DNA of 64,000 bases from Candidatus Omnitrophota bacterium. GTDB taxonomy: Bacteria; Omnitrophota; Gorgyraeia; Tantalellales; Tantalellaceae. Both the position numbers and the translations under genes were made by a program. Under the pieces are notes generated by a model, which worked only from the letters and a program-made list of their open reading frames with translations, did not search any database and was not told where the DNA came from. How positions within the stretch are numbered: position 1 is the stretch's first letter; each line of letters starts with the position of its first letter. Below, one piece after another: positions 1 through 64,000 of the stretch. Location of the stretch: positions 40,791 to 104,790 of the forward strand of contig JADGBR010000007.1 of assembly GCA_015231405.1 (NCBI GenBank). The letters run 5' to 3'.

Positions 1-35
1 AAAAAGGGCCGGCATATGGCCTGGAAATATCTTCC

Positions 36-3000
36 ATGGGTGAGGTATCGAAACTGGACGCGTTGAGGGATAAGATGGAGCTTTTCTACCGCTCGTCACT
101 CGAACGCGACGAGGCTTTTATCCGGAATATCGGGTCTAAAATGGACCAGGGAGGTAAAAAGGTCACTATTCTTGTAACAGGCGGGTTCCACGCGGATAAT
201 CTCGCGGGCCTTTTCAGGGACGTGGGTTACTCCTATATAAAGGTAATGCCTAAGTTCGTTAACAATAAGGAAGTGGAAAACCCGTATATCCGGCTTTTGT
301 CGGGTGGGAAGAGTTCTCTCGAGAAGATGATAGAGACGTTTGTGACCACTTCCAATATAGCCATAGAGAGCATGCTCTCGGAAATGGGGATAGAAGGGTA
401 CAAGGGCGATAAGGACCTTTTCGCCCTGGCGGTAGAGGCCGAAAGGGCGCTTAGGAATGGCGGGGCGTTCGGTATAGCCGTTAAGGGGTTAGGTTATTTT
501 AAACTCACGGCGACCCCGAAAAATAAAGAGATGGCTGAGGAACTGGGCGAGGCTCACGGGAAACCGCTGTACGCCGAAAGGTTTGAGGGGACCGAAACCG
601 ACGCGGATCCGGGTATGGTGAGTTTCGTGGACGTCGAATACCTGAGGGAAGCTCTTACCTACAAGGGACATCAGACGATCGTGGACCTTCTTCTTAAGAA
701 AGCCCATGCCGGCGAAGGCGGCGTAAAAGCCGTCTCAATAAATGAGATCAACGCGCAGGTAGCCGAAGCATGGACAGGCGACTTCGGCCTGGATATCGAG
801 GATTGGCAGGAGCTATTAAGGCTCAACAAGAAATACGCGTTCATTAACGTTATCACCGGGAGTAACGGCGAGACGCTGAAGTTCAAAATAGGGTCTGAAA
901 GCCCGGGTTACGGCATAAATCTGACGTATTCCTCCGATGCCGACGGGGCTTTTGATTCCAGGTGGTTCGTCGCCTGTCTCCTTCACGAGATGTCGGCTTT
1001 TGCGTTTCCGGATGTTGAGCACAGGGATAATCTGGACGTTGAGGGGATCGCTGGGACCGATAAAGGAACACCGGTAAGAATGAATAGGGGCGCGATATCC
1101 GGGTTGATGAATTCGTTAAAAAGCAGACTATATAACCTGCAGGCCGAGGGCGAGATGAAAGAGAGACGTGGGATAGAGATAATACCCGTTTCGGCCCTTT
1201 TAGAAAAGAACTGGAGCGATGGGATGGAATCGAGATTTTACGGAAAGTTCAATGATCTACTCGGTGCGATAAGGGATAAGGCTGCCGGCGAAGTATCCCG
1301 GCGGGTGGATATACGTAGTATGAGAAGCGTTGAAAGCTATTTTGCCGTTACTATGGTGAAGAACATGAATAGAGAGATGTGGAAACTGTTCGGGCATTCA
1401 GACCTGGAGAGAAATACGTTCTTTGGAACGGGGGATGTGAGGGGTTATATGAGGGGGAACTGTGCGGTGATATGTTTGTTCGGGTTCGAAGTTCTCAGGT
1501 TGAACGGAGATCTTTCAGTGGATCTCGCATTGAATGAAGAAAGTTCTAAAGGCATAAGAATGGCCATGTGCATGAGGATGCTGAGAACTGATTTCTTTCT
1601 TAGGGATGTCATTAAAACACTGGAAAAGGACAGATCAGGGCCAAGTGAGTACATCCTCAACGCCGAAAAGAATTTCAGGGATGTGGTCGAGAACCTTAGG
1701 GAAGAGAGCGAATTTTTTGATGCGTCTGTCGATGGGGCCAGGGAGTTATTAAGTTCAGTATGGTTTGCCCTGGATCTTACACTGCCTGATCAGAGGAGGA
1801 TCCCCCTTATCCGGGTATTTCATGAAATAGAAGAGACTATCAGGAGCTTGACAGCGCAAAAAAATACCCTGATCAACATGGCTGCCAAGACAAAAGGGAG
1901 GGATATCGACGGCGCCCAGTTAAAACAGCTGTATGACGCTTGGAGTAATTGTAATGACCTTTGTGAAATAATAACGCAGAATATGAAGGCGATCGGCCAA
2001 GAGTTGAATTTCCTTCAGGATGACGCTGATGAAATGGCGGAAAAAATGAGAGCGTCGAACAAACATGAGGACGCTGAGCGGGAGGACGCTCGGGCCAGGG
2101 CTTTCTTTAAGATGAGGAGCGACCTGGGCATTAAGCTATCCGCGATCTTTTTTACTGAAAACGCGGTATATGATATGAAGGGCAGCAACTCGGTTCTAAA
2201 GAACAGATTTTATAATCCTGTTTCCAGAACGCTGAGTTCCGGTAATAAATTGCTCAATTGGGCTAAAGGATGGCGGGGGTGTGACACAATAGAGGCGTAT
2301 TGCGCGGGTTGGATAAAGGCGTTGGATACAATGGGAGCGAAAAAAGGGGCGGTTGAAACATCAAGGGAGGATCTTGAAAGGGCGAGAAATATAATTGATG
2401 AATTGAGAAGGGCGAATGACTGGTTCCGGAAGGGCGTCCAGGCATTGGCCAAAAAAAGGAATCCCGGGATACTGGAATTAAGATATTTATTCGAGAACTG
2501 GATAAGCCTCAGGGAAATGGCAGGAAAAACCGAAGTACTTATGGCTGATTCGAATGAAGAAGATCCCGCGCAAAGAGGGATAATAGCGAACTTCGATCAG
2601 AACAGCCAGGCCAGTTTAGGGATCACACTTCCAGTATCCCTGTTCATGCCAGGTTTTTTCAATATCGATATTGAAAATGGAGAAAAGAGGAAAGTAGAGA
2701 AAGATATTGTGGAAGCTAAGGATTTTAACAGCCCCGAACTGGTCTTCAGAGAGAGGGTGGAAAGTTGGAGTGAAGAGAACGCGGCGAACCTGGAGAACGC
2801 ATGCGCAAAATGGAGGGAATGGGTGGCTTCAGTAAGCGACGGGGAGAAAGAAGTTGGGAGTGAGACCAGAACAAATATAACCGGGAATAAAGATACCATT
2901 AACAGGATCCTGGATCATATCCAAGCTTCGGCCGCCAGATTTAGGGAGCTCTCCAGGTCAATGAAAGGCCGGGAAATAACAGGGGAGGAGCTTCAGAACC

Positions 3001-4235
3001 TGTTATTGGCGTGGAATGATCTTTACGCGTCGATCAAACACTTCCGGGATAATCTTCTGGATCCGGCGACCAACGGGGGGTTAATAGAATTAAAGGATCT
3101 CCAGGTGGTGCAAGTAATGATCATTTCGGAGGACCTTGCTGGCTTTCTTGTGCATTTTGATCAGGTCTCCGATAACCCGGTAAGGACAGCCATCTATGAC
3201 CTGTTCAAACGTTTCTCGACCAACCCCAGAGGCGATTTCGCCGAAGCTGAGGGAGTTATTTCCGGAATGGCTGATAGAGTGGATAGCCCGGTAAGGGTTG
3301 TTGAGGATAAGAAAGGGATAAATCGTGTCAGTGTCGCGTCAAAAAACTACGTGTCTCTTGACGCGGCGCGTTTGACTATAGCGGTCAAGGGGCAGGTCAA
3401 GGAACTGGGGGGCTTTCTTTCAACGGTTATGAATAAGGATATCCCGGAAAGTTACTCGGTCATAGCCGGGGCCGAGCCGACGGATGAAAATGGCGATGTT
3501 GTCACGGGGGACCTTTTCGATTCTTCATTGACCAAACTGAAAAGTTCCGAACGACATTTTGTTAAGATGAGGCTGGGAGACAGTAATATCCAGCTTTATC
3601 AGACTATGGGCGTCATGAACGCCGTGGAAGCGGTACTGGACCTTCCGATAGAAGGCCTTAAAGAGAGAACGGGCCTCTCCGATACGAGGACAAGGATAGA
3701 TTTCCAGATAAGCTCTTGGGTACTTGCCGCTATAGAAGCCATGTTGACAGCGGAAAAACTTGAAGCGGATCAGGGCGAGAAAATAAATGCGTTAAAGGCT
3801 TTGTTAGGCGGGGGTACCCTCCAGGCTTATCTTGAAGCCAATACTATGCTTACCGTGTGGACAGACAAGGACGAAAAAACCGGGCAGGTATTCCCTATGC
3901 CTTACGGCCTTTTGATGGGCGCGTCGTTCGCTAACCTGAACGTCGGGTATGTTACGGAAAAGATCCTGAAGGACCCGGCAAGGAAGGATATGGAAGAATT
4001 AAAGCAGGCCGTTCAGCTCAAAGCCAAAGGGGTGGCCATAGCCACGAATGACCTGAATAATGAACAAGCCATATTCGAAAGTTTTTGGAAACTAGTAGGA
4101 CAGGGAGAAAAAGAAAACCTCCAGAACTTCATTAAGGCGGTGCTCGAGCTTACTCTCCCGGCCGTGGCGCCGTTGAATATAGGCGAGATAAAGGAACTTT
4201 TCGCGGCCCAGGCCGAGGTATGGCGGTCGCTGTAA
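36..4235 (+). CDS. Large hypothetical protein (1399 aa). No in-frame stop between window start and the first ATG, so the gene may begin upstream of the window.
   Basis: Long uninterrupted ORF; the minus-strand ORFs inside it are short. No recognisable catalytic or binding motifs by eye. Confidence 0.5.
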   Translation: MGEVSKLDALRDKMELFYRSSLERDEAFIRNIGSKMDQGGKKVTILVTGGFHADNLAGLFRDVGYSYIKVMPKFVNNKEVENPYIRLLSGGKSSLEKMIETFVTTSNIAIESMLSEMGIEGYKGDKDLFALAVEAERALRNGGAFGIAVKGLGYFKLTATPKNKEMAEELGEAHGKPLYAERFEGTETDADPGMVSFVDVEYLREALTYKGHQTIVDLLLKKAHAGEGGVKAVSINEINAQVAEAWTGDFGLDIEDWQELLRLNKKYAFINVITGSNGETLKFKIGSESPGYGINLTYSSDADGAFDSRWFVACLLHEMSAFAFPDVEHRDNLDVEGIAGTDKGTPVRMNRGAISGLMNSLKSRLYNLQAEGEMKERRGIEIIPVSALLEKNWSDGMESRFYGKFNDLLGAIRDKAAGEVSRRVDIRSMRSVESYFAVTMVKNMNREMWKLFGHSDLERNTFFGTGDVRGYMRGNCAVICLFGFEVLRLNGDLSVDLALNEESSKGIRMAMCMRMLRTDFFLRDVIKTLEKDRSGPSEYILNAEKNFRDVVENLREESEFFDASVDGARELLSSVWFALDLTLPDQRRIPLIRVFHEIEETIRSLTAQKNTLINMAAKTKGRDIDGAQLKQLYDAWSNCNDLCEIITQNMKAIGQELNFLQDDADEMAEKMRASNKHEDAEREDARARAFFKMRSDLGIKLSAIFFTENAVYDMKGSNSVLKNRFYNPVSRTLSSGNKLLNWAKGWRGCDTIEAYCAGWIKALDTMGAKKGAVETSREDLERARNIIDELRRANDWFRKGVQALAKKRNPGILELRYLFENWISLREMAGKTEVLMADSNEEDPAQRGIIANFDQNSQASLGITLPVSLFMPGFFNIDIENGEKRKVEKDIVEAKDFNSPELVFRERVESWSEENAANLENACAKWREWVASVSDGEKEVGSETRTNITGNKDTINRILDHIQASAARFRELSRSMKGREITGEELQNLLLAWNDLYASIKHFRDNLLDPATNGGLIELKDLQVVQVMIISEDLAGFLVHFDQVSDNPVRTAIYDLFKRFSTNPRGDFAEAEGVISGMADRVDSPVRVVEDKKGINRVSVASKNYVSLDAARLTIAVKGQVKELGGFLSTVMNKDIPESYSVIAGAEPTDENGDVVTGDLFDSSLTKLKSSERHFVKMRLGDSNIQLYQTMGVMNAVEAVLDLPIEGLKERTGLSDTRTRIDFQISSWVLAAIEAMLTAEKLEADQGEKINALKALLGGGTLQAYLEANTMLTVWTDKDEKTGQVFPMPYGLLMGASFANLNVGYVTEKILKDPARKDMEELKQAVQLKAKGVAIATNDLNNEQAIFESFWKLVGQGEKENLQNFIKAVLELTLPAVAPLNIGEIKELFAAQAEVWRSL

Positions 4236-4237
4236 TA

Positions 4238-4669
4238 TTACAGCGAAGTGAAGATCAGCGTCTCGGCTTTAGTGAGCGCGGTTGAGCTGTCGGAGCTCAG
4301 AGTTACAGTCGTGGTAGAGTTGTCTTTAGAGTCGAAGAATATCCCTACGCGCGTGGTCGGGGTTTGTTTCGGCAGCCCCATGATCACTATATAGCCGTCG
4401 TTCAGATCAGACATAAAAACTTTAAGCTTATCTTCGCCCTCGCCTTTTTTTCTGTCAAGTTTGGCTTTTTCGTTGAGTAGAGCTATAACTTTATTGAACG
4501 CATCCGCCTTTGAAAGCGGGACTTCCTTGATCTTGCCGCTCGACTTAAGCTGTATAAGATCGGCGTAACCGAACCCCATAATGTTCCTGGGCGCGTTCCT
4601 GATCCCGGCGCAGGCCGAGAGAAGGGCGAGAGTGAGCGCCATCAACATGAAAAGAAAACAATTTCTCAT
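4238..4669 (-). CDS. Small putative lipoprotein
   Basis: N-terminal signal peptide MRNCFLFMLMALTLALLSAC with lipobox-like L-S-A-C; 143 aa. Confidence 0.4.
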   Translation of the reverse strand: MRNCFLFMLMALTLALLSACAGIRNAPRNIMGFGYADLIQLKSSGKIKEVPLSKADAFNKVIALLNEKAKLDRKKGEGEDKLKVFMSDLNDGYIVIMGLPKQTPTTRVGIFFDSKDNSTTTVTLSSDSSTALTKAETLIFTSL

Positions 4670-4837
4670 AAGATAAATCCCCGTTAATTATGAGTTCCGG
4701 AACAAAGAGATTATAGTATCAGTTCGGGGAAAATACAAGGAAAACATGTTCGCCGATGGGCCTTTAACGCTCATTCGTAATGATACTTCAAAATTCTCCT
4801 CTTTTGTGCTATTATTATCCCCTACGGGAGGCGTGGA

Positions 4838-6349
4838 ATGAAGGTATATCTGGCCGGTTTTAACGTGGACACGACGGTCCTTAAAGAGCTGGAGGAGCGA
4901 GCGGGTAAGCGCGACGACGTGACACCCGAGGTCATTTCGGCGGCGTACGCCCGCATAAGCCGCGATCCCCGTCCCGTCAACGAGATACGCAAGGACGCCC
5001 GCGGGGAAGTCGAGAAGTCCCGCAAGTCCAATTCAACCATCATTTTCAAGATGGGGCATCATTCCGTGGCCGAGCACGCAGTTTTTAATCTCGATGTTAT
5101 CGGCGTTTCGCGGTTAGCCATGGAGGAAGTGGAGAAGTTCAGGCTTTGTTCGTACACGGAGAAATCGCAAAGGTATGTTACTCTCGATAAGGATTATGTC
5201 GTCCCGGATGAAATAAAAGGCACGTGGCTCCATCCGGTTTTTGAGGATATGATCCGTGCCCAGAACGAGGCCTATTTCAAGCTTTTCGCGCTACTGAAAG
5301 AGCATGTTTTCGTGAAATTTCACGAGCTCGCCAAAGACCCTAAGAACCAGAGCCTTCTTGAGGGATGGGCGAAGGAAGACGCGAGGTATATCACCGCGCT
5401 TGCTACCGAATCGCAGGTCGGAGAGACCATTAACGCGAGGAACCTGGAGTTGATGCTCAGGCGTTTTGCTTCTCATCCGCTCGCCGAGGTAAAAGCTCTC
5501 GGGAGGGCTATTTTTAAGGAGATCCACGAGGTCGCGCCTTCTATCGTGCTCTTTCATGAGGCTAACGATAAGGATATCAAGACATACCCCGAGCTTAGGG
5601 AGCTGGCCACCGGGATATTGGGCGCCTGCATGGCCCGGGATAAATGGGACGGCGAAGAGGTGAAACTTGTGGAATATACCCCCGGGGCAGACGATATCAT
5701 AGCCGCCGCTATACTTCATGTATCGTCTAACCTGTCTTATGAAGAATGCGCCGGAGCCGTAAAAAGAATATCGCTCCAGGATAAAAGAAAAATATTCACT
5801 ACCAGCTGGCGGAACATGCAACTCTACGACTCTATGCTCCGCGAGTTCGAGTACGCCAATCTCACTTTCAATATCGTCCTGTCTTCCGCCTGTTTCGGCC
5901 AGCTTAAAAGGCATAGGATGTCCACTATAACAAGCCAGGGTTACGATCCGTCGCTCGGGAATACTATTCCCGAGTCGGTCAAAGAGATAGGGATGGAAGG
6001 CCTTTTTAAGGATATAGTGTCGAGGACCAACGAAACCTATGAAAAGATAGCAAAAGAGATACCCGCCGCGGCTCCGTACATACTCACCAATTCCCACAGG
6101 AAAAGGGTCCTTATCCGGATGAACGCGAGGGAGATGTATCATATTTCCCGGCTTCGGGAAGACGCGCATTCCCAGTGGGACATACAGAATATTTCCCGGT
6201 CGATGGTCCGTAAAGCCAAAGAGGTGATGCCGCTGGCGTTCGAATTCGCCGGCGGTAAAGACCGTTTCGGCGAGATCTATAACGGCATTTACGGTCATGG
6301 GCCGAAGGTGGCCGAGGCCGTTCTTCCCGGCGCCAGGAAAATAAAATAA
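4838..6349 (+). CDS. thyX: FAD-dependent thymidylate synthase ThyX, tandem-duplicated long form
   Basis: Thy1-family signature in first half (HHSVAEHAVFNLDVIGVSR ... SQRYV) and RHR motif in second half (LKRHRMSTITSQ). 503 aa fits the double-length ThyX seen in some lineages. Confidence 0.75.
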   Translation: MKVYLAGFNVDTTVLKELEERAGKRDDVTPEVISAAYARISRDPRPVNEIRKDARGEVEKSRKSNSTIIFKMGHHSVAEHAVFNLDVIGVSRLAMEEVEKFRLCSYTEKSQRYVTLDKDYVVPDEIKGTWLHPVFEDMIRAQNEAYFKLFALLKEHVFVKFHELAKDPKNQSLLEGWAKEDARYITALATESQVGETINARNLELMLRRFASHPLAEVKALGRAIFKEIHEVAPSIVLFHEANDKDIKTYPELRELATGILGACMARDKWDGEEVKLVEYTPGADDIIAAAILHVSSNLSYEECAGAVKRISLQDKRKIFTTSWRNMQLYDSMLREFEYANLTFNIVLSSACFGQLKRHRMSTITSQGYDPSLGNTIPESVKEIGMEGLFKDIVSRTNETYEKIAKEIPAAAPYILTNSHRKRVLIRMNAREMYHISRLREDAHSQWDIQNISRSMVRKAKEVMPLAFEFAGGKDRFGEIYNGIYGHGPKVAEAVLPGARKIK

Positions 6350-6452
6350 AAAAATACTTTTGAAAAAAAGAATCATGCGTTGACACTTTCCCGGGACTAG
6401 TATATATTAACCCCGGAAAAATCGGTTTTTAAACGGAGGTGTAGAAAAGGAG

Positions 6453-8342
6453 ATGGAGATGGATCAAAGGTATAAGGATTTTCTGACAAAAAAATGCGGC
6501 GAGGAGAACTATAAGAAAATTGTGGACCTCGAGAACCCGAAGTTGTACTACTTCATCGCTAAATACGTGGAGCTGTGTGATCCCGACAGGGTATTCGTGC
6601 GTACGGACGACCCGAAGGACGCCGAGTATCTCAGGAAAAAAGCGATCGAGCTTGGCGAGGAGAAAACGCTGGCCGCTAAGGGGCATACCATACATTTTGA
6701 CGGCTATTTTGATCAGGGCCGGGACAAAGCCAATACCCGGTATCTGCTTCGCCCGGACGAAGTTCTGGGTTCGGATATAACTTCAATGGACAGGGAGAAG
6801 GGTCTCGCCGAAATACACGAAAGGCTCAGCAATATCATGGCCGGGAGGGAAATGTACATTTGTTTCTTCTGCCTGGGCCCTAACAATTCACCTTTCTCGA
6901 TACCGGCCGTGCAGATCACAGACTCTGCCTACGTGACGCATTCGGAGGATATCCTTTATCGCCCGGGTTATGAGGAGTTCAAGAAGCTGAAAGGTTCCGA
7001 CAGATTCTTCCGCGCCGTGCACAGCTCCGGGAAATTGACGAATAACGTCAGCGAGGACCACCATAACCGCAGGGTTTTCATTAATATCCTGGACGAGATA
7101 GTTTACAGCGTGAACACCCAGTACGCCGGCAATACCGTCGGGCTTAAGAAACTGGCGATGAGGCTAGCTATAAAGAGGTCGTCGGAGGAAGGGTGGCTTA
7201 CGGAACATATGTTCATCATGGGGGTGCACGGGCCGGATAATAAAAGGGTGACGTATTTCACCGGCTCTTTTCCGAGTGCCTGCGGGAAGACCGCGACGGC
7301 GATGCTCGGGGGGGAAAAGATCATAGGGGACGATATCGCATATCTCCGCAATATCAACGGCACCCTGAAAGCCGTTAACGTGGAGAGGGGCATCTTCGGC
7401 ATTATCCAGGATGTCAGCCAGGAGAACGACCCGACTATTTTTAAAGCCTTGACCGATCCGGGGGAGGTCATTTTTTCGAACGTCCTGAAGGACCCTTCGG
7501 GCAATCCCCGTTGGCTGAGCGACGGCAGACAGGATCCCAGGGAAGGGATCAATTATTCGGGCGACTGGTTCCCCGGGAAAAAAGGCCCCGATCAGAAAGA
7601 TGTGCCGTTCGCACACAAGAACGCCAGGTATACCATCAGCCTTAAAAATATGGACAATTGCGATCCGAAGATCGAGGATCCCAACGGGATAGAAATAGGC
7701 GGCATAATCTACGGGGGCAGGGACTCGGATACGAGCCTGCCGGTCGTTGAATCGTTCGACTGGAACCACGGGATACTCACGCAGGCGGCCACCATAGAAT
7801 CAGAGACCACCGCGGCGACCCTCGGCAAAGAAGGCGTCAGGGAATTCAACCTTATGGCCAATCTGGATTTCCTTTCGATACCCGTAGGACGATACATACA
7901 GAACAACCTCGAGATCATTGACGGGGTCAAAACGCCGCCGCGTATTTTCCACGTCAATTATTTTCTCAGAGGACAGGACGGAAAATATCTGAACGGGATA
8001 AAGGACAAGCATGTATGGCTGAAGTGGATGGAGCTAAGGGTGAACATGAACGCGGAAGCTCTCAAGACGCCTATAGGTTTCATACCCGAATACAAAGACC
8101 TGGCCGAGCTTTTCAAGAAGGTGCTTGGAAAGGAGTATAAGAAAGAATCCTATGACGAGCAGTTCACCCTTCGTATACCCGAACAGATAGCTAAGATCTC
8201 TAGGATCCGGGAAATTTACCACACAAAGGTTTTCGACGCTCCGCATATACTGTTCAAAACCCTGGACGCTCAGAAAACGCGCCTTACGAAATGCCGTAAA
8301 GAACACGGGGATTATGTTAAACCGTCGGCGTTCGGCGCTTGA
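6453..8342 (+). CDS. pckG: Phosphoenolpyruvate carboxykinase (GTP)
   Basis: PEPCK-GTP P-loop FPSACGKT ([15 protein letters not shown]); ~630 aa typical length. Confidence 0.85.
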
Positions 8343-8365
8343 GGCGGGACGGAAAAAGGGGGATC

Positions 8366-9274
8366 ATGAGAGAAGCTTTATTGAACATAGATATTCCGGA
8401 ACTGACACTTTTCCGCAAAGGCAAAGTGCGGAACGTTTACGATATGGGTGATAAGCTGCTTTTCGTTGTAAGCGACAGGATATCGGCTTTTGACGTTGTG
8501 ATGCCCAACGGTATTCCCGGTAAAGGCCGGATATTGAACAACATATCGAAGTTCTGGTTCGATCTTACCCGGGATATCATATCCAACCATGTCATTTCAG
8601 CCGACATCGACGAGATAGTGAAAATGGAGAAAGTACTGAAGAAATATAAGAAGACGCTTGAAGGTCGAAGCATGCTGGTCAAAAAAGCCGATCCGATACC
8701 TGTTGAGTGCATAGTCCGGGGATATGTCGCGGGTTCGGGCTGGAAGGATTACAGGAAGACGGGCAAGATCTGCGGGATAGACCTCCCGAACGGGCTCAAG
8801 GAATCTTCCAAACTGAAAGAGCCCATTTTTACCCCGTCCACTAAAGCCGACGAAGGACATGACGAAAATATCTCCCTCGAAAAAGCTAAAGAGATAGCCG
8901 GCGAAAAGACGGTCGACGAAATAAAGGATAAAAGCGTTGAGATATACGTTAAAGCCAGGGATTATGCCGATACCCGCGGGATAATAATAGCCGATACAAA
9001 GTTCGAGTTCGGTACGGTCGACGGCAAAATAATACTCATGGACGAGATCCTTACGCCGGATTCCTCCCGTTTCTGGCCCAAGGCAGAATACGCGGAAGGC
9101 CGGCCTCAGAAAAGTTTCGATAAACAGTTCGTAAGGGATTACCTCGAGGCCTTGGTCTGGGATAAAACCCCGCCCGCGCCGGCTCTCCCGGATAAGATCG
9201 TCGCCAAGACGCTCGAGAAATATCTGGAAGTGTATAAGGTGCTTACGGGTAGTGAGTTAGTGACCGGGGAGTAG
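8366..9274 (+). CDS. purC: Phosphoribosylaminoimidazole-succinocarboxamide (SAICAR) synthase
   Basis: [12 protein letters not shown]...DRISAFD motif. ATG at 8366 preceded by AAGGGGG RBS; the ORF-track start at 8339 is probably too far upstream. Confidence 0.85.
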
Positions 9275-9315
9275 TGATGGGGCAGATTGTGGCGCAATTT
9301 GAATATTAGCTTAAT

Positions 9316-9410
9316 CCGTCATTGCGAGGAGCAATAGCGACGAAGCAATCCCTGTAATTTATTATTTTAACAGAGATTGCTTCGGGCACTTCGTGCCCTC
9401 GCAATGACGG
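9316..9410. repeat. Palindromic intergenic repeat element, family A (core CCGTCATTGCGAGGAGC-AGCGACGAAGCAATC), full copy with inverted partner
   Basis: CCGTCATTGCGAGG (9316-) pairs with CCTCGCAATGACGG (-9410); inner GAAGCAATC/GATTGCTTC. Related copies at 12325 and 16899. Confidence 0.6.
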
Positions 9411-9433
9411 CTAATTTGTCCGTAACTATTATT

Positions 9434-10465
9434 ATGAAACAGCCTGATTTGTCACCCACCACCCGGCACATAATTATAGATCCGGACAATATCGATCCGG
9501 ATCTTATTCGGGAAGCAGCGGATGTCATACGAAGAGGCGGACTTGTAGCCTTCCCCACAGAAACCGTTTACGGGCTCGGAGCGAACGCTCTTGACGCTAA
9601 GGCGGTCGCGAAGATATTCGAAGCGAAAAAAAGGCCTCTTGATGATCCGCTTATCGTTCACATAAATGATAAAGCGAGTTTGGATATTCTCGTCCGCGAT
9701 ATTTCCCCGGTTGAAACAGCTCTCGCGGCCAGGTTCTGGCCGGGGGCTCTTACGCTCGTCCTGAATAAAAAGGACATTATCCCGGATATCGTCACTACGG
9801 GTCTCGATAGCGCCGCTATACGTATGCCCTCCGGAAAGATAGCCTTGGCTCTTATAAAGGCCGCCGGTGTGCCCATCGCGGCGCCGTCGGCGAACCTTTT
9901 CGGGAAGACATCGCCGACGACCGCGGCCCATGTGAAAGAGGATCTTGACGGAAGGATAGACCTGATCATCGACGGAGGCAGTACGGATATAGGAGTAGAA
10001 TCTACCGTTATATCTGTCGTGGACGGTGAAGTGCGGATCCTGAGGCCGGGAGGGGTCAGCGTAGAGGAAATTAGGGAGATCGTTCCGCGCGTGAAGGTAT
10101 ATACGGAAGAGGAAATAATTAAATGCTCACCCGGGAAATACAAACAGCACTACGCGCCCCGCGCGGCGGTAGTTATAGTAGCGAATGACCGGGCGCAGAC
10201 GGATAAATGCCTGGCCCTGGCTAAAGAGGCGGCTAAAAGATCGAAAGTCGGGATAATGTCAAAGGCCGAGCACGCTGTGTTCTATAAGCCTTTCAATACG
10301 CGGGTCATGGGTCCCGGTGACGATCTCGCCAAATGCGCAACAGGTCTTTTCCGTGTGCTTAGGGAATTCGATTCCGACGGTACCGAAATAATTTTCGCCG
10401 AAGCGGTCGAGGAGCGCGGTTTGGGGCTCGCGATCATGAACAGGCTGCGTAAGGCGGCGGGGTAG
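9434..10465 (+). CDS. tsaC: L-threonylcarbamoyladenylate synthase (Sua5/YrdC/TsaC family)
   Basis: VAFPTETVYGLGANALD and Sua5 C-terminal domain. The ORF-track TTG start at 9377 lies inside the palindromic repeat, so ATG 9434 is preferred. Confidence 0.8.
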   Translation: MKQPDLSPTTRHIIIDPDNIDPDLIREAADVIRRGGLVAFPTETVYGLGANALDAKAVAKIFEAKKRPLDDPLIVHINDKASLDILVRDISPVETALAARFWPGALTLVLNKKDIIPDIVTTGLDSAAIRMPSGKIALALIKAAGVPIAAPSANLFGKTSPTTAAHVKEDLDGRIDLIIDGGSTDIGVESTVISVVDGEVRILRPGGVSVEEIREIVPRVKVYTEEEIIKCSPGKYKQHYAPRAAVVIVANDRAQTDKCLALAKEAAKRSKVGIMSKAEHAVFYKPFNTRVMGPGDDLAKCATGLFRVLREFDSDGTEIIFAEAVEERGLGLAIMNRLRKAAG

Positions 10466-10487
10466 GCAGGATAGTTAAGTATACGGG

Positions 10488-10562
10488 TTCCGTGGGACCT
10501 GTGACGTAGGACGTAAGTTTGTTCGCCACATCCCACGTCCTACATTCTACGTCCCACGGGAA
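10488..10562. repeat. Palindromic intergenic repeat, family B (core CGTAGGACGTGGGA / TCCCACGTCCTACG) between convergent genes
   Basis: TTCCGTGGGAC ... GTCCCACGGGAA outer inverted repeat with inner GACGTAGGACGT / ACGTCCTAC. Copies at 14634 and 15814. Confidence 0.6.
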
Positions 10563-11779
10563 TGGTCATTCCTGTTTTCCATTTTGGGGCCATTACTCAG
10601 CGCTCTTAGCGTCTGACGGAGTTCCGCATCTTTCGCCACCTCGTCATAAGAGAAGATGACTATCCCTCCGGGAGAAGCTTTTTTTACGGTCTCTATCTCT
10701 TCTTTAAGTACGCCTGGAAGGCTCTTTAAAAGGTACGCGCCCAACCCGATATAGACTTTTTCCCTGGAGGATTGGGAAAGGCTGGACCTGGCGTTTATTC
10801 CGGCCAGCTCCGGATTTTCCGTGTAGTTCATCGTCACTACATGGTCTATGTAACCTTTTCTGAGCCAGTCCGGCCAATCCTGGAAATTGACGCTGTAGGC
10901 GAGTTCAGCGGAAGGCATGACAGCGGCGGATATACGGTATTTTCCCTCCCGGGCCCTGACATTTCCGGATATCATCCTGGCAAGTTCCGTCACCTGGCGT
11001 CTTCTCCAGTCGTCCCATTTCTGGAAGTTGTCCCGGGTCTTTTCCATCTCCTTGGGCGTGGCGCCGTTATCTTTTTTGAAATTCAGCATGTTCTGGAAAG
11101 TGTAGCCGTAGCTCAAACTGTACGCGTCGAACCTGGACCCCGGGCTGAAAGGTACAGCCTTTGGGTAGCGGATATAGTCCAGGTGCACGCCCGCGATGGA
11201 TGGGTATTTATCCAGTATCTCACCGACTATGGACGTTAAATACGTCCGGACTTGAGGGTTGCCCGGCTCGAGGAAAAGCTGGTCTTCCCGGACGAACCTT
11301 TTGTCGACGGCTTCTTTTTCCTTAGACCATGACTTTTTCTCGTTCTGGTCAAGCGTTAAAGCCGCGGGGCCTATCTTCAGGAGCACATCCGCCTTATCGT
11401 TCTGGGCAACGCTCAGGAGATTGAGCCAGGCGTGGACCTCGATACCGTTCTTTTTGGCGGCGTCGATGATATATTTTACCGGATCCCCTCCGAACGATTT
11501 TTTGATCTTCTCGAACGGGGACGCGACTGTAATAGCCGAATCGTAAAAAGCTTCGCCGGCTCGGTACAGCTGAAGATATATATGATCTATCCCCGCCTCC
11601 TTACATGTCCGGACCAGTTTATCCGCGTTCTCTCTGGAGTAGAATACATTTTCGGGAGTAAAAACCGTTATCCAGGCGCCCAGTCGGGGACTTGTTCCCG
11701 CGCCGCCGGCGAGAGCCGTCGAAAAGAGCGTGAAAAATATCGCCATTAGGAAATACCGTTTATTGGTCATATTATTCAC
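10547..11779 (-). CDS. Secreted glycoside-hydrolase-like family 10 (GHL10/DUF187, YngK/YddW-like) protein
   Basis: Signal peptide; TIM-barrel-like hydrolase sequence pattern; 410 aa. Confidence 0.45.
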   Translation of the reverse strand: MNNMTNKRYFLMAIFFTLFSTALAGGAGTSPRLGAWITVFTPENVFYSRENADKLVRTCKEAGIDHIYLQLYRAGEAFYDSAITVASPFEKIKKSFGGDPVKYIIDAAKKNGIEVHAWLNLLSVAQNDKADVLLKIGPAALTLDQNEKKSWSKEKEAVDKRFVREDQLFLEPGNPQVRTYLTSIVGEILDKYPSIAGVHLDYIRYPKAVPFSPGSRFDAYSLSYGYTFQNMLNFKKDNGATPKEMEKTRDNFQKWDDWRRRQVTELARMISGNVRAREGKYRISAAVMPSAELAYSVNFQDWPDWLRKGYIDHVVTMNYTENPELAGINARSSLSQSSREKVYIGLGAYLLKSLPGVLKEEIETVKKASPGGIVIFSYDEVAKDAELRQTLRALSNGPKMENRNDHSRGT

Positions 11780-12293
11780 CGTGATAATCTATCAGCGTTT
11801 TAGGGCCGTATTTTCCAATTTTAGCCGCGTAATTGAGGAACGGCAGGCCTATAATGCCGAATATCCCCGCGACGGTGGCGCCTTCGGATTCGACCATAAG
11901 GGCTGTCGCTTCGATTGTCCCGCCGGTAGCGATAAGATCGTCGACGATAAGCCATCTTTTCCCCGGAATAAGGTCTTCCTTGTGTATCTCGAGCGTGGCC
12001 TCGCCGTATTCCAGCGAGTAACTCCGTGAGACGGTTTTACCGGGAAGTTTACCTTTTTTTCTGGCCATGACGAGCGGTATCCCCATTTTGAGTGCTAAAG
12101 GAGCGCCTACGACGAATCCGCGGCTTTCTATGGCGATAATTCCGTCTAAACCGGAATCCTTATACAACTTAAGCATTTCTCCGAGCACATATTTAAAGGC
12201 TTTGGGGTTCGTGAATATGCTCGTTATATCATAGAACAAAATGCCCGGTTTCGGGAAATCAGGCACTTTTCTTATTGCTTTGTCCAGGTTCAT
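11772..12293 (-). CDS. apt: Adenine phosphoribosyltransferase
   Basis: DFPKPGILFYDITS and PRPP-binding LIVDDLIATGGT. Start moved to M14 (MNLDKAIR) with AAGGAG RBS; the first ATG of the ORF lies inside a family-A repeat. Confidence 0.85.
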   Translation of the reverse strand: MNLDKAIRKVPDFPKPGILFYDITSIFTNPKAFKYVLGEMLKLYKDSGLDGIIAIESRGFVVGAPLALKMGIPLVMARKKGKLPGKTVSRSYSLEYGEATLEIHKEDLIPGKRWLIVDDLIATGGTIEATALMVESEGATVAGIFGIIGLPFLNYAAKIGKYGPKTLIDYHGE

Positions 12294-12324
12294 TGTTACT
12301 CCTTTCTTTAGTTGAGAGAAGAGA

Positions 12325-12416
12325 GCCGTCATTGCGAGGAGCGACAGCGACGAAACAATCTAGATGACTCTGATGGCGATAGCTTCACACCGCATGCTCA
12401 GGATTCGAAATGACGT
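12325..12416. repeat. Family A palindromic repeat, degenerate second arm
   Basis: GCCGTCATTGCGAGGAGCGACAGCGACGAAACAATC ... GATTCGAAATGACG. Confidence 0.5.
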
Positions 12417-12478
12417 ATTTCAAAATACCACAATACGAATGATTTGGCAAATAAACATATAGATAACAGGGTGTCAAA

Positions 12479-13033
12479 ATGCTAAAATATACAGGTTTTA
12501 GATCTCGAAAAGGTATTTCGATGTGGAAATTACGCAAAAAGTATATAGATAATCTCTATGTCGACCTTGGGTCGCACGTTATCGTGACGCTGGCGATAGG
12601 GGTTTTCTTTTACGCCGAGACAAGGTCTTTTTCTCTTTTCATGGTATGCGTCCTGGGTGGTATTTTCATCGATCTCGATCACATTTATGATTGCGTGAAA
12701 TATCACGGTCGAGGTTTCACGTTAAAGGATTTCTTCGCTGGGAATTACTATATACGGGGATGCAAACTGTACATTCCGGCGCATTCCTGGGAGCTGGTCA
12801 CATTGTTATTCATCGCAGGATGTTTGTCCGGCAGGCTTTGGCTTTTCGCCCTCCCGGCTTCAATGGGCGGACATCTTATTGTGGACCATCTGGTGCATTG
12901 GAAAAGGCCGTATCAGTATTTTTTGGCGTTCCGGTGGAAATTCGGGTTCGACGCCTTTCTTTTAGACCCGACTTTCGCCCTTGAGCGGGAAGAATATCTA
13001 AGGGAGCGGCGGGAACATTACAATTATTACTGA
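12479..13033 (+). CDS. Membrane-bound metal-dependent hydrolase-like protein (YdjM/DUF457-like)
   Basis: Multiple TM segments and His/Asp-rich motifs (DLDHIYDCVKYHG, GGHLIVDHLVHW). Alternative start at MWKLRK (12521). Confidence 0.4.
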   Translation: MLKYTGFRSRKGISMWKLRKKYIDNLYVDLGSHVIVTLAIGVFFYAETRSFSLFMVCVLGGIFIDLDHIYDCVKYHGRGFTLKDFFAGNYYIRGCKLYIPAHSWELVTLLFIAGCLSGRLWLFALPASMGGHLIVDHLVHWKRPYQYFLAFRWKFGFDAFLLDPTFALEREEYLRERREHYNYY

Positions 13034-13067
13034 TCTTTCGCCGGACTGAGGCCTAACGGAGGTAGAT

Positions 13068-13823
13068 ATGGGATCTGAACTCTTGAATGTCGGGATGTTC
13101 CCGGATAATGTAAAAAAGGCGCTTGTCCCTTACGTCCTCGCGATGCTGGACTCTTTTAAAGGCGGCGTGGTGTCGGTTTTCGCCTACGGGAGCGTGACAG
13201 GCGCGGACTATGACCCGAAACGCTCGGATATCAACCTGGCGTTCGTCCTCGCCGACAATTCGATGAAAAAATTATTGCCCGCGTCTAAGTGCATATTGTC
13301 GGGTTTGAAGAAAAGGATCAATGTCCCGCTCTTTATTACGCCGGAATATATAAGGATGTCGTTGGACTCATTCCCCGTGGAATTCACCGAAATGAAGGAA
13401 TCCAGGGTAGTGCTGTTCGGAAAGGATATACTTAACGATATCGAGGTCCGTAAGGAAGACCTGAGGCGGGAGTGCGAATACCAGATAAAAGGAAAACTTC
13501 TTACCCTAAGGCAGGCCTGTCTTGAAATGTCGGGGAAGGCAAAGGACATCGATCGTCTTCTGAAAAGCGCGCTAAAAGGTCTTTTCCCGGTATTCAGGTC
13601 GCTCGTCAGGCTCAAGAACGCCGGTGTAGCTGGAAGGGGCAGGAGAGAAGTGCTGTCCAGGATAGGCGAGATCTACGGCCTGGACATATCCGTATTTGTT
13701 AAAATCCTGGACGGGGCCGCTACCGGATGTAAACCTGGCCCGGGTGACGCGTCCCGGCGCATGGATGATTTTTTCGATGTGCTGAATAAAATATCTGTGC
13801 TCATTGATGAGATAAAAATATGA
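13068..13823 (+). CDS. Nucleotidyltransferase-domain protein
   Basis: Minimal NTase motif YGSVTGADYDPKRSDINLAFV (GS x9-13 DxD). Confidence 0.45.
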   Translation: MGSELLNVGMFPDNVKKALVPYVLAMLDSFKGGVVSVFAYGSVTGADYDPKRSDINLAFVLADNSMKKLLPASKCILSGLKKRINVPLFITPEYIRMSLDSFPVEFTEMKESRVVLFGKDILNDIEVRKEDLRRECEYQIKGKLLTLRQACLEMSGKAKDIDRLLKSALKGLFPVFRSLVRLKNAGVAGRGRREVLSRIGEIYGLDISVFVKILDGAATGCKPGPGDASRRMDDFFDVLNKISVLIDEIKI

Positions 13824-14629
13824 CGTCCAATGGAATTTCAAAAAAACTTCCGGCGTGGATAGCGGTCACTGCCTGTTCTCTATTCCTGGCTGGTTCCGTT
13901 TTTGCCCAAAAGGTCGACGTCCCTAAACCCGGCGGCTACGTCAACGATCTTGCCGGGATACTCTCCGTGAACGAAAAATCCAGACTCGAGAATATCCTCG
14001 TCCAGATAGTCGATAAGACCACGGCTGAAGTCGCCGTTTTTACGGTCAAGACCGTTTCGCCCATGAGCGTCGAGGAATACGCCGTTAAGCTTTTCGAGAA
14101 GCTCGGCATAGGAAAAAAAGGGAAGGATAACGGGGTGCTTATCCTCGTCGCTTCCGCCGACAGGAAAGTGAGGATAGAGGTTGGATACGGGCTCGAAGGC
14201 GCCATCACGGACCTCGACTCGAAAGCCATAATCGACGACCATATTGTCCCATATTTCAAGAACGGTGAATACTCCCGGGGAATAACAGCCGGGGTCATAT
14301 GTATCGCTTTTTTGCTCCAGAAAGAATACGGTATAAAATTCGATATCGACGGCAGACCTGTACCCGTATTCGACCGGGGGAATGAGGAAGGCTCCGGGCT
14401 CGCGTTCGCGCTTTCTCTCATCCTATTCATTTTGCTTTTCGGCATAAGGATGGGGCCTTTCCTGTTCGTAATGAACGAATCCGGGAAAAACTACTGGTCG
14501 CGCGGTTCGGGAGGGTATTTCGGAGGCGGCTCAGGCGGGTTTGGAGGCGGTTTCGGAGGCAGTAGCGGAGGTTTCGGCGGATTCGGCGGAGGGCGTTCCG
14601 GAGGCGGAGGGGCGTCTGGGGGGTGGTAG
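13820..14629 (+). CDS. TPM-domain (TLP18.3/YgcG-like) protein with Gly-rich C-terminal tail
   Basis: Signal peptide and TPM phosphatase-like domain (GYVNDLAGILS...VAVFTVKT...GVLILVASADRKVRIEVGYG). TM then GG(S/F)GG tail. Paired with the downstream LemA gene. Confidence 0.75.
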   Translation: MTSNGISKKLPAWIAVTACSLFLAGSVFAQKVDVPKPGGYVNDLAGILSVNEKSRLENILVQIVDKTTAEVAVFTVKTVSPMSVEEYAVKLFEKLGIGKKGKDNGVLILVASADRKVRIEVGYGLEGAITDLDSKAIIDDHIVPYFKNGEYSRGITAGVICIAFLLQKEYGIKFDIDGRPVPVFDRGNEEGSGLAFALSLILFILLFGIRMGPFLFVMNESGKNYWSRGSGGYFGGGSGGFGGGFGGSSGGFGGFGGGRSGGGGASGGW

Positions 14630-14633
14630 GCTG

Positions 14634-14664
14634 GATTGTGGGACGTAGGACGTGTAGGGAATAG
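14634..14664. repeat. Family B repeat, partial copy
   Basis: GATTGTGGGACGTAGGACGTGTAGGG. Confidence 0.4.
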
Positions 14665-14766
14665 ATAGGAAATAAAAATAGTAGGCGCGGACCCGTCGTA
14701 GCCAGATAATATCAAAATAAATTGGCGAAGGAGGATGTCCGCGCTTAAAAATAAAAAGGAGAAATT

Positions 14767-15333
14767 ATGAAGAATTTGTGGATTGCATTGGGCGTAATAG
14801 CGGTTATCGCCATCGCCGCCGGCGGTTGGGTCGTCAAGGGTCTCAATCACGCGGTGACGATGGATGAAGACATTAATAACTCGTGGGCGCAGGTCGAGAA
14901 CCAGCTTCAGCGGCGGAACGACCTTATCCCAAATCTCGTGAGCACGGTAAAAGGTTATGCCGCTCACGAGAACGAAGTTCTGACAAAGATCACCGAGCTC
15001 CGCAGTCAGTGGGGCAAAGCCAATACCCAGGCCCAGAAGATGGAAACAGCTAACGAAATATCGAGCGTCCTGTCGAGGCTGATGATGGTATCGGAAAGAT
15101 ATCCGGACCTGAAAGCCAATCAGAACTTTTTAAGTCTGCAGTCCCAGCTCGAAGGAACGGAAAACCGCATCGCGGTCGAGCGGATGAGGTATAACGATAC
15201 GGTAAAAGGCTTTAACTCCTACCGCCGTACGGTCGCCGGCGGTCTTTTTACGTCCATGAGAGGTTTGACCAAACCGCGGGAATACTTCGAAGTCGACGCC
15301 GCCGCGAAAAAAGTCCCGGAAGTAAAATTTTGA
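14767..15333 (+). CDS. lemA: LemA family protein
   Basis: N-terminal TM then the LemA conserved region (NSWAQVENQLQRRNDLIPNLV...ERYPDLKANQNF...RYNDTV). Strong RBS. Confidence 0.8.
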   Translation: MKNLWIALGVIAVIAIAAGGWVVKGLNHAVTMDEDINNSWAQVENQLQRRNDLIPNLVSTVKGYAAHENEVLTKITELRSQWGKANTQAQKMETANEISSVLSRLMMVSERYPDLKANQNFLSLQSQLEGTENRIAVERMRYNDTVKGFNSYRRTVAGGLFTSMRGLTKPREYFEVDAAAKKVPEVKF

Positions 15334-15337
15334 AAAC

Positions 15338-15366
15338 GTAGGGGCGGGGTCCCCCCGCCCGGATGT
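15338..15366. repeat. GC-rich palindromic element, family C (GGCGGGGTC-CCCCGCCC) immediately after the stop codon; no U-tract
   Basis: GGGGCGGGG TC CCCCGCCC; second copy at 16856-16885 after the next operon stop. Confidence 0.45.
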
Positions 15367-15384
15367 AAGTTCACAGGAGACAAC

Positions 15385-15801
15385 ATGACCGCCTTTAGCT
15401 GGGCAATAGTAACGGTTTGCATATGGGGAGTGGTCCCCATAATCGAAAAACACGCGCTTACCAATACGGCGCCGCTCGTGGGGGTGTTTTTCAGATCAAT
15501 GGGGGTGGTGATAGGGCTTATTTTTTTCGGGTTATTCGCCATAAGGCCAGGCGATCTTAAAAGCGTCGATATCAAGACCGTGCTCCTCCTTATGCTTGCC
15601 GGGGTTCTAGCGAGTCTGGTCGCGCAGATCACTTTTTATAACGCGCTCAAACTGGGAGAGGTATCAAGAATAACGCCGTTATGCGGCACTTATTATCTGA
15701 TAACGTTCGTTCTGGGTGTTTTTTTACTGGGAGAGTCGATAACGGTGCCTAAAGTGTGCGGGGTCTTATTGATAGCGGGCGGAGCGTGGTTGTTGAGATG
15801 A
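15385..15801 (+). CDS. Small EamA/DMT-like membrane protein (4 TMS)
   Basis: 138 aa, four hydrophobic segments, EamA-like sequence pattern; AGGAGA RBS. Confidence 0.45.
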   Translation: MTAFSWAIVTVCIWGVVPIIEKHALTNTAPLVGVFFRSMGVVIGLIFFGLFAIRPGDLKSVDIKTVLLLMLAGVLASLVAQITFYNALKLGEVSRITPLCGTYYLITFVLGVFLLGESITVPKVCGVLLIAGGAWLLR

Positions 15802-15813
15802 GTAAAGTTCAGA

Positions 15814-15896
15814 TTAACGTAGGACGTGGGATGTAGGACCCGCCTTCGCCAAGGCTACGGCGGGCAGGCGTAGGACGTCCCACGTCCTACGTTAAA
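15814..15896. repeat. Family B palindromic repeat, full nested palindrome
   Basis: TTAACGTAGGACGTGGGA ... TCCCACGTCCTACGTTAA, a perfect 18-bp inverted repeat enclosing CCCGCC...GGCGGG. Confidence 0.6.
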
Positions 15897-15910
15897 CGAG
15901 GAGTTTAATT

Positions 15911-16855
15911 ATGATACAGGAAAGTGCTGTAAGAGCGGTGTTTGAGAGGTCTTTGAAATTGAAAAGAACGGAATCCTGTCTTATCGTGACGGACACGGTG
16001 AAAGAATCGATAGGCCGGGCTTTTTACGAGTTCGCTAAAGGGATCACCTCTAAGGCGAAGATACTTGTCATGGAGCCGACAAAAGAGCATGCTTCCGAGC
16101 CTCCGGCGGAAATAGCTAAGGCTATGCTTGAATATGACGTTGAGCTTCTTATAACCAGTAAATCCCTTACTCATACGGCCGCGCGGCGCGCCGCGACGGA
16201 TAAGGGTGCGCGTGTAGGGACCATGCCTAACATAATCGAAGAGATAGTGAACCGCTCTCTTGACATAGATTATGACGTCTTGAAAGCCCGGTCCACTTAC
16301 ATATACGGCCTTTTAAAAGCCTCGGATAAGGTGCGTGTCGTGACCGAACTCGGCACGGATATCACGTTCGAAGTTGGCGGAAGCGGTTTTTTCGGCGCTA
16401 CCGGCGGGGTTTTCGACCGCCCCGGCGATTACGGCAATCTCCCCGAAGGCGAAGTATCTTTCGCGCCGTCGAAAGCCGACGGCGTATTCGTCGTCGACGC
16501 ATCTTTTTCGGGCCTGGGGCTATTGGATTCGCCGCTAAAGCTTAAAGCGAAAGACTGTTCAGTTTATGAGATAACGGGAAAAAGAGCGGAAGAGTTCAAG
16601 GAAAGGCTGGACAGGGTCGGGCCCAAAGCGTATGTTGTCGCGGAACTCGGCATAGGGCTTAACCCTAAGGCGATAATAATGGGCAATATCCTCGAGGACG
16701 AAAAAGTAATAGGCACCGTACACATAGCCGTCGGCAACAACTGCTCCTACGGTCGAACGAACAACGTCCCGCTCCACCTGGACGGCGTTATTACGAAACC
16801 CACCGTCTATCTTGACGGGAAGTTGTTGATGGAAAAGGGAAATTTCGTCCTGTAG
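15911..16855 (+). CDS. Aminopeptidase, M29 (AmpS-like) family
   Basis: C-terminal GTVHIAVGNNCSYGRTNNVPLHLDGVITKPTVYLDG resembles the M29 metal-binding region; 314 aa is short for the family. Confidence 0.5.
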   Translation: MIQESAVRAVFERSLKLKRTESCLIVTDTVKESIGRAFYEFAKGITSKAKILVMEPTKEHASEPPAEIAKAMLEYDVELLITSKSLTHTAARRAATDKGARVGTMPNIIEEIVNRSLDIDYDVLKARSTYIYGLLKASDKVRVVTELGTDITFEVGGSGFFGATGGVFDRPGDYGNLPEGEVSFAPSKADGVFVVDASFSGLGLLDSPLKLKAKDCSVYEITGKRAEEFKERLDRVGPKAYVVAELGIGLNPKAIIMGNILEDEKVIGTVHIAVGNNCSYGRTNNVPLHLDGVITKPTVYLDGKLLMEKGNFVL

Positions 16856-16944
16856 TGGCGGGGTCTCCCCGCCCCGATGGGCTATAACCTAATAAGGGCC
16901 GTCATTGCGAAGGCGCGATAGCGCCTGAAGCAATCCCTAAAGGA
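16856..16944. repeat. Family C hairpin (16856-16885) followed by a family A half-element (16899-16944)
   Basis: GGCGGGGTCTCCCCGCCCC then GCCGTCATTGCGAAGGCGCGATAGCGCCTGAAGCAATCCC ending at the RBS of the next gene. Confidence 0.45.
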
Positions 16945-16946
16945 GA

Positions 16947-17492
16947 ATGATGAAAGACAGTGATCTATTGAAAAAATACATAAAAGAATACCTCAACGTA
17001 GTCGACAACCGCGAAGAGACGGAAAAACTATTGCTGGTCAAATCCGCGTTCCTTAAAGCCCGGCAGAAGCGCAAAAAGGTCATCTTCGCCGGCAACGGCG
17101 CGAGCGCCGCGATCGCGAGCCACGCTTCTCTCGATTTCACTAAACAATCCGGCATCAGGTCCGTATGTTTCAACGAAGCCGCGATGATAACCGCTTTCGG
17201 CAACGACCACGGCTACGAGAACTGGATAGCCAAAGCCCTCGAGTTCTACGCCGATAAAGGCGACGTCGTGGTCCTCGTATCCTCGAGCGGGCGTTCGCCA
17301 AACATAATAAAAGCCGCGAAAGACGCGGTTGAGAAAGGATATACGCTGGTCACGTTCAGCGGTTTCGACAAGAATAACCCTCTCCGATCGATAGGGAAAA
17401 TAAACCTCTGGGCCGACAGCCGTTCATACAACATAGTGGAATCCGCCCACATGTTCTGGCTGATGTGCGTGAGTGATCTGATAAAAAGTTGA
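16947..17492 (+). CDS. SIS-domain sugar-phosphate isomerase (GmhA/phosphoheptose isomerase-like)
   Basis: SIS motifs VIFAGNGASAAIASH and VVVLVSSSGRSPNII. Confidence 0.7.
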   Translation: MMKDSDLLKKYIKEYLNVVDNREETEKLLLVKSAFLKARQKRKKVIFAGNGASAAIASHASLDFTKQSGIRSVCFNEAAMITAFGNDHGYENWIAKALEFYADKGDVVVLVSSSGRSPNIIKAAKDAVEKGYTLVTFSGFDKNNPLRSIGKINLWADSRSYNIVESAHMFWLMCVSDLIKS

Positions 17493-18208
17493 TCATGGAT
17501 AAAACCCCGACAAGAATAACTGCGATCATCCTCGCCGGCGGGACCGGTAGCAGAATGAGGACGTCTACTCCCAAACAATTCCTTGAATTGAAGGGGAGGC
17601 CAGTCATTATGTATTCCGTCGAAATATTTGCCATTAGCCCGCATATATCGGACATCGTGATAGTCTGTCATAAAGAGTACATAAAACTCGCGGAACAGCT
17701 GGTGAAAGTGGAAAAGACTCCTAAAATACATAAGATCATTCCCGGAGGGAAGACCCGCCAGGAGTCCGCGTACCTGGGCCTCAAGAATTGCCCCAAGGAT
17801 ACGACCCATGTGCTTATACACGACGCCGCGCGCCCATTTGTCGATAACGCCATGATCAAAAGGACGATCTCCGCCGCCGTCAAATACAAAGCCGCGACGA
17901 CCGCCGTCGACGTTACTGATACGGTCATCGAGATCTCAACCGGTAAAATAATAAAATTCCTCGACCGTGATAAACTGAGAAGAGTACAGACCCCGCAGGG
18001 TTTCGAATACAAGACCATCCTTTCCGCTCATGAGAAAGCCCGGAAAGAGGGTTTTAACTCTGCTACCGACGATTGCGTCCTGGCCATGACCTATGGCACG
18101 CCCGTTAAGATAGTGAACGGCTCCGAGAAAAATAAAAAGATCACCAGAAAAGGAGATATATTATATGTCCAAGATAGGGATGATCGGCCTCGGCTATTGG
18201 GGAAATAA
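17489..18208 (+). CDS. IspD/TarI-family sugar-phosphate cytidylyltransferase
   Basis: AIILAGGTGSRM...PKQF N-terminal signature. Confidence 0.7.
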   Translation: MIMDKTPTRITAIILAGGTGSRMRTSTPKQFLELKGRPVIMYSVEIFAISPHISDIVIVCHKEYIKLAEQLVKVEKTPKIHKIIPGGKTRQESAYLGLKNCPKDTTHVLIHDAARPFVDNAMIKRTISAAVKYKAATTAVDVTDTVIEISTGKIIKFLDRDKLRRVQTPQGFEYKTILSAHEKARKEGFNSATDDCVLAMTYGTPVKIVNGSEKNKKITRKGDILYVQDRDDRPRLLGK

Positions 18209-19118
18209 TATATTACGGAACCTGAGCGAAATGGGCGTCCTAGCTACGGCGTGTGATACCAATAGGGAACTTTTAAGGACAAGGGAGAAGGAATATCCGA
18301 ATATTAAATTCACGGATTCCATCGATGATGTCCTGAAAGATAATGGGATGAACGCGGTCGTGATCTCTTCGCCCGCCGTTACGCATTACGACCTGGCGAA
18401 AAAAATACTCGCTTCGGGAAAAGATATTTTCGTGGAAAAGCCGCTGGCCTTGACGCTCAAAGAGGGGGAAGAACTGGTCAGACTGGCGGCCGATAACAAA
18501 AAAATAATAATGGTCGGGCATATACTTCAATATCATCCGGCCGTCATCAAGTTGAAAGAGATCATAAAGAGCGGGAAATTGGGCAAGATGCGTTATCTCT
18601 ATTCCAACAGGCTGAACATGGGTAAGCTCCGGGTCGAGGAGAACATACTGTGGAGTTTCGCGCCGCATGATATTTCCATAATCCTTATGCTTGTAGGCGA
18701 CGAACCGGTAAAAGTCGGCTGCGCGGGAGGGTGCTACCTCAGTAAGAGCGTCTATGATACGACAGTGACCACCATGGAATTCTCGAACGATATAAAAAGC
18801 CATATCTTCGTGAGTTGGCTGCATCCATATAAAGAACAAAAACTCATAGTCGTAGGGTCCGAGGCCATGGCGGTCTTTGACGATATGACAAAAGAGAAGC
18901 TTTTTATATATCCCCACAAAGTGGAATGGCAGGACGGTAAGATACCCGTCGCCAAAAAAGCGGAGTATTATACGGTCGAACTCGAGAATAAGGAGCCTCT
19001 TCGCGAGGAGTTGGCCCATTTTATCGAGTGCGTGGCCGAAAGAAAAACCCCCAGGACCGACGGCCGAGAAGGCCTCCGGGTCTTAAAAGTCCTTGAAAAA
19101 GCGGAGGGATGTTTATGA
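18165..19118 (+). CDS. Gfo/Idh/MocA-family NAD(P)-dependent oxidoreductase
   Basis: MIGLGYWG Rossmann start and EKPLALTLKEGEEL motif. Confidence 0.75.
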   Translation: MSKIGMIGLGYWGNNILRNLSEMGVLATACDTNRELLRTREKEYPNIKFTDSIDDVLKDNGMNAVVISSPAVTHYDLAKKILASGKDIFVEKPLALTLKEGEELVRLAADNKKIIMVGHILQYHPAVIKLKEIIKSGKLGKMRYLYSNRLNMGKLRVEENILWSFAPHDISIILMLVGDEPVKVGCAGGCYLSKSVYDTTVTTMEFSNDIKSHIFVSWLHPYKEQKLIVVGSEAMAVFDDMTKEKLFIYPHKVEWQDGKIPVAKKAEYYTVELENKEPLREELAHFIECVAERKTPRTDGREGLRVLKVLEKAEGCL

Positions 19119-19705
19119 GTGACCCAAAAGAGAACAATAAACCTTATTTCGCACATCCGACGGTATGTATCGACGAGAATGCCGAGATAGGCGACGGGAC
19201 AAAAATATGGCATTTTTCACATATCCTTTCCGATACCAAAATCGGGAAGAATTGCGTTATCGGGCAGAACGCTGCTATCGGACCGAAGGTAAAGGTAGGC
19301 GACGGATGTAAGATCCAGAACAACGTATCTCTTTACGCCGGCGTCACTCTCGAGGATGAGGTTTTCATTGGCCCCTCGGCGGTATTTACGAATGTTCTGA
19401 CCCCGAGGTCCTTCGTCGATAGACGAGGAGAATTCAGCCGAACCCTCGTTAAAAAAGGCGCCTCGGTAGGCGCTAACGCCACCATAGTCTGCGGCGCCAC
19501 CATAGGCCAATACGCCTTCGTGGGAGCCGGAGCCGTAGTGACAAAAGACGTTCCGTCCTACGCTCTCATGGTAGGCGTTCCCGCCCGTCAAAAAGGATGG
19601 GTCTGCAAGTGCGGGGTCCCGCTAAAGGGCATATCTGGAAAATACGCATGCCCCCGTTGCTTCGCCGAATATCTCCTTGAAGGATCAGTATTTCGCTGCC
19701 TTTAA
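19109..19705 (+). CDS. Hexapeptide-repeat (LbH) sugar N-acetyltransferase (WxcM/PglD-like)
   Basis: Repeated [LIV]GxxxxI hexapeptide units through the whole protein. Confidence 0.7.
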   Translation: MFMSDPKENNKPYFAHPTVCIDENAEIGDGTKIWHFSHILSDTKIGKNCVIGQNAAIGPKVKVGDGCKIQNNVSLYAGVTLEDEVFIGPSAVFTNVLTPRSFVDRRGEFSRTLVKKGASVGANATIVCGATIGQYAFVGAGAVVTKDVPSYALMVGVPARQKGWVCKCGVPLKGISGKYACPRCFAEYLLEGSVFRCL

Positions 19706-19718
19706 GACATCTGATATA

Positions 19719-19762
19719 CCCTGCAAATTTAATTTGCAATATTATTATTGCAGGGTAAACTT
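19719..19762 (+). terminator. Putative intrinsic terminator of the SIS-to-acetyltransferase operon
   Basis: CCCTGCAA ... TTGCAGGG stem followed by TAAACTTTTT. The loop contains a perfect inner palindrome TTGCAAATTTAATTTGCAA. Confidence 0.4.
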
Positions 19763-20359
19763 TTTGTGAGGATTTAGTTACATGTTAACTGTTATATGCA
19801 TACAAAAGGCAGGAGGCATCGAAAACGCTTTTGTGTATATAGGTCATACGCCAAGGCAAGAGAAAATTGCCTTTCTGATATATATCCTATTATGGTCGGT
19901 AAATGCGGTGAAGATGCCCTGATCAAAGGTTTCTATCTCCTGGGAAATTTGCTAAAACGCGAGATCAACTATAAGCCATATGATCCTGATGGTGTCAGGG
20001 AGCGTGGTTGTCAAAGAGAGCCGTTTTGACTGTCTCATGGGGTATACAGGAGGGGTCGGCAACCTTGTACAACGCTCATAAACAATACTGAAAGTCCGGG
20101 AACGGTGACTCAATGAACGAATTATCTAATAGTGCGTGACGTCAATAAGATCAAAGGGTTAGTAAAGCTTATTTTATCGGACGACGCAAAGAAGGCAAAA
20201 CGGTTAAAAACTTGGGATGGCGAAACAGCGGAAAGGATAGTCAATATCATTGCACGGTAATATGTTGTGATCATTCCGGTGTTCGTGCCGGGAAAAGCCA
20301 GGCGATTTTGGGTTTATATGGAGAATTGCCAGGGAAACATTTTAAACAGGAAGGGAAAA

Positions 20360-21349
20360 ATGAACATTAAAGGCGGAAAATTCTTGGTTATAGGCGGTGC
20401 GGGGCTTATCGGATCTCACACTGTGGAAGAGTTGTTGAAAGAAGATGCGCGGGAAGTGATCGTTTATGATAATTTCGTAAGAGGATCGGAAGAAAACCTG
20501 GAAAAAGCGTTGAAGGATAAACGGTGCAGTGTTTTTGGCGCCGGGGGTGATATCCTTCAAACGGACATCCTCAATGCGGCCATGAAAGGGGTAGATGGTG
20601 TGTTTCATTTCGCCGCATTATGGCTTCTTCAGTGCTATGAATATCCCCGGGCCGCGTTCGATGTCAATATGAGAGGCACTTTTAATGTTCTGGAGTGCTG
20701 TGTAGCCAATGGTGTCAAGCGCCTTGTATATTCATCTTCGGCGTCAGTGTACGGTGACGCCCTATTTGAGCCTATGACGGAGGACCATCCATATAATAAC
20801 ACGACTTTTTATGGGGCGACAAAGATAGCTGGAGAGCATATGTGCCGCGCCTATTATCATAGATTCAATTTATCTTATTTGGGGCTGAGATATATGAATG
20901 TGTATGGTCCCCGGCAAGATTATAAAGGGGCGTATATTGCGGTGATCATGAAAATATTGGATAGACTTGACCAGGGTCTTGAACCTGTCCTGTTCGGTGA
21001 CGGGTCACAGGCATATGATTTTGTTTACGTAGGAGATTGCGCAAAAGCCAACATTTGCGCGATGTGTGCGGATAAAACCGATGTATTTTATAATGTTGGA
21101 ACTGGGACCAAGACCAATTTGAAAGAACTCGCTGAAATGCTGATAGAGCTGATTCAAGCGAAATGCAATATCCACTATGAGCCGGCGGGTAAAACATTTG
21201 TCAAGAATCGTATCGGTTGTTCTAAAAAAGCAGAAGGAGATATAGGATTCAAGGCGCAGGTTGGATTGGAAGAAGGACTTAGAAGGCTCATAGAGTGGAG
21301 AACATTGCATATTGAAACTGTCGCAAAAAAAAGGCAAAAAAATATATGA
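20360..21349 (+). CDS. NAD-dependent sugar epimerase/dehydratase (extended SDR)
   Basis: GGAGLIGSH Rossmann motif and YxxxK (YGATKIAGEHM). ATG 20360 with AGGAAGGGA RBS preferred over the ORF-track start. Confidence 0.8.
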   Translation: MNIKGGKFLVIGGAGLIGSHTVEELLKEDAREVIVYDNFVRGSEENLEKALKDKRCSVFGAGGDILQTDILNAAMKGVDGVFHFAALWLLQCYEYPRAAFDVNMRGTFNVLECCVANGVKRLVYSSSASVYGDALFEPMTEDHPYNNTTFYGATKIAGEHMCRAYYHRFNLSYLGLRYMNVYGPRQDYKGAYIAVIMKILDRLDQGLEPVLFGDGSQAYDFVYVGDCAKANICAMCADKTDVFYNVGTGTKTNLKELAEMLIELIQAKCNIHYEPAGKTFVKNRIGCSKKAEGDIGFKAQVGLEEGLRRLIEWRTLHIETVAKKRQKNI

Positions 21350-22542
21350 ATATGAAGATCCCGATAATTAGACATTCATTCGATGAAGCCGACAGGGAGA
21401 ACCTCTTGAAGCCGTTAGAGTCGGGTTGGCTGGTTCAGGGCCCTTATGTCGCCGAATTTGAAAGAATGTTTTGTCAGTTCACCGGCGCTAAATACGCCAA
21501 AGCGACTACAAGCTGCACAACGGCGTTGCATTTGGCGTTGGTGGCATTGGGTATAGGACCGGGAGATAAAGTCATAGTCCCTTCCTTTACATATGTGGCG
21601 TCAGCCAATGCAGTGGAATATACGGGGGCCGAGGTTGTCCTGTGCGATATCGATCTTAGAACATATAACATAGATGTCGAACGGGTACGGGATATATTGG
21701 AAAATGATAAGGGAAGGAGAATAAAAGCAGTAATGCCGGTAAATCTTTTTGGGCTCTCAGCCGATCTTGTGACGATCAAAGAATTGGCCGAAGAATATGG
21801 CATAGCGGTTATCGAGGACTCAGCGTGCGGAATAGGCGCGTCGATTCGGGGAAAACATTCCGGAACTTTTGGAGCGGTTGGATGCTTTTCTTTCCATCCG
21901 AGAAAAGTAATTACCACTGGAGAGGGCGGGATGTTGATAACCGATGACGAGAATATAGCTAGCAAGGTGTCCTCATTGCGGGACCATGGAGCGGAAAAGT
22001 CAGATCTCGCGAGGCACAAAGATAAAAGCGGATCTCTCCTGCCGGATTTCAACGACAGAGGGTATAACTATAGAATGACGGACATACAGGGTGCGTTGGG
22101 TGTCGCGCAAATGCGAAAGGCGGAAAATATTATTAAGGGAAGAGGGCTGGTGGCCGGACGCTATAATGAAAGCCTGGCAGGCATAGACAAGTTAAATATC
22201 CCTTATGTTCCCGAGGGGTATATTCACGGTTTTCAGTCCTATGTTTGTATTTATTCCGGGGGAGAGGATATAAATAATCTTACGATGGAAAAGATAGTTA
22301 AGCTTAACCGTGAGAGGAATCTATTGATGGAGAAATTAGAAGAGAAAGGAATAAGCACCAGACAAGGCACCCATGCAGTCCATACACTGGGATATTACAA
22401 GAAGAAGTTCGTATTTTCTGAGATGGATTATCCCGTGTCATTTGCCTGTGACCGGTTGAGTATAACTCTGCCGCTTTATTCAGACATGTCTGACGAGGAG
22501 TTTAATTACGTTATAACTAATATAACGGAAAGGTTGGCATAA
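21346..22542 (+). CDS. DegT/DnrJ/EryC1/StrS-family PLP-dependent sugar aminotransferase
   Basis: Typical DegT N-terminus (KYAKATTSCTTALHLAL) and PLP-lysine region (SFHPRKVITTGEGG). Confidence 0.8.
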   Translation: MNMKIPIIRHSFDEADRENLLKPLESGWLVQGPYVAEFERMFCQFTGAKYAKATTSCTTALHLALVALGIGPGDKVIVPSFTYVASANAVEYTGAEVVLCDIDLRTYNIDVERVRDILENDKGRRIKAVMPVNLFGLSADLVTIKELAEEYGIAVIEDSACGIGASIRGKHSGTFGAVGCFSFHPRKVITTGEGGMLITDDENIASKVSSLRDHGAEKSDLARHKDKSGSLLPDFNDRGYNYRMTDIQGALGVAQMRKAENIIKGRGLVAGRYNESLAGIDKLNIPYVPEGYIHGFQSYVCIYSGGEDINNLTMEKIVKLNRERNLLMEKLEEKGISTRQGTHAVHTLGYYKKKFVFSEMDYPVSFACDRLSITLPLYSDMSDEEFNYVITNITERLA

Positions 22543-24435
22543 ATGTGCGGGATCGTGGGATTTGTTAATTTGAACAGGGAAAAGGTCAATAAAGAAATAC
22601 TTTGGGAGATGACCGATTCCCTTTCGCACAGGGGCCCTGATGGGAGGGGAGTTTACACCGACAGGTATTTGGGGCTCGGGCATCGCCGTCTTTCAATAAT
22701 CGATCTGTCGGAAAAGGCGCATCAGCCCATGCTTGCCGATGGGGGTAGATATGCTATTAGTTATAACGGCGAAATTTATAATTTCAGGGAATTGCGCCGT
22801 GTTCTAGAACGCGGTGGAACTAAGTTCAATTCTCTTTCCGATACGGAAGTGTTATTGAGGTCATTTGCCCAATGGGGTACTGATTCGCTTGAAAAGTATA
22901 ATGGGATGTTCGCTTTCGCTTTTTGGGATAAAGAGAATACAACGCTTACGCTCGCAAGGGACAGGTACGGGATAAAACCGCTTTACTATTGGGAAAACAA
23001 AAAAGTATTCATGTTCGCATCTGAGATAAAGGCATTCTTAAAACATCCGGATTTCAAAGTCGGGATGGATCTAGAAGCGTTACTTGAATATTTTACTTTT
23101 CAAAATACGTTTACCTCAAAAACGCTTTTTAGCGGGGTGAATATCATACCTCCCGGGCATTATATCCAGGTCCGACTTCAGGAAAAGCCATGGATGAGAA
23201 GCGGGAAGTATTGGGATTTCTGTTTTAAAGAATCGAAGGATAAGAAGAGCCTGAAAGAATACATGGAAGAAGGGGACAGGTTGTTCAATCAGGCCGTTAA
23301 AAGACAGCTTGTAAGTGATGTGGAGATCGGGTCTTTTCTCAGCGGGGGAATAGATTCCGGTTCGATAACAGCCATCGCATCGCGGCACCTAAGTGAGTTG
23401 AAGACATTCTGTATCGGATTTGATCTCTCTTCCGCTGTCGGGTTGGAAAGGGCCTTTGATGAAAGGAAGAAAGCGGAACACATATCATATCTGTACCAGA
23501 CAGAACATTATGAGATGGTATTGAAATCCGGCGATATGAAAAAATGCCTTCCGGATGTTGTTTGGGGCCTTGAAGACCTGAGGCTCGGACAGAATTACCC
23601 CAATTATTACGCGTCAAAACTGGCCTCTAGTTTTGTAAAAGTGTGCTTGTCCGGGGCCGGTGGGGACGAATTATTCGGTGGATATCCATGGCGGTACTAC
23701 AGGACGCTCAAAAGTAATAGCTATGATGAGTATTCCGGAGCGTATTATGCGTATTGGCAGAGGCTGTTGGATGGCAAACTGTTAAGAAAATTATTTTCGC
23801 CGGTTTGGGAAAAAGTAAAGAACGTACATACGGAAGATATCTTCAAAAGGGTCTTGTCTGGCGCTAATACGGAAATCATTAATCCGGAAGATTATGTTAA
23901 CCATTCGCTTTATTTTGAGGCGAAAACGTTTTTACACGGCCTCCTCGTGGTTGACGATAGATTGAGCATGGCGAACGGCCTGGAAGTCAGGGTGCCGTTC
24001 CTCGATAATGATCTTGTGGATTTTGCCATGGAGCTTCCCGTCAGGATGAAGCTGAAAAACATCGATAACATATTGCGCATCGATGAGGATGACCTCGCGA
24101 AAAGATACAGGTATTTCAATAAGACCCGTGACGGGAAAATATTGCTGAGGAAAATATTAAGTAAATACATAGGAGAGGGTAGCGCCAAGCAATATAAGCA
24201 AGGGTTTAGCGGTCCGGATTCAAGCTGGTTTAAAGGTGAAAGTATTAGATATGTCAGGGAAACTCTCTTGAATAAGGGAGCGGAATTGTATAATTATCTT
24301 GATTATTCCACCGTTGAAACATTAATTAATGAACATATCAGCGGAAAGGTCAATAGACGGTTGCTTATCTGGTCGTTTTTGAGCGTAGAGATCTGGCTTA
24401 AGGTATTTAAGAACAAGGAGTATAACAAGACATGA
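22543..24435 (+). CDS. asnB: Asparagine synthase (glutamine-hydrolysing)-family amidotransferase, copy 1 (glycan-associated, WbpS-like)
   Basis: N-terminal MCGIVG Ntn nucleophile and SGGIDS PP-loop; 630 aa. Confidence 0.85.
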   Translation: MCGIVGFVNLNREKVNKEILWEMTDSLSHRGPDGRGVYTDRYLGLGHRRLSIIDLSEKAHQPMLADGGRYAISYNGEIYNFRELRRVLERGGTKFNSLSDTEVLLRSFAQWGTDSLEKYNGMFAFAFWDKENTTLTLARDRYGIKPLYYWENKKVFMFASEIKAFLKHPDFKVGMDLEALLEYFTFQNTFTSKTLFSGVNIIPPGHYIQVRLQEKPWMRSGKYWDFCFKESKDKKSLKEYMEEGDRLFNQAVKRQLVSDVEIGSFLSGGIDSGSITAIASRHLSELKTFCIGFDLSSAVGLERAFDERKKAEHISYLYQTEHYEMVLKSGDMKKCLPDVVWGLEDLRLGQNYPNYYASKLASSFVKVCLSGAGGDELFGGYPWRYYRTLKSNSYDEYSGAYYAYWQRLLDGKLLRKLFSPVWEKVKNVHTEDIFKRVLSGANTEIINPEDYVNHSLYFEAKTFLHGLLVVDDRLSMANGLEVRVPFLDNDLVDFAMELPVRMKLKNIDNILRIDEDDLAKRYRYFNKTRDGKILLRKILSKYIGEGSAKQYKQGFSGPDSSWFKGESIRYVRETLLNKGAELYNYLDYSTVETLINEHISGKVNRRLLIWSFLSVEIWLKVFKNKEYNKT

Positions 24436-25502
24436 GAAAGGGATTGGACCGCTATGTTGATCCATTTTCAGGAGAAAGATTAACGCTGAAATCTTCCGAG
24501 GAGAAAAGTGGTCATGTTATTTCAGGAACACTTTCATCATCGAAGAAGGTTTATCCGGTTATTTCCGGTATCCCGCGTTTTGTCGATAAGCCTTTCTATG
24601 AAAAGCTTAATGTGCGCAACGGTGAAACCCAGACGGCGGGATCTTTTGGCAATAAATGGCGGGAAAAGAGATTTGGTGAACTGAAGTCAGCAGATATTTC
24701 CGGGCTAAGGCAACAAATGATCGCCGTACTGGGTTGTCATAGTGAATCCGGGATGAGGAAGGTGTTTAAAAAGGTCCGTAGAACGCTGAACGCCGGATGC
24801 GGGGTGGCGTGGTCAGAGCAGTACGTTAATTATTGTCCGGAAACGGAACGGCATTGTTTTGATGTAAGTTTATCGGTAGAGGCCGCTTACAAGGCTACAA
24901 AGGGGCTCGGTAACGTTATTATAGCCCAAGCTTCAATATTTGAAATTCCATATCCCGATAATTTCTTCGATATAGTATATTCGATCGGAGTGGTCCACCA
25001 TACGCCTGATCCTGAAAGAGCCTTTTATTGTTTAGCTGATAAAGTTAAGCCAGGCGGGATCTTAGGTATATATATCTATAACGTTAAGCCGTTCATGCGG
25101 GAAATACTGGATGAAAATCTCAGGAAACTCACAACAAAAATGTCATACGGTGAATGCATGAAGTATTCCAGGGATCTGGCAAAACTTGGTAAGGCGCTCA
25201 GAAAAATAAAGAAGCCGCTAATGATCCATGATGATCTATCCTCTTTGGGTATTAAAAAAGGAGAATACTCCGTTCATGGGTTTATCTATGACCATATTGT
25301 GAAATGCTGGTATAACGACGCTAATGGGGAAGAATATTCGGCTTTGATAAATCAGGATTGGTATCATCCGACCTATGCAAGCCATCATACAAAGAAGGAG
25401 ATTGAAGGCTGGTTCAAAAAAGCACGGATGAAAAAGATCTTATTTATTCAGCCAAAAGGGTGGGAATACAGCGGATATTTTGTGTCTGGGAGAAAAGAAT
25501 GA
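24432..25502 (+). CDS. Class I SAM-dependent methyltransferase
   Basis: Motif I LNAGCGVAW and IVYSIGVVHHTPDP; 356 aa. Confidence 0.6.
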   Translation: MRKGLDRYVDPFSGERLTLKSSEEKSGHVISGTLSSSKKVYPVISGIPRFVDKPFYEKLNVRNGETQTAGSFGNKWREKRFGELKSADISGLRQQMIAVLGCHSESGMRKVFKKVRRTLNAGCGVAWSEQYVNYCPETERHCFDVSLSVEAAYKATKGLGNVIIAQASIFEIPYPDNFFDIVYSIGVVHHTPDPERAFYCLADKVKPGGILGIYIYNVKPFMREILDENLRKLTTKMSYGECMKYSRDLAKLGKALRKIKKPLMIHDDLSSLGIKKGEYSVHGFIYDHIVKCWYNDANGEEYSALINQDWYHPTYASHHTKKEIEGWFKKARMKKILFIQPKGWEYSGYFVSGRKE

Positions 25503-25527
25503 ACATTGAAATATTGCGGAGGCGGGT

Positions 25528-26079
25528 ATGAATGCTGATGAATTGATCGGGGCCCATATGATATTGAGGGATAAGATCAAGAAGGAATTCAAAAGGGTAT
25601 TGCCATTTGGCGATGAAATATCTGACCGGTGGGAAAAAGCGAGATACTTGGGGTTTGGGGAAGGTTCGAGCATATATGATTCATCTGTCGTGCTTGGTGA
25701 TGTCGTGGTGAAGGAAAATACATGGATAGGGCCATATACTGTCTTGGACGGCGAGGGTGGGTTGGTGATAGGAGCAAATTGTTCTGTCTCGGCAGGAGTC
25801 CAAATATACACCCATGATAGCGTTAAATGGGCAGTTTCCGGGGGTCGGCATCCTTACGAACATGCCCCGGTGAAGATCGGGGATTGCTGCTATATCGGTC
25901 CAAACACAATTATCCGGAAAGGGATAACTATAGGAGATCATTGCGTTATTGGTGCGAACAGCTATGTGAACCGTGATATACCTGGCTTTTCGATCGCTTT
26001 TGGCTCGCCTTGCGAACCGGTTGGGACGGTCGTGATCTCGGAAGGCGGTGGTGTCGAATTCCATTACAACAGGAAATAG
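25528..26079 (+). CDS. Hexapeptide-repeat acyl/acetyltransferase (WbbJ/maltose-O-acetyltransferase-like)
   Basis: LbH repeats ([39 protein letters not shown]). Confidence 0.65.
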
Positions 26080-26083
26080 CCGG

Positions 26084-27139
26084 ATGATATCAGATAAAAT
26101 GAGAATATTTCATGGAGTGATGGATATAGGCGGATTAGGGCATATCTTGTCAAAATACCAGCGTGGGCAGGGGTATTATTCCCAGTTCTTTACGTATAAA
26201 AGCAACCGTTATTTTCAGAATGCCGATAAAAATTTGGGCTTGGATCAAAATAGCGTCTTTGTTAATTTTTTTATTGTAATTGGGTTTTTTGTCAAATGCT
26301 TGTTTGCGTACGATATCTTCCACTTTTACTACGGGAGATCTTTCTTTCGTTTGGGAATTGATCTGCCTGTCCTGAAAGTATTCGGGAAGAAATTGGTCAT
26401 GACATATTGTGGTTCTGAGATACGGTTATATAAGGATGTCGAATTGAAAAGAAATCCATTCGCTAATTTGCTGAATAGCGGTGACGATCGACAGGAATTA
26501 GATACGCGGAAAAAGCTCGTGATGTGGTGGCAGAATCTATGGATCGATAAATTCTTTGCGATAAGGGATCTTTATAAGCACGCATTAACGGTTATTCCGG
26601 ATAAAAAAATAATCAGGGAGATCTCCATAAACAGCATATTAGATATTGAGCCTTTTTATCCGTCATACATATTCAATAAGACCCCTGTTCTCGTACATGC
26701 GCCGACAGATCCGTTGGTGAAAGGATCACGATATGTGGATAAGGGGATCGATGAGCTAAGATCCGAGGGTTACATATTTAAGTACATCAGGCTTAAAAAC
26801 GTGACGAACATAGAAGCTAAAAGAATATACAAGGAAGCGGATATTATAATAGATCAGTTACTGATCGGAGCACATGGAGTGCTGGCCATTGAGGGTATGT
26901 ATTACGGGAAACCGGTGTTTTGTTATCTGACAGATGATTTTGTTATGGATAATCGGGGTTGTCCGGTTGTTAACTGTAATATAGATACTTTTAAGGATAA
27001 ATTGGCATGGCTGCTGGATCACCCCGAAGAAATGGTCCGGATCGGTAAGGAAGGCCGTGCCTATGTCGAGAAGAATTATGATCCCGCGGAAATCAATGCG
27101 AAAGTGGTTGAATTATATCGAGAGATGTATGAGCGTTGA
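26084..27139 (+). CDS. Putative GT-B glycosyltransferase (GT1/GT4-like C-terminal half); N-terminal half unrecognised
   Basis: C-terminal E-x-G...G-x-PV pattern (GVLAIEGMYYGKPVF). ATG 26084 with AGGAAA RBS. Confidence 0.3.
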   Translation: MISDKMRIFHGVMDIGGLGHILSKYQRGQGYYSQFFTYKSNRYFQNADKNLGLDQNSVFVNFFIVIGFFVKCLFAYDIFHFYYGRSFFRLGIDLPVLKVFGKKLVMTYCGSEIRLYKDVELKRNPFANLLNSGDDRQELDTRKKLVMWWQNLWIDKFFAIRDLYKHALTVIPDKKIIREISINSILDIEPFYPSYIFNKTPVLVHAPTDPLVKGSRYVDKGIDELRSEGYIFKYIRLKNVTNIEAKRIYKEADIIIDQLLIGAHGVLAIEGMYYGKPVFCYLTDDFVMDNRGCPVVNCNIDTFKDKLAWLLDHPEEMVRIGKEGRAYVEKNYDPAEINAKVVELYREMYER

Positions 27140-27249
27140 TACCGTTCCGTAATACTGAACCGTTCAGGCTATCGGCCGAATAACCGACCCCCGATCGATA
27201 GCTGTCGGGTAGTCTGTTCTGCCTGTATTAACTCGAAAACGCGAAAGAT

Positions 27250-28707
27250 ATGGCTTTAGTCAAGGATACATTCTATTATTCTCTGTCTTTCTGGGGAAAA
27301 CAATTAACCGGGTTGTTATTGGCTCCTGTCGCGGTCTTGTATTTCTCTCCAGTAGATTATGGTTATATGAGCTTGGTTAACTCTGTCGCACAGTTTTGTT
27401 CGATTTTGGGATTACTGGGGATAACGGACCAGGGGTTGCCGAGATTTTACCTGGGGGCTGACAATGAGAGCGATAAAAAGGAATATGTAAGTTCTGCATA
27501 TTACGTAAGTTTTTACGGGTTAACTATCGTTTTAATAGGCATATTTTCGCTTCTCCCTTTCGTGCAAAATATTTTTGGTGAAGTCGGCAAACCGCATATT
27601 TTCGTCGCGCTTTTAGCGTTAACGTATTTGGGGCAATGCTTGTTCTCCGTGGGCACTAATATGCTTAAATGGAGTTTTAAATCATTCATGTTCATGAAAG
27701 TTGTCATGCTCCAGGCGATAACCTGTTCGATAGTGAATATCGCAGGAATAGTGTTCCTTGGGTGGGGGGTACGGCCTGTAGTTCTTGTTAGCGCGTTGGG
27801 CACACTGCTGGCAGGAATATTTTCGAATGTAATAAATAAAGACCAAATTGGTCTATCTTTCGTGAACAGAGCTAAGATAAAGGAATTACTTCTTTACTCG
27901 TGGCCTTTGCTGGGCTTAAATGTATTCGCTTTTTTTACGCGTTCGTTTGATCGAGTCTTTCTCGCAAAGTATGATTCATTAAGTTCTGTGGGGGTCTATT
28001 CGGTATCTTTTCTGGTGGCAAATTTATTCGGAGCGCTGATAAGCGGGTTGTTATTCGCCTGGGGCCCGCATTTATTCTCGACCTATAAGGAGGACTGGGC
28101 ACCGAAACAGTACGCTAATATTTTTGGCTTTGTCACAGTAGTGAGCGTTATAAATATCGCAGTTCTTGGTTTATGGGGAGAGCCGCTTATCGCGTTGCTG
28201 CGCCCGGATGGGATATATGATCAAATAGGGGTTCTGATACCCTGGCTGGTAGCGGCGATGGCTTTGTACTATTTAGGCGGGTATTTCTCGCCAGGTCCGG
28301 ATATAGCAAAGAAAACCCATTTGAAATTTATCGCTTTTGTGTGTGGGGGTATAACTAACGTCATTTTAAATTTTATTATGGTTCCGAGATATGGTTGTAT
28401 CGGGGCGGCAATGGCATCGGCAGCCGCCAGCCTAATAGCCGCGGTCTGTATCCAGGTTGTTTCAAATCGGTATTATTATGTTCCAAACCGTTGGAAAATG
28501 TCTTTTTTGTATATCATTGTTGTAACGGTTATCGTATCGGCGGTACAGAACAGGGCACTTGCTCTTTATCCAGGGGAGCTATCTATTATGCTCAGAATTG
28601 TTCTTACTGTTGCGCTAAGTGTCTTTGCAGTTTTACTTTTCTGGAGTGAACTTGTCAGGTCCGGGTTAATAACAAGGTCCTTTTCTATGCTAATTAACCT
28701 AAAATAA
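27250..28707 (+). CDS. wzx: Polysaccharide-unit flippase, MOP superfamily (Wzx-like)
   Basis: 485 aa with ~12-14 hydrophobic segments throughout; Wzx-like length and topology. Confidence 0.65.
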   Translation: MALVKDTFYYSLSFWGKQLTGLLLAPVAVLYFSPVDYGYMSLVNSVAQFCSILGLLGITDQGLPRFYLGADNESDKKEYVSSAYYVSFYGLTIVLIGIFSLLPFVQNIFGEVGKPHIFVALLALTYLGQCLFSVGTNMLKWSFKSFMFMKVVMLQAITCSIVNIAGIVFLGWGVRPVVLVSALGTLLAGIFSNVINKDQIGLSFVNRAKIKELLLYSWPLLGLNVFAFFTRSFDRVFLAKYDSLSSVGVYSVSFLVANLFGALISGLLFAWGPHLFSTYKEDWAPKQYANIFGFVTVVSVINIAVLGLWGEPLIALLRPDGIYDQIGVLIPWLVAAMALYYLGGYFSPGPDIAKKTHLKFIAFVCGGITNVILNFIMVPRYGCIGAAMASAAASLIAAVCIQVVSNRYYYVPNRWKMSFLYIIVVTVIVSAVQNRALALYPGELSIMLRIVLTVALSVFAVLLFWSELVRSGLITRSFSMLINLK

Positions 28708-28720
28708 CTGGTTGGATAAA

Positions 28721-30688
28721 ATGTGCGGGATAGCGGGAATCTATTCACCGGAGATATTGCAGAAACCATCTGGCATAATAGCTATGACAACGGCTATGCG
28801 GCACAGAGGGCCTGATGATGAGGGTTATCTTGCGGTCGATCTTAATGGTTGTCGTGCTGATCTGTTGGCTGGTAACGATACGAAAAGATCCTGTCCTATG
28901 ATATGTGATCACAAGGGGCGGGTCGATATGTATTTGGGACACCGGAGATTATCGATACTTGATCTTTCAACCGCAGGTCATCAGCCGATGTCGAACCATG
29001 ACGGGTCACTATGGATCGTTTATAACGGTGAGATCTATAATTATCTTGAATTACGCGAGGAGTTATCCGGATCCGGGTATTCATTTCGAAGCGAAACAGA
29101 TACTGAAGTTATTATAGCGGCATATGAACGTTGGGGGAGCGGATGCCTGGATAGGTTCAACGGGATGTGGTCTTTCGTCATCTTTGATTCGCGTAAGCGG
29201 GGCTTGTTCGGGGCTCGGGATAGGTTCGGGGTAAAACCTTTTTACTATTACATTAACAACAAAGTATTCGCGTTCGCTTCTGAGATAAAAGCCCTGCTCA
29301 AATTGCCCTTCATGGAACGCCGTATCAATAGAGAAGCCGCTTTTGATTATCTTGTCATGAATCGTGAGGAAGTATCCGAGGAAACGATGTTCAAGGGGAT
29401 ATTCGAGTTGCCTCCGGCGCATTACTTTGAATTCGACCTAAAAGCCTCTAATTTCAGGAAACATCGTTATTTTGATCTGGAATGTGCCGCCGGGTGGGAA
29501 GATGTTCGTCCCGAGAAAATGGAGGCGTATGTCGGTAATGTACGTGAAATGACGAAAAAAGCCGTTAGGATGCGGCTGAGATCAGATGTACCTGTGGGTA
29601 CCTGTTTGAGCGGGGGGATAGACAGTTCAAGTATAGCGTCGATAATCAATGATCTTCTCAGAAAGGAGGATATCCGATCGGTCGGGAATTCGCATAACAC
29701 CTTCACGGCATGCTATCGTCATGCCATGATTGATGAAAGCAAATGGGCTAGGTTAGTGGGAGATGTTTCGGGGTCAAAATGGCATAGGGTATATCCTGAT
29801 GCGGAAGGTCTAAAGAGAGATATTGAAGATATGGTATATACGCAGGATACCCCTTTCGGATCAACGTCCATTTATGCGCAATATTGCGTGATGCGTCTCG
29901 CTGCAGAGGCCAAGATAACTGTATTGCTGGACGGGCAGGGTGGAGATGAATTGTTCGGGGGATATACGAATTATTATAGGCCGTTTTTTGCGGAGATCAT
30001 ACGAAATTTCCGTGTGGGGAGGTTTTTGCGAGAATTGTTAAATATGGGTAATTCGCCGCTAGGCATGGACGAGTTGATCAGCTCGGGTTTATTCAGGATA
30101 TTATCCAAGGCTATTCCAATACGCCTAGTCGCGAGGTCGGGAAGAAATACTTCGCTCGGATACTTCGAGAAAGATTTCAATGATGAATATAAATACAAGT
30201 GGGATGAGGAAAGATCAGATCATTATGGTTCGTTGAACAAAGTGCTGCGGTATCATATGGCTGAAGTAGGGCTCAAAAGCCTTTTGAGGTATGAGGATAG
30301 GAATTCCATGAGGTTTTCCATTGAGGCTAGAACGCCATTTGCTGATGATATCGATCTGATCAGGTATGTATTTTCTATTAGCTCCGGTTATAAGATCCGT
30401 AACGGGTGGAGTAAATATCTGCTTCGCGCGGGGATGTCTGGAATTCTGCAGGAATCTATACGGTGGAGGAAAGATAAAATAGGGTTTGCCACCCCGGAAT
30501 ACGAGTGGCTCATATTGCTTAAGGAGCGGCTGAGATCATATATTACGGAGGAATTAGATGAGTACTGTGACGTAAAGGCTATTAAAAATGATTGGGATAA
30601 TATTATGCTTACTCAAGATAAGACAAGGTTGAGAGAAGTCTGGCGTATTATCTTTTTTGCGATATGGAAAAAAGTATTTAACTTATAA
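28721..30688 (+). CDS. asnB: Asparagine synthase (glutamine-hydrolysing)-family amidotransferase, copy 2
   Basis: MCGIAG at the N-terminus after ATG 28721, and SGGIDSS PP-loop. Confidence 0.85.
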   Translation: MCGIAGIYSPEILQKPSGIIAMTTAMRHRGPDDEGYLAVDLNGCRADLLAGNDTKRSCPMICDHKGRVDMYLGHRRLSILDLSTAGHQPMSNHDGSLWIVYNGEIYNYLELREELSGSGYSFRSETDTEVIIAAYERWGSGCLDRFNGMWSFVIFDSRKRGLFGARDRFGVKPFYYYINNKVFAFASEIKALLKLPFMERRINREAAFDYLVMNREEVSEETMFKGIFELPPAHYFEFDLKASNFRKHRYFDLECAAGWEDVRPEKMEAYVGNVREMTKKAVRMRLRSDVPVGTCLSGGIDSSSIASIINDLLRKEDIRSVGNSHNTFTACYRHAMIDESKWARLVGDVSGSKWHRVYPDAEGLKRDIEDMVYTQDTPFGSTSIYAQYCVMRLAAEAKITVLLDGQGGDELFGGYTNYYRPFFAEIIRNFRVGRFLRELLNMGNSPLGMDELISSGLFRILSKAIPIRLVARSGRNTSLGYFEKDFNDEYKYKWDEERSDHYGSLNKVLRYHMAEVGLKSLLRYEDRNSMRFSIEARTPFADDIDLIRYVFSISSGYKIRNGWSKYLLRAGMSGILQESIRWRKDKIGFATPEYEWLILLKERLRSYITEELDEYCDVKAIKNDWDNIMLTQDKTRLREVWRIIFFAIWKKVFNL

Positions 30689-30713
30689 ATGTGAATAAAT
30701 AACGGAAATTGTA

Positions 30714-31991
30714 ATGAAAAAAGTATTGGTGATAAGCTTTAATTTCCCCCCCGACGAAATCATAGCCTCAAGGCGGATGTGGGGGTTGGTTAAATATTTG
30801 AATAATTACGGATATTACCCTCTAGTATTAACCAAAGAGAACTCTGGTGTTGTGTCGGGAATAGCGAAAATTATCCAGACATATTTCCCCGGTGATATAT
30901 ATGATATGATCCTCAAGAAAATTGTTTTTCTAAACCCGGAAAAATTCAGAGGGAAATACGCGGATTTCCAGTCTAGCATTTCCGGGAGAAGGAGTTTAGT
31001 TGATGCTTTGACCCGTTTTTTAAAAGGAATAATCACTTATCCCGATGAGAAAAAAACATGGTATCCGTTTGCCTGGAGTGCAATTGAGGAGATTTTTAGG
31101 TCAGAGGATATAAAAGCTGTTATAAGCAGTTCAGCTCCGGTAATAACCCATATTTTGGCTAATAGGGTCAAAAGAAAATATAAGGTTCCATGGATCGCTG
31201 ATCTCAGGGACCCATGGAGTCAGTACCATTCCTATCCTTATGATAACATAAGAAGGTGCCTAGATAAAGGGATCGAGAGAAAAACCTTGCAGGAAGCGGA
31301 TTTCATGGTTACTGTTACTGAGCCGGTTGCTGAAAAGTTAAGCGAGCTTCATGGGGGGCGGGACGTAAAGGTGATACATAACGGATTTGATCCGGACGAA
31401 AAGCAGAAAGTTGCATTATCATCGAAATTCTCGATTATATATACAGGGAATATTCATAGAGGGAAACAGGACGCGAAACTATTTTTATTGGCGATAAAAC
31501 GATTGCTTGATGAAAAAAGAATAGATGCCGAATGTTTGGAAATTAATTTTTATGGGCCCAAGAGAACTTGGCTGCAGGAAGAGATAGATGAGTGCGGTTT
31601 GAGTGATATTGTTATTCAAAAAGGAGTTATCTCCAGGAAAGAGGTTATAGGTAAACAGTGTAGTTCCCAGGTATTGTTGCTTTTTAATTGGACGGTGTCT
31701 GAGGAACCGGGGGTTATGACCGGGAAAATATTTGAATACCTTAATGCTGGACGCCCAATAATCGCCATAGGTGGTGGAAAAAGCGTTGTGACTGATATTT
31801 TAGAGAGAACAAAAACGGGGGTATGTGCTTTCAATCTCGAATCGCTTGTCAATATTTTAAGCGACTATTACGAAGAATATCTCCGCTTAGGTGCTATCGC
31901 GCCAGATGGAATAAGAGGGGATATTGATAAATACAGCTATGTGGAAATGTCGCGGCAATTTGGAGCATTACTTGACGCTGTGACAGACTGA
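30714..31991 (+). CDS. Glycosyltransferase family 4 (GT-B)
   Basis: C-terminal E..G pattern (GKIFEYLNAGRPIIAIGGGKS); 425 aa. Confidence 0.55.
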   Translation: MKKVLVISFNFPPDEIIASRRMWGLVKYLNNYGYYPLVLTKENSGVVSGIAKIIQTYFPGDIYDMILKKIVFLNPEKFRGKYADFQSSISGRRSLVDALTRFLKGIITYPDEKKTWYPFAWSAIEEIFRSEDIKAVISSSAPVITHILANRVKRKYKVPWIADLRDPWSQYHSYPYDNIRRCLDKGIERKTLQEADFMVTVTEPVAEKLSELHGGRDVKVIHNGFDPDEKQKVALSSKFSIIYTGNIHRGKQDAKLFLLAIKRLLDEKRIDAECLEINFYGPKRTWLQEEIDECGLSDIVIQKGVISRKEVIGKQCSSQVLLLFNWTVSEEPGVMTGKIFEYLNAGRPIIAIGGGKSVVTDILERTKTGVCAFNLESLVNILSDYYEEYLRLGAIAPDGIRGDIDKYSYVEMSRQFGALLDAVTD

Positions 31992-32007
31992 AAACATGCG
32001 TTTGATA

Positions 32008-33636
32008 TCAAAATGGACGTAATATCAATGCCTCGTTCATAAAAAGAGTAGTTAGCCCCATAGGGATGCTCCAGTAGGCGGAGAAGATGAGGCCGCTCAC
32101 GAAAAGCACCGTTCCGATCCGGAAAGACGTTTTTTTATCTATTAATTCCCTGAGATGGTCAGCCGCGTAAGCTCCAAGTATAGCATAAACGGGATATGCG
32201 GGTAGACCGTAGCGTATTTCCTTTCCGCCGGCACCCAAATAAAATTCAAGGATATACAAGAAGACTGCAAGGAATATCAATAGGAAGGTGGTTTCCTTTA
32301 TTTTTAACTTTTTAAAGAACAACCAGGCAGGGGATAACAGGGCTAACGTGAAATAGGGATTTTGAAAACAGCTTACGGTTATGTGAATGTATTTTGGCCG
32401 GCTGCTGACCATGTCGAACCAGGATGTGCCCGCGACCTTCGCTATGTTCGCCTGTTTCGGCTGGAAGAAAGGGTTGCCGTAGACGGAATAGGCTTTGTAG
32501 AACCAGAAACCGCAGCCTATGAGCGCTCCCGAACCAAATAGAATGATGTATTTGTCGAAAAAGAACGACAAAAAGGTCTCTTTTTTTAACAATCTGTCGA
32601 AATTTGTGAGAAGATGCCAGAAGAAGAGGGCTATTATGACAAACGCTCCGTTCTGCTTTGTCATGGCGGCCAACCCGCATGAAACGCCGCCTATGAACGC
32701 CAGAACGGGGAGTTTCTTCTTAATGGCCAGGAAAAAAAGAAAGACCGCGAGAGTGGTGAGTGCCGCCGTCATATCGTCGGCCCAGACTTTTTGGGATGTA
32801 AGAAGGTCTTCCGGGCTGATCGTGATGAGGTACATGGCGGTCAGGGCGATCCATTCATTATCGTAAAGGGTCTTCGCCAGAAAATATGTCATCGTTATAA
32901 ATAAAAGGCTGAACAGGAAAGGCACGATCACGGCGTAGAACTGTTTATTTTTGATTTCCCCGGGGAACCTGAAATACTCGAGCCCTATCCCGCGGGTAGC
33001 ATTCTGTATGACTTCGGCGTCGTTCGGTATGTACAATACATGGAACGGGTCGTTGGGGGCGAATATTTTGTGCGATATAGCCAGGGCCATCGGAAAACCC
33101 CAGGGGATATGATGCAGGGGAAGATCGTAATAAGTTATGCCGCCGGCTTCCAGCCCTTTAAGGACCGAACCTTTATCCTTGGCGGCCTGAAATGAAAGAA
33201 GGCCTACGTTTTTTTGATCGACGAGTTCATCAACTCCCCTTAAACTGTATCCGCCTATTCCCTTGGTGTCAAGATTGAACGCGAGAGCGGCGTAATGGGC
33301 CTGGTCGCCTCTTAAGTGGGGGAGATCAAAAGTGTGTTTGCGGAGGTTCATGGCCAATAGCAGAATAACGGCGAATATCGCCCATTTGATGATGCGTCTC
33401 GTTTTGGGTTCATTAAGCTTGTCGAATGGGATGAAACTCAGTTTTTCTATGAGCTTGGTCTGCGTGTAACTTGCGAGGCTTTTACCGGAAATATGCACGG
33501 CATGGCTTTCGCGGTGCTTCTGGACGACATCCCGGGGGATACCCAGCTCTTTGGCTATCTCCTTGTTGGACATCGAATCCAGATGAGCGAAAATATATTC
33601 TTTCTGTTCAGCGAGTGTAAGTTTTTTCCTGGCCAT
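32008..33636 (-). CDS. GT-C-type integral-membrane glycosyltransferase (ArnT/PMT, GT39/83-like) with an N-terminal LuxR/GerE-type HTH
   Basis: N-terminal LTLAEQKEYIFAHLDSMSNKEIAKELGIPRDVVQKHRESH matches the LuxR-type HTH pattern. Then 10+ TM segments and an LRGDQAHYAALAFN motif resembling the DE/first-loop motif of PMT/ArnT enzymes. Confidence 0.5.
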   Translation of the reverse strand: MARKKLTLAEQKEYIFAHLDSMSNKEIAKELGIPRDVVQKHRESHAVHISGKSLASYTQTKLIEKLSFIPFDKLNEPKTRRIIKWAIFAVILLLAMNLRKHTFDLPHLRGDQAHYAALAFNLDTKGIGGYSLRGVDELVDQKNVGLLSFQAAKDKGSVLKGLEAGGITYYDLPLHHIPWGFPMALAISHKIFAPNDPFHVLYIPNDAEVIQNATRGIGLEYFRFPGEIKNKQFYAVIVPFLFSLLFITMTYFLAKTLYDNEWIALTAMYLITISPEDLLTSQKVWADDMTAALTTLAVFLFFLAIKKKLPVLAFIGGVSCGLAAMTKQNGAFVIIALFFWHLLTNFDRLLKKETFLSFFFDKYIILFGSGALIGCGFWFYKAYSVYGNPFFQPKQANIAKVAGTSWFDMVSSRPKYIHITVSCFQNPYFTLALLSPAWLFFKKLKIKETTFLLIFLAVFLYILEFYLGAGGKEIRYGLPAYPVYAILGAYAADHLRELIDKKTSFRIGTVLFVSGLIFSAYWSIPMGLTTLFMNEALILRPF

Positions 33637-33637
33637 A

Positions 33638-34810
33638 TTATGATTGTATATTAATTCCGGTCTTTTTTGAAATAATATTTTGAAAAAGCGCTAAGTATCT
33701 CCGGGCGACGTCCTGGATCGTGTAGCTCTCGCTGGTTTTTTTATTTACGATGGCGATACGTTCCCTTAAAGCATTGTCCGCGCATAGTTCGGAGATAGCG
33801 GAGGCCAGCTTGTCCTGATCATCCGGAGGGACCAAGAGTCCGTTCTCCCGGTCTTTAATAATATCCCTTTGTCCTCCTCGGTCTGTGGAGATGATAGGGA
33901 GGCCGGAAGCCATCGCTTCGAGCAGCACGATACCGAAACTCTCATGAAGCGAGGGAAGGACAAATATATCCGATGTCAGTAGGTGTTCGTATTTGGCATC
34001 GCCTGACAGCCAGCCGGTGAAAAGTACCAGGTCTTTTATTCCCAGTTCCTCTGAAAGATTTTCAAGGTATCCTCGTTCCGGTCCGTCTCCGACCAATGTC
34101 AGGCGGATATTATTCGATACTTCTGAGGCGGAACGGAAAGCCTTTAAGAGTACGTCGAAACGTTTTACTTTTTTCATTGTCCCGACGGATATTAACCGGA
34201 TCGTCCCCTTTTCTCCGCGTCCGGCGGCGGTTCTTTGTTCCATGGGCCTAATGCCAAGAGGAATGATATCGATAGACCTCGCCGGAGCGTAAATGTCCTC
34301 GGCGAATTTTTTGAGGGCGGTTGATTGGGCGATGACGGCGTCGGCGGTCATGAGCACGTGTTTTACCGCTAATCGGAAAAAGAAATTCCGGTCAGGGGAA
34401 TATTCCTTGCCGGGCCCGGAGATGTCTCCGCCGTGTACGGTTAAAACATTCGGGACATTGTACATTTTCGACAGCAAATATCCTGTAGGCCCTGTCGGAA
34501 CGGCGAAATGGGTGTTGATAATATCGTATCCGGTCTTTCCCATAAGGATCATGCCCCGGATCATTGACGGGATGGGGAAGGAAAGGAGCGATATAAGCGA
34601 AGCGACATGGATAGAAGATCTTCCCATGACAGGAACGCGGTAAATATTGACGTTGTTCACGGTCTCATTTATTTTTAAACCTTTAGATCCGGTTGTTATA
34701 ACGTCAACGCGGTGGCCGGTACAGGCGAAATGTTCCGCGAGATCCCGCGTGAATATACCCCCTCCGCCTCCGAGCGGAGGATATTCGTAATTCAGCATTA
34801 AAATTCTCAT
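33638..34810 (-). CDS. Glycosyltransferase family 4 (GT-B)
   Basis: MRILMLNYEYPPLGGGGGIF N-terminus, and C-terminal ESFGIVLLEAMASGLPIISTDRGG. Confidence 0.75.
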   Translation of the reverse strand: MRILMLNYEYPPLGGGGGIFTRDLAEHFACTGHRVDVITTGSKGLKINETVNNVNIYRVPVMGRSSIHVASLISLLSFPIPSMIRGMILMGKTGYDIINTHFAVPTGPTGYLLSKMYNVPNVLTVHGGDISGPGKEYSPDRNFFFRLAVKHVLMTADAVIAQSTALKKFAEDIYAPARSIDIIPLGIRPMEQRTAAGRGEKGTIRLISVGTMKKVKRFDVLLKAFRSASEVSNNIRLTLVGDGPERGYLENLSEELGIKDLVLFTGWLSGDAKYEHLLTSDIFVLPSLHESFGIVLLEAMASGLPIISTDRGGQRDIIKDRENGLLVPPDDQDKLASAISELCADNALRERIAIVNKKTSESYTIQDVARRYLALFQNIISKKTGINIQS

Positions 34811-35739
34811 ACAATGATCTCTTTTATGAGGTAGGTCTTTTTATTCTGGGATTCGTAATAAGTCCGGATGTTGATCTCGCCTAAAAAGCCGATCGACAGG
34901 AGCTGTACGCCTACAAGGAAGAAGAGGACGCACAGTATCAGCATCGGATTCCCTGTCATATCTTCGCCTTTGAAGATCTTCGTGAAGGCCACGAACACAA
35001 GGGAGATGAAAGATAATAAGCCGCTTAAAATGCTTAACCCTCCGAAGAATCGTATCGGTTTAGTGCTGTATTCCGACAGAAAAGCGACCAGGAGAAGGTC
35101 CAGAAACACCCTTATTACCCGGTTGATCCCGTATTTTGTTTTTCCGTGTATCCTGGGACGGTGGTTCACCTCTATCTCCGTTATGTTAGCCCCGTGCCAG
35201 ACAGCGATAGCCGGAATGAACCTGTGCATTTCGCCGTAAAGGTTCAGGTTTTGCACTATGGCCCTTTTGAACGCTTTAAGTGTGCAGCCGTAATCGTGGA
35301 GGTTCGTTTTGAGCATTAATCCTATGAGGCTGTTAGCCGCCATGGAGGGGATAGTGCGCAAAAAGAAATTATCCTTTCTTTCTTTTCTCCAGCCGCAGAC
35401 GAGGTCATAGCCCTCGTCTATCTTTTCGAGCAGTTTTGGTATGTCGTTGGGGTCGTTCTGGAGATCTCCGTCCATTGTGACGATCACGTCGCCCTTGGCG
35501 TGGTGGAAACCGGCCATAATCGCCGGAGTTTGGCCGAAATTTCTTGTCATGCTTATTACTGTCATCCCCGGGATATGGATCTTTTTAAGGCGGCTCTGAG
35601 TGTTGTCGGTACTGCCGTCATTGACTACCAGTATCTCGTGGCTCTTGCCTGTGGCGGAGAGGGCTTTAGAGAGTTCATCGGTCAGTTCCTCTATGTTATC
35701 TTCCTCATTGTAAACCGGGATGACTACGCTTATGTCCAT
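34807..35739 (-). CDS. GT2 polyprenyl-phosphate glycosyltransferase (ArnC/GtrB/DPM1-like)
   Basis: ISVVIPVYNEEDNI, DGDLQNDP (DxD), and C-terminal paired TM helices. Confidence 0.8.
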   Translation of the reverse strand: MDISVVIPVYNEEDNIEELTDELSKALSATGKSHEILVVNDGSTDNTQSRLKKIHIPGMTVISMTRNFGQTPAIMAGFHHAKGDVIVTMDGDLQNDPNDIPKLLEKIDEGYDLVCGWRKERKDNFFLRTIPSMAANSLIGLMLKTNLHDYGCTLKAFKRAIVQNLNLYGEMHRFIPAIAVWHGANITEIEVNHRPRIHGKTKYGINRVIRVFLDLLLVAFLSEYSTKPIRFFGGLSILSGLLSFISLVFVAFTKIFKGEDMTGNPMLILCVLFFLVGVQLLSIGFLGEINIRTYYESQNKKTYLIKEIIV

Positions 35740-35743
35740 GATT

Positions 35744-36700
35744 TTACCTCTTTTGTAAGTTGTTCTTTATCTGGATCAAGTGAAAATAAAAATAAGTGAC
35801 CATTATGGAATAGATATCGAGAACCGGTTTGACAAAAAAGCTGAGAGCGAAACGCCCGCTTAGCGCGAACGCCGCGACCGAGTTCGCCACAAGGAAAAGC
35901 GACGCGGCGAGGACCAGGAGCGCGGCCGCGATATCTTTCCCTGTAATAGCAAGAACCGCTAGGAGGGCGATGAAGATAAGCGGTATATGCGTCCGGAAAA
36001 AGAGGATATCAGGGGAAGAGCCGTGTTTTTCATGGAGCAGTACCCTGGCGAGGGCGCCTTTAGCGAAATATGGAGCTAATGCCTGTAAACTGTCCGGGTG
36101 GTCGTGGTAGATAACGGCTCCGGGTTGAAAAACTATCCTGTATCCCTGTTTCAGGATCGTGTAGCAGAGGTCTTTATCCTGTCCGCGCAGCAGTGCCGGG
36201 TCGAAAGCGGTATCGTGTATAAGGCTTTTCCTGACGGCAAGGTTACAGCTGGGATAGCCCCTTAAGTCTCTTTTTCCGCCATACCGGTGATATCTCATGA
36301 AGAGGGAGATAGACAGGTAGTTCGAAATAATGTTGCCGGGTTTTATAGGGCGGATCTCGCCTCCGACGGCTCCAATCGAAGTGTCCGAGAGATCCCGGAT
36401 GAGTACCTTAAGCCAGTCCGGAGCTACCGTGGTATCGGCGTCCAGGAAAACAACAATGTCGTATCCGGCATATTGTATGCCAAGGTTTCTCGCGTTCGAC
36501 GGGCCTTTTTTTTCTTCTTTAAGATACCGGACGCCCGGATATCCGGCTACGATGTCTTTAGTATCGTCCGTCGAATTATTATCGACGACTATCACCTCAA
36601 AATGATCGGACGGATAATCGATCTTTGCGAGAGAGGAAAGGCATCGTTCAAGGTTAGCACCTTCGTTGTAAGCCGCTATTATTATTGAGCATCTTTGCAT
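35744..36700 (-). CDS. GT2-family glycosyltransferase with C-terminal TM segments
   Basis: IIIAAYNEGANL, VVFLDADTTV. Confidence 0.75.
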   Translation of the reverse strand: MQRCSIIIAAYNEGANLERCLSSLAKIDYPSDHFEVIVVDNNSTDDTKDIVAGYPGVRYLKEEKKGPSNARNLGIQYAGYDIVVFLDADTTVAPDWLKVLIRDLSDTSIGAVGGEIRPIKPGNIISNYLSISLFMRYHRYGGKRDLRGYPSCNLAVRKSLIHDTAFDPALLRGQDKDLCYTILKQGYRIVFQPGAVIYHDHPDSLQALAPYFAKGALARVLLHEKHGSSPDILFFRTHIPLIFIALLAVLAITGKDIAAALLVLAASLFLVANSVAAFALSGRFALSFFVKPVLDIYSIMVTYFYFHLIQIKNNLQKR

Positions 36701-36782
36701 TATAAAGAGAGAATATCATATGTTGTTCCAAAGGGCAAGGGAGCACGGGACAGGCTGATGCAAGGCTCGGGGTTGAGGGAAG

Positions 36783-37619
36783 TTGACTATTTCCTTAAAA
36801 ATAGTAATATTGTTATTAAACATGGCACACGGTGACCTGGAATATTTAATTTTGCGCGTTATTCGTAAATACTTGTTCTCCTACGCGTTTTTGTGCAGAT
36901 ACGGGAGGTTTATCCCTTATTATGTTCCGACGCCTGCGCAGATCTCAGCCAGGCCCATTGTTGACATGTATGTGTGGGGATCTCAGGAGATGGGCAGGGA
37001 TATTAGGGGTAAGGCGGTGCTTGAGATCGGGGTCGGGATAACGAATAGCGCGTGTTACGAAATGGCTTCGCGCGGGGCGGAGGTCTGCTACGCTTATGAG
37101 CCGCGTGTATGGTTGGATAAAAGGCTGGATCAGGATATTTTGCGCAAGAACCCCGCGTATGAAAAGACGCGGGGTAGAGTAGTGAGGATAAAAACCCTGG
37201 ATGAGATAGGGCCACTGGGAGTGGACGCGGTATTCTCAAACCATGTTCTGGAATATATCAACAGCCGGGATCTGATGGTTTTATTCCGGACGATCCGGAG
37301 GATCATCGGGAAGAACGGCTGGATGATGCATAACGTCAACTACAGCGATCATTTTTTTAAATACCCTTTCCATTTTTACAAATATAGCGAACGGTTCTGG
37401 AAAGCCATAGATCCGGGTCTGTCCAGACTGAGGATAAAAGACCATATGGATATTTTGAGCGGAGCGGGGTTCAGGCCGGTGATCCTCCGGCGGGACATAA
37501 ATATGGAGGCATTCGATATCTTTAGGCGGCGGAACAGGATCGCTCCGGCCTTTTCGTCCTATGGTGCTGTCGACCTCGCCACTGTGTCCGGTATCATCTT
37601 TTCAGAAGGGGTATCATGA
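36783..37619 (+). CDS. Class I SAM-dependent methyltransferase; start uncertain
   Basis: Motif I VLEIGVGITNS, and VFSNHVLEYI. Alternative starts at 36822 and ~36968. Confidence 0.5.
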   Translation: MTISLKIVILLLNMAHGDLEYLILRVIRKYLFSYAFLCRYGRFIPYYVPTPAQISARPIVDMYVWGSQEMGRDIRGKAVLEIGVGITNSACYEMASRGAEVCYAYEPRVWLDKRLDQDILRKNPAYEKTRGRVVRIKTLDEIGPLGVDAVFSNHVLEYINSRDLMVLFRTIRRIIGKNGWMMHNVNYSDHFFKYPFHFYKYSERFWKAIDPGLSRLRIKDHMDILSGAGFRPVILRRDINMEAFDIFRRRNRIAPAFSSYGAVDLATVSGIIFSEGVS

Positions 37620-38560
37620 CGCGGATCGTTGCCTGTTTGACCATTGATACCGAGCCGGATTGTGACGCGCGGTGGAAGCAGCGCGTTCCGCTGGAGTTTG
37701 AATCTTTTCTGAGGGGGGTGCCGCTTTTTCTTCGTCCCATATTGGACCGGTTCGAGGTACCTCCTGTATATCTGGTCACGCCCGGGATGCTCACATCTGT
37801 TGAATGCTGTAGACTGCTAAAGGAGGAACTGGTGAAAGGCGCGGAGATAGGCAGCCACCTGCATGTCGCGAGGGGTATTGCCTCTTGTCAAGAGATAGCC
37901 AAGGGACCGCGCGGAACATATATGTGCTCCGCTTATCCGGATGAAATAGAATATCGCGAATTGAAGGACCATGACGAAAATATAAAAAAGGTATTGGGTG
38001 TCAAAGCCACCAGTTTCAGGGCCGGCCGGTATGGCGCGGATATTAATACCATAACCTCTCTCTCCAGGCTGGGATATACGGTAGATACAAGTGTCACGCC
38101 GGGTATTAACTGGGCGGTAAAAGGTGGGCCGGATTTCTCAGGGTATCCGGAACAACCCTATTTCGTGGATACGGAGAATAAGGAGTTCAGCTCTGCTTCG
38201 GCGAAACGCGGTATACTCGAGGTCCCTGTCACGATAAACGGGAAGAGAGCCCCGTTCCTTCCCGACAAATGGCTTTTTTACAGATGGCTCAGGCCTTCCT
38301 TCATGACGGGCCTTGAGCTGAGGGCGCTGGTCGATGACGTTGTCGGACGGAACGGCGACAGGGGGATAGTCGTGCTTTGCATGATGTTCCACAGCATGGA
38401 ACTGATACCTGGGATGTCGCCTTACGTGAGAGACAGGTTAAGCCAAAAATATTTTTTTATGAAGCTGGAACGGATATTTGGTTACATGAGATCTCTGAAC
38501 GCTTCTTTTCTGACGCTTTCTGAGATATGCGACCTTATGGGTGAGGGAACTAATCCGTGA
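37616..38560 (+). CDS. Hypothetical protein, possibly polysaccharide-deacetylase-like
   Basis: LTIDTEPD N-terminal Asp/Glu cluster; no firm family assignment. Confidence 0.3.
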   Translation: MTRIVACLTIDTEPDCDARWKQRVPLEFESFLRGVPLFLRPILDRFEVPPVYLVTPGMLTSVECCRLLKEELVKGAEIGSHLHVARGIASCQEIAKGPRGTYMCSAYPDEIEYRELKDHDENIKKVLGVKATSFRAGRYGADINTITSLSRLGYTVDTSVTPGINWAVKGGPDFSGYPEQPYFVDTENKEFSSASAKRGILEVPVTINGKRAPFLPDKWLFYRWLRPSFMTGLELRALVDDVVGRNGDRGIVVLCMMFHSMELIPGMSPYVRDRLSQKYFFMKLERIFGYMRSLNASFLTLSEICDLMGEGTNP

Positions 38561-38797
38561 CACGAAACATTCCGGATACGCCTTGGAGAATTGCGCTGAC
38601 ATCTCCAGAAACATAAGCAGACCATAACCAGACGCTTTACCAATCCCCATTCTCAGCAACAATTTCCAAAACAAAAAAATACTCCTTTCTTATCATCGGA
38701 CCCATCGAGGGTCAACTTTATAATTATGGCGAGTTTGTTTGACAATGTCGGGGTTGCGTGTTTAAATCAAAGAAACCCAATATTTCGGAGAAAAAAT

Positions 38798-41470
<2,673 letters not shown>

Positions 41471-41489
41471 ACGATAAGGAGAAAAGGGA

Positions 41490-42266
41490 ATGAACCGATG
41501 GGGATGGGCGCCATATGTTCCGTTGGCGGAAAGACGGCTTAAGGCCGATAATGCCGCTTCCAAAATGCTGAAAAAAGGGCAGAAAGTCCTTCCCGTAAGG
41601 CTCGAGGGAAAGAAAATATCAACGACTTTCTGGGGCAAAGCCTGGTGCAGGCATCTTGAGTCCTCGAGCGATCGCGCGAACCGTCTCTTGCGGGGACGGA
41701 CATATGTCCGTAACGGTTCCGTTATACATTTGGATATTGATCCTTCTCGTGCCTTTGCTCTGGTCCAGGGCACGGCGCTGTATAAGGTTTCGGTCAGGAT
41801 CAAGGGACTCAACCGGGAGAAGTGGTCGGAGATACGCGGTCATTGCTCGGGTGAGATCGGGTCCGTGATCGAACTTTTACAGGGCAGGCTTTCATCTGAC
41901 GTGATCAGGACCATGATCGACCGTGACCGTGGCCTGTTCCCCGCGCCGAAAGAAATGACGTTCACCTGTTCCTGTCCCGACCGGGCCAGGATGTGCAAGC
42001 ATGTGGCGGCCGTGCTGTACGGGATCGGCCATCGCCTGGATCAAAGGCCCGAGCTGTTATTCAAATTGAGGAATGTCGATCATATGGAGCTTATGGACGG
42101 GGCTCGCTTAAAACAAGGCGCCGCATCAGGCAGATCTCATATAATAAAAGGCCGGGACCTCTCGGAGATCTTCGGTATCGAGATCGCCGAAGACCGCCCC
42201 GCTATGGCGCCGTCCCGTTCCGGAAAGGCGGCAGTCAAAAAGAAGAAGAGACCGAAAAAACGTTGA
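41490..42266 (+). CDS. SWIM zinc-finger protein (SNF2-associated)
   Basis: CxCxnCxH motif FTCSCPDRARMCKHVAAVLY. Confidence 0.7.
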   Translation: MNRWGWAPYVPLAERRLKADNAASKMLKKGQKVLPVRLEGKKISTTFWGKAWCRHLESSSDRANRLLRGRTYVRNGSVIHLDIDPSRAFALVQGTALYKVSVRIKGLNREKWSEIRGHCSGEIGSVIELLQGRLSSDVIRTMIDRDRGLFPAPKEMTFTCSCPDRARMCKHVAAVLYGIGHRLDQRPELLFKLRNVDHMELMDGARLKQGAASGRSHIIKGRDLSEIFGIEIAEDRPAMAPSRSGKAAVKKKKRPKKR

Positions 42267-42445
42267 AAGAACGCGCTCATCCGGAGTTGTTTTTATACCG
42301 CGTGAGTGACCGTTGGTGTATAATAAATTCATATGAGCGGCAAAAACGTCTATATACTCGCTAGTTCTAACCGTTCGGGGATGCATATTGATATTCGTGA
42401 TCACAAATTATTTCAGGAGATATTAGACAAGGTTGGAGCGAAAAT

Positions 42446-42589
42446 ATGAAAAAACAACTGAGCTTATTGGATAAAGCGGAACTGGCGATGAAAAAAGCCA
42501 TAAAAAGCGTCCTGGAAAAACACAGAAAGTCGGGCAGGCCCCTTGCTATATGGGAAAATGGCCGGGTAAGGAAAATTATCGTGAAATGA
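42446..42589 (+). CDS. Possible small protein (47 aa), unknown
   Basis: ATG with GGAG RBS (GGTTGGAGCGAAAAT); MKKQLSLLDKAELAMKKAIKSVLEKHRKSGRPLAIWENGRVRKIIVK. Below the ORF-track length cut-off. Confidence 0.25.
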   Translation: MKKQLSLLDKAELAMKKAIKSVLEKHRKSGRPLAIWENGRVRKIIVK

Positions 42590-42595
42590 GCAAAT

Positions 42596-43462
42596 ATGAA
42601 ATTTAAAGTCTTTATACGTTCGGCGGCGCTGAACCCAGGCGTTAACGACGGGGTTAAATGTAAGCCGCCTCAGTATGTACCCTTACCTAAGAAACCCCGG
42701 GCTTTAGCCCGGGGAGTGTTGAAAGGGTTCATTAGCTTATGCCTTTTGTCGTTCCCGGCCTTCTTTGCAGGCCGGCTTTGCGCGGATGCGCCGATGGAGC
42801 CGAAGGAGTTCTTTACCCATGACAGGTTCGTTTTTCACCGGGAAGATGTCGTTAAAGTTCCCGTTAACAGAAAGGGCCAGGAGGACCTCGGCGTTTTCGT
42901 GGACAGGATGAACGCGGGTCTCTCTCTTTTCGGCGACGGCGACTACGCGGGGGCGATAAAGTATTTCGGGGGCGCTTCCAGGATCTGGCCGGAATATTTC
43001 GGATGCGATTTCCTTACCGCTCTCGCGTATGAAAAGGCCGGCGATATAAGGCTGGGCGCCCGTTTCTACAAAAGCTACCTCATAAAGCTCGAGAATTTCC
43101 GTAACGGGAAATACGCTATGTCCATGCAGATGCTTTCCGTCATTTCCTCAGAGAGGCTCGAGACTTATGAGTACGCCGAGGACAATATACGCAAGCATCT
43201 ATTCACCGGGTACGGCGGTATGGACCTGGACAAGGTGCGGCCTGTAGTTCGTGTTGAGGAGTTCATCATATACCTGCTCTCGCTCGCGGCCTTCATAGCC
43301 CTTTATTACTATGTTTTCGGTGTCCTTGTACCGCATTTCAAGCGTTTACACAGAGCCAACCATCCACCCGAGGGTTTCTGGGTCTGCAGGAAATGCTGGG
43401 CGGGAAACCCCACATTGAGCAACGAATGCCTGGAGTGCGGGCGGATCAGGGTCCCCAAATGA
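42596..43462 (+). CDS. Hypothetical membrane protein with TPR-like segment and C-terminal zinc ribbon
   Basis: C-terminal CRKCWAGNPTLSNECLECGR; one or two TM segments. Confidence 0.35.
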   Translation: MKFKVFIRSAALNPGVNDGVKCKPPQYVPLPKKPRALARGVLKGFISLCLLSFPAFFAGRLCADAPMEPKEFFTHDRFVFHREDVVKVPVNRKGQEDLGVFVDRMNAGLSLFGDGDYAGAIKYFGGASRIWPEYFGCDFLTALAYEKAGDIRLGARFYKSYLIKLENFRNGKYAMSMQMLSVISSERLETYEYAEDNIRKHLFTGYGGMDLDKVRPVVRVEEFIIYLLSLAAFIALYYYVFGVLVPHFKRLHRANHPPEGFWVCRKCWAGNPTLSNECLECGRIRVPK

Positions 43463-44205
43463 ATAAGGAAAAATTGTTCAAGTTCGCTTTCGGGTGCGCA
43501 CCCGAGGCCTTTCCGGCTAAGGTTATTATAACTCCGGTATTCCCACTTAAATATTTCAAGGGATATTATCCCGCGGATACCCTTTTTAAAGGTCACCTTT
43601 ATTCCGGGTTTATTTCCGGGAAAGGAGGGGATAAGATCGCAGTGGTCCATTCCGGGTTGGGGGATAGGCTCCTCGGTGACGCTGTCCTCATGATGTCCGA
43701 AACAAGTGCTCTAGAGCTCATCTTTCTGGGAACTTGCGGCGGGTTGAAAGATACTAAGATAGGCGATATCATCGTCGCCGAAAGCGCCGTCGACGGGGAA
43801 GGGTTCTCCCGATATCACAGGGAGGGTTTTTCCGTCAGTAAACTGATCGACTGTCCCGGGGGTTTGGAAAAAGGGGATCCTGGGATGGTAACTCGTCTTT
43901 ACGGCGTTCTTAGTGAGAAGATGGGCCGGGTGAGAAAAGGCCCCATTTTTACTATAGGGTCATTGCTCGCCGAAACTCCGGCTAACCTTTCTGAGATAGC
44001 GAAAAAAGGTTATTGCGGCATCGAAATGGAGCTATCCGCGGTCTACAGGGCTTCCGAGGTGTCCCGGATCAAGTCCGCGGGGATCCTGGCGGTAAGCGAT
44101 ATCCCGGGCTCCAAGGGATTAGGTGAAGAAGAGGACCCGGGTGAAAAGGCCGCGTCCGCGAAGGCCATACGTGATATGATAGAACAAGTCGCGCAGACGT
44201 TTTAA
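43459..44205 (+). CDS. PNP/UDP-family nucleoside phosphorylase/hydrolase (MTAN/futalosine hydrolase-like)
   Basis: GIEMELSAVY and LGTCGGL motifs. ATGA overlap with upstream stop. Confidence 0.55.
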   Translation: MNKEKLFKFAFGCAPEAFPAKVIITPVFPLKYFKGYYPADTLFKGHLYSGFISGKGGDKIAVVHSGLGDRLLGDAVLMMSETSALELIFLGTCGGLKDTKIGDIIVAESAVDGEGFSRYHREGFSVSKLIDCPGGLEKGDPGMVTRLYGVLSEKMGRVRKGPIFTIGSLLAETPANLSEIAKKGYCGIEMELSAVYRASEVSRIKSAGILAVSDIPGSKGLGEEEDPGEKAASAKAIRDMIEQVAQTF

Positions 44206-44233
44206 TTTTCCAATTTCAGTTTCTTGTATTTTT

Positions 44234-44803
44234 ATGGGAGGGTTTATGAAGAAAAAAGCAGTTGTATTATTAGCCGAAGGTTTTGAGGATGTCGAGGCCA
44301 TTACTCCGATAGATATACTTAAGAGGGCCGGGATAGAAGTGGTGGTGGCCGGTGTGGGGGGAAAGGTCATAACCGGTTCCCGGACGAAGATAAAAATGGC
44401 GGTCGAGGCGGAGGTGAAGGAGATCAACTTTGTTCCCGACGCTTTGATCCTTCCCGGGGGGATGCCAGGGGCGGAAAACTTGGCGAATTCCCAGGACGTA
44501 AAGAAGCTGATCCGCGCGGTCGACTCAAAAGGCGGTATCATAGCGGCTATATGCGCTTCTCCGGCGATAATACTCGGGCCGATGGGCCTCCTTGACGGAC
44601 GGAAGGCCACCTGTTTCCCGGGCATGGAAGAGCACTTTCCCGCGAAAGTGAAATTTGTGGAGGATAATGTCGCGGTGGACGGGAACATCATCACCAGCAG
44701 GGCGCCGGGTACGGCGCTTGAGTTCTCCCTGAAGATCGTAGAGGCCCTTGCCGGAAAGGAAGTCGCCCGGACGGTCGCCGACTCGGTGGTTTATCGGGGA
44801 TAG
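44234..44803 (+). CDS. DJ-1/PfpI family protein
   Basis: AAICASP nucleophile-elbow Cys; ~185 aa. Alternative start at 44246. Confidence 0.8.
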   Translation: MGGFMKKKAVVLLAEGFEDVEAITPIDILKRAGIEVVVAGVGGKVITGSRTKIKMAVEAEVKEINFVPDALILPGGMPGAENLANSQDVKKLIRAVDSKGGIIAAICASPAIILGPMGLLDGRKATCFPGMEEHFPAKVKFVEDNVAVDGNIITSRAPGTALEFSLKIVEALAGKEVARTVADSVVYRG

Positions 44804-44815
44804 CCCAGAGACAGG

Positions 44816-45991
44816 TCATGCGCTCCTGAACCCGATAGCGTCTTCGCCGAATTTATCCTTTATCTTATCCATGGCGAGATGTATCTTCTCATCCTTTTTT
44901 TTCGGCTCGGATGTCCCGTCGAAAAGATCTGAGGACCATTCCGAGTTAACGAGATTTGACGCCTTCACCCCCACAAGCCTTACGCTCTTTTTCGTGAGGC
45001 TGAAATTTTCGAGGAGCCTCTGGCTGTTATTGTAAAGGTCTAGGACGAAATTCGTGGGCTGACCTAGAGTTATGGCCCGCGTGAACGTGCTGAAGTCGCC
45101 GAACCGGACCTTGAGCGTAACGGTGCGGCATTTTAACCCGTCTTTACGCATCCTTCGGGAGACTTTAGCCGAAAGGTACATGAGAGTGTCCTTTATCCGA
45201 TCCAAATCGGAAGTGTCCTCGTCGAAAGTGTTCTCGTTGCTTATCGATCCCGTCTCCTGGCTTATTTCGACCTTTCGGGGATCTATCCCGTTAGCTAGTT
45301 GCCATATGTGCCCGCCGTGTTTTCCGAAAATGGAAATTATCGCGGCCTCGTCCATACGCGCGATATCGCCTATGGTATTGACTCCGGACTTATTCAGGTA
45401 CGCCTCTGTCTTTTCTCCCACGCCCCAAAGCTTGCCTATAGGAAGCGGGTGGAGGAATTCGAGTACGTCTTTTGCGCCGACGATGACCAGCCCGTCAGGT
45501 TTTTTTAGGTCGGAAGCGATCTTCGCCGTCATCATATTAGGCGCCATGCCGACGGACGCAGTGAGGCCCGTTCCGTCCTTAATAGCCGCCTTGATCTTGA
45601 CGCAGGTCTTGCGGGGCGTCCCGAAAAGGTGATAACTGCCGGTAATATCCAGGAAAGCCTCGTCGATGCTGATGGGCTCTATGTCGGGGGTGAAGGTCTC
45701 AAGGATATCGAGTATCTGGTCCGAGATCTCGGCGTATCTTGACATATTAGGCTCGACGAATATGCCGCCTGGGCATTTTTTGAAAGCGGTGGATATCGGC
45801 ATAGCCGAATGTATCCCGTATTTTCGCGCTTCATAAGAACACGCCGAAACGACGCCGCGCCCTTTTCCGCCCTTGGGATCCGATCCTACGATGACCGGCT
45901 TCCCCGCGAACTCCGGATGGTCCTTCACCTCCACCGAAGCGAAGAACGCGTCCATATCCACATGAACTATATACCGTTCCTTAGTACCCAC
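44816..45991 (-). CDS. dinB: DNA polymerase IV
   Basis: VDMDAFFASVE, SIDEAFLD, and Y-family little-finger region. Confidence 0.9.
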   Translation of the reverse strand: MGTKERYIVHVDMDAFFASVEVKDHPEFAGKPVIVGSDPKGGKGRGVVSACSYEARKYGIHSAMPISTAFKKCPGGIFVEPNMSRYAEISDQILDILETFTPDIEPISIDEAFLDITGSYHLFGTPRKTCVKIKAAIKDGTGLTASVGMAPNMMTAKIASDLKKPDGLVIVGAKDVLEFLHPLPIGKLWGVGEKTEAYLNKSGVNTIGDIARMDEAAIISIFGKHGGHIWQLANGIDPRKVEISQETGSISNENTFDEDTSDLDRIKDTLMYLSAKVSRRMRKDGLKCRTVTLKVRFGDFSTFTRAITLGQPTNFVLDLYNNSQRLLENFSLTKKSVRLVGVKASNLVNSEWSSDLFDGTSEPKKKDEKIHLAMDKIKDKFGEDAIGFRSA

Positions 45992-46048
45992 AAAACCATT
46001 TTAGCATAAGGGCGTTATGTGCTATACTAAAAACCATAGGAGATCAAT

Positions 46049-46591
46049 ATGGAACGCCGTTCGATATTTCACTTGGTATCCAAGATATCCAGGCAGGCCG
46101 GAGTTAACTGTGTGCTGATCGGCGGATTTGCCGTTAATTATTACAAAGTCACAAGGCAGACAGCTGATGTCGATTTTATGATAACGGAAGAGGATTATAG
46201 AAAGATCGAAGCTTTGATCAAAGAGGCAGAATACAAAGAGGATCAAAGCCATGGGAATTTTATACGGTTAAAGAGTACCGGCAGCAAGTTCTTTATGGAT
46301 GTCGATTTTATGTTCGTAGATAAAAATACGCTGGATAAGATCCTGGACAATGGAAAAAAAATGACCATAGCGGGGCAGGAATTTACAGTGCCTTCTTTGA
46401 ACGATCTCATCGCGTTGAAACTCCATGCCCTTAAATACAATGCTAAACTGAGAGAGACTAAAGATCTGCCGGATATTATCGATCTTATCAGGATAAACAA
46501 TATAGAATATAAGAGCAAAGACTTTCACGATCTATGTTTTAAGTATGGTAATGCCGAGACATACGAAAAGATAATGAAAACACTGGAGTAA
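46049..46591 (+). CDS. Nucleotidyltransferase-fold protein (AbiEii/MJ1651-like minimal NTase?)
   Basis: VLIGGFAVNYY...DVDFMI pattern. Confidence 0.35.
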   Translation: MERRSIFHLVSKISRQAGVNCVLIGGFAVNYYKVTRQTADVDFMITEEDYRKIEALIKEAEYKEDQSHGNFIRLKSTGSKFFMDVDFMFVDKNTLDKILDNGKKMTIAGQEFTVPSLNDLIALKLHALKYNAKLRETKDLPDIIDLIRINNIEYKSKDFHDLCFKYGNAETYEKIMKTLE

Positions 46592-46865
46592 AAAGACTTG
46601 GATAAACTGAATTTTCCCGTTATTAAGGGATTAAAACCCAATAAAAAGATCCTGTCGATGGACGAATACCTTGAATTCGTTACATTCAATTTAAAATACA
46701 CCGTCGACAGGGAGGCAGTCCGCCGGTGGAAACGGAAACTTCGGGTAAATGTCCCTTTTGTGATCAAATAAAGGCGGGAAGCAGCCTTTCTCCCTTGGGG
46801 TTTTATAATTTGACAACGATTGCGATTTTATCTATAATTGCTTTTGAGATCGCACCCAATTTCGT

Positions 46866-46941
46866 TCCTCGGTAGCTCAATGGTAGTAGCGACTGGCTGT
46901 TAACCAGTAGGTTGTAGGTTCGAGTCCTACCCGAGGAGCCA
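46866..46941 (+). tRNA. tRNA-Asn (anticodon GTT)
   Basis: Hand-folded cloverleaf: acceptor TCCTCGG/CCGAGGA, anticodon stem ACTGG/CCAGT with loop CTGTTAA, T-arm GTAGG-TTCGAGT-CCTAC, discriminator G, encoded CCA. Confidence 0.85.
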
Positions 46942-46953
46942 TTCTTATATTGA

Positions 46954-46984
46954 GGGCCCATTCGCAAGAATGGGCCCTTTTCGT
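46954..46984 (+). terminator. Rho-independent terminator after tRNA-Asn
   Basis: Perfect 10-bp stem GGGCCCATTC-GCAA-GAATGGGCCC followed by TTTT. Confidence 0.65.
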
Positions 46985-47369
46985 TTAAATGGCTCCGAGG
47001 GTAGGACTCGAAGGGAGATCTGGAGCCTTTAATCAAGGTCTGGTCCGAGAGAGCGAGGACCAGACACACAACCGACAGATCGGGTGGCCGACCGGAGGCC
47101 TGCTATGTTTTTTGAGGAGCGAAAGCGACGAACAAAAACATGCTAGCGGGCCGAAGGCGCCGAGTCCCGCTTTCGTACGTTAAAACAAAACCAAATTGCC
47201 CCCCTATTTCCCTTGTCAAACCCACCATAAAATGCTATTGTAAACCCACGTCAGGGGGAATGTTTGACATGCGAGACCAGTCACAAACCTCAAATAACCA
47301 AAGCGTCACAAAAAAGGCACTGGGCTAACCCGGTGCCTTTTTTGCTTTTGAAAGAAAATAACGTCAATT

Positions 47370-49787
47370 ATGCGGCTTTATTCAGGAACATCAAAACAGT
47401 TTATTCAAGATGCGATTCATAATCAGATTGCAGAGAAGTTAAAAAACGCTTTTTTCGGCTATTACCGCTACAATCCTTCTCCTGCTGAGATAAATTCTTG
47501 GCGAAATTCGCTACGTTCAATGTCCCAAGTATTTCAACACGCAGATCTATTGGACAATGGAGTTCTTCTCGAGTATCAACTGCCTCTAACTTCGAGACGC
47601 TTAGATTGCATGATCTGTGGCCGTGATCAGCAAAAAACTGATAATGCGGTTATCGTGGAGTTGAAACAATGGGATAAGTGCGAAGAAGCCTATGGTGATA
47701 ACGAAGTACTTACGTGGGTAGGAGGTGCAAAACGCGAAGTATTGCATCCGTCGGTTCAAGTGGGACAATACCACCTTTATCTGGAAGATACCCATACAGC
47801 ATTTAACAGCGAAGATGATCCTGTTGTCCTGAATGCCTGTACTTATTTGCATAATTACAATTACTATTCTGAGGACATTATTTATTCGGATAAATTTGCT
47901 CAGACTCTTGAGAAGTACCCCTTATTTACAGCTGATGATGTGGAAAAATTAACGGGTTATTTGCGTAATAGACTTTTGGCCGGTGATGGCTTGGATGTTT
48001 TGCAGAGGATCGAAGAAAGTAAATATCGGCCGAATAAGAAGCTCATGGATCATGTTGGTAATATTATAAAAAACAAAACAGAATATATACTGCTAGATGA
48101 ACAACTTATTGTTTACGATGCGGTCTTGGCATGCGCGAAGCGAAGCTTCCATGATAAGCAGAAGTCAATAATTGTTGTAAAAGGTGGTCCGGGAACGGGT
48201 AAGTCTGTTATAGCGATTAATTTAATGGCTGATTTGCTATTAAAGGGATACAACTCTCATTATGCCACTGGCTCTAAGGCCTTCACGGAAACACTGCGGG
48301 AAATCATAGGAACTCGAGGATCTGTGCAGTTTAAGTATTTTAATAGTTACAGCCAAGCTGAAGAGAATGCCATAGATATCCTGATTGCTGATGAAGCCCA
48401 CCGCATACGCGAGACAAGCAATAGCCGATTCACACCCCGTTCGAGTCGATCAGAAAAGACGCAAATTGAGGAATTGCTTCGAGCGTCTAAAGTCGCGGTA
48501 TTTTTCATTGATGACGATCAAGTGGTGCGTCCAAATGAAATAGGTTCGGTTGATTATATTAAGAATATTGCGGGCGATAATAAAATAAAGCTCCACGAAT
48601 ATGAATTAGAAGCTCAGTTCCGTTGTAATGGTTCTGATGCGTTTGTGAGCTGGATAAACAATACGTTAGGGATAAAAAGAACTGCCCATGTTATTTGGGA
48701 TCAGCATGAAGAATTTGATTTCAAGATATTTCCCAGTCCCCTTGAACTTGATAATGCCATACGGAAGAGAGTCGCGCGGGGTTCTACGGGGAGAGTAACG
48801 GCCGGGTTTTGCTGGGACTGGTCATTACCTAACGGCGATGGCACATTGAAAAACGATGTGATAATTGGAGATTATAAGCGGCCATGGAATGCTAAACCCG
48901 AAGCTCAACGTCTGGCGCTGGGTATCCCCAAAGCTTCTCTGTGGGCATACGAACCTGTCGGCATTGATCAGGTAGGATGTGTCTATACCGCTCAAGGTTT
49001 TGAATTCGATTACGTTGGAGTTATTTTCGGCGAGGATGTGGTATATGATTTTGACAAGCAAGAATGGGTTGGCAATCCCGCTAAGTCTTCGGACAGAGTT
49101 GTTAAACGGTCTAAAGACAAATTTGCCGATTTAGTGAAAAATACCTATAGGGTTTTATTGAGTAGAGGGATGAAGGGCTGCTATGTATATTTCATGAATA
49201 AAGATACTGAACGTTTCTTTAAGTCACGGATTGAAGGTGATAATACACGGGTAGACGAACCCTTAACAGTATCTAAACTACTAGATAGCGAGTCGGATTT
49301 TCTTGAGCGTATTTTACAGGATGTTGACAGTTCTTTAAAATATAAGGAATATTTACCCGTTTATACTTTGACTGCAGCTGCTAGCGCGTTCGGCGAGGGT
49401 ATGGATGTTAGGGAAAAGGGTTGGATTAAAGTTAATATTGGAAAGCCACTAAACAGAAAATTGTTCGTTGCAAAAGTGGTTGGAAAATCAATGGAGCCGC
49501 TGATCCCAGATGGCAGCTATTGTGTATTTAGCGCGAATGTTGTTGGTACGCGGGCAAACAAAATAGTATTAGTGCAACACAATAGCATTTCAGATCTAGA
49601 TACCGGTGGAAGATATACCATAAAAAAGTACACGAGTAAGAAACGATACGCGTCAGATGAAACCTGGGAGCACGAAGAGATAGTCCTACTGCCAATTAAT
49701 CCCGCATATGCGCCGATTATAATACCAAATACCAACGAGGATGAATTTATGGTAATCGCTGAGTTTATTACCATAATAAAGAATTAG
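47370..49787 (+). CDS. PD-(D/E)xK nuclease / DUF2075-type P-loop ATPase fused to a C-terminal LexA-like S24 peptidase domain
   Basis: N-terminal nuclease-like D...VELK motif. Walker A GGPGTGKS and Walker B LIADEAH. C-terminal GKSMEP (Ser) ... TIKKY (Lys) ... VLLPINPAYAPI matches the LexA/UmuD catalytic-domain pattern. Confidence 0.7.
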   Translation: MRLYSGTSKQFIQDAIHNQIAEKLKNAFFGYYRYNPSPAEINSWRNSLRSMSQVFQHADLLDNGVLLEYQLPLTSRRLDCMICGRDQQKTDNAVIVELKQWDKCEEAYGDNEVLTWVGGAKREVLHPSVQVGQYHLYLEDTHTAFNSEDDPVVLNACTYLHNYNYYSEDIIYSDKFAQTLEKYPLFTADDVEKLTGYLRNRLLAGDGLDVLQRIEESKYRPNKKLMDHVGNIIKNKTEYILLDEQLIVYDAVLACAKRSFHDKQKSIIVVKGGPGTGKSVIAINLMADLLLKGYNSHYATGSKAFTETLREIIGTRGSVQFKYFNSYSQAEENAIDILIADEAHRIRETSNSRFTPRSSRSEKTQIEELLRASKVAVFFIDDDQVVRPNEIGSVDYIKNIAGDNKIKLHEYELEAQFRCNGSDAFVSWINNTLGIKRTAHVIWDQHEEFDFKIFPSPLELDNAIRKRVARGSTGRVTAGFCWDWSLPNGDGTLKNDVIIGDYKRPWNAKPEAQRLALGIPKASLWAYEPVGIDQVGCVYTAQGFEFDYVGVIFGEDVVYDFDKQEWVGNPAKSSDRVVKRSKDKFADLVKNTYRVLLSRGMKGCYVYFMNKDTERFFKSRIEGDNTRVDEPLTVSKLLDSESDFLERILQDVDSSLKYKEYLPVYTLTAAASAFGEGMDVREKGWIKVNIGKPLNRKLFVAKVVGKSMEPLIPDGSYCVFSANVVGTRANKIVLVQHNSISDLDTGGRYTIKKYTSKKRYASDETWEHEEIVLLPINPAYAPIIIPNTNEDEFMVIAEFITIIKN

Positions 49788-49897
49788 CACATAGACTTGA
49801 GCACATAGTCTTTGGGTTTAGAGAAATGTTATGAGATGAATATTTGTTATGGAACTGCTTCTAATATGGCAGTTTAAGTAAAGCGTCTTTGCTGGCT

Positions 49898-50078
49898 TAA
49901 CAGTGGTGTAATATGTTATGCACAGTGTCTGCGGGGATGCGGGGAGGGGAGAGTTTAAGCGAAGGTTATGCAAGAAAGCCGGCAGATGGGTGTCAAGGCG
50001 TAAAAAGGCACCCGGATTTGTTTCATAACTAACGGTGGTGTAATATGTTATGCACAGTGTCTGCGGGGAGAACGGGGC
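49898..50078. repeat. Two 40-bp direct repeats (49898-49937 and 50039-50078): TAAC(A/G)GTGGTGTAATATGTTATGCACAGTGTCTGCGGGGA
   Basis: Identical except for one base; located between the S24-fusion gene and its truncated 3' duplicate. Confidence 0.8.
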
Positions 50079-50093
50079 GGCTCGCGCAATGGA

Positions 50094-50318
50094 TTGGTGG
50101 TTTTAGTTGAGTCTCGTTTGGTGAGGGATCCGGAGTCCCACCAGAGTTTCACGATCAAACGATATCACAGCGAGAAGCAGGATCTTGGTGGTGGTGAATG
50201 GCGGCATAAGAAGATCACGCTATCGCCTGACAATAAGGATTTTCACGATATCGTGCTGAAAGATATTACCGGCGGGGATTTTCATGTAGTAGCCGAATTT
50301 GTTGAAGTGATCGTATAA
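50094..50318 (+). pseudogene. Truncated duplicate of an S24-domain C-terminus, a remnant of a paralogous DUF2075-S24-like gene
   Basis: VVLVESRLVRDPESHQSFTIKRYHSEK...HVVAEFVEVIV aligns with IVLVQHNSISDLDTGGRYTIKKYTSKK...MVIAEFITIIK of the upstream gene. Confidence 0.5.
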
Positions 50319-50335
50319 CTATATTGTGAGTAGCT

Positions 50336-51502
50336 ATGAAAAATGCCTTTATTGTTATGCAAATTGGTAATGCTGAGCTCGACTCTGTTTGCGAGCAAGC
50401 TATTGTCCCTGCCCTCAAAAAATGTGGTCTAGATCCCAAGCGAGTAGATAAGCATAATCAGGGAGGACTGCTGAAAAGCGAGATCGTAAATTTTATTGAA
50501 TCCTCGGAGATTATAATCGCCGATCTTACTAACGAAAGGCCAAATTGTTATTTGGAAGTTGGCTACGCGATGGGGTTAGATAAGTTTAGGCATCTGATAC
50601 TGACTGCGCGAGAGGATCACAATCACGATAGCCCAAATTATATAAAAACCGGTCCCAAGATTCATTTTGACTTAGCTGGTTATGATATTTTATTTTGGGA
50701 TCCGAAAAAACTCGACAATTTCAAAGATGAGCTTGAAAAGCGAGTTAAACGGCGCTTGGCTACTCTTCAAACCCCTCCCTCGAAAGAAGAAACTATTTGG
50801 GATGACGATTGGATAAATAATCATGCTGTTACCGCACATGCCAATTTAAAGAAATCAAATAAATCCGGATTTATGGAAATTCGAATGGTCATACCCAATT
50901 CAGGCCTCAATATTCCACAAAGTGAATTGCTGAGTGTTGCTGAACAGGCGACAATCCATACTTTTGGATGGCCAATCGGTGTTGTTCTGAAAAACAGGGA
51001 CGAATACCGACCGCGTCCTAAAACAGATGGTATTGTTGCTGATATAGACACAGGGGATCATTATGATTATTGGGCGATTAGGAAAGATGGCGCGTTCTAT
51101 CTCTTGAAAAGCTTATTCGAAGATATGCGAAAGCCGGGGCATCTATTTTTTAATACGCGTATTGTGAGGATTACGGAGGCGCTTTTGTATGCAGTGCGCC
51201 TTTATACTGGATTTAAAGTTCCAGCAGATTCCCGAGTCGTTATTGGAATAAAGCATGGTGGATTAAAAGATAGAATGCTCGTTTCTTCAAGTTTTTCGCG
51301 AGAACTTAGTTATGAAAGAAAATCGATCGAGGATGAGGTGTACACTGAGATTGACACTACTCTTGCTAAGATCGAGTCACAGTTACCCGATCAGGTTGAG
51401 GCACTTACAAAACCGCTATTCGTATTATTTGATTACTTTGAAATCGGCAGATCTGTTTTGGATGATATTGTTAATAAGTTTGTTGAAGGTAAGGTTACTT
51501 GA
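50336..51502 (+). CDS. Protein with an N-terminal nucleoside 2-deoxyribosyltransferase-like (NDT/SLOG-type) domain; C-terminal 250 aa unknown
   Basis: IIADLTNERPNCYLEVGYAMGL resembles the NDT family D...E[LI]G[YF]A catalytic-Glu motif. Confidence 0.45.
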   Translation: MKNAFIVMQIGNAELDSVCEQAIVPALKKCGLDPKRVDKHNQGGLLKSEIVNFIESSEIIIADLTNERPNCYLEVGYAMGLDKFRHLILTAREDHNHDSPNYIKTGPKIHFDLAGYDILFWDPKKLDNFKDELEKRVKRRLATLQTPPSKEETIWDDDWINNHAVTAHANLKKSNKSGFMEIRMVIPNSGLNIPQSELLSVAEQATIHTFGWPIGVVLKNRDEYRPRPKTDGIVADIDTGDHYDYWAIRKDGAFYLLKSLFEDMRKPGHLFFNTRIVRITEALLYAVRLYTGFKVPADSRVVIGIKHGGLKDRMLVSSSFSRELSYERKSIEDEVYTEIDTTLAKIESQLPDQVEALTKPLFVLFDYFEIGRSVLDDIVNKFVEGKVT

Positions 51503-51954
51503 TTTGTCCGAAGTTCTGATATAAACATTTTCTGCTCTTTGGGATTTTTAAGCATCTGCCGTAGCTGACGCTCGGTTATTAGCCGTTTTGGCATGGGATC
51601 GCCCAAGGCTTCAACGGCTTCGACCAGCGAAGGGTTAAGGTCAAGAAGGCTCGTATATTGCCAGATCCTGACCCGGGAGATGCCGACTTTGCGGGCAAGG
51701 TCGCTTTCGTTCTTGGCATGGCCTGATTCGATCATTCGGGCGTATTCCTTGGCCCGGAAGATGGGGTTCCGGTAGGTCTTTGGCGGTTTGGGGCGGATCC
51801 TGCGGGCTTCGTCAGGCGTCTGGCCTTCGCGGACGATGGAAATGATGCGATGATTCCATTTTCCCTGTTCGGTCACAAGCGCGGTGAAGTGCCATAACAG
51901 GCCTGAATCTGAATACCGTCCGGGGAGCCAATTTTCAGAAACCCCTACAGACAT
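51433..51954 (-). CDS. ParB/KorB-like HTH protein; start uncertain because the start codon sits inside a hairpin, and there is a 70-bp convergent overlap with the previous gene
   Basis: NPIFRAKEYARMIESGHAKNESDLARKVGISRVRIWQYTSLLDLNPSLVEAV resembles the ParB HTH region. Confidence 0.35.
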   Translation of the reverse strand: MSVGVSENWLPGRYSDSGLLWHFTALVTEQGKWNHRIISIVREGQTPDEARRIRPKPPKTYRNPIFRAKEYARMIESGHAKNESDLARKVGISRVRIWQYTSLLDLNPSLVEAVEALGDPMPKRLITERQLRQMLKNPKEQKMFISELRTNQVTLPSTNLLTISSKTDLPISK

Positions 51955-51990
51955 TTAGTTTGTAGGGGTTTTTCATTTTGGTATAATCTC
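51939..51990 (+). promoter_or_regulatory. Hairpin + T-run + TATAAT element, copy 1
   Basis: AAACCCCTACA ... TGTAGGGGTTT stem, then TTTTCATTTTGG, then TATAAT. A near-identical architecture sits at 53818-53867. Confidence 0.45.
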
Positions 51991-52498
51991 TTTAGCCTGA
52001 AGTTGAGAGATAAAAGGGAGATAAGAAGAATTATCGTTGACCATTTTGACTATATCGTTGATAAATGGAATGAATTTTAAAGGGCGTAATAATGTGAAGA
52101 AACTACATGATATAAAAAATATCTCTATCGACAAAATCTGTTTGAAGATGAATGTTGATGGACAAACAATAGTTGCGGAACTCGTTTAATGCATGGTCAA
52201 ATCTCTAATTTCTAATCTCAAAACACCGCTATCTCGACCCAAAAATCTATAACTTCCAGAGGTTATGATATAAAACCCGTATTCACAACACCGCGGAGAA
52301 TGATGGTTATCGGCGACTGATTGATCTTTTAAGCCTTTCTTTTGCTGAATGCAGGGGAGAGACCCTTTATTTAAGCGAAAGGCAAAATGCAAGAGGACAT
52401 AACCTCTAGCCTGAAATTCAAGTGATAGATATTAAATTTGCCTAAGAGTACGTAATAGTGTAAAATATACAACAATCGGTGTAATAAATACAACAAGG

Positions 52499-53071
52499 GT
52501 GGATATGAGCGTATTACTCGGAACCAGACTCCGCAACAAGCTGTTAACTTACGCGTTCTCCCGCGCGGACGGTGAGTTTTATGTGCGCGAGGCTGCCTCG
52601 GTCATAGGAGAGGACCCCGGCAACCTTTCAAGGGAGCTTAAACGCCTTGAGGGCGAGGGTCTTTTTGTTTCCCGCACTTCCGCGAACGCCAGATTTTATT
52701 CGGTCAATAAGAACTATTATCTTTTCAATGAGCTCAAGGCCGTTGTCGCCAAAACGTCGGGCGTTGAGGCCAGACTGAAGGACATAGCTGCGTCGCACAA
52801 AGAAATAGAGCTCGCGTTCATTTACGGATCATACGCGAAAAATACCGAGAAAAAAGGTTCTGATATCGACGTTGTCTTTGTAGGAAGATCTCTTCCCGAA
52901 AAGGTCATTACTGATATCAACTTGCTTGAGAGCGAGATCTCAAGAGAGATCAACTACACGTTCTACAAAAAAAACGACTTTGAGAAAAAACGCCTTGAAA
53001 AAGGCGGTTTTCTCGCCGAAGTTCTCGCCGGGAAAACCCTGGTACTGAAAGGGGAGGTCCATGAAAGATAA
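52499..53071 (+). CDS. HTH + minimal nucleotidyltransferase (MNT-type) protein
   Basis: N-terminal winged-helix-like region; NTase motif IYGSYAKNTEKKGSDIDVVFV. Confidence 0.6.
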   Translation: MDMSVLLGTRLRNKLLTYAFSRADGEFYVREAASVIGEDPGNLSRELKRLEGEGLFVSRTSANARFYSVNKNYYLFNELKAVVAKTSGVEARLKDIAASHKEIELAFIYGSYAKNTEKKGSDIDVVFVGRSLPEKVITDINLLESEISREINYTFYKKNDFEKKRLEKGGFLAEVLAGKTLVLKGEVHER

Positions 53072-53144
53072 ACTGGTAGAAAGGCTAATTAAGGAAGAAA
53101 AACTTTAAAAACAGACATCCGGGATAATTCAGGTAGAAAAACTT

Positions 53145-53534
53145 TTGAAAGAAGCCGTAATTGATATGGGAGAGGCATCGAAGATCAGAAATATTTCCGA
53201 AAGGGGAACATATCTTCTTGCCTACGGGGCGATGCTTAAAACCGGAAGGGCTCTCGTTCTTTTCCTGGGATATGTCCCGGATGACGGGGCGCAGCATAGG
53301 ACCGTGACAGAAATTGTCGCCGCGTGTCTGGGAGAAAAATTCAATAAAGTTACGTCTCATTTTGAAAGAATGCGCAGAAAAAGGAACGATCTTACATATG
53401 AGGCGGGCATTCTCCTTTCCGGAAGCGAAGCGGAAGAGGCGTTGTCCGACGCGAAAAAGCTTATCAGTGAAATATCTAACCACATAAAGACCAAGGATCC
53501 ACAGCTGCGGTTCGATTTTGAAGTTGAGTCATGA
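53145..53534 (+). CDS. HEPN-like / NTase-substrate-binding-like partner of the MNT gene (TTG start)
   Basis: Position directly downstream of the MNT gene. RMRRKRNDLTYEAG resembles the Rx4-6H HEPN motif but with Y/T in place of H. Assigned by context. Confidence 0.4.
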   Translation: MKEAVIDMGEASKIRNISERGTYLLAYGAMLKTGRALVLFLGYVPDDGAQHRTVTEIVAACLGEKFNKVTSHFERMRRKRNDLTYEAGILLSGSEAEEALSDAKKLISEISNHIKTKDPQLRFDFEVES

Positions 53535-53817
53535 TTTATTATACAGCCGGTGAAAAACTATCTGGATCAATATTTTGAGAAAGGCTCTTGAGTTGCGACC
53601 CGAGGGGTGCACTTATCGGGTATAAGGTTTTATGTTAGGCGAGAGGCAAGAGGATATAACCTTTGGCCTCGCGCCTATGGTGAAGTGACGGCTGACTAGG
53701 CCTGACGCCAAGTTTACCTGTGATCGACAAATTCCGACTAACTAGTGGTAGAGTTCTTCTTTAGGCAGGGCCAATAATGCACTGCGGTATTCGTTGATGA
53801 AGGGAGCTAAACTTCCA

Positions 53818-53867
53818 AAGCCCTTACAGACATTTAGTCTGTAAGGGCTTTTCTTTTTTGATATAAT
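53818..53867 (+). terminator. Hairpin + T-run + TATAAT element, copy 2 (terminator-like, 14-bp perfect stem)
   Basis: AAGCCCTTACAGAC-ATTTA-GTCTGTAAGGGCTT then TTCTTTTTTG then TATAAT. Confidence 0.5.
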
Positions 53868-53930
53868 CCTTTATAAGAGATCATACTTTATCTAAAGACA
53901 CTTCCATAAAACAATACAATAATTTCCAAA

Positions 53931-54271
53931 ACAAATCCGGGTAATTGAATGGCTAATACCCGGATTTATTTTGTAATGTCTTGACTATAAACAGCTTGCA
54001 GAAAGTGTCTGCCTGGGGTATATAAACAGCTTGCAGAAAGTGTCTGCCTGGGGTAAATACCCGGATTTATTTTGTAATGTCTTGACTATAAACAGCTTGC
54101 AGAAAGTGTCTGCCTGGGGTAAAGTGTCTGCCTGGGGTATTGACTATAAACAGCTTGCAGAAAGTGTCTGCCTGGGGTCAACAAATCCGGGTAATTGAAT
54201 GGCTAATACCCGGATTTATTTTGTAATGTCTTGACTATAAACAGCTTGCAGAAAATGACTGCCTGGGGTAT
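53931..54271. repeat. Nested direct-repeat (iteron-like) array upstream of kaiC
   Basis: A 91-bp unit (AACAAATCCGGGTAATTGAATGGCTAATACCCGGATTTATTTTGTAATGTCTTGACTATAAACAGCTTGCAGAAAGTGTCTGCCTGGGGTA) occurs at 53931 and 54181. Its 31-bp core AAACAGCTTGCAGAAAGTGTCTGCCTGGGGT occurs 5 times plus a partial, at irregular spacing. An internal 11-bp inverted repeat is AAATCCGGGTA/TACCCGGATTT. Confidence 0.85.
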
Positions 54272-54353
54272 TTCCAGGACGTTAGGGAAGGCCACTGGGC
54301 CCCGTTCTCGGTATTTCATGTAGGTCGCTAGGACGTGAAAAAAGGAGATCAGA

Positions 54354-55817
54354 ATGGCAAAATCAAAAAGTGTGTTGGGGGTGGGCAGAGTAATGCCTGA
54401 GCTACCTAAAGTTATGACCGGCATTCAGGGGTTAGATGAGATAACATTCGGAGGACTGCCAAAGGGGCGACCTACCCTTGTGTGCGGAGGCCCCGGTTGC
54501 GGCAAGACGCTCTTGGCTATGGAGTTTCTTTGCAGGGGCGCTCTGCAATATAACGAACCCGGCGTCTTTATTGCCTTCGAAGAGAAAGAGAAAGATCTGG
54601 AGGAAAATTTCGCCTCGCTCGGTTTCGATTTAAAATCGCTTGTAAAGCACAAAAAACTCGTTATCGATTATGTCTACATCGAAAGAAGCGAGATCGAAGA
54701 GACGGGCGAATATGATCTTGAAGGACTCTTCGTCCGTTTAGCGGCCGCCATTGATTCGATCGGCGCAAAAAGAGTAGTTCTCGATACCATCGAGGCCCTA
54801 TTTTCAGGGTTTTCAAATGAATCGATCCTGCGCGCGGAATTAAGGCGGCTATTCCGCTGGCTTAAAGATAAGGGAGTCACGGCAGTAATTACCGGCGAAA
54901 AAGGCGAGTCACTTCTAACAAAGCATGGATTGGAAGAGTATGTCGCGGATTGCGTCATACTCCTCGATCACCGCACGGTTAATCAGATTGCAACGAGACG
55001 TCTTAAGATAATAAAGTATCGCGGTTCAAAACACGGAACCAACGAATTCCCGTTCCTTATAGGCGAAACCGGTATCTCTGTTTTTCCCATGACGAGCTTA
55101 CTTTTATCAAGCACTGTGAGCTCTCGGCGTATATCATCCGGCATAAAGAGCCTCGATGAGATGTTGGGCAATAAAGGCTATTACAGGGGGAGCACTATCC
55201 TTGTATCCGGATCAGCAGGAAGCGGGAAGACCAGCTTTGGCGCCAAGTTTGTGGACGCCGTATGTGAGACTGGCGAACGCGCGTTATATCTCGCTTTTGA
55301 GGAGCCTGAAGACCAGCTATCCAGAAATATGAAGAGCATAGGTATCGATCTTAAGAAGTGGATAGATAAAGGGCTATTGAAGATCAATGCTAACAGGGCA
55401 ACCCTGTGCGGCCTTGAGATGCATCTTGTCATGGCGCATAACGCAGTAAGAGATTTTAAGCCGTCGGTCGTTGTCATAGATCCGATCACGACACTGATAG
55501 GCGCAGGGATGGCGGATGAGGCAAAAGCGATGATGGCCAGGCTTCTCGATTATCTTAGGAACGAAGGCATCACCGTTTTGGCGACAGACCTCTCGCTTGG
55601 CAGTACTCATGGGGATAGCGCGGAAATAGGCATATCATCTCTTTGTGACACGTGGATAAGGCTATCCATGGAAACTCAAGGATACAGGAGGATGCGCAGA
55701 CTTAGTATCATAAAATCAAGAGGCATGAAACATGCCCATGATACAAAAGATTTTATGATAACCGACAACGGGCTCGAGATGAAAGATATTCCCGGCCGAA
55801 AGGAGGACTTAAGATGA
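54354..55817 (+). CDS. kaiC: KaiC-like double RecA-domain ATPase
   Basis: [16 protein letters not shown], two Walker A motifs ([16 protein letters not shown]), 487 aa; strong RBS AAAAGGAGA. Confidence 0.85.
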
Positions 55818-56098
55818 AGAAGGCCGCTTATAGACTTAAATTATATGTAGCTGGGACAACGCCTAAATCATTAGAGGCTTTCGCTAATCTTAAAAAGATA
55901 TGCGAGGAGTATCTTAAGGGGCAATATTCTATCGAAGTAATAGATCTTATCAAAAACCCCAAGCTTGCCAAAGGCGACCAGATAATCGCGATACCGACAC
56001 TTGTAAGACACTTGCCCGAACCGATAAAGAAGATCATAGGCGATCTTTCCAACAAAGAGAAGGTTCTTGTGGGATTAAATATTATAAATAAAGGATAA
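55814..56098 (+). CDS. kaiB: KaiB, copy 1
   Basis: [25 protein letters not shown]...[25 protein letters not shown]; 94 aa. Confidence 0.85.
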
Positions 56099-56100
56099 AA

Positions 56101-56433
56101 ATGGCTAAACAAAAAAACGATATCGGAAAACAATTGGAACAGCGAACAAAGAAAAAAGAAATGAAAAAATATGTCCTTCATCTCTATGTCGCTGGTCTTT
56201 CTCCACGGTCACAAAAAGCGATAGATAATATAAAGAAACTATGCGATGAGCACTTAAAAGGTCAGTATGAACTTGTGATTCAGGATATATATAAGAACCC
56301 TGTGATGGCCAAGAACAGTCAGATACTTGCCGCGCCTACTCTTGTCAAAGAATTACCTTTGCCTCTACGCAAGTTTGTGGGGGATATGTCTAACACGGAA
56401 AGATTAATTCTCGGATTGGATCTTAAGGAATAA
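56101..56433 (+). CDS. kaiB: KaiB, copy 2 with basic N-terminal extension
   Basis: LHLYVAGLSPRSQKAIDNIKKLCDEHLKGQYELVIQDIYKNPVMAKNSQILAAPTLV; 110 aa. Confidence 0.8.
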   Translation: MAKQKNDIGKQLEQRTKKKEMKKYVLHLYVAGLSPRSQKAIDNIKKLCDEHLKGQYELVIQDIYKNPVMAKNSQILAAPTLVKELPLPLRKFVGDMSNTERLILGLDLKE

Positions 56434-56439
56434 TAATAA

Positions 56440-58915
<2,476 letters not shown>

Positions 58916-58926
<11 letters not shown>

Positions 58927-59278
58927 ACGAATTTTGATTATTGAAGATGATATCCATCTCGCCGATTCGCTTTCCGAGCTTTTAGAGGATGAAGGCTACT
59001 TTGTGGAGTGCGCCAAGGACGCAGTTAAGGGAGAGATCCTTATAAGAAAGGGCAACTTCGACGTCATTCTGCTGGATTACAAAATGCCCTTACTTAGCGG
59101 CATAGACATACTCAAAAAGCTTAAAGCCGATAATATAAGAAAACGTATTTTTATTGTCTCAGGAAGACCTTCTACGGAGCGATCTCTCAAAGAAGAAGAT
59201 GTTTTTGATATGATCAGCGGCATAATCGTAAAACCCATTAATATTGAAGCTTTTCTTGAGAAAATAAAAAATGCATAA
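58916..59278 (+). CDS. Stand-alone receiver-domain response regulator (CheY-like)
   Basis: ILIIEDD ... DVILLDYKMP ... phosphoacceptor pattern; 120 aa; overlaps the kinase stop by 11 bp. Confidence 0.85.
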
Positions 59279-59522
59279 AAGAATTTTGTTGGTAGACACC
59301 GATGTGAGTGTATGTGATTCAGTGGCTACTTTATTGCGACTCGAGGGGTATTGTGTTGATGAGATAACTTCGGGTGAAGCTAAATTTTGGATAGAACCGA
59401 TAGTGTCGTTAGCTTCATATTGCAAGTTAAACAAGGCTAAACTGAATCAGGCACAGAAATTAGTGGAGAAACATAAAGATGAGATCATTAAAGAATGGAA
59501 AAACTATTTCGGTAAGTGTTGA
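59271..59522 (+). pseudogene. Chimeric ORF: N-terminus of a second receiver domain fused in frame to the C-terminal half of a DUF4160-family protein
   Basis: MHKRILLVDTDVSVCDSVATLLRLEGY parallels the preceding regulator's N-terminus. AKFWIEPIVSLASYCKLNKAKLNQAQKLVEKHKDEIIKEWKNYF resembles the DUF4160 C-terminal helix region but lacks its N-terminal HPPHFHA part. Confidence 0.4.
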
Positions 59523-59739
59523 AAATATTACTCCTTTCGGTATTTGGTTGTATGTGAAGCAGAGAGAATATTTTTTGAGTTACGAGGATTACCCATATTT
59601 CAGGGAGAAACCCATATCTGCCATTCAAAAAGTTAAACTTCTTCACGGATTTCATCTTCATTGGAAAGATCTAGATGTTGATCTTGAAATTGATAATTTG
59701 GAAAATCCTGAAAAATATCCATTGAAAAGCAAGGATTAG
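59479..59739 (+). CDS. DUF2442-family protein
   Basis: ITPFGIWLYVKQREYFLSYEDYPYF ... LHWKDLDVDLEIDNL pattern. Confidence 0.55.
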   Translation: MRSLKNGKTISVSVENITPFGIWLYVKQREYFLSYEDYPYFREKPISAIQKVKLLHGFHLHWKDLDVDLEIDNLENPEKYPLKSKD

Positions 59740-59897
59740 GTTTGTTTAAATAGCCGCGAAACTCGTCCAATCCGGGGAACCAATTTGTAACAAGGGCAGA
59801 ACTTCACTTTTTGAGGTTCTGCCTTTGTCGTTTATTATGGGGATGTTATAGTGAACTGTGGCTTTGGATGGGTAACAGCTATCCTTTCGATAAACGA

Positions 59898-59920
59898 TTA
59901 CGCATTATGACACAGTCTGA
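59898..59920 (+). repeat. Left 23-bp direct repeat TTACGCATTATGACACAGTCTGA bounding the AbiEi-like/Fic module
   Basis: Matches 61770-61792 (TTACGCATTGTGACACAGTCTGA) at 22/23. Inverted copy at 61604-61623; partial copies at 61643-61656 and 61750-61763. Confidence 0.8.
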
Positions 59921-59953
59921 GTGCGTATTCGTGATCTGATCGCTAAAAATTAT

Positions 59954-59992
59954 TTGACTTGTTGTCAGAAAAATGATATATGTTTTCTGACA
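59954..59992 (+). promoter_or_regulatory. Putative sigma70-type promoter with embedded operator palindrome upstream of the AbiEi-like gene
   Basis: TTGACT (59954-59959), 17-bp spacer, TATATG (59977-59982). Perfect 10-bp inverted repeat TGTCAGAAAA (59963-59972) / TTTTCTGACA (59983-59992) overlaps the -10. Confidence 0.45.
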
Positions 59993-59999
59993 TATAAAA

Positions 60000-60608
60000 G
60001 TGATAAATATGACAGAATCCATTGAGAATAGAATACTTCACCGGATCATTGGCAAGAAAAAGGGGTGGGTGTTTGCCCCAACTCATTTTTTTGATCTTGG
60101 AAATCGTGCCGGGATAGATCAGGCCTTAAGCCGGTTGGTTCGGTCTCGGGATATCCGCAGATTAACGCGTGGTCTTTATGATTATCCCCGGAAGGATCCG
60201 ACTTTTGGAGATGTGCCTCCAAGCGTTGATCGTCTTGCCGCCGCACTTGCTGAAAAAGATAATCTTAAGATCCAACCTTCCGGAGCATACGCGGCCAACT
60301 TGCTTGGCATGTCTCATCAAGTACCGGCAAAGATTGTTTTCTTAACAGACGGATCTTCCCGTATGGTTCAGATCGGCAATTGGCATATTAAGTTAAAAAA
60401 GACAACACCCAAGAATATGGCGACCGCTGGGCGCATGAGCGGCTTGGTTATTCAAGCCTTACGTTATATGACGCAAGAGAATATCGATGGCAAAATTATT
60501 AAAAAACTTAAAGGAAAATTATCAGTCGAGGACAAAAAACAGCTTATGAGTGATATTCGTTATGCCCCGGCTTGGATAGGTGAAATATTTAAACAGCTAA
60601 ATTCGTAG
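60000..60608 (+). CDS. AbiEi-like / DUF6088-type winged-HTH protein (putative antitoxin/regulator)
   Basis: GWVFAPTHFFDLGNRAGIDQALSRLVRSRDIRRLTRGLYDYP pattern. GTG at 60000 or ATG at 60009. Confidence 0.5.
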   Translation: MINMTESIENRILHRIIGKKKGWVFAPTHFFDLGNRAGIDQALSRLVRSRDIRRLTRGLYDYPRKDPTFGDVPPSVDRLAAALAEKDNLKIQPSGAYAANLLGMSHQVPAKIVFLTDGSSRMVQIGNWHIKLKKTTPKNMATAGRMSGLVIQALRYMTQENIDGKIIKKLKGKLSVEDKKQLMSDIRYAPAWIGEIFKQLNS

Positions 60609-60655
60609 CATTTTCTTGGCTTTTATACCAGTAAGCCAGTAAGGATGGAGGACAT

Positions 60656-61396
60656 ATGAAAGAGATTTTAAGTAAGGTTGAAGAGGCTCAGGCGAAAATA
60701 AACGCATTGCGTCCATTTTGTAATGAAATGAACCATCAAATAAAGGAATATTTTCGTATCGGGCTCACCTATTCAAGCAATGCGCTTGAGGGCAACTCTC
60801 TGACGATATCGGAAACAAAAGTGGTCATCGAGGATGGGCTTACCATAGCCGGAAAGCCGCTTAGAGATCATTACGAGGCCACGGGCCACAGTGACGCGTT
60901 CGATCACATGTATGCTCTCTCTACAGGAAAAACGATAACGGAAGAAGATACTAAAAAATTGCACGCGCTCTTTTATCACCGCATTAAAGAAGGGGATGCG
61001 GGGGTGTATCGAAAAGTCCAGGCCATTATTACCGGCTCTCAATATCCATTGCCTACGCCTGAGGCATTGCCGGGAATGATGCAGAAATTTATTAAAGATC
61101 TGCCCAATTTAAAAATAGACAACCATCCGGTTGTCTATGCCGCCAAGCTCCATAAAGAGTTTGTGTTCATTCACCCGTTTGTTGATGGCAATGGGCGGGT
61201 AGCAAGACTTTTAATGAATGTGGCGCTTATGCAGGCAGGATACATTATTGCGATCATTCCGCCGCTCAAACGGTCGGAATACATCAGCGCTCTTGAAAAA
61301 TCGCATAAAATTGATGCGGATTTTATTGAGTTGATAGCGTCATGCGTCTATGAAACTCAGAACGATCTATTACGCATGGCTAATGGGAAAAGTTGA
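60656..61396 (+). CDS. fic: Fic-family protein (class II, with intrinsic N-terminal inhibitory motif)
   Basis: HPFVDGNGRVARLL active-site motif. N-terminal SNALEG matches the (S/T)xxxE(G/N) inhibitory motif. Confidence 0.9.
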   Translation: MKEILSKVEEAQAKINALRPFCNEMNHQIKEYFRIGLTYSSNALEGNSLTISETKVVIEDGLTIAGKPLRDHYEATGHSDAFDHMYALSTGKTITEEDTKKLHALFYHRIKEGDAGVYRKVQAIITGSQYPLPTPEALPGMMQKFIKDLPNLKIDNHPVVYAAKLHKEFVFIHPFVDGNGRVARLLMNVALMQAGYIIAIIPPLKRSEYISALEKSHKIDADFIELIASCVYETQNDLLRMANGKS

Positions 61397-61465
61397 ATTA
61401 ATGATGTGATGCAAACAGACCATTTTGTCGACCTCAACGAAATAGTTGATCGAGAGGTCGTGCGA

Positions 61466-61627
61466 TGAAAGTCAAAGAGCTGATCGATCGGTTGAAAGCT
61501 CTGCCAGCTGAAACTCAGGTACTAGCAAAGGGATATGAAGATGGATTTGACGGCATTATTGCCGTTAAGGAGATCGCTGTTGCCAAGAAGCCTGCCGCCG
61601 CTGATTACAGTCAGACTGTGTCATAAT
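61466..61627 (+). CDS. Possible small ORF (53 aa) whose 3' end runs into the inverted copy of the 20-bp boundary motif
   Basis: ATG with GAGAGG 8 nt upstream; MKVKELIDRLKALPAETQVLAKGYEDGFDGIIAVKEIAVAKKPAAADYSQTVS. Confidence 0.2.
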
Positions 61628-61769
61628 CCGAAAGCGGCACGAAACACAGTCTGAGTTTTTACAAAAACCAATGTTTTATCAAACTCTTATCCTCCTAGTA
61701 AACCCAAAAGGCTCACTAGGAGGGTAAGAACAACTTTTTTTCTGAAAAGATTCAGACTGTGTCCCTCTA

Positions 61770-61792
61770 TTACGCATTGTGACACAGTCTGA
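61770..61792 (+). repeat. Right 23-bp direct repeat TTACGCATTGTGACACAGTCTGA
   Basis: See the left-repeat entry at 59898-59920. Confidence 0.8.
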
Positions 61793-61982
61793 CTGCTAGC
61801 TGCAGATCCTTCGATTATACTCCGGTACAATTGACGCCATCCTGTATACTGCTACGATAAAGCTGTATGAATTTACTAACGTTATGCCGGACGATCACAT
61901 TCTTGTGAGTCTGATAAGCGGTATAGCGGTACGAGGGATGTTTAAAAGTTAAAAACCTTAAAACTAATAAAGGAGGCAATTT

Positions 61983-62717
61983 ATGAAACGCATCGTTTAT
62001 TTCACTGTATCTATCATGATCCTATTCCTATCGGCGCGGCCAACGCACGCCGATGATAACCGAGGCAATGAGAACATGAGAAAATACAAGGGAACGGACC
62101 AAAATAATGACGGTAAGATCACGCGCGAGGAATGGCAGAGTTTTTTTAATAACCATGATTGGAACGGTGATGGCATCCTATCGGGCGGCGAGATGAATCC
62201 GAGAGCGAGCCGTCAGGATGTAACGTTAACCGCTTCCGATCAATTCCGCGCATTAGACCGGAACAACGATGGCATGATCTCAACCGGCGAATGGACAGGT
62301 ACGATGCAGGACTTTAATAGCCTGGATAGGGATAGCAACAACAATGTAAGTATTAACGAGTTCTATCAGCGCTCGGGGACAGATCAATTCAGCGAACTCG
62401 ATTACAATAAGGATGGGATCATTTTACGCGATGAATGGCGTAACACCTCGCAGTCATTTGAAGCTCTGGATCAGAACCGCGACGGAAAATTGACCCGAGA
62501 TGAATTTTATAATACGCAAAAATACAACGTTTCCGTCTTCCGCGAGCTCGATCAGAACAACGACGGTAAGATCTCGCGCAGCGAATGGCGCAGTACGAAC
62601 GACGCTTTTAACAGGCTGGACAGCAATGGGGATGAGCTATTGAGCGAGAATGAATTCAATTCAACTCAAAGTCGCAGTATCACTCAAACGATATTTCAGG
62701 AAATCTTTGGAAAGTGA
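61983..62717 (+). CDS. Secreted EF-hand calcium-binding repeat protein
   Basis: Signal peptide; at least seven DxNxDGxIxxxE loops (DQNNDGKITREE, DWNGDGILSGGE, DRNNDGMISTGE, DYNKDGIILRDE, DQNRDGKLTRDE, DQNNDGKISRSE, DSNGDELLSENE). Confidence 0.8.
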   Translation: MKRIVYFTVSIMILFLSARPTHADDNRGNENMRKYKGTDQNNDGKITREEWQSFFNNHDWNGDGILSGGEMNPRASRQDVTLTASDQFRALDRNNDGMISTGEWTGTMQDFNSLDRDSNNNVSINEFYQRSGTDQFSELDYNKDGIILRDEWRNTSQSFEALDQNRDGKLTRDEFYNTQKYNVSVFRELDQNNDGKISRSEWRSTNDAFNRLDSNGDELLSENEFNSTQSRSITQTIFQEIFGK

Positions 62718-62999
62718 GATAATAAAAAAATTGGCAGTTAAGTAGAAACGGGGGGCGTGTCAAAATGGGACACAGCGTTAACGTTTCCCTGTCCCAAGGG
62801 GACACGTCCTCGGATCAGGTGGCCATAGCCAGCTCTTTAGCCGGTATCCCGTCATGAATCAGTAGCGAAACTCGTCCACGTGGATGTGCCAAATTCCCTG
62901 AGACCCAGAGACATTCGATTTGTAAGAGCTTATCTGATTTGATATAATTTATCGGTGCTCATAAAAGGGGGCCTCAAATGACACTGGGAGAAGCGCAGC

Positions 63000-63791
63000 A
63001 TGAAACCTAGAACTTCAGAGGGTGTACGGGCAAAACGAACTCGAAAGTCCGGCGCGTGGCATTTGGAGGCCGCTTTTCTTCTGGGACGGAACGTGAAAAA
63101 GGTCTCGAATACCCTGGGCCGGGCCGCTGAAAAAGCGGACGGAAGGGCCAAGAAGACAAGAATTATCGAGCCGGCGATGTCTCCGATCCTCGCCGAGATA
63201 AAAGGGATCATGGATGTCAGCGGGTTGTCGGACGCTATCCGGGAAATGAACGAGATCAGCCTGAAACATTCGAGACATCCGGTGATAGCGGGGTTGATAG
63301 CAAAGATCGGATGTTTGCCTCCCGCGGAGCAGGAAGATCTTTCGAGAAAATTCGTCGACAGGCTCGGCGAGAACCCCTGTTTCTATGACAAGTCGTGTTT
63401 TCTTCCGGGACAAGTAAAATTGAACGAAGAGGATTGCCGGAGAATGTCGGATTCGTTCATCGAGTGCGCGTTCCTGGCCTTGAAAGACATGGGGATGATA
63501 GACGGCGAAGCTGATATTTTGCGGCAACTGACCGGGGAGGTCGCACGGCCGATCAATGACCTGATCCAGTTCTACGTTAAACCGAAAACCTTTGGAGAGA
63601 AGATCAAACGCCTGTGGCGTATGCAAGGCGTATTAATAAGAACGGTCAGTTTGATCGCGAAGGCGAATGCCCTTCGCCCGGATCTTTCGGGTGGTCCTGT
63701 CAAAGCCGATATCGTTTACCCGTTCGGGTCCCTCTCGGGGCAACCCGGGCGAACCTGTGAGCCAAAAAACGGAAAGTCTATTCGGACCTAG
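63000..63791 (+). CDS. Hypothetical protein
   Basis: Long ORF on + strand. The antisense ORF 63015-63626 looks compositionally worse. No motifs recognised. Confidence 0.3.
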   Translation: MKPRTSEGVRAKRTRKSGAWHLEAAFLLGRNVKKVSNTLGRAAEKADGRAKKTRIIEPAMSPILAEIKGIMDVSGLSDAIREMNEISLKHSRHPVIAGLIAKIGCLPPAEQEDLSRKFVDRLGENPCFYDKSCFLPGQVKLNEEDCRRMSDSFIECAFLALKDMGMIDGEADILRQLTGEVARPINDLIQFYVKPKTFGEKIKRLWRMQGVLIRTVSLIAKANALRPDLSGGPVKADIVYPFGSLSGQPGRTCEPKNGKSIRT

Positions 63792-63943
63792 TTCCGGCGT
63801 CTTTCTCCTGGAACCTCTCCTAATCCCCTGGACTCACCTGGGAATTTGTCCTATAATTGTCCGTGGATACGGACCTTCGGGTATTAGGGAAAATGCGCGA
63901 GGCAGCGCCTATTGTCCCGGTTCTCGAATAAGAAGGGAGAAAC

Positions 63944-64000
63944 ATGCCACTAGCTCAAAAGATATTACTGGTCGTCGCGACCGTACCGCTCGGCGTTATA
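63944..64000 (+). CDS. 5' end of a CDS running off the window (MPLAQKILLVVATVPLGVI..., signal/TM-like)
   Basis: ATG with AAGGGAGAAAC RBS. Confidence 0.3.
   Translation, partial: MPLAQKILLVVATVPLGVI

Follow-up and report, generated by a model that had tools for sequence, protein, structure and literature searches.

Gene content on either side of tRNA-Asn

The window (the whole 64-kb stretch of DNA that was analysed) contains an AT-rich tract of ~17 kb, from ~46.0 to 62.9 kb, that spans a tRNA-Asn gene. Upstream of this tRNA gene, and already within the low-GC tract, lies a gene for a DUF2204/AbiEii-like nucleotidyltransferase (46049–46591, + strand; Pfam DUF2204, 3.9e-9; AbiEii, 2.4e-8), with a GC content of 0.392 against 0.524 in the adjoining dinB, followed by a 57-aa ORF (46598–46771). 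The tRNA-Asn(GTT) unit (46810–46979, + strand), detected with ARAGORN, Rfam (tRNA, 66.2 bits) and a promoter/terminator scan, consists of a perfect TTGACA-17-TATAAT promoter at 46810–46838, the gene at 46866–46941, where a previous sequence-only reading had also placed it beside an accessory stretch, and a terminator hairpin at 46952–46979. An inverted 25-nt copy of its 3' end, from the T-loop to CCA, was found 44 nt past the gene (46988–47012, – strand, 23/25 matches). This fragment is the sole other 3'-end copy in the window and was rejected as attR due to its inverted orientation. The direct repeat of the 3' end that the same reading had proposed to look for was found nowhere in the 64-kb window, so no attR lies there. 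The spacer 46942–47369 is strongly structured (z = −5.5) and matched no Rfam family.

Downstream, an 805-aa Nhi-like protein is encoded at 47370–49787 (+ strand; Pfam; PADLOC PDC-S41/AbiO/Nhi), with an N-terminal PD-(D/E)xK-type motif, an SF1 helicase (SLFN-g3/DUF2075) and a C-terminal S24 (LexA-like) peptidase. Residues D79, E97, K99, S707 and K752 and the Walker A motif are invariant, and fold matches were obtained to SLFN11, RecD2 and Dna2. Its full-length homologs in other Omnitrophota MAGs show 85–90% amino-acid and 77–81% nucleotide identity, and those in other phyla 64–83% identity, compared with best relatives of only 58–59% for DinB (in two collections), 69% for ThyX and 46% for a 263-aa protein among the flank genes, a comparison in which the homolog-carrying genomes are not placed relative to the source by shared core genes. 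Nucleotide homology is limited to 47355–49774, beginning 15 nt before the ATG. Each of the three closest homologs has a different defence-type neighbourhood, in one case immediately following a tRNA-His and likewise lacking an integrase, and all three are accompanied by an upstream MazG-like partner that is absent from this locus, where the gene is an orphan copy. The presence of high-identity homologs in unrelated contexts, together with the far lower similarity of the flank genes, suggests a horizontal origin of the 805-aa gene. Past this gene come a 40-nt direct repeat (49898–49937 and 50030–50069) and a 74-aa ORF (50094–50318, + strand), which tblastn showed to be what is left of the C-terminal end of another, divergent S24 domain (32–36% identity across 72 aa with the S24 ends of comparison loci L161–L163, E 1e-10 to 1e-11).

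The next gene (50336–51502, + strand; PADLOC TIR-effector model, 1.7e-10) encodes a 388-aa two-domain protein. Its N-domain is nucleoside 2-deoxyribosyltransferase (NDT)/TIR-like, and its C-domain is swappable, being joined elsewhere to TIR or GGDEF domains. The family profile matches only NDT-family PDB chains (6qai, 2a0k and 8rpt; E 0.5–1.5), and these matches cover an invariant Glu74 motif. On the opposite strand (51433–51954, –) lies a gene for a 173-aa protein, of which only residues 63–154 match a HTH_ParB domain (Pfam PF17762, 3.3e-6). This protein lacks the ParB N-terminal domain, scores 24.5 bits against the NCBIfam ParB model (cut-off 58.45) and has no match by tblastn among 72,556 plasmids; the ParB-like HTH protein proposed earlier is thus confirmed as to its HTH_ParB domain, but not as a plasmid ParB, and would most likely regulate transcription rather than act in partition. 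As its annotated start overlaps a hairpin, the true start may be further inside the ORF. Small genes of this kind also adjoin MNT/HEPN genes in Omnitrophica WOR_2. Here, the pair is formed by a wHTH plus minimal nucleotidyltransferase (MNT) of PDC-M05A type (52499–53071, + strand; Pfam Polbeta, 1.3e-11; PADLOC PDC-M05A, 3.2e-45 over its full length; NCBIfam MntA and ArsR-like HTH matches below cut-off) and a HEPN partner of PDC-M05B type (53061–53534, + strand; PADLOC, 8e-13). The HEPN gene has an in-frame TAA (53106–53108) within a 39-nt tandem duplication (repeat family D12), which leaves it disrupted unless translation restarts at TTG 53145; its homolog from locus L163 aligns through the stop.

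The kai operon, its repeat array and the right-hand modules

A kai operon (54354–59278, + strand; NCBIfam KaiC, 659.7 bits; Pfam) comprises kaiC (54354–55817), two kaiB genes (55814–56098 and 56101–56433), a PAS histidine kinase (56440–58926) and a REC-only regulator (58916–59278). Loci L165–L173, from Omnitrophota and Lentisphaerae, keep it as a unit, and its flanks vary from one contig to the next. KaiC is 81–84% identical to its counterparts in these loci, and identity remains at 62–64% even for matches sampled at the tail of the list, which include one labelled Chloroflexi; as KaiC evolves slowly, an identity of 84% could be vertical.

Directly 5' of kaiC, a repeat scan revealed an array (53930–54280, + strand) in which AAAGTGTCTGCCTGGGGTA recurs six times, a 49-nt unit five times and a hairpin unit three times. 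The 19-nt AAAGTGTCTGCCTGGGGTA motif is spaced irregularly (35, 66, 18, 40 and 91 nt), matches the window at 8 positions, with 0.31 expected, and is absent from 169/169 comparison loci; a related motif occurs twice more, at 49924 and 50056. The repeats previously described as iteron-like do exist, but their irregular spacing, their position between a terminator and kaiC and the absence of a nearby initiator gene led us to reject iterons, and the array would likeliest represent a duplicated terminator/promoter-operator region.

Past the operon, a chimeric ORF (59271–59522) and a DUF2442 gene (59479–59739) occupy 59271–59739 (+ strand; Pfam). The former joins a REC N-terminus to the C-terminal part of DUF4160, its first 33–43 aa matching response-regulator N-termini (58% identity to the L172 regulator). 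An AbiEi-like/Fic module (59897–61796, + strand; PADLOC AbiEi, 1.6e-69, and PDC-S04/SoFic; Pfam DUF6088 and Fic) contains genes for an AbiEi-like protein (60000–60608), Fic (60656–61396) and a 53-aa ORF (61465–61626), and lies between 28-nt direct repeats (59897–59924 and 61769–61796) whose 12-nt core, GACACAGTCTGA, has further copies (5 found against 0.04 expected). A multi-EF-hand protein (61983–62717, + strand; Pfam EF-hand families), with an N-terminus that looks hydrophobic by eye, is encoded by the last gene before composition goes back to core values. The right edge is marked by the third copy (62909–62948, + strand; repeat and promoter/terminator scans) of junction element J1, a degenerate terminator hairpin plus TGnTATAAT; this copy also provides the promoter for the flank gene that encodes the 263-aa protein (63000–63791). 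Other copies lie at 51923–51979 and 53802–53858, with a weaker relative near 59.8 kb, and within the 64-kb window the junction repeat families occur inside the island only.

Nearly all genes named in the sequence-only reading were recovered: the S24-fusion nuclease, as a SLFN-g3/DUF2075 helicase with a C-terminal Peptidase_S24; the NDT-like gene and the MNT/HEPN pair; the Kai module, as KaiC-KaiB-KaiB-PAS kinase-REC; the DUF4160/DUF2442 remnants, with DUF4160 as a REC::DUF4160 fusion ORF; the AbiEi-like (DUF6088)/Fic module; and the EF-hand protein. Its description of an accessory stretch rich in defence-like and toxin-antitoxin genes agrees with PADLOC matches that cover five modules.

Composition and limits of the tract

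The GC content of 46942–62900 is 0.438, whereas core portions of the window range from 0.498 to 0.509 and 62901–64000 reaches 0.519. The stretch from the tRNA-Asn terminator to ~62.9 kb is thus AT-richer than its flanks, as had been noted by eye, but the low GC starts at ~46.0 kb, at the start of dinB and ~0.9 kb before tRNA-Asn, which therefore lies inside the tract and not at its edge. With the tract on both sides of it and no direct 3'-end repeat in the window, tRNA-Asn probably does not anchor the island as had been supposed. Sliding GC and tetranucleotide analyses, suggested by the same reading, showed that composition is not uniform across the window, with codon and tetranucleotide usage atypical across ~46.0–62.9 kb. 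The tetranucleotide correlation to core is 0.54–0.76 for the island and 0.888 ± 0.035 for 15 core windows (z = −3.7 to −10), every window being left out of its own reference, and the 19 ORFs of the island average a GC3 of 0.452, versus 0.604 over the 29 ORFs of the core (Mann-Whitney p = 1.5e-8).

Not everything in the region is AT-rich, though, as the 57–58 kb bin has a GC of 0.527 and GC3 varies from 0.29 to 0.565 between genes. Values of 0.29–0.41 correspond to the nuclease-helicase-S24 (0.38) and 388-aa (0.36) genes, both kaiB, the regulator, DUF4160 (the chimeric ORF, 0.38) and DUF2442 (0.29), the last two among the region's lowest, and AbiEi, and values of 0.51–0.565 to HTH_ParB, MNT, KaiC, the kinase and the EF-hand protein (0.56). 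Low GC by itself is no proof of foreign origin, as a polysaccharide cluster at 20–32 kb is equally low (0.433). On the right, the flank in view amounts to 1.1 kb and one gene, the 263-aa one, with a single other homolog in the database, so neither this boundary nor its core status is well defined.

Origin of the region

Composition, gene content, the absence from the window of any mobility gene or att repeat, the homologs of one module and the scars of turnover form the observed basis on which we consider that the region at ~46.0–62.9 kb is probably a chromosomal variable region, a defence/toxin-antitoxin island of an uncultured Omnitrophota genome, and a mosaic rather than one element. The label variable region derives from composition, homolog contexts and scars, as the searches yielded no genome closely related to the source. 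Around tRNA-Asn, the mosaic would comprise eight or more small modules, self-contained and each able to act alone: the AbiEii-like nucleotidyltransferase, the orphan Nhi-like nuclease-helicase-S24, the NDT/TIR-like effector, the HTH_ParB regulator, HTH-MNT/HEPN, the kaiC-kaiB-kaiB-kinase-regulator signalling operon, DUF4160/DUF2442, AbiEi-like/Fic and the EF-hand protein, with individual modules putatively acting in defence. These would have been acquired, swapped and eroded singly through recombination at a permissive site, a piecemeal turnover that would leave gene remnants and repeated terminator/promoter junction sequences. Scars of this kind are the missing MazG-like partner, the S24 remnant, the HEPN stop in its 39-nt duplication and the REC::DUF4160 fusion; along with composition and homolog contexts, they argue for many separate acquisitions rather than a single element. 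The most atypical blocks, ~47–51.5 kb and 59.3–61.8 kb, look like the most recent arrivals, and the HTH_ParB-MNT/HEPN-kai block, nearer to host composition, is either older or native.

It is unlikely that the whole region is native and vertically inherited, AT-rich for functional reasons and with perhaps one or two recent gene insertions. Many toxin-antitoxin and regulatory genes are AT-rich, and the polysaccharide cluster illustrates that native loci can be so too; moreover, the GC3 of HTH_ParB, MNT, KaiC and kinase overlaps the low end of core, the GC of the kai operon tracks host GC in other genomes, and an analogous HTH_ParB (– strand)/MNT/HEPN/kaiC order exists in Omnitrophica WOR_2. However, the WOR_2 HTH_ParB and MNT are only 22–29% identical and HEPN has no match, so this common order is not clearly orthologous. 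Also against a native origin, tetranucleotide usage is 3.7–10 sd off core over the whole tract, the 805-aa gene is far closer to genes of other genomes than any flank gene is, each of the other genomes examined has different neighbours around kai, and several genes are truncated or fused.

Very unlikely, in our opinion, is a single plasmid, ICE or mobilisable island integrated via tRNA-Asn, its integrase lost or located beyond 64 kb, as the sequence-only reading had put forward. tRNA genes are classic integration sites (PMC10121019), and the atypical composition, the HTH_ParB-domain gene, the direct repeats, the several toxin-antitoxin modules and the tRNA 3'-end fragment adjoining tRNA-Asn would be in line with such an element, as would the fact that the contig continues past the end of the window at 64 kb. 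Nevertheless, the only tRNA fragment is inverted, the ParB match is to the HTH domain only, and the repeats sit beside kaiC and not an initiator gene. That reading had seen no integrase, and indeed neither integrase nor transposase domains were found in the 59 window ORFs or, after translation in six frames, in the main intergenic regions of the island; likewise, no Rep, ParA, relaxase, T4SS or recombinase genes or remnants were detected in the window. A blastn search of the whole island against plasmids returned only scattered gene-level matches (kaiC, DUF2075 and Fic) and no synteny, the low-GC tract extends upstream of tRNA-Asn, and the uneven GC3 and module-specific homolog contexts point to many separate events. 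An assembly artefact, with 46–63 kb of a chimeric contig coming from another organism in the sample, is extremely improbable: the source is a metagenome-assembled genome and composition changes abruptly at both ends, but core-like composition is found on both sides of the tract in one 108.8-kb contig, the island genes, too, have their best homologs mostly in Omnitrophota, the tRNA unit has its own promoter and terminator mid-tract, and no misjoin-length repeats were seen at either border.

As a mosaic, the region would belong to an ordinary, known kind of defence/toxin-antitoxin variable region. Defence hotspots at tRNA loci, some without an identifiable mobile element, are described for E. 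coli and P. aeruginosa (PMC10121019, PMC10250203).

Composition and gene content of the tract around tRNA-Asn

The low-GC region around tRNA-Asn(GTT) is probably a mosaic defence/toxin-antitoxin (TA) island with an embedded kai operon. The tRNA gene was found at 46866-46941, where the sequence-only reading had placed it; its promoter (46810-46838) is of consensus type, and a terminator follows at 46952-46979. GC content was 0.438 at 46942-62900, compared to 0.498-0.509 in the core parts of the window and 0.519 beyond 62.9 kb, and mean GC3 was 0.452 for 19 island ORFs compared to 0.604 for 29 core ORFs (p = 1.5e-8). Tetranucleotide usage was assayed in 4-kb windows, each omitted from its own reference, and correlated with the core at 0.54-0.76 for the island (z = -3.7 to -10) versus 0.888 +/- 0.035 for the core itself. 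The composition signal of the island is real. As for the proposal that the DNA following the tRNA is AT-richer than its flanks, GC, GC3 and tetranucleotides do deviate there, but the drop begins at around 46.0 kb, upstream of the tRNA, and the interior is heterogeneous. An AbiEii/DUF2204-like nucleotidyltransferase gene lies inside the GC drop, 5' of tRNA-Asn. Along the tract GC3 ranges from 0.29 to 0.565, and the bin at 57-58 kb has a GC content of 0.527. The least deviant composition within the island is that of the central block, formed by the HTH_ParB gene, the MNT/HEPN pair and the kai operon, which we read as older or native, with more recent arrivals on its flanks.

The left 46 kb of the window carries ordinary chromosomal genes (ThyX, PEPCK, PurC, Sua5, IspD, a polysaccharide cluster at 20-37 kb, SNF2/SWIM, phosphorylase, DJ-1 and DinB). 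Its polysaccharide/O-antigen-type cluster at 20267-31991, with an epimerase, a DegT aminotransferase, two AsnB-like amidotransferases, a flippase and glycosyltransferases, constitutes a second low-GC segment of the window, as AT-rich as the island (GC 0.433). A 1399-aa ORF at the window start (36-4235) matched no Pfam family, and none of the loci examined contained a homolog of it. The right flank in view comprises only 1.1 kb, and its 263-aa protein (63000-63791) returned, apart from itself, a single homolog from 5.8 billion proteins, at 46% identity in another Omnitrophica MAG, adjoining a dCMP-deaminase-family gene and a RhuM-Fic gene.

Independent annotation recovered nearly every gene that had been listed for the island from sequence alone. 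Defence, abortive-infection and TA systems were found by PADLOC clustered within a few kb, with matches to PDC-S41/AbiO/Nhi, a TIR-type effector model, PDC-M05A/B, AbiEi, PDC-S04/SoFic and AbiEii; the defence role of these modules is a candidate one, predicted from such matches. The 388-aa NDT/TIR-like protein (50336-51502, + strand) is made of two shuffling domains, the C-terminal one being elsewhere fused to TIR or GGDEF. It matched the TIR-type effector model at 1.7e-10 and had no Pfam match, and a profile of its N-domain produced three weak PDB matches (E 0.46-1.5), all of them to NDT-family chains over the invariant E74. PDB searches with the single sequences of this protein and of the 805-aa nuclease-helicase-S24 protein (47370-49787, + strand) gave nothing useful. 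A further S24 domain is represented by its tail, the 74-aa ORF at 50094-50318. Further along the island, the DUF6088 protein matched AbiEi at 1.6e-69 and the Fic protein matched PDC-S04/SoFic in PADLOC.

The MNT/HEPN pair resembles MNT-HEPN (type VII) pairs and PDC-M05 in having an HTH-nucleotidyltransferase followed by a HEPN protein, with full-length PDC-M05A/B matches, but it differs from them in an early in-frame stop in HEPN and in an NCBIfam MntA match far under the cut-off. The HEPN frame starts with ATG at 53061 and meets a TAA 15 codons on, at 53106, in the first copy of a 39-nt tandem duplication (53061-53150); a HEPN homolog aligns straight across this codon. Because of the in-frame TAA in the first duplication copy, HEPN, the toxin-like partner of MNT, may be inactivated or N-terminally shortened.

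The kai operon and the junction repeats

KaiC is a true double-domain protein, scoring 659.7 bits against NCBIfam PRK09302 (cut-off 408) and containing two PF06745 stretches. Two KaiB genes (9e-28 and 1.5e-22) lie 3' of kaiC, and after them come a histidine kinase with four PAS domains and a regulator consisting of REC alone; no KaiA was detected among the scanned ORFs of the window. The kaiC-kaiB-kaiB-PAS kinase order was found in the related operons L165-L173, with the REC regulator also present in all but the Lentisphaerae loci L170 and L171, and KaiC identity across the Omnitrophota and Lentisphaerae operons was 81-84%. Operon GC tracks that of each host and the flanks differ per genome, consisting of xseAB, metabolic genes, RND efflux/PilZ genes or TA genes. 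In these bacteria, kai operons thus occupy changeable neighbourhoods. Double-domain KaiC, KaiB and a PAS histidine kinase are shared with other non-cyanobacterial KaiBC operons, such as those with kaiC on Cereibacter sphaeroides replicons, whereas two KaiB genes, a REC-only regulator, TA/defence neighbours and a 5' repeat array distinguish the operon described here.

At 828 aa, the kai-linked kinase (56440-58926) is longer than the kinases of most related operons, which have 387-403 aa. Good alignment with those of 403 aa is limited to its first ~270 residues (46-49% identity), and overall it is like a 932-aa Lentisphaerae kinase (45% over 648 aa). A perfect (AAGA)x12 at 58864-58912, a possible slippage-prone site, encodes a KERKKERKKERKKER tail at the 3' end of the kinase gene and ends just 5' of the start codon of the regulator. 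At the end of the operon, the ORF at 59271-59522 opens like a response regulator, 58% identical to the one encoded in a related kai operon, and continues into the C-terminal part of DUF4160, a fusion that marks a deletion junction.

Gene types and order similar to those upstream of kai in the window were found at two Omnitrophica WOR_2 kai operons (L167, 3229-6979; L168, 6195-9945). These carry on their 5' side an rve_3 transposase, HTH_ParB on the opposite strand, MNT, HEPN and HTH_17 genes, and on their 3' side a Gp49/HigB-type TA pair. The HTH_ParB and MNT proteins of the two arrangements share only 22-29% identity, and HEPN had no match, so that shared ancestry of the block is doubtful. 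There is a weak possibility of a functional link between the kai operon and its upstream HTH_ParB/MNT/HEPN genes, an arrangement present in two Omnitrophota lineages.

Repeated elements separate several of these modules. The junction element J1, a terminator hairpin plus TGnTATAAT, is present three times (51923-51979, 53802-53858 and 62909-62948), and a weaker relative of it lies near 59.8 kb. A second short motif occurs at ~52.39 kb and again at ~53.65 kb, so that two nested pairs of direct repeats enclose the MNT/HEPN module. AbiEi/Fic lies between two 28-nt direct repeats, one at 59897 and the other at 61769, whose 12-nt core has three more copies (5 found versus 0.04 expected). Each of the two modules lies between direct repeats ~1.87 kb apart. 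The 178 loci examined contained none of the junction repeats, nor did the 46 kb of the window outside the island.

Between a terminator and kaiC lies a repeat array (53930-54280) containing a 19-nt motif six times, a 49-nt unit five times and a hairpin unit three times, which had been taken for iterons. However, its spacing is irregular (35, 66, 18, 40 and 91 nt), its neighbours are HEPN and kaiC, and no Rep domain was found. A related motif was found two times, 5' of the 74-aa and 388-aa genes, which fits duplicated terminator/promoter-operator junctions better than a replication origin. A sigma-54 promoter was also considered for the array and rejected by eye, the GG-GC spacing being wrong.

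The junction repeats may be shared regulatory junctions or substrates of module exchange. The hairpin repeats were also inspected as possible attC sites, a reading rejected by eye for lack of RYYYAAC/GTTRRRY ends. CALINs are integron cassette arrays without an integrase. The island is like CALINs and att-flanked cis-mobilisable elements in its co-oriented small modules, its repeated intergenic elements and its two repeat-bracketed TA modules; it differs from CALINs in having no attC-like consensus by eye and no IntI, and in that each module has its own promoter and terminator. That the junction elements are footprints of cassette exchange, shuffling defence/TA modules without a resident integrase, in trans or by homologous recombination, seems to us quite unlikely. 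Repeat-bracketed TA modules might inform how defence islands assemble.

tRNA-Asn and the search for signatures of an integrated element

The sequence-only reading had suggested a possible integrated plasmid or ICE remnant anchored at tRNA-Asn, with its integrase lost or outside the window. In line with tRNA-integrated islands and ICEs, the island adjoins tRNA-Asn, is atypical in composition and carries accessory cargo; unlike them, it lacks an integrase, an attL/attR direct repeat and transfer genes, and its tRNA has AT-rich accessory DNA to either side. The asn-tRNA-associated islands of Enterobacteria, with their tyrosine recombinase, are an example of such elements. The search for an attR that had been suggested as a check was carried out, and a direct repeat of the tRNA-Asn 3' end (GGTTCGAGTCCTACCCGAGGAGCCA) proved absent: no direct copy was detected in the 64-kb window by patterns with up to 3 mismatches, blastn-short or shared k-mers down to 10-mers. 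The sole other copy of this 3' end is an inverted 25-nt fragment (46988-47012, 92% identity), located 44 nt past the tRNA gene and beyond its terminator hairpin. The spacer that contains it (46942-47369, 428 nt up to the next gene) is GC-rich and unusually structured (z = -5.5), and Rfam at permissive thresholds returned nothing credible for this spacer or for the repeat array upstream of kaiC.

The statement that no integrase is in view was upheld for the 59 scanned ORFs of the window and for the intergenic DNA of the island. Recombinase, integrase and transposase domains were absent from all 59 ORFs and from six-frame translations of the main island intergenic regions. Six-frame Pfam scans of seven of these regions also yielded no recombinase remnants, a scan that missed as well an S24 remnant detectable by tblastn. 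Likewise, relaxase, Rep and ParA domains were absent from both the window ORFs and the translated intergenic DNA of the island, and Pfam scans of the ORFs found no T4SS genes. The ParB-like gene, put forward as a plasmid-maintenance feature, matches PF17762 only (residues 63-154), with an NCBIfam parB_part score of 24.5 bits versus a cut-off of 58.45, and tblastn of its product against 72,556 plasmids gave no match.

Plasmid origin of the island was rejected, as blastn against plasmids returned only scattered gene-level matches of kaiC, DUF2075 and Fic; tblastn of the 805-aa protein against plasmids gave distant DUF2075 genes only. Phage origin was also dismissed: viral contigs yielded nothing closely related to the 805-aa protein, and the five relatives that a profile search found all lack the S24 domain. 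Within the window, the integrated plasmid/ICE reading is thus left without attR, recombinase, transfer genes, Rep, ParA or plasmid synteny, and the island fails the testable defining features both of a tRNA-integrated island or ICE and of a ParABS/iteron plasmid module.

Among the flank genes, DinB had its best relative at 58-59% identity (in two large collections), ThyX at 69% and the right-flank protein at 46%. In none of the genomes with these relatives (46-69% identity) does tRNA-Asn lie beside dinB, and a DinB scan of genome contigs and metagenome contigs found no relative above 59% and no conserved synteny.

The nuclease-helicase-S24 protein and comparison with known defence loci

The 805-aa protein contains an SF1 helicase (PF09848, SLFN-g3/DUF2075, 1.2e-89) and a C-terminal S24 peptidase (Pfam). 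PADLOC matched it to the PDC-S41, AbiO and Nhi models. Across 32 homologs there is no variation in residues D79, E97 and K99, of PD-(D/E)xK type, in the Walker A motif or in the S707/K752 dyad of the S24 domain. Its predicted structure (pLDDT 68.8) resembles SLFN11, RecD2 and Dna2 at the level of the whole protein, the N-domain alone being unmatched. Nhi and Nhi-like proteins are single-gene anti-phage proteins with an N-terminal nuclease and DUF2075 (bioRxiv 10.1101/2022.05.11.491447). The 805-aa protein appears to share their layout, with a PF09848 core preceded by a domain with an invariant D...ExK, but its C-terminus adds an S24 (LexA-like) peptidase whose Ser/Lys dyad is invariant; moreover, in contrast to these single genes, its closest relatives are paired with a MazG-like gene, a partner missing in the window.

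Full-length homologs were found at 85-90% identity in other Omnitrophota MAGs, with GCA_964634935.1, GCA_043826625.1 and GCA_043814605.1 among the genomes that carry them; Auribacterota, Betaproteobacteria and others have homologs at 64-83%. At the nucleotide level, the match to the three closest copies (77-81%) is confined to 47355-49774. Their contexts are varied and rich in defence genes. At L161 (6718-16200), AAA_15/RloB, MazG-like, nuclease-helicase-S24 and HNH genes directly follow a tRNA-His gene; the second locus has another SLFN helicase and a radical SAM gene, and the remaining one has AbiEii, MNT/HEPN and SLFN_AlbA genes. An integrase or a tRNA-derived repeat was absent from all three, including the tRNA-His locus. 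The high identity of this gene to its homologs, compared with 46-69% for the flank genes, and the varied contexts of its copies are evidence that the island was probably assembled piecemeal; the S24 tail, the interrupted HEPN frame and the regulator-DUF4160 fusion are read as scars left by module turnover.

In these three closest homologs (3/3) a 115-aa MazG-like gene precedes the nuclease-helicase-S24 gene with a 4-nt overlap (L161 9657-12415, L162 2374-5135 and L163 9657-12409). This arrangement suggests an undescribed two-gene system. The family of the 805-aa protein comprises at least 8000 scored candidates, all homologs with E <= 1e-10, and our literature searches found no described DUF2075 + MazG or DUF2075 + S24 system beyond Nhi-like. 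The pair is widespread and, as far as these searches show, uncharacterised. The S24 domain is of the LexA-type self-cleaving class. The pair is a candidate for a defence system triggered by DNA damage or RecA, and it constitutes the most interesting by-product of this analysis. Ahead of the S24 domain lies a LexA-like Ala-Gly motif, AAAG in the closest relatives and AAAS in the window (49377-49385, residues 670-672); of the 32 homologs, 21 have G at its last position, 8 have T and 3 have S.

Defence hotspots at tRNA loci have been described in the E. coli pan-genome, some of them without an identifiable mobile element (PMC10121019), and core defence hotspots, some also without one, have been reported for P. 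aeruginosa (PMC10250203). The mosaic defence/TA island is like these hotspots in its defence/TA modules clustered by a tRNA, its atypical composition and the occurrence of its systems in other neighbourhoods elsewhere, while its hotspot status is read from one genome and theirs from strain comparison. As an island it is ordinary, one more defence/TA pile-up beside a tRNA with no visible mobile element, from the little-studied Omnitrophota. It differs from the E. coli and P. aeruginosa hotspots in its uncultured Omnitrophota host and in the kai signalling operon and EF-hand protein located inside the tract.

Follow-up and report, generated by a model that had tools for sequence, protein, structure and literature searches.

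A nuclease–DUF2075 helicase with a LexA-like self-cleaving tail that is also found on many restriction enzymes: a possible built-in switch for DNA damage

The 805-aa product of a gene in the window (here the whole 64-kb stretch of DNA that was analysed) is an intact nuclease-helicase of anti-phage type with a LexA-like C-terminal domain predicted to cleave itself, all these activities being predictions from sequence. We suggest that this S24 tail is a self-cleavage switch that senses RecA-ssDNA filaments (RecA*) and down-regulates the nuclease during DNA damage, i.e. a built-in restriction alleviation or autoimmunity control, and assign this reading a probability of roughly 45%. That the tail also occurs on many restriction enzymes hints at a so far undescribed direct connection from the DNA-damage signal to the control of immune nucleases.

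The complete gene occupies positions 47370..49787 of the forward strand including the stop codon, precisely where the first-pass annotation had placed it (features given here and below lie on this strand unless said otherwise). Its start codon agrees with the N-terminus MRLYSG in more than 100 full-length homologues. The PD-(D/E)xK nuclease domain at the N-terminus spans roughly aa 1-230 (47370..48059) and contains the catalytic candidates D79 (47604-47606), E97 (47658-47660) and K99 (47664-47666). The DUF2075/Schlafen group 3 helicase-ATPase domain follows at aa 265-608 (48162..49193), where the Pfam model SLFN-g3_helicase/DUF2075 (PF09848) matches with E 1.2e-89 over its positions 1-352 of 354. 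It comprises the Walker A motif GGPGTGKS (aa 272-279, 48183-48206) and LIADEAH (aa 338-344, 48381-48401), and GGPGTGKS and DEAH are invariant. With a full-length model match and the Walker A and B motifs the protein is a member of the DUF2075/Schlafen group 3 helicases (PF09848). A weakly conserved linker (aa 609-660, 49194..49349), whose length varies, leads to the S24 (LexA/UmuD/cI-type) autoprotease unit at aa 661-805 (49350..49784). This order of nuclease, DUF2075 ATPase and S24 domain, initially read without database searches, is confirmed. Since the Pfam hits contain no DNA-binding HTH and the N-terminus is formed by the nuclease and then the helicase, the protein is not a repressor of the LexA/cI type.

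Peptidase_S24 (PF00717) matches aa 694-798 (35.8 bits, gathering score 23.3, E 7e-9). For aa 640-805 AlphaFold2 gives a model with a pLDDT of 93, and its top 38 PDB matches in Foldseek are all LexA, lambda cI or UmuD' (probability 1.0, TM at most 0.75), so profile search and structure prediction agree with the S24 fold proposed for the C-terminal part. By hhalign against E. coli LexA (E 1.9e-6) the catalytic S707 (49488-49490) is paired with S119 and the catalytic K752 (49623-49625) with K156, and the presumed equivalence of the Ser/Lys dyads holds. LexA, lambda cI and UmuD have in common with the unit the fold and this dyad, and in the consensus of the module an internal Ala/Cys-Gly strand upstream of the core as well; its PV(Y/F)S..AG.F motif is very like the A111-G112 site of lambda cI. 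They differ in their N-terminal part, which is an HTH (LexA, cI) or a 24-residue arm (UmuD) instead of the 620-aa nuclease-helicase cargo found here, and in lacking an insert specific to the family, with Trp and His conserved in it, that follows the catalytic Lys of the module; the window copy further departs from them by Ser at P1'.

The strand with the cleavage site, LPVYTLTAAASAFGEG (49353-49400), belongs to the S24 unit, and cleavage is predicted at the A671|S672 bond (49380-49385); gapless hhalign puts the LexA bond at A670|A671, one residue before this motif-based position. Across the module the consensus AA(A/C)|G-x-F is strongly retained, and the window copy reads AAA|S-A-F. Its P1' residue is Ser and not the consensus Gly, a change reported as single-base (AGC versus GGT). 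Two points speak against self-cleavage in this particular copy: Ser at P1' is rare (3 of 145 cluster representatives of the module), and Gly-to-Asp at the same position abolishes cleavage of LexA (PDB 1jhf, 8b0v). The S24 part is under purifying selection, with pN 0.07 versus pS 0.8 in comparison with the homologous loci L001 and L002; dN/dS ratios are not reliable here because synonymous sites are saturated.

The tail is not confined to this enzyme. An exhaustive HMM search revealed its partner diversity (a word-indexed protein search with the tail alone returns mostly short fragments), and Pfam architectures were obtained for the best 150 of 2,725 representatives. Among the 145 cluster representatives with the module at least 35 unrelated N-terminal partners occur. 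It forms the C-terminus of restriction and defence nucleases of Types I, ISP, IIS, IIL, III, IV and others, including HsdR, HsdS, Type III Res, McrC, LlaJI and DpnI-like proteins, Type ISP and MmeI-like enzymes that contain the methyltransferase within the same polypeptide, and AlwI, which adjoins its D12 methyltransferase. Ser and Lys are each present in 145/145; P1 is Ala in 112 and Cys in 30, P1' is Gly in 130 and the subsequent x-Phe is found in 140. In the searchable literature no description was found of a DUF2075 core fused with S24 or of S24 on restriction enzymes. Tentatively, the tail may be regarded as a portable sensor of RecA-ssDNA filaments that bacteria and archaea have added to the C-terminus of numerous unrelated immune nucleases, where self-cutting upon DNA damage would lead to inactivation or degradation; helicase-nucleases of the Nhi-like kind would then be under its control, as would restriction enzymes of Types I, ISP, II, III and IV.

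Type I, ISP, III and FokI-like IIS enzymes require two cooperating molecules, which would also suit an S24 domain that is chiefly a structural module and is cleaved only incidentally. Such a role is consistent with LexA, cI and UmuD', whose C-terminal domains dimerise and bind the RecA filament groove (8trg, 8gms, 8gmu, 8gmt), and with Nhi, which functions as a dimer (10.1101/776245). Nevertheless, we consider it quite improbable, as a purely structural role leaves unexplained that, across unrelated partners, Ser and Lys are invariant (145/145) and the Ala/Cys-Gly site is kept in about 90% of representatives.

On the nuclease-DUF2075 core the tail is an accessory that was gained and lost repeatedly. 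The core of about 622 aa is widespread among bacteria and archaea, and S24-less orthologues stop at about aa 622-627, i.e. in the linker region. Among them are some with 83-84% identity in the core that interleave with fused ones, and cores without S24 are nearer to fused ones than to one another (P0089 has 84% identity to a fused protein and 78% to an unfused one). Two S24 subtypes were found on this same core. A phage origin finds no support, with only six viral contigs carrying the core and none the tail. Plasmid-borne copies are annotated merely as DUF2075 proteins, and the copy from an Enterobacteriaceae MAG has no homologue among 5,426 complete E. coli genomes.

From the close similarity and interleaving of fused and S24-less orthologues it follows that the cleaved product would correspond to the ordinary form of the enzyme. 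For this reason, and because restriction enzymes with both S24 and cognate methyltransferases need no activation signal, switching off the nuclease during DNA damage is in our view a more likely direction than switching it on. For such enzymes a switch-off after DNA damage is a known need; it is well established that Type I systems require HsdR to be removed by proteolysis when DNA has been damaged or has recombined (PMC4231737, PMC12707154).

The proposed mechanism starts from an enzyme of Nhi-like architecture in which a PD-(D/E)xK nuclease and a DUF2075 SF1-type helicase are connected by a flexible linker to a complete LexA/cI-type S24 unit. In the undamaged cell the full-length protein would be the working form, probably dimerised via its S24 domain. 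Once RecA* builds up, the S24 unit would cut itself at (Ala/Cys)|Gly, here at A671|S672. The cut would take off the dimerising tail and leave the nuclease-helicase with an ...Ala-Ala-Ala-COOH end, which is LexA/ssrA-like and of the kind recognised by ClpXP; Neher et al. are said to have described in 2003 that LexA after cleavage presents a ...VAA-COOH ClpXP degron. As a net effect the nuclease would be turned down as long as host DNA is damaged, single-stranded or under-modified, which would amount to restriction alleviation or autoimmunity control. For Nhi it was proposed that it detects and destroys replication intermediates specific to the phage, whose ssDNA-binding protein modulates immunity (10.1101/776245). 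In our reading, damaged host forks could then be at risk as well. Against a dependence on RecA stands IrvR, a LexA-like protein that is RecA-independent (PMC7101444). Against the switch-off direction, McrC and DpnI-like (Type IV) enzymes carry the tail though host DNA is not their normal target, and restriction alleviation is not obviously applicable to them.

UmuD, which is activated by S24 cleavage, provides a precedent for the opposite direction. Here the S24 tail would keep the nuclease-helicase inactive until RecA* assembles on ssDNA or replication intermediates of a phage; the ensuing self-cleavage would free the effector, and abortive infection may follow. This direction is favoured by a complete S24 unit that is under selection and by the defence-island context of the gene, and the behaviour of Nhi fits too: in vitro its full-length form is nearly nuclease-inactive and a truncated N-terminal fragment is active, so that its authors asked whether truncation belongs to the mechanism (10.1101/776245). 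However, cleavage would merely restore the form that S24-less orthologues have constitutively, so that the tail would have to be a dispensable extra lock, and the same module resides on enzymes that must methylate or restrict constitutively, for which RecA*-dependent activation would come too late and make little sense. Activation by cleavage is in our opinion the less likely direction.

PADLOC yields only partial matches, namely to PDC-S41, AbiO and Nhi, and the earlier statement that the architecture is not a named defence system can be maintained. Nhi (S. epidermidis SERP2475) and the ‘Nhi-like’ protein (Millman et al. 2022) resemble the window protein in having a nuclease of about 230 aa (PD-(D/E)xK-type) followed by DUF2075 in one polypeptide, and Nhi also shares its location in defence islands; Nhi, whose dimerisation and proposed substrates are mentioned above, differs by having neither an S24 tail nor a MazG-like partner. 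Similarity is confined to the P-loop region, where the PADLOC Nhi model matches aa 237-422 only (E 4e-13, model positions 179-333 of 470), so the protein shares the Nhi-like domain order and falls outside the full-length Nhi sequence family. PDC-S41 (DUF2075, about 657 aa) is likewise a DUF2075 helicase flagged as defence candidate, and a true PDC-S41 gene adjoins the homologues in loci L002 and L003. The window protein represents a different subfamily, as it scores 64 bits in three short stretches of the PDLC05014 model versus 946 bits for a real member, the neighbouring paralogue in L002. The restriction alleviation of EcoKI (Type IA/IB, ClpXP) offers an analogy, not membership: there, as proposed here, a helicase-nuclease is shut off by proteolysis once host DNA becomes a potential target. 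With EcoKI, however, a protease acting in trans recognises the translocating HsdR, with no S24 domain and no RecA* co-protease step, whereas the window protein would carry its switch in its own chain. Human Schlafen 11 is a conceptual parallel only, being eukaryotic, with another nuclease core, another damage-sensing route and no S24.

In the family a MazG-like gene homologous to DCTPP1 usually adjoins the core, in most cases overlapping its start codon; it was found in 56 of 83 evaluable loci and in 14 of the 17 with fused S24. DCTPP1-like MazG and nuclease-DUF2075 helicase form an unstudied and very widespread two-gene module in defence islands of bacteria and archaea. The window gene is not part of such a pair, as the adjacent DCTPP1-like gene is absent and no MazG-like gene was found anywhere within the 64-kb window. 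Mobile elements and defence genes are abundant around it as well as around its homologues, where by a rough estimate about 20% of the 140 nearest neighbours in 75 loci match defence models, and this bears out the defence-island context that had been proposed. The first-pass annotation had staked its proposal on an S24 hit and fold, a matching dyad and homologues enriched near defence genes, and none of the three was contradicted. A downstream gene for a TIR/deoxyribosyltransferase-like protein of 388 aa was rejected as partner, since downstream genes vary in every homologous locus.

Upstream lies a tRNA-Asn (GTT) gene (46866..46941) with its own consensus promoter (46810-46838) and terminator (46952-46979). 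The 805-aa gene is indeed the first one downstream of it, 428 nt apart with no credible gene between, and Rfam detects nothing but this tRNA in the region 46.6-50.4 kb. Adjacency to a tRNA is no trait of the family (5/60 loci only). A lower-GC island had been suspected around the gene: the G+C content falls from about 0.53 (44-46 kb) to 0.40-0.46, and the drop begins at 46 kb, some 0.9 kb before the tRNA and not at it. At 46988..47012, assigned to neither strand, the 3' end of the tRNA (46919-46943) recurs in reverse complement (92%), perhaps as the scar of a rearrangement where the island borders. On the downstream side two 40-nt direct repeats (49898-49937 and 50030-50069, together 49898..50069) are 98% identical, and the second copy abuts the remnant of another S24-bearing gene (50076..50318). 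Only its last 80 codons (GGSRNG...TIKRY...VVAEFVEVIV) are left, without the Ser half, and they are 60-75% identical to the S24 tails of DpnI-like, HsdR, Type ISP and DUF2075 proteins, none of which stands out as its source.

This truncated neighbour demonstrates local gene decay, and the window copy itself looks orphaned and could be poorly expressed or decaying whatever the role of the family, its MazG-like partner and promoter region being lost and its cleavage site changed. The absence of the MazG-like gene throughout the window is in line with this, as are the about 18 nt upstream of the ATG that have kept a resemblance to the end of the mazG-like gene (its 3' end) preceding homologues and appear to be all that is left of the ancestral upstream gene, the G+C-rich hairpin with subsequent T tract 25 nt upstream of the start codon (47309..47344), between which and the ATG no promoter-like site was found, and the Gly-to-Ser change at P1'. 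Still, a decaying or poorly expressed copy seems rather unlikely: the 2.4-kb ORF is intact and retains all catalytic residues of its nuclease, helicase and S24 domains. MazG is likewise missing from about one third of the family loci, among them the S24-fused L032 and L046, Ser or Thr recurs at P1' in several lineages (14/145), and transcription from the strong tRNA promoter may read through into the gene.

Only in a few Type I systems, with ClpXP, is it understood how immune nucleases spare their own chromosome when it is damaged, recombining or under-methylated. If the switch worked in the activating direction, a new class of damage-triggered effector would be at hand. In either direction the SOS signal would be linked to innate immunity, and no such link was found in the searchable literature. 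If the proposed switch-off is true, hundreds of restriction and defence enzymes would have a simple post-translational solution in their RecA*-responsive self-cleaving tail, and as a portable sensor this tail would provide general built-in restriction alleviation and autoimmunity control that responds directly to the SOS signal without a need for transcription.

The 805-aa protein encoded at 47370–49787 (plus strand) comprises three domains, namely an N-terminal PD-(D/E)xK nuclease, a DUF2075 helicase and a C-terminal S24 tail, together with their catalytic residues and a complete, conserved self-cleavage unit. The architecture noticed in the first-pass annotation is thus correct and no chance resemblance. 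Its open reading frame is real and intact, and the start codon is backed by the N-terminus MRLYSG, common to more than 100 full-length homologues (60–90% identity). What had been described as a DUF2075 ATPase is a full-length DUF2075/Schlafen-group-3 helicase (aa 265–608, Pfam E-value 1.2e-89), and Pfam also detects Peptidase_S24 at aa 694–798 (35.8 bits vs a gathering score of 23.3). The predicted structure of aa 640–805 (pLDDT 93) has a LexA-like fold, its 38 best PDB matches being exclusively LexA, lambda cI and UmuD'. Alignment with E. coli LexA by hhalign (E-value 1.9e-6, LexA residues 74–198) pairs the proposed dyad of S707 (within GKSMEP) and K752 (within YTIKKY) with S119 and K156, respectively. 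The cleavage-site strand LPVYTLTAAASAFGEG (aa 662–677) lies upstream of the S24 core and conforms to a family consensus, LPVYSLxAA(A/C)GxFGEG, that is very similar to PVFSHVQA|GMF around the lambda cI cleavage site. From these motifs the predicted scissile bond is assigned to A671|S672; by hhalign, which aligns this stretch with no gap, it would fall one residue earlier.

An exhaustive profile search with the S24 module among 1.84 billion representatives yielded 2,725 proteins (E ≤1e-3), of which 678 reach E ≤1e-30. The survey of partner domains (Pfam run on representatives) covers the best 150 of the 2,725 matches, 145 of them new; in these 145 the module is almost always located at the extreme C-terminus, joined to N-terminal parts of at least 35 unrelated kinds. 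Partners include Type ISP enzymes (N6_Mtase / Eco57I / Type_ISP_C), MmeI-like Type IIL enzymes, HsdR with its characteristic C-terminal domain, HsdS, Type III Res, AlwI, LlaJI, a DpnI-like protein, McrC, HNH nucleases, RE_endonuc, DUF3427 and a DEAD/MZB/REase protein of 1,900 aa. The AlwI-S24 fusion belongs to an ordinary restriction-modification system because a tandem D12 adenine methyltransferase directly precedes its gene. In a few Type ISP or MmeI-like enzymes (P0227, P0271 and P0245) the module is internal and followed by 180–200 further residues. The S24 tail is attached promiscuously to restriction enzymes of every type. None of the 145 representatives deviates at the catalytic Ser or Lys, and the cleavage site is kept as well (P1 Ala in 112 and Cys in 30, P1' Gly in 130, followed by x-Phe in 140), which indicates selection for self-cleavage itself and not just for a folded domain; a mainly structural role of the tail is regarded as quite improbable.

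The nuclease–helicase core (~622 aa) is widespread in bacteria and archaea. It was sampled by a scan with one genome per species, which returned 80 loci. The S24 tail occurs in a minority of loci, and fused and tail-less cores interleave phylogenetically; for example, the unfused P0089 (624 aa) shares 84% identity with a fused protein, but only 78% with its nearest unfused relative. Two S24 subtypes (GKSMEP and GESMNRRIPNG) are found on the same core. Interleaving and the two subtypes therefore show that the tail is an accessory module, gained or lost repeatedly. Of 83 evaluable loci, 56 have a MazG-like gene (~115 aa) directly adjoining the core, as do 14 of the 17 with a fused S24 tail; this gene is usually located upstream and overlaps the start codon of the core by 4 nt (e.g., 9657–10004 in L001, 2374–2721 in L002 and 7651–7998 in L003, all related loci). 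Its product is homologous to dCTP pyrophosphatase 1 (DCTPP1/RS21-C6; PDB 6sqw, E-value 3.5e-17). PADLOC holds no model for this partner or for its pair with the core, and no description of the pair was found in open-access papers or preprints. DCTPP1 prefers 5-modified dCTP. DUF2075 proteins neighbour modification-dependent nucleases (PMC6765204). For both reasons a putative role of the MazG-like partner against phages with modified cytosines is a reasonable idea.

Defence and mobile genes abound in the neighbourhoods of the homologues, including OLD-like ATPase with RloB, HNH, PDC-S41, AbiEii, MNT/HEPN pairs, Fic, HipA, integrase and CRISPR Cas1/Cas2. About one fifth of the 140 nearest neighbours (75 loci) match defence models, a rough estimate with no formal background. 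Commonest besides the MazG-like gene are HNH_2 endonucleases of ~235 aa (8–9 of the 140; e.g., 12426–13130 in L001), which may represent a third, optional component of the family; components of Type I, IIG, III and IV restriction, PbeA, DpdF, BrxP, DrmD and HmaA occur as well.

The locus of the 805-aa gene itself has clearly been rearranged, while its reading frame is undamaged. The 64-kb window contains no MazG-like gene, and DNA similarity to L001 and L002 starts only ~18 nt 5' of the ATG, where their MazG-like gene ends (3'). Upstream, a hairpin with a T tract (47309–47344) is followed by no promoter-like site. At P1' the protein has Ser (AGC) instead of the Gly (GGT) of its closest relatives; Ser or Thr is found here in 14 of the 145 representatives from the best 150 matches. 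Compared with L001 and L002, pN is 0.04–0.08 and pS, which is saturated, 0.7–0.9 in all domains, S24 included. A loss of function of this copy is considered unlikely, whatever the direction of the switch. Directly 3' of the gene lies a remnant of a second S24 tail (50076–50318; the last 80 codons, without the Ser half), preceded by a 40-nt direct repeat (49898–49937 and 50030–50069, 98% identical, 132 nt apart). Its source gene cannot be named since tails of DpnI-like, HsdR, Type ISP and DUF2075 proteins all share 60–75% identity with it, which points to movement of the tail from gene to gene.

On the 5' side the gene is indeed the first after tRNA-Asn (46866–46941), with no credible gene in between and no further RNA in an Rfam search of 46.6–50.4 kb. 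The proposed lower-GC island holds in that GC falls from ~0.53 to 0.40–0.46, but the drop begins near 46 kb, ahead of the tRNA. The 3' end of the tRNA recurs as a reverse complement (25 nt, 92%) at 46988–47012, 44 nt downstream of the tRNA; this copy flanks the tRNA terminator and may be a scar of integration or inversion. Toxin–antitoxin-like modules occur around the gene at 46049–46591 (AbiEii/DUF2204-like nucleotidyltransferase, just 5' of the tRNA), 52499–53534 (MNT/HEPN pair) and 60000–61396 (DUF6088 and Fic); no integrase was seen. The 388-aa protein at 50336–51502 resembles TIR / nucleoside 2-deoxyribosyltransferase domains at its N-terminus (PADLOC TIR effector E-value 1.7e-10; Pfam Nuc_deoxyrib_tr 0.024, below threshold), with no family match for the remainder; its gene is not conserved next to the homologues and may serve defence separately. 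A 57-nt element with a terminator-like hairpin is present twice (51923–51979 and 53802–53858, 81%). Upstream of a cluster of kaiC, two kaiB, a multi-PAS histidine kinase and a response regulator (54354–59278), 5–6 copies of a 35–49-nt unit (TTGACTATAAACAGCTTGCAGAAAGTGTCTGCCTGGGGTAT) are irregularly spaced at 53930–54276; the repeat core AGTGTCTGC..GGGG also lies within the 40-nt repeat at 50056 (6 matches vs 0.06 expected by chance).

By analogy with the S24 family, the unit would cut its own chain and RecA-ssDNA filaments would stimulate this reaction; one LexA-like protein is RecA-independent (PMC7101444). The first-pass annotation proposed that cleavage releases an active effector. UmuD is activated in this way, and full-length Nhi is almost nuclease-inactive while a truncated fragment is active (10.1101/776245). 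Such a release is nevertheless somewhat doubtful here: cleavage would do no more than yield the form in which tail-less orthologues exist anyway, so the tail is not an indispensable lock, and a damage-dependent activation makes little sense for the many partners that are constitutively working restriction enzymes (Type ISP and IIL carrying the protective methyltransferase on the same polypeptide). We tentatively favour a damage-triggered shut-off of the nuclease (probability roughly 0.45). The cut would remove a probable dimerisation domain and leave a C-terminal ...AAA, like the ...VAA end of cleaved LexA, which Neher et al. in 2003 reportedly found to make it a ClpXP substrate. Shut-off also fits the established need to alleviate restriction by proteolysis once DNA has been damaged or has recombined (PMC4231737, PMC12707154), although Type IV partners have no obvious need for alleviation. 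Thus, the unnamed defence-island nuclease–helicase with a predicted damage-sensing, self-cleaving tail stands, whereas the evidence leans to shut-off rather than release.

In architecture (nuclease and DUF2075) the protein is Nhi-like (Millman et al. preprint), but by sequence it falls within none of Nhi, AbiO and PDC-S41, in line with the absence of a named system. It is not a LexA/cI repressor because, for all its genuine S24 unit, it has no HTH. Homologues are labelled in databases only as 'DUF2075 family protein / phage repressor protein C...' or 'DNA/RNA helicase domain-containing protein'. Searches of open-access papers and preprints and a 2025 restriction-modification review gave no mention of an S24/LexA-like domain on restriction or DUF2075 enzymes; a prior description is possible. 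A tail shared by restriction enzymes of all types is of greater interest than one unusual fusion alone, and the finding is directly testable.

Follow-up and report, generated by a model that had tools for sequence, protein, structure and literature searches.

A 3′ hsdR-S24 remnant between an Nhi-like and a TIR/NDT-like gene of an Omnitrophota bacterium, probably a scar of defence-gene replacement

In the 64-kb stretch of Candidatus Omnitrophota DNA analysed here (the window), 548 bases separate the stop of an 805-aa gene (47370-49787) from the start of a 388-aa gene (50336-51502), and these bases hold both a short open reading frame resembling the end of the 805-aa protein and two copies of a 40-nt direct repeat. 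We sought to establish where this frame came from and whether the repeats had any part in its arrival. A preliminary description had taken the frame for the 3′ remnant of a gene paralogous to its upstream neighbour, most of which was later replaced, and had offered the repeats as recombination sites or operators. The features on which the question turns are the following.

46866..46941, plus strand, tRNA-Asn(GTT), detected by ARAGORN and Rfam; left edge of the low-GC foreign segment
47370..49787, plus strand, intact 805-aa Nhi-like DUF2075-S24 defence gene, as predicted from Pfam and PADLOC
49788..50069, no strand assigned, orphan spacer of 282 bp, holding both 40-nt copies and part of a 14-bp tandem repeat
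49898..49937, plus strand, 40-nt direct repeat copy 1 (TAACAGTGGTGTAATATGTTATGCACAGTGTCTGCGGGGA), followed by a second TGCGGGGA
50030..50069, plus strand, 40-nt direct repeat copy 2, 39/40 identical to copy 1
50070..50333, plus strand, 3′ remnant of an hsdR-S24 gene, from nucleotide and amino acid homology to loci L021, L020 and L001
50336..51502, plus strand, 388-aa TIR/NDT-like gene, from AF2, Foldseek and PADLOC

The open reading frame listed inside the remnant (50094-50318) comprises 74 codons from a TTG start, and its product gave an ungapped alignment with residues 732-803 of the 805-aa protein, 23 of 72 positions being identical (32%; BLASTP, E = 7e-13), which bears out the homology proposed for the two proteins. 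A further alignment agreed with the earlier remark that the catalytic Ser region is absent: the remnant has no GKSMEP motif, while the TIKRY Lys and the reading frame are intact, leaving only the Lys of the Ser-Lys catalytic dyad of an active Peptidase S24. Pfam returned no match for the remnant alone. When 49788-50335 was aligned at the nucleotide level with the 3′ end of 47370-49787, as the preliminary description had proposed, the remnant showed no similarity to it (45% identity when codon-aligned, 29% at third positions, nothing by BLASTN). A local duplicate of the neighbouring gene's end was rejected on these values, which exclude recent duplication, a TR/VR pair of a diversity-generating retroelement and homologous recombination between the two ends; a diversity-generating retroelement was further rejected on finding no reverse transcriptase among the neighbouring ORFs examined.

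At the nucleotide level the remnant is most similar to the 3′ ends of hsdR-S24 genes in L021, L020 and L001. The gene of L021, from an Omnitrophota MAG, is intact and encodes 1195 aa with HSDR_N, SWI2_SNF2, T1RH-like_C and S24 domains; the remnant matches it with 87.9% nucleotide identity over 239 nt and 93% amino acid identity over 85 residues, and its nucleotide identity to L020 and L001 is 85% and 78%, respectively. The preliminary description was right in seeing the 3′ end of another S24-ending gene here, but the parent is an hsdR gene and not a close paralogue of the 805-aa gene. The remnant resembled a local duplicate because the lost and the incoming genes share an S24-type ending.

In every nucleotide and protein comparison the homology starts sharply at 50070 (GAACGGGGCGG, encoding ERGG), and the DNA upstream of this base bears no relation to what codes for FCIFRF in the intact genes. 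From there the remnant comprises the last 82 codons of the gene, the stop codon at 50316-50318 and about 15 nt of native 3′ flank, in which 12 of 15 nt past the stop codon still match L001, to ~50333. With the stop ending at 50318 and the next gene beginning at 50336, the gap is 17 nt, not the 18 bp first given. The break falls inside the S24 domain and not at a domain boundary. As in a pseudogene, homology to the 3′ end of full-length genes is combined with an abrupt breakpoint and absence of the 5′ part. When L021, L020 and L001 were compared with the whole window by tblastx, its two S24 regions were matched and nothing else, and neither this search nor Pfam analysis of the neighbouring genes found hsdM, hsdS or other hsdR parts in the 64 kb; about 1,100 hsdR codons are missing from the locus.

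Between the remnant and L021, dN/dS was 0.04 (dS 0.84), like the 0.02-0.04 of intact gene pairs; nearly all of the divergence therefore predates the truncation and was gathered in a working gene, which suggests that hsdR-S24 was truncated recently. Four residues are peculiar to the remnant, one of them a Gly replacing a conserved Glu/Asp. We read 50070-50333 as a non-functional scar, the 3′ end of an hsdR-S24 gene left by illegitimate replacement in a defence island, and put the probability of this reading at roughly 0.8.

Against a scar, the intact frame and the dN/dS value typical of functional genes are also compatible with continued expression of the stub, which would then be a free-standing C-terminal S24 half that works as a small gene and is perhaps a regulator or decoy for the upstream S24 module. 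Such a gene would have its 82 codons intact, dN/dS of 0.04 and a possible TTG start at 50094, and it would have company in the many short 'S24 family peptidase' entries of public databases: the translated fragment, extended to the nearest upstream in-frame stop, resembled 60 proteins of that name with up to 85% identity, mostly from Omnitrophota. Those short entries that come with genomic context, however, are the ends of large genes or else frameshift or contig-edge artefacts, as illustrated by L001, where the S24 ORF terminates a frameshifted hsdR, and L002, where it terminates a 1199-codon frame beside hsdS. The remnant itself has no ATG, TTG/GVG at 50094/50097 being the sole possible starts, and the TTG at 50094 is preceded by no convincing ribosome-binding site or clear Shine-Dalgarno sequence. 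It breaks in mid-domain where the upstream homology ends abruptly, a recent truncation accounts for its low dN/dS equally well, and it was apparently left uncalled in the NCBI annotation of the MAG (no 100% match was returned). A working stub is in our judgement very improbable, and 50070-50333 deserves annotation as a pseudogene fragment.

The GC profile places the remnant in a stretch of ~40% GC at ~47.2-51.5 kb, between flanks of ~52%. Low GC beside tRNA-Asn therefore marks the 805-aa gene, the remnant and the 388-aa gene as a small foreign segment adjoining this tRNA gene. Four segments unrelated to one another adjoin here: the 805-aa gene, the 282-bp spacer, the remnant and the TIR/NDT-like gene. 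The source is a MAG contig and the junction coincides with a repeat, as it would if the assembly had joined two loci or two strains at the 40-nt sequence. A repeat of 40 nt is, however, shorter than the usual final-stage assembly k-mers, and the two copies together span 172 nt of a single contig; GC is equal on either side of the junction, and host-like GC returns symmetrically at ~47.2 and ~51.5 kb. A chimera would, moreover, presuppose that hsdR had been truncated behind this 40-nt unit beforehand, and we give this explanation next to no credence.

An island bounded by an att duplication of tRNA-Asn was also considered and rejected, with only a 23-nt inverted fragment beside the tRNA and no direct repeat downstream. 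This inverted copy of the tRNA 3′ end (21/23 positions) lies at 46985-47007, 44 nt 3′ of the tRNA gene and directly past its terminator-like hairpin, and may have been left behind when an integration or inversion took place at the tRNA in the past. At the other edge of the low-GC segment, GC climbs to ~50% at 51433-51954, where a 173-aa ParB-HTH-like gene on the minus strand is convergent with the 388-aa gene, whose last 70 nt it overlaps.

The gene upstream of the remnant encodes an 805-aa protein with an SLFN-g3/DUF2075 helicase core at residues 265-608 and Peptidase_S24 at residues 694-798 (Pfam), and it matched the Nhi, AbiO and PDC-S41 models of PADLOC. Its C-terminal LexA-like S24 module has both Ser and Lys. 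From these matches the protein is predicted to be an Nhi-like anti-phage protein with an extra S24 tail. Nhi and Nhi-like anti-phage proteins combine a nuclease with DUF2075 (Millman et al., preprint, 10.1101/2022.05.11.491447). The 805-aa gene has the DUF2075 core and the PADLOC matches to Nhi and AbiO in common with them, and its product differs from them in the added C-terminal S24 module. Relatives of the gene reach 83% nucleotide and 92% amino acid identity, the shared stretch spanning only 47366-49766 and stopping ~20 nt short of the stop codon. Many relatives with 70-77% identity (loci L128-L171, e.g. L130 and L136) match residues 1-622 only and possess no S24; one and the same helicase core can therefore occur with or without the S24 tail. 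The claim that most of the older gene had been replaced stands, the DNA there now including the 47370-49787 gene.

Downstream, the 388-aa protein is identical to the hypothetical protein HQL30_05020 of a Candidatus Omnitrophica MAG and has 1566 homologues with 60-87% identity across phyla. In its AlphaFold (AF2) model (pLDDT 82.8), the N-terminal domain as predicted resembles TIR and nucleoside 2-deoxyribosyltransferase structures (Foldseek E ~1e-3, TM-score to the targets 0.5-0.58), and for the C-terminal domain (~residues 175-388) Foldseek gave no informative structural match. PADLOC matched the protein to a TIR effector (1.7e-10), and we regard the gene as a candidate single-gene defence or accessory protein. 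Its nucleotide homology with relatives is confined to 50334-51505, i.e. to the ORF, upstream DNA being unrelated; the family travels as the ORF alone, and the genes preceding its relatives vary (type III Res, type I hsdM, TPR, GGACT and others, 7 contexts in all). Sharing only the ORF and having unrelated predecessors, the NDT-like gene could therefore have arrived after the truncation.

That an ancestral S24-ending gene once abutted the NDT-like gene, as the preliminary description supposed, is plausible but was not demonstrated by the comparison of loci. The 388-aa gene adjoins the S24 module in 0/80 S24-module loci and is present in 0/80 DUF2075 loci; conserved synteny of an S24-ending gene followed by an NDT-like gene was rejected for these 80 + 80 loci and the 7 NDT-like contexts, and no relative examined has kept the presumed ancestral order of hsdR-S24 then NDT-like gene. 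As a separate observation, members of the NDT-like family often stand directly behind restriction-modification genes (type III res, type I hsdM; L003, L006, L009, L010, L172 and L173), and a ParB_N-methyltransferase gene comes next after the NDT-like gene in L003-L005.

Searches of 174 related loci, GTDB genomes, JGI metagenomes, IMG/VR, plasmids, phages and Rfam turned up nothing resembling the 282-bp spacer. We rejected it as the native 3′ flank of the DUF2075-S24 gene, for homology ends at the ORF in 80 loci, and as a remnant of hsdR or an L021-type locus, for which tblastx gave a negative answer. A structured RNA was likewise rejected, the spacer folding no better than shuffled sequences on either strand (z = -0.5, -0.2), and Rfam searched at gathering cutoffs and at E<=5 yielded only a chance snoRNA match at 50296-50365, outside the spacer. 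At 49786-49812, beginning inside the stop codon of the 805-aa gene, AGCACATAGACTTG is tandemly repeated (14-bp unit, 1.9 copies).

The two near-identical 40-nt repeats of the preliminary description are real (39/40 identical, 0 expected in shuffled controls), with copy 2 located at 50030-50069, nine bases from the 50039-50078 originally reported, and with the starts of the copies 132 nt apart. Both edges are sharp and flanking similarity is at chance level; each copy begins with TAAC, and the terminal TGCGGGGA occurs once more at copy 1. The repeats were correctly placed at the junction. Copy 2 runs right up to the breakpoint, its final base directly preceding the hsdR-S24 homology, which opens at 50070. 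Each copy contains GGTGGTG-N4-ATG, which could provide a ribosome-binding site and start for ORFs of 39 and 21 codons.

The sharp edges and the single difference between the copies would also fit a dedicated site or the end of a small mobile element. The repeats might accordingly be functional, either as sites of a recombinase or small mobile element or as operator, promoter or translation-start elements for the TIR/NDT-like gene; the termination of copy 2 at the truncation point, the TAAC starts and the GGTGGTG-N4-ATG usable for short ORFs would all suit such a role. No other copy turned up, however, in the window, the 174 related loci or the public collections scanned. The 64-kb window contains no further copy at <=3 mismatches and no degenerate copy detectable by BLAST. 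A 26-mer of the repeat had 0 hits in GTDB genomes and JGI metagenomes, a 20-mer had 0 in IMG/VR, and neither the 26-mer and 20-mer cores nor the 306-bp region found anything in PLSDB plasmids or INPHARED phages; nor does the unit occur behind 80 DUF2075 homologues or ahead of the NDT-like homologues, whose upstream DNA is unrelated. No recombinase or transposase is encoded within ~10 kb, the repeat has no dyad symmetry apart from a weak 5-bp hairpin, and a consensus promoter scan gave fewer sites than chance expectation and none inside the repeats. Other S24 remnants, described below, break elsewhere. The proposal that the repeats are recombination sites or operators gained no support from these searches, and we consider a functional role unlikely.

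Several more specific identities were tried and rejected. A generic REP or MITE is at odds with only two neighbouring copies in 64 kb and none in the public collections scanned, and an att or integron attC site with the lack of inverted-repeat architecture, of any recombinase in the ORFs at 43-64 kb and of recurrence. Microhomology at the junction was dismissed, the CGGGG likeness after both copies being out of register with the real junction, and the TAAC/TAAC pair at 50026-50033 is a misfit with simple unequal crossover. Most simply, the 40-nt repeats have no role as functional sites. They would be a by-product of rearrangement, arising by duplication plus deletion: a local duplication with a 132-nt period, the second copy of which was cut by the junction. 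Such a cut would account for the coincidence of repeat end and breakpoint.

The S24 module is encoded at no fewer than 487 loci across GTDB species representatives, most of them from Omnitrophota and Planctomycetota. In the 80 of these 487 loci that were retrieved, the module almost always terminates a large open frame, of about 790-805, 1045-1060, 1150-1280, 1355 or 1760-1830 codons. A conserved YLPVYxLxA(V/A)A(T/S)xF motif stands ahead of the module, followed by the GKSMEP Ser and the TIKRY Lys. The carriers identified by Pfam are two subfamilies of type I HsdR (with or without T1RH-like_C), Type ISP proteins, ResIII-only proteins and DUF2075/Nhi-like helicases; examples are found at 49311-49787 of the window and in L012-L091 (GTDB), among them L021, L061, L037 and L084. 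Judged from these domain assignments, the S24 module is C-terminal on at least four predicted classes of defence enzyme. In the literature on S24 fused to HsdR or DUF2075, no paper describing the architecture was found.

Other truncated or displaced S24 tails were present among these loci. L174 has a 5′-truncated S24 tail (5944-6276) that starts at module residue 42 (IAQVVGKSMEP) with a stop codon ahead; it lies behind a DUF4011/AAA_11/AAA_12 helicase + DUF3320 gene, in a defence island with HNH, PD-(D/E)XK and two reverse-transcriptase genes. In P0043, P0023 and P0055, unrelated N-termini are fused to the S24 module at three further positions. L032, from a Clostridia MAG, combines an intact hsdR-S24 gene with a 130-bp copy (94%) of its own 3′ end 2.9 kb downstream; the copies lie at 6353-6482 and 9375-9504 with the break at module residue 106, and the 2.9-kb insert between them holds two genes, for a 294-aa membrane protein and a 557-aa repeat protein. 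The layout resembles that of an insertion into the hsdR-S24 3′ end which brought a replacement end. Since the breakpoints differ across these tails (window, L174, P0043, P0023, P0055 and L032), random illegitimate recombination fits the origin of 5′-truncated S24 tails better than a site-specific system. A bolder alternative is that the S24-coding 3′ end is a preferred landing pad for defence-gene exchange in Omnitrophota, Planctomycetota and relatives, the 40-nt unit then being the terminus of some undescribed small element or recombination system by which whole S24-terminated defence genes are swapped ahead of a resident downstream effector. If true, this would account for several independent S24 tails (window, L174, L032, P0023, P0043 and P0055); we treat it as a long shot.

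Under the preferred reading, that of a scar left by illegitimate replacement, a type I restriction-modification operon would once have stood downstream of tRNA-Asn. An illegitimate, i.e. non-homologous, deletion/insertion would have taken out hsdM, hsdS and ~1,100 hsdR codons, and their replacement would have been a horizontally acquired Nhi-like DUF2075-S24 gene together with 282 bp of unrelated DNA. The TIR/NDT-like gene may have been resident already or may represent an independent later insertion. The 3′ stub probably survived because longer deletions would destroy the TIR/NDT-like gene or its translation start.

Such a remnant is an ordinary scar of defence-gene turnover. Like other gene stubs of defence islands, it is the 5′-truncated and apparently promoterless end of a restriction gene, with a horizontally acquired defence gene on either side; it is also tRNA-adjacent and low in GC, and its neighbours share only their ORFs with relatives. 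Unlike ordinary stubs, it sits where the lost and the incoming genes both end in an S24 module and where an unexplained 40-nt repeat marks the junction. With HsdR (HSDR_N + SWI2/SNF2 + T1RH-like_C) it is connected through its nearest relatives, the 3′ ends of such genes, whereas it keeps only 82 codons and no HsdR domain, and the C-terminal S24 of the parent family is foreign to classical HsdR. The parent module matches Pfam Peptidase_S24 and shares the GKSMEP Ser and TIKRY Lys with LexA, UmuD and phage repressors; unlike in those proteins, intact modules are fused to restriction enzymes or helicases and not to a DNA-binding HTH, and the remnant is without the Ser half. Insertion at a 3′ end with duplication of that end, of the attL/attR type, is displayed by L032 for the S24 module, but this mechanism is inapplicable in the window, where no nucleotide similarity connects the stub with the end of the intact gene.

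The scar records one recent swap of a type I restriction system for an Nhi-like helicase in a tRNA-linked defence islet. Its main value is as a pointer to the S24 module, which is found with its Ser-Lys dyad intact on several classes of restriction and defence enzyme. The intact dyad on defence enzymes suggests control by self-cleavage, and restriction enzymes carrying the module may be regulated in this way, possibly in connection with DNA damage.

Further genes of the toxin-antitoxin or defence type surround the low-GC segment, at 46049-46591 (an AbiEii/DUF2204 nucleotidyltransferase), 52499-53534 (a pair of Pol-beta nucleotidyltransferase and HEPN) and 60000-61396 (DUF6088 and Fic). Between the last two, at 54354-59278, lies a cluster encoding KaiC (487 aa), KaiB (110 aa), a multi-PAS histidine kinase (828 aa) and a response regulator (120 aa).

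Follow-up and report, generated by a model that had tools for sequence, protein, structure and literature searches.

A candidate one-gene immune protein from Candidatus Omnitrophota that joins an NDT/TIR-like domain to a widely shared C-terminal domain

Introduction

Swarozyc and Evangelion are DUF4062 TIR-like NADases that carry an auxiliary sensor region (PMC13174449; 10.64898/2026.06.25.731849). Nuclease–sensor fusions have also been described among the prokaryotic Schlafen proteins, for which “TBP-like” fusion partners are reported (PMC13056530), bSEFIR is a single-gene defence system (10.1101/2022.05.11.491447), and the retron Ec86 has an NDT-like effector (10.1101/2023.08.16.553469).

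The gene described here, hereafter called the target, lies in 64,000 nucleotides of DNA from a Candidatus Omnitrophota bacterium (the window, meaning the whole stretch that was analysed). We propose that its product is a self-contained immune protein of the abortive-infection type, made of one polypeptide with sensor and effector on the same chain, and we put the probability of this reading at about 0.55. It is favoured by the fold and motif of the N-terminal domain, the swapping of both domains, the autonomy of the gene as a unit, the defence contexts of its relatives, and the rates of the two domains (79% versus 61% identity). An earlier note on this DNA had suggested a role in antiphage conflict, which we likewise find plausible.

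Results

The target gene and its family

The target is intact, and its product agrees at every residue (100% identity) with a hypothetical protein that NCBI lists for a Candidatus Omnitrophica MAG.

50336..51502, + strand: target gene, an intact ATG open reading frame of 388 amino acids plus stop codon

A word-indexed search with the target yielded 1566 hits, and a profile search covering 1.84 billion cluster representatives matched 8,537 proteins at E<=0.001; at E<=1e-30, 402 representatives remained. Because the family is this large, the open reading frame is not a product of chance. Full-length homologues were found at 60–87% identity, and besides these, many of the profile-search matches cover only one half of the query.

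The family is missing from the 2023 PADLOC models and from the 2025 Pfam release. In PADLOC-DB v2.0.0, no model matches the target over its full length, the sole match being a 60-residue TIR-effector stretch. Neither the target architecture nor its C-terminal domain is described in any paper found by a full-text literature search of incomplete coverage. A scan for promoters and terminators around the target gave counts no higher than those in shuffled sequence.

The N-terminal NDT/TIR-like domain

The first 143 residues form a domain with a conserved glutamate at position 74.

50336..50764, + strand: N-terminal NDT/TIR-like domain (residues 1–143), predicted N-glycosidase effector
50555..50557, + strand: codon of E74, the predicted catalytic glutamate (L-E-V-G-Y-A motif)

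The motif ADLTNERPNCYLEVGYAMGL corresponds to residues 62–81. In an alignment of 38 homologues (60–87% identity), E74 and nearly the whole D63–K83 stretch are invariant, and the target sequence C71-Y-L-E74-V-G-Y-A agrees with the (T/C)xxExG(Y)A motif of NDT. In the Lactobacillus NDT, the equivalent glutamate, E98, is the catalytic residue (10.1101/2023.08.16.553469). Scored directly against PF05014, the target reaches 15.2 bits (E 0.024) over residues 48–91 only, which is below the gathering cut-off of 28.8, and other carriers of the N-terminal domain score equally weakly. A Bacillus mycoides plasmid protein (L086:4428-5381) bridges this gap: it reaches 33.9 bits against PF05014, which exceeds the cut-off, and is 33% identical to the N-terminal domain over 120 amino acids (pairwise E 2e-17, database E 4e-8), with E74 aligned to the glutamate of its F-E-A-G-Y-A sequence. 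E74 also aligns with the F-E-V-G glutamate of a Trypanosoma NDT, in a weak match (E 1.7). The NDT-type motif with a catalytic-type glutamate, which the earlier note had read in this region, is thus borne out by the invariance of E74 and by the agreement of the weak PF05014 score, the transitive link and the fold.

As for the fold, the model of the N-terminal domain is flavodoxin-like and has the TIR fold; it comes closest to TIR and NDT enzymes, with TIR domains ranking ahead of NDTs as structural neighbours, and this comparison upholds the placement in the NDT/TIR-like group. Comparison with NDT enzymes is also how the catalytic glutamate of TIR NADases first came to be recognised. The PADLOC model PDLC00733 (CBASS “Effector TIR”) matches residues 45–105 with an E-value of 1.7e-10. 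The kinship with LOG, SLOG and TIR domains that had been suggested for this region is supported for TIR by the fold, alongside the PDLC00733 match, and is not supported for SLOG/LOG, for which neither a sequence match nor a fold match to the target was found. The target has no match at E<=1 to Pfam TIR, TIR_2 or SEFIR, nor to PF13271 (DUF4062) in the Pfam scan; PF10137 (CAP12 TIR) is matched faintly, and only in relatives of the target. The NCBIfam search with the target protein returned nothing, and the PDB sequence searches, with both the single sequence and the profile, returned only chance-level matches. Three independent lines, namely the PADLOC TIR-effector match, the PF05014-positive bridging protein and the fold, support the assignment of the N-terminal domain to the NDT/TIR-like group, with a homology that is traceable to bona fide PF05014 members.

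The linker and the C-terminal domain

A short linker joins the N-terminal domain to the remainder of the chain.

50765..50803, + strand: variable low-confidence linker (residues 144–156)
50804..51499, + strand: novel C-terminal alpha/beta domain (residues 157–388), predicted sensor/regulatory module

Nowhere does the family vary more than in the linker, whose pLDDT falls below 50 at residues 147–151. When residues 145–388 are modelled alone from 54 sequences, they form a compact alpha/beta fold with a pLDDT of 95 and a pTM of 0.92. The C-terminal 250 amino acids have no match in Pfam, NCBIfam, PADLOC or PDB sequences, in agreement with the earlier description of about 250 unrecognisable residues. 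According to the model, the C-terminal domain is discrete and confidently folded, and has no solved relative.

Exchange of both domains among other partners

We annotated with Pfam 33 cluster representatives in which the C-terminal domain follows a foreign N-terminus. The partners are as follows.

RelA_SpoT: 13 of 33 representatives, the commonest alternative partner
TIR_2: 8 of 33
TIR: 6 of 33
SEFIR: 5 of 33
Schlafen AlbA_2: 3 of 33
CAP12-type TIR: 3 of 33
GGDEF: 1 of 33
Protein kinase: 1 of 33
ParA-like ATPase: 1 of 33

Some of these foreign N-termini match PADLOC models of validated or candidate defence systems: bSEFIR (E down to 3.8e-71) and ThsB (5e-29), which are close matches to validated defence proteins, as well as PDC-S33 and PDC-S66. 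Conversely, the N-terminal domain is paired with other C-terminal or N-terminal partners in about 20 representatives. Both target domains are therefore shuffled among other partners. Mobile elements carry them as well: gp67 of the Burkholderia temperate phage phiE125 and its relatives consist of AlbA_2 and the C-terminal domain, with a RelE toxin adjacent to them at the end of the genome; gp11 of the Streptococcus prophage SM1, part of the lysogeny module, carries the N-terminal domain; and the C-terminal domain also occurs on haloarchaeal and Deinococcus plasmids. Among the IMG/VR viral contigs, close relatives of the target were not found.

In the full-length family, the mean pairwise identity is 79% for the N-terminal domain and 61% for the C-terminal domain. 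The higher conservation of the N-terminal domain is the pattern expected of an effector paired with a sensor. For a sensor of variable phage proteins, the C-terminal domain is nevertheless unusually well conserved, and many of its polar residues are invariant, among them E181, D244, E262, R275, E281, R288 and H307. Its conservation would fit the binding of a nucleic acid or a small molecule, or even an enzymatic activity, at least equally well.

Tentatively, and at somewhat less than even odds, we suggest that the C-terminal domain is a new, widely shared module for sensing infection or a ligand, which prokaryotes and temperate phages would have plugged onto at least seven effector classes and which responds to one conserved cue. 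The classes meant are NDT-like, TIR, SEFIR, RelA/SpoT, Schlafen nuclease, GGDEF and protein kinase. Since the domain is so conserved, it would recognise one such cue rather than a variable phage protein.

The same conservation, together with the invariant polar residues, keeps alive a signalling model in which the roles are reversed: the N-terminal domains (NDT/TIR-like, TIR, RelA/SpoT and GGDEF) would all generate nucleotide signals or modify nucleotides, and the C-terminal domain would be their common output, as an effector, an enzyme or a binder of some conserved ligand. We regard this as quite unlikely, because two of the partners, the Schlafen AlbA_2 nuclease and the protein kinase, are not signal synthases, the C-terminal domain is the less conserved of the two, and the fold matches are too weak for a functional assignment.

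Distribution and inheritance of the target as a single open reading frame

Altogether, 94 related loci, spread over more than 20 phyla and with archaea among them, were compared, and they have no neighbouring gene in common; local searches covered 87 of the 94. One of the loci (L048) belongs to Marinifilum caeruleilacunae, which can be cultivated. The gene neighbourhoods were scanned in one genome per GTDB species; this pattern-limited scan of 185,579 species genomes yielded 77 loci, from more than 20 bacterial phyla as well as Methanoperedens, Methanosarcinales and Bathyarchaeota, with identities of 45–78%. The phyletic distribution is wide and patchy.

No conserved neighbour emerged from the all-against-all clustering of 1238 open reading frames from the 77 loci. 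Among 114 immediate neighbours, no Pfam family occurs more than twice, and a combined Pfam and PADLOC census found none in more than three. Blastn of the window flanks against all of the loci gave zero matches. The closest relatives, with 85–87% protein and 78–81% DNA identity, resemble the window in DNA between 50334/50336 and 51495/51505 only, with the similarity confined to the interval between start and stop codon, and their flanks are unrelated to those of the window. Because the homology ends at the borders of the open reading frame and no neighbour is conserved, the single open reading frame is the unit of inheritance. As judged from these alignments, the target behaves as a mobile cassette of one open reading frame, which moves horizontally without a partner gene.

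Most immediate neighbours across the 77 genome loci are ordinary genes. The annotated contexts, however, are often defence-like or mobile, and in only two of eight do they consist of housekeeping or metabolic genes. Type I restriction-modification operons enclose two homologues, one of them with the N-terminal domain only, and a third homologue comes immediately after a gene for a type I methyltransferase (these cases are loci L009, L068 and L001). Another copy has a type III-like restriction-modification system immediately ahead of it and genes for ParB-methylase and terminase behind it, with prophage genes adjoining; another directly follows a Thoeris system composed of ThsA SIR2-STALD and three ThsB genes; and one has a type IIG restriction-modification gene next to it, along with genes for integrase and transposase. 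The copy in L088 follows genes for a PLD-SNF2 helicase, a type IIG methylase, a sigma factor, a small S24 protein and DUF2188, and a further copy is located within a HEPN_Swt1/PBECR2/BrnT toxin cluster.

Could the target be an ordinary NDT-family enzyme of nucleotide salvage or metabolism, equipped with a regulatory domain and without a role in conflict? The NDT-type motif and the copies that lie among metabolic genes would suit such an enzyme. However, the target is seldom met and patchily spread (the pattern-limited scan found 77 loci in 185,579 species genomes), shares 45–66% identity across bacterial phyla and archaea, has no conserved operon, exchanges its domains with toxin domains, and is carried on prophages and plasmids. 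A purely metabolic role is therefore very unlikely.

The defence contexts also bear on the idea of a selfish gene. The target could be a fused toxin–antitoxin, acting as an addiction element or a stress switch that serves to maintain mobile DNA or to control growth, without phage sensing, and in which the N-terminal domain is the toxin and the C-terminal domain a cis-acting antitoxin. The copies within restriction-modification and Thoeris clusters argue against this, and the functions of toxin–antitoxin and abortive-infection systems overlap heavily; fused toxin–antitoxin proteins such as CapRel function in phage defence. We consider an addiction role rather unlikely, and prefer the reading of the target as an immune protein, although the evidence as a whole fits either reading.

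The S24 genes upstream and the surrounding island

In the window, the target is located in a stretch of lower GC content (0.40–0.46, versus 0.50–0.54 in the preceding 9 kb) that starts at about 46 kb, with a tRNA-Asn at 46866–46941 just inside its start. The Rfam scan of this region found the tRNA only. The stretch contains an AbiEii-like nucleotidyltransferase, a helicase-S24 fusion, an S24 remnant, the target, a ParB-HTH open reading frame and an MNT/HEPN pair; the ParB-HTH frame, which is probably truncated, overlaps the 3′ end of the target in antisense. Insertions and deletions seem to have shaped this region, which resembles a mosaic defence island.

47370..49787, + strand: helicase-S24 fusion of 805 amino acids, SLFN-group-3-helicase (DUF2075) plus Peptidase_S24, a separate candidate defence gene
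49898–49937 and 50030–50069, + strand: 40-nt direct repeat in two copies, where the parent gene of the remnant is cut off
50079..50318, + strand: S24 remnant, the 3′ end of a different S24-ended gene, identified by alignment to the 805-residue protein

The 805-residue protein matches PF09848 (1.2e-89) and PF00717 (7.3e-09) in Pfam, and PDC-S41 (1.8e-18), AbiO and Nhi in PADLOC. An S24 remnant directly upstream of the target had already been noticed, and we could corroborate it: although it has no Pfam match of its own, window positions 50079–50312 align to residues 726–803 of the 805-residue protein with 32% identity (E 5e-10), and its stop codon stands 17 nt before the ATG of the target. Because the identity is only 32%, the remnant is not a copy of the S24 domain of the intact gene. 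The 40-nt repeat has only these two copies in the window, where none would be expected by chance.

From the remnant, the earlier note had suggested that the target and a DUF2075-S24-type gene form a conserved two-gene unit, in which the SLFN helicase–S24 fusion would be the other half of a defence module. The position of the remnant, with its stop codon so close to the target ATG, could mark such a partnership; the intact helicase-S24 gene lies 0.5 kb upstream of the target; and a small stand-alone S24 gene stands two genes upstream of the homologue in one other locus. Nevertheless, tblastn and phmmer searches of the 87 loci (the 77 from the scan and ten more) with the 805-residue protein, its S24 domain and the remnant returned no relative of either the DUF2075 or the S24 part, whether at E<=1 or at E-values up to 5. 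In six further loci annotated with Pfam, the stand-alone S24 gene just mentioned (in L088) was the only one, and it shows no kinship with the remnant (E 0.25). None of the neighbour families is conserved among the loci, the closest homologues (85–87% identity) have unrelated flanks, homology stops at the ends of the open reading frame, and the remnant is not a copy of the intact S24 domain. The neighbourhoods of the homologues thus show no conserved linkage to S24-fused ATPases. The conserved two-gene unit is refuted, since the partner is missing from related loci and the homology is confined to the open reading frame, and we give the two-gene module a probability close to nil.

On these comparisons, the S24 remnant is not a functional partner of the target. 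Its tight spacing is best explained by two independent genes that were once adjacent, of which the upstream one decayed. The adjacency of the target to the S24-fusion gene is an accident of a mosaic defence island and not a functional pairing.

Discussion

Proposed mechanism

We infer the antiphage function of the target, its enzymatic activity and substrate, its auto-inhibition and the sensing of a trigger, and propose the following scheme.

Resting state: The C-terminal domain would keep the enzyme off until an infection cue arrives. This gating probably operates through oligomerisation, on which the activity of TIR and NDT enzymes depends.

Activated state: The N-terminal domain would act as an N-glycosidase with E74 as its catalytic residue and, once switched on, would destroy an essential nucleotide cofactor or pool. 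The likeliest substrate may be NAD+, with a (d)NMP/NTP-type nucleotide as the alternative; the choice of substrate is a guess. The predicted result is growth arrest or abortive infection, which would block the spread of the phage.

If this reading is right, the target is a compact and portable immune gene present in more than 20 phyla, including archaea. If, in addition, the C-terminal domain is the shared sensing module suggested above, it defines a new family of single-gene immune proteins extending from Omnitrophota to methanogenic archaea, and identifying its ligand would explain how TIR, SEFIR, toxSAS, Schlafen and NDT-like effectors are triggered.

Comparison with known systems

Compared with the NDT family (PF05014: LlNDT, DNPH1/Rcl, MilB), the target scores below the family threshold (15.2 against 28.8) and has TIR domains as its structural neighbours. 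It differs from the retron Ec86 in having no reverse transcriptase, no ncRNA and a different second domain. The top Foldseek match of the whole model is SPARTA TIR-APAZ (E 2e-4), and both proteins begin with a TIR-like domain and continue at the C-terminal side into an alpha/beta region of similar length; the target has neither the APAZ domain nor the adjacent short pAgo gene that would make it a SPARTA system.

CapRel follows a logic like the one we propose for the target, in that an N-terminal toxin is auto-inhibited by a C-terminal sensor of a phage protein. RelA_SpoT is the commonest alternative partner of the C-terminal domain (13 of 33), whereas the target itself has no RelA_SpoT domain. 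We saw no sequence relation between the C-terminal domain of CapRel and that of the target, and the former is much smaller.

bSEFIR and the target are both single genes, in which an N-terminal TIR-like domain precedes about 210–240 amino acids without an assigned domain. Relatives of the C-terminal domain that carry SEFIR match the bSEFIR model, with E-values down to 3.8e-71. Four of the six strong matches are confined to the SEFIR half of the bSEFIR profile (positions 35–200 of 412), with alignments that end at positions 198–241; a further three run on to positions 218–307, one of them falling between the two groups, and P0264 alone extends clearly further, to position 307. Overall, the match of these relatives is essentially limited to the SEFIR half of the profile. 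A search with the SEFIR domain returned only short proteins of 150–260 amino acids. The target, in contrast, has an NDT-like domain instead of SEFIR, and does not match the bSEFIR model (PDLC03957).

Swarozyc and Evangelion share with the target a one-polypeptide architecture, an N-terminal TIR/NDT-like domain with a catalytic glutamate (predicted in the target), a C-terminal auxiliary region without a recognised domain, and a patchy, horizontally transferred distribution, frequently near other defence genes. The N-terminal domain of the target, however, does not match PF13271 even at E<=1. Moreover, KpSwz has an auxiliary HTH/winged-helix domain, while the target has a single, well-conserved alpha/beta domain common to many effector types. 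The protein follows the well-established theme of a TIR-like effector and a sensor on a single chain, and its novelty is the shared C-terminal domain.

The helicase-S24 gene and the 40-nt repeat

Upstream of the target gene, which encodes an N-terminal NDT/TIR-like domain and a C-terminal domain lacking a known relative, lies a fusion gene (47370-49787). Its 805-aa product joins an SLFN group-3 helicase (DUF2075, E 1e-89) to a C-terminal Peptidase_S24 domain, and its PADLOC matches are the candidate PDC-S41 and the AbiO/Nhi models. This helicase-S24 gene is a candidate defence gene separate from the target, and the distribution of the target bears no relation to it. A direct repeat, present in only two copies within the window, lies after the intact helicase-S24 gene and ahead of the S24 remnant, the decayed 3′ gene end just upstream of the target, at the place where the parent gene of the remnant is truncated.

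49898-49937 and 50030-50069: 40-nt direct repeat; the copies are 98% identical and share an exact core of 33 nt

Flanking elements

The region is flanked by two further toxin-antitoxin or Abi-type modules, as follows.

46049-46771: AbiEii/DUF2204-like nucleotidyltransferase with a small ORF downstream
52499-53534: Polbeta-nucleotidyltransferase (MNT)/HEPN pair

The low-GC island that holds the target and other defence-like genes begins close to a tRNA gene.

46866-46941, + strand: tRNA-Asn

An inverted copy of the 3′ 23 nt of this tRNA, with two mismatches, is found at 46990-47012, 48 nt past the tRNA gene, where none is expected by chance. This copy may be the scar of an old integration event at the edge of the island.

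On the 3′ side of the target, an antisense ORF and a repeated hairpin were observed.

51433-51954, − strand: ParB-HTH ORF, antisense, with a 70-nt overlap with the 3′ end of the target
51923-51979 and 53802-53858: two copies of a 57-nt terminator-like hairpin element, 81% identity

The start of the ParB-HTH ORF, which is probably a truncated remnant, falls within a strong hairpin (51937-51973) that may serve as the terminator of the target transcript. The second copy of the 57-nt element comes after the MNT/HEPN pair, and a repeat array and Kai-like genes lie beyond it.

53930-54276: dense direct-repeat array, directly upstream of the KaiC-like gene
54354-55817: KaiC-like gene, then two KaiB-like genes and one for a PAS histidine kinase

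Within this array, a 49-nt unit occurs five times, a 92-nt unit three times and the 20-mer AAAGTGTCTGCCTGGGGTAT six times. It looks like a regulatory or binding-site array.

Relatives in other genomes

Ahead of the target homologue in one locus (L088:1-6986) are genes for a PLD-SNF2 helicase, a type IIG methylase, an ECF-type sigma factor and Peptidase_S24, together with a DUF2188 gene. The Peptidase_S24 gene there is stand-alone (187 aa), and a comparison of its product with the window's S24 remnant revealed no relation (E 0.25).

The C-terminal domain of the target is shared by gp67 of the temperate Burkholderia phage phiE125 (L084:3281-4675; annotated as "ATP-binding protein"), where it follows a Schlafen AlbA_2 domain. 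The gp67 gene adjoins a RelE-like toxin at the end of the phage genome, and may be a defence gene borne by a prophage.

In another genome, the target has a homologue of 64% identity directly downstream of a complete Thoeris locus (L093:3728-6567), composed of three ThsB TIR genes and one ThsA SIR2_2-STALD gene.
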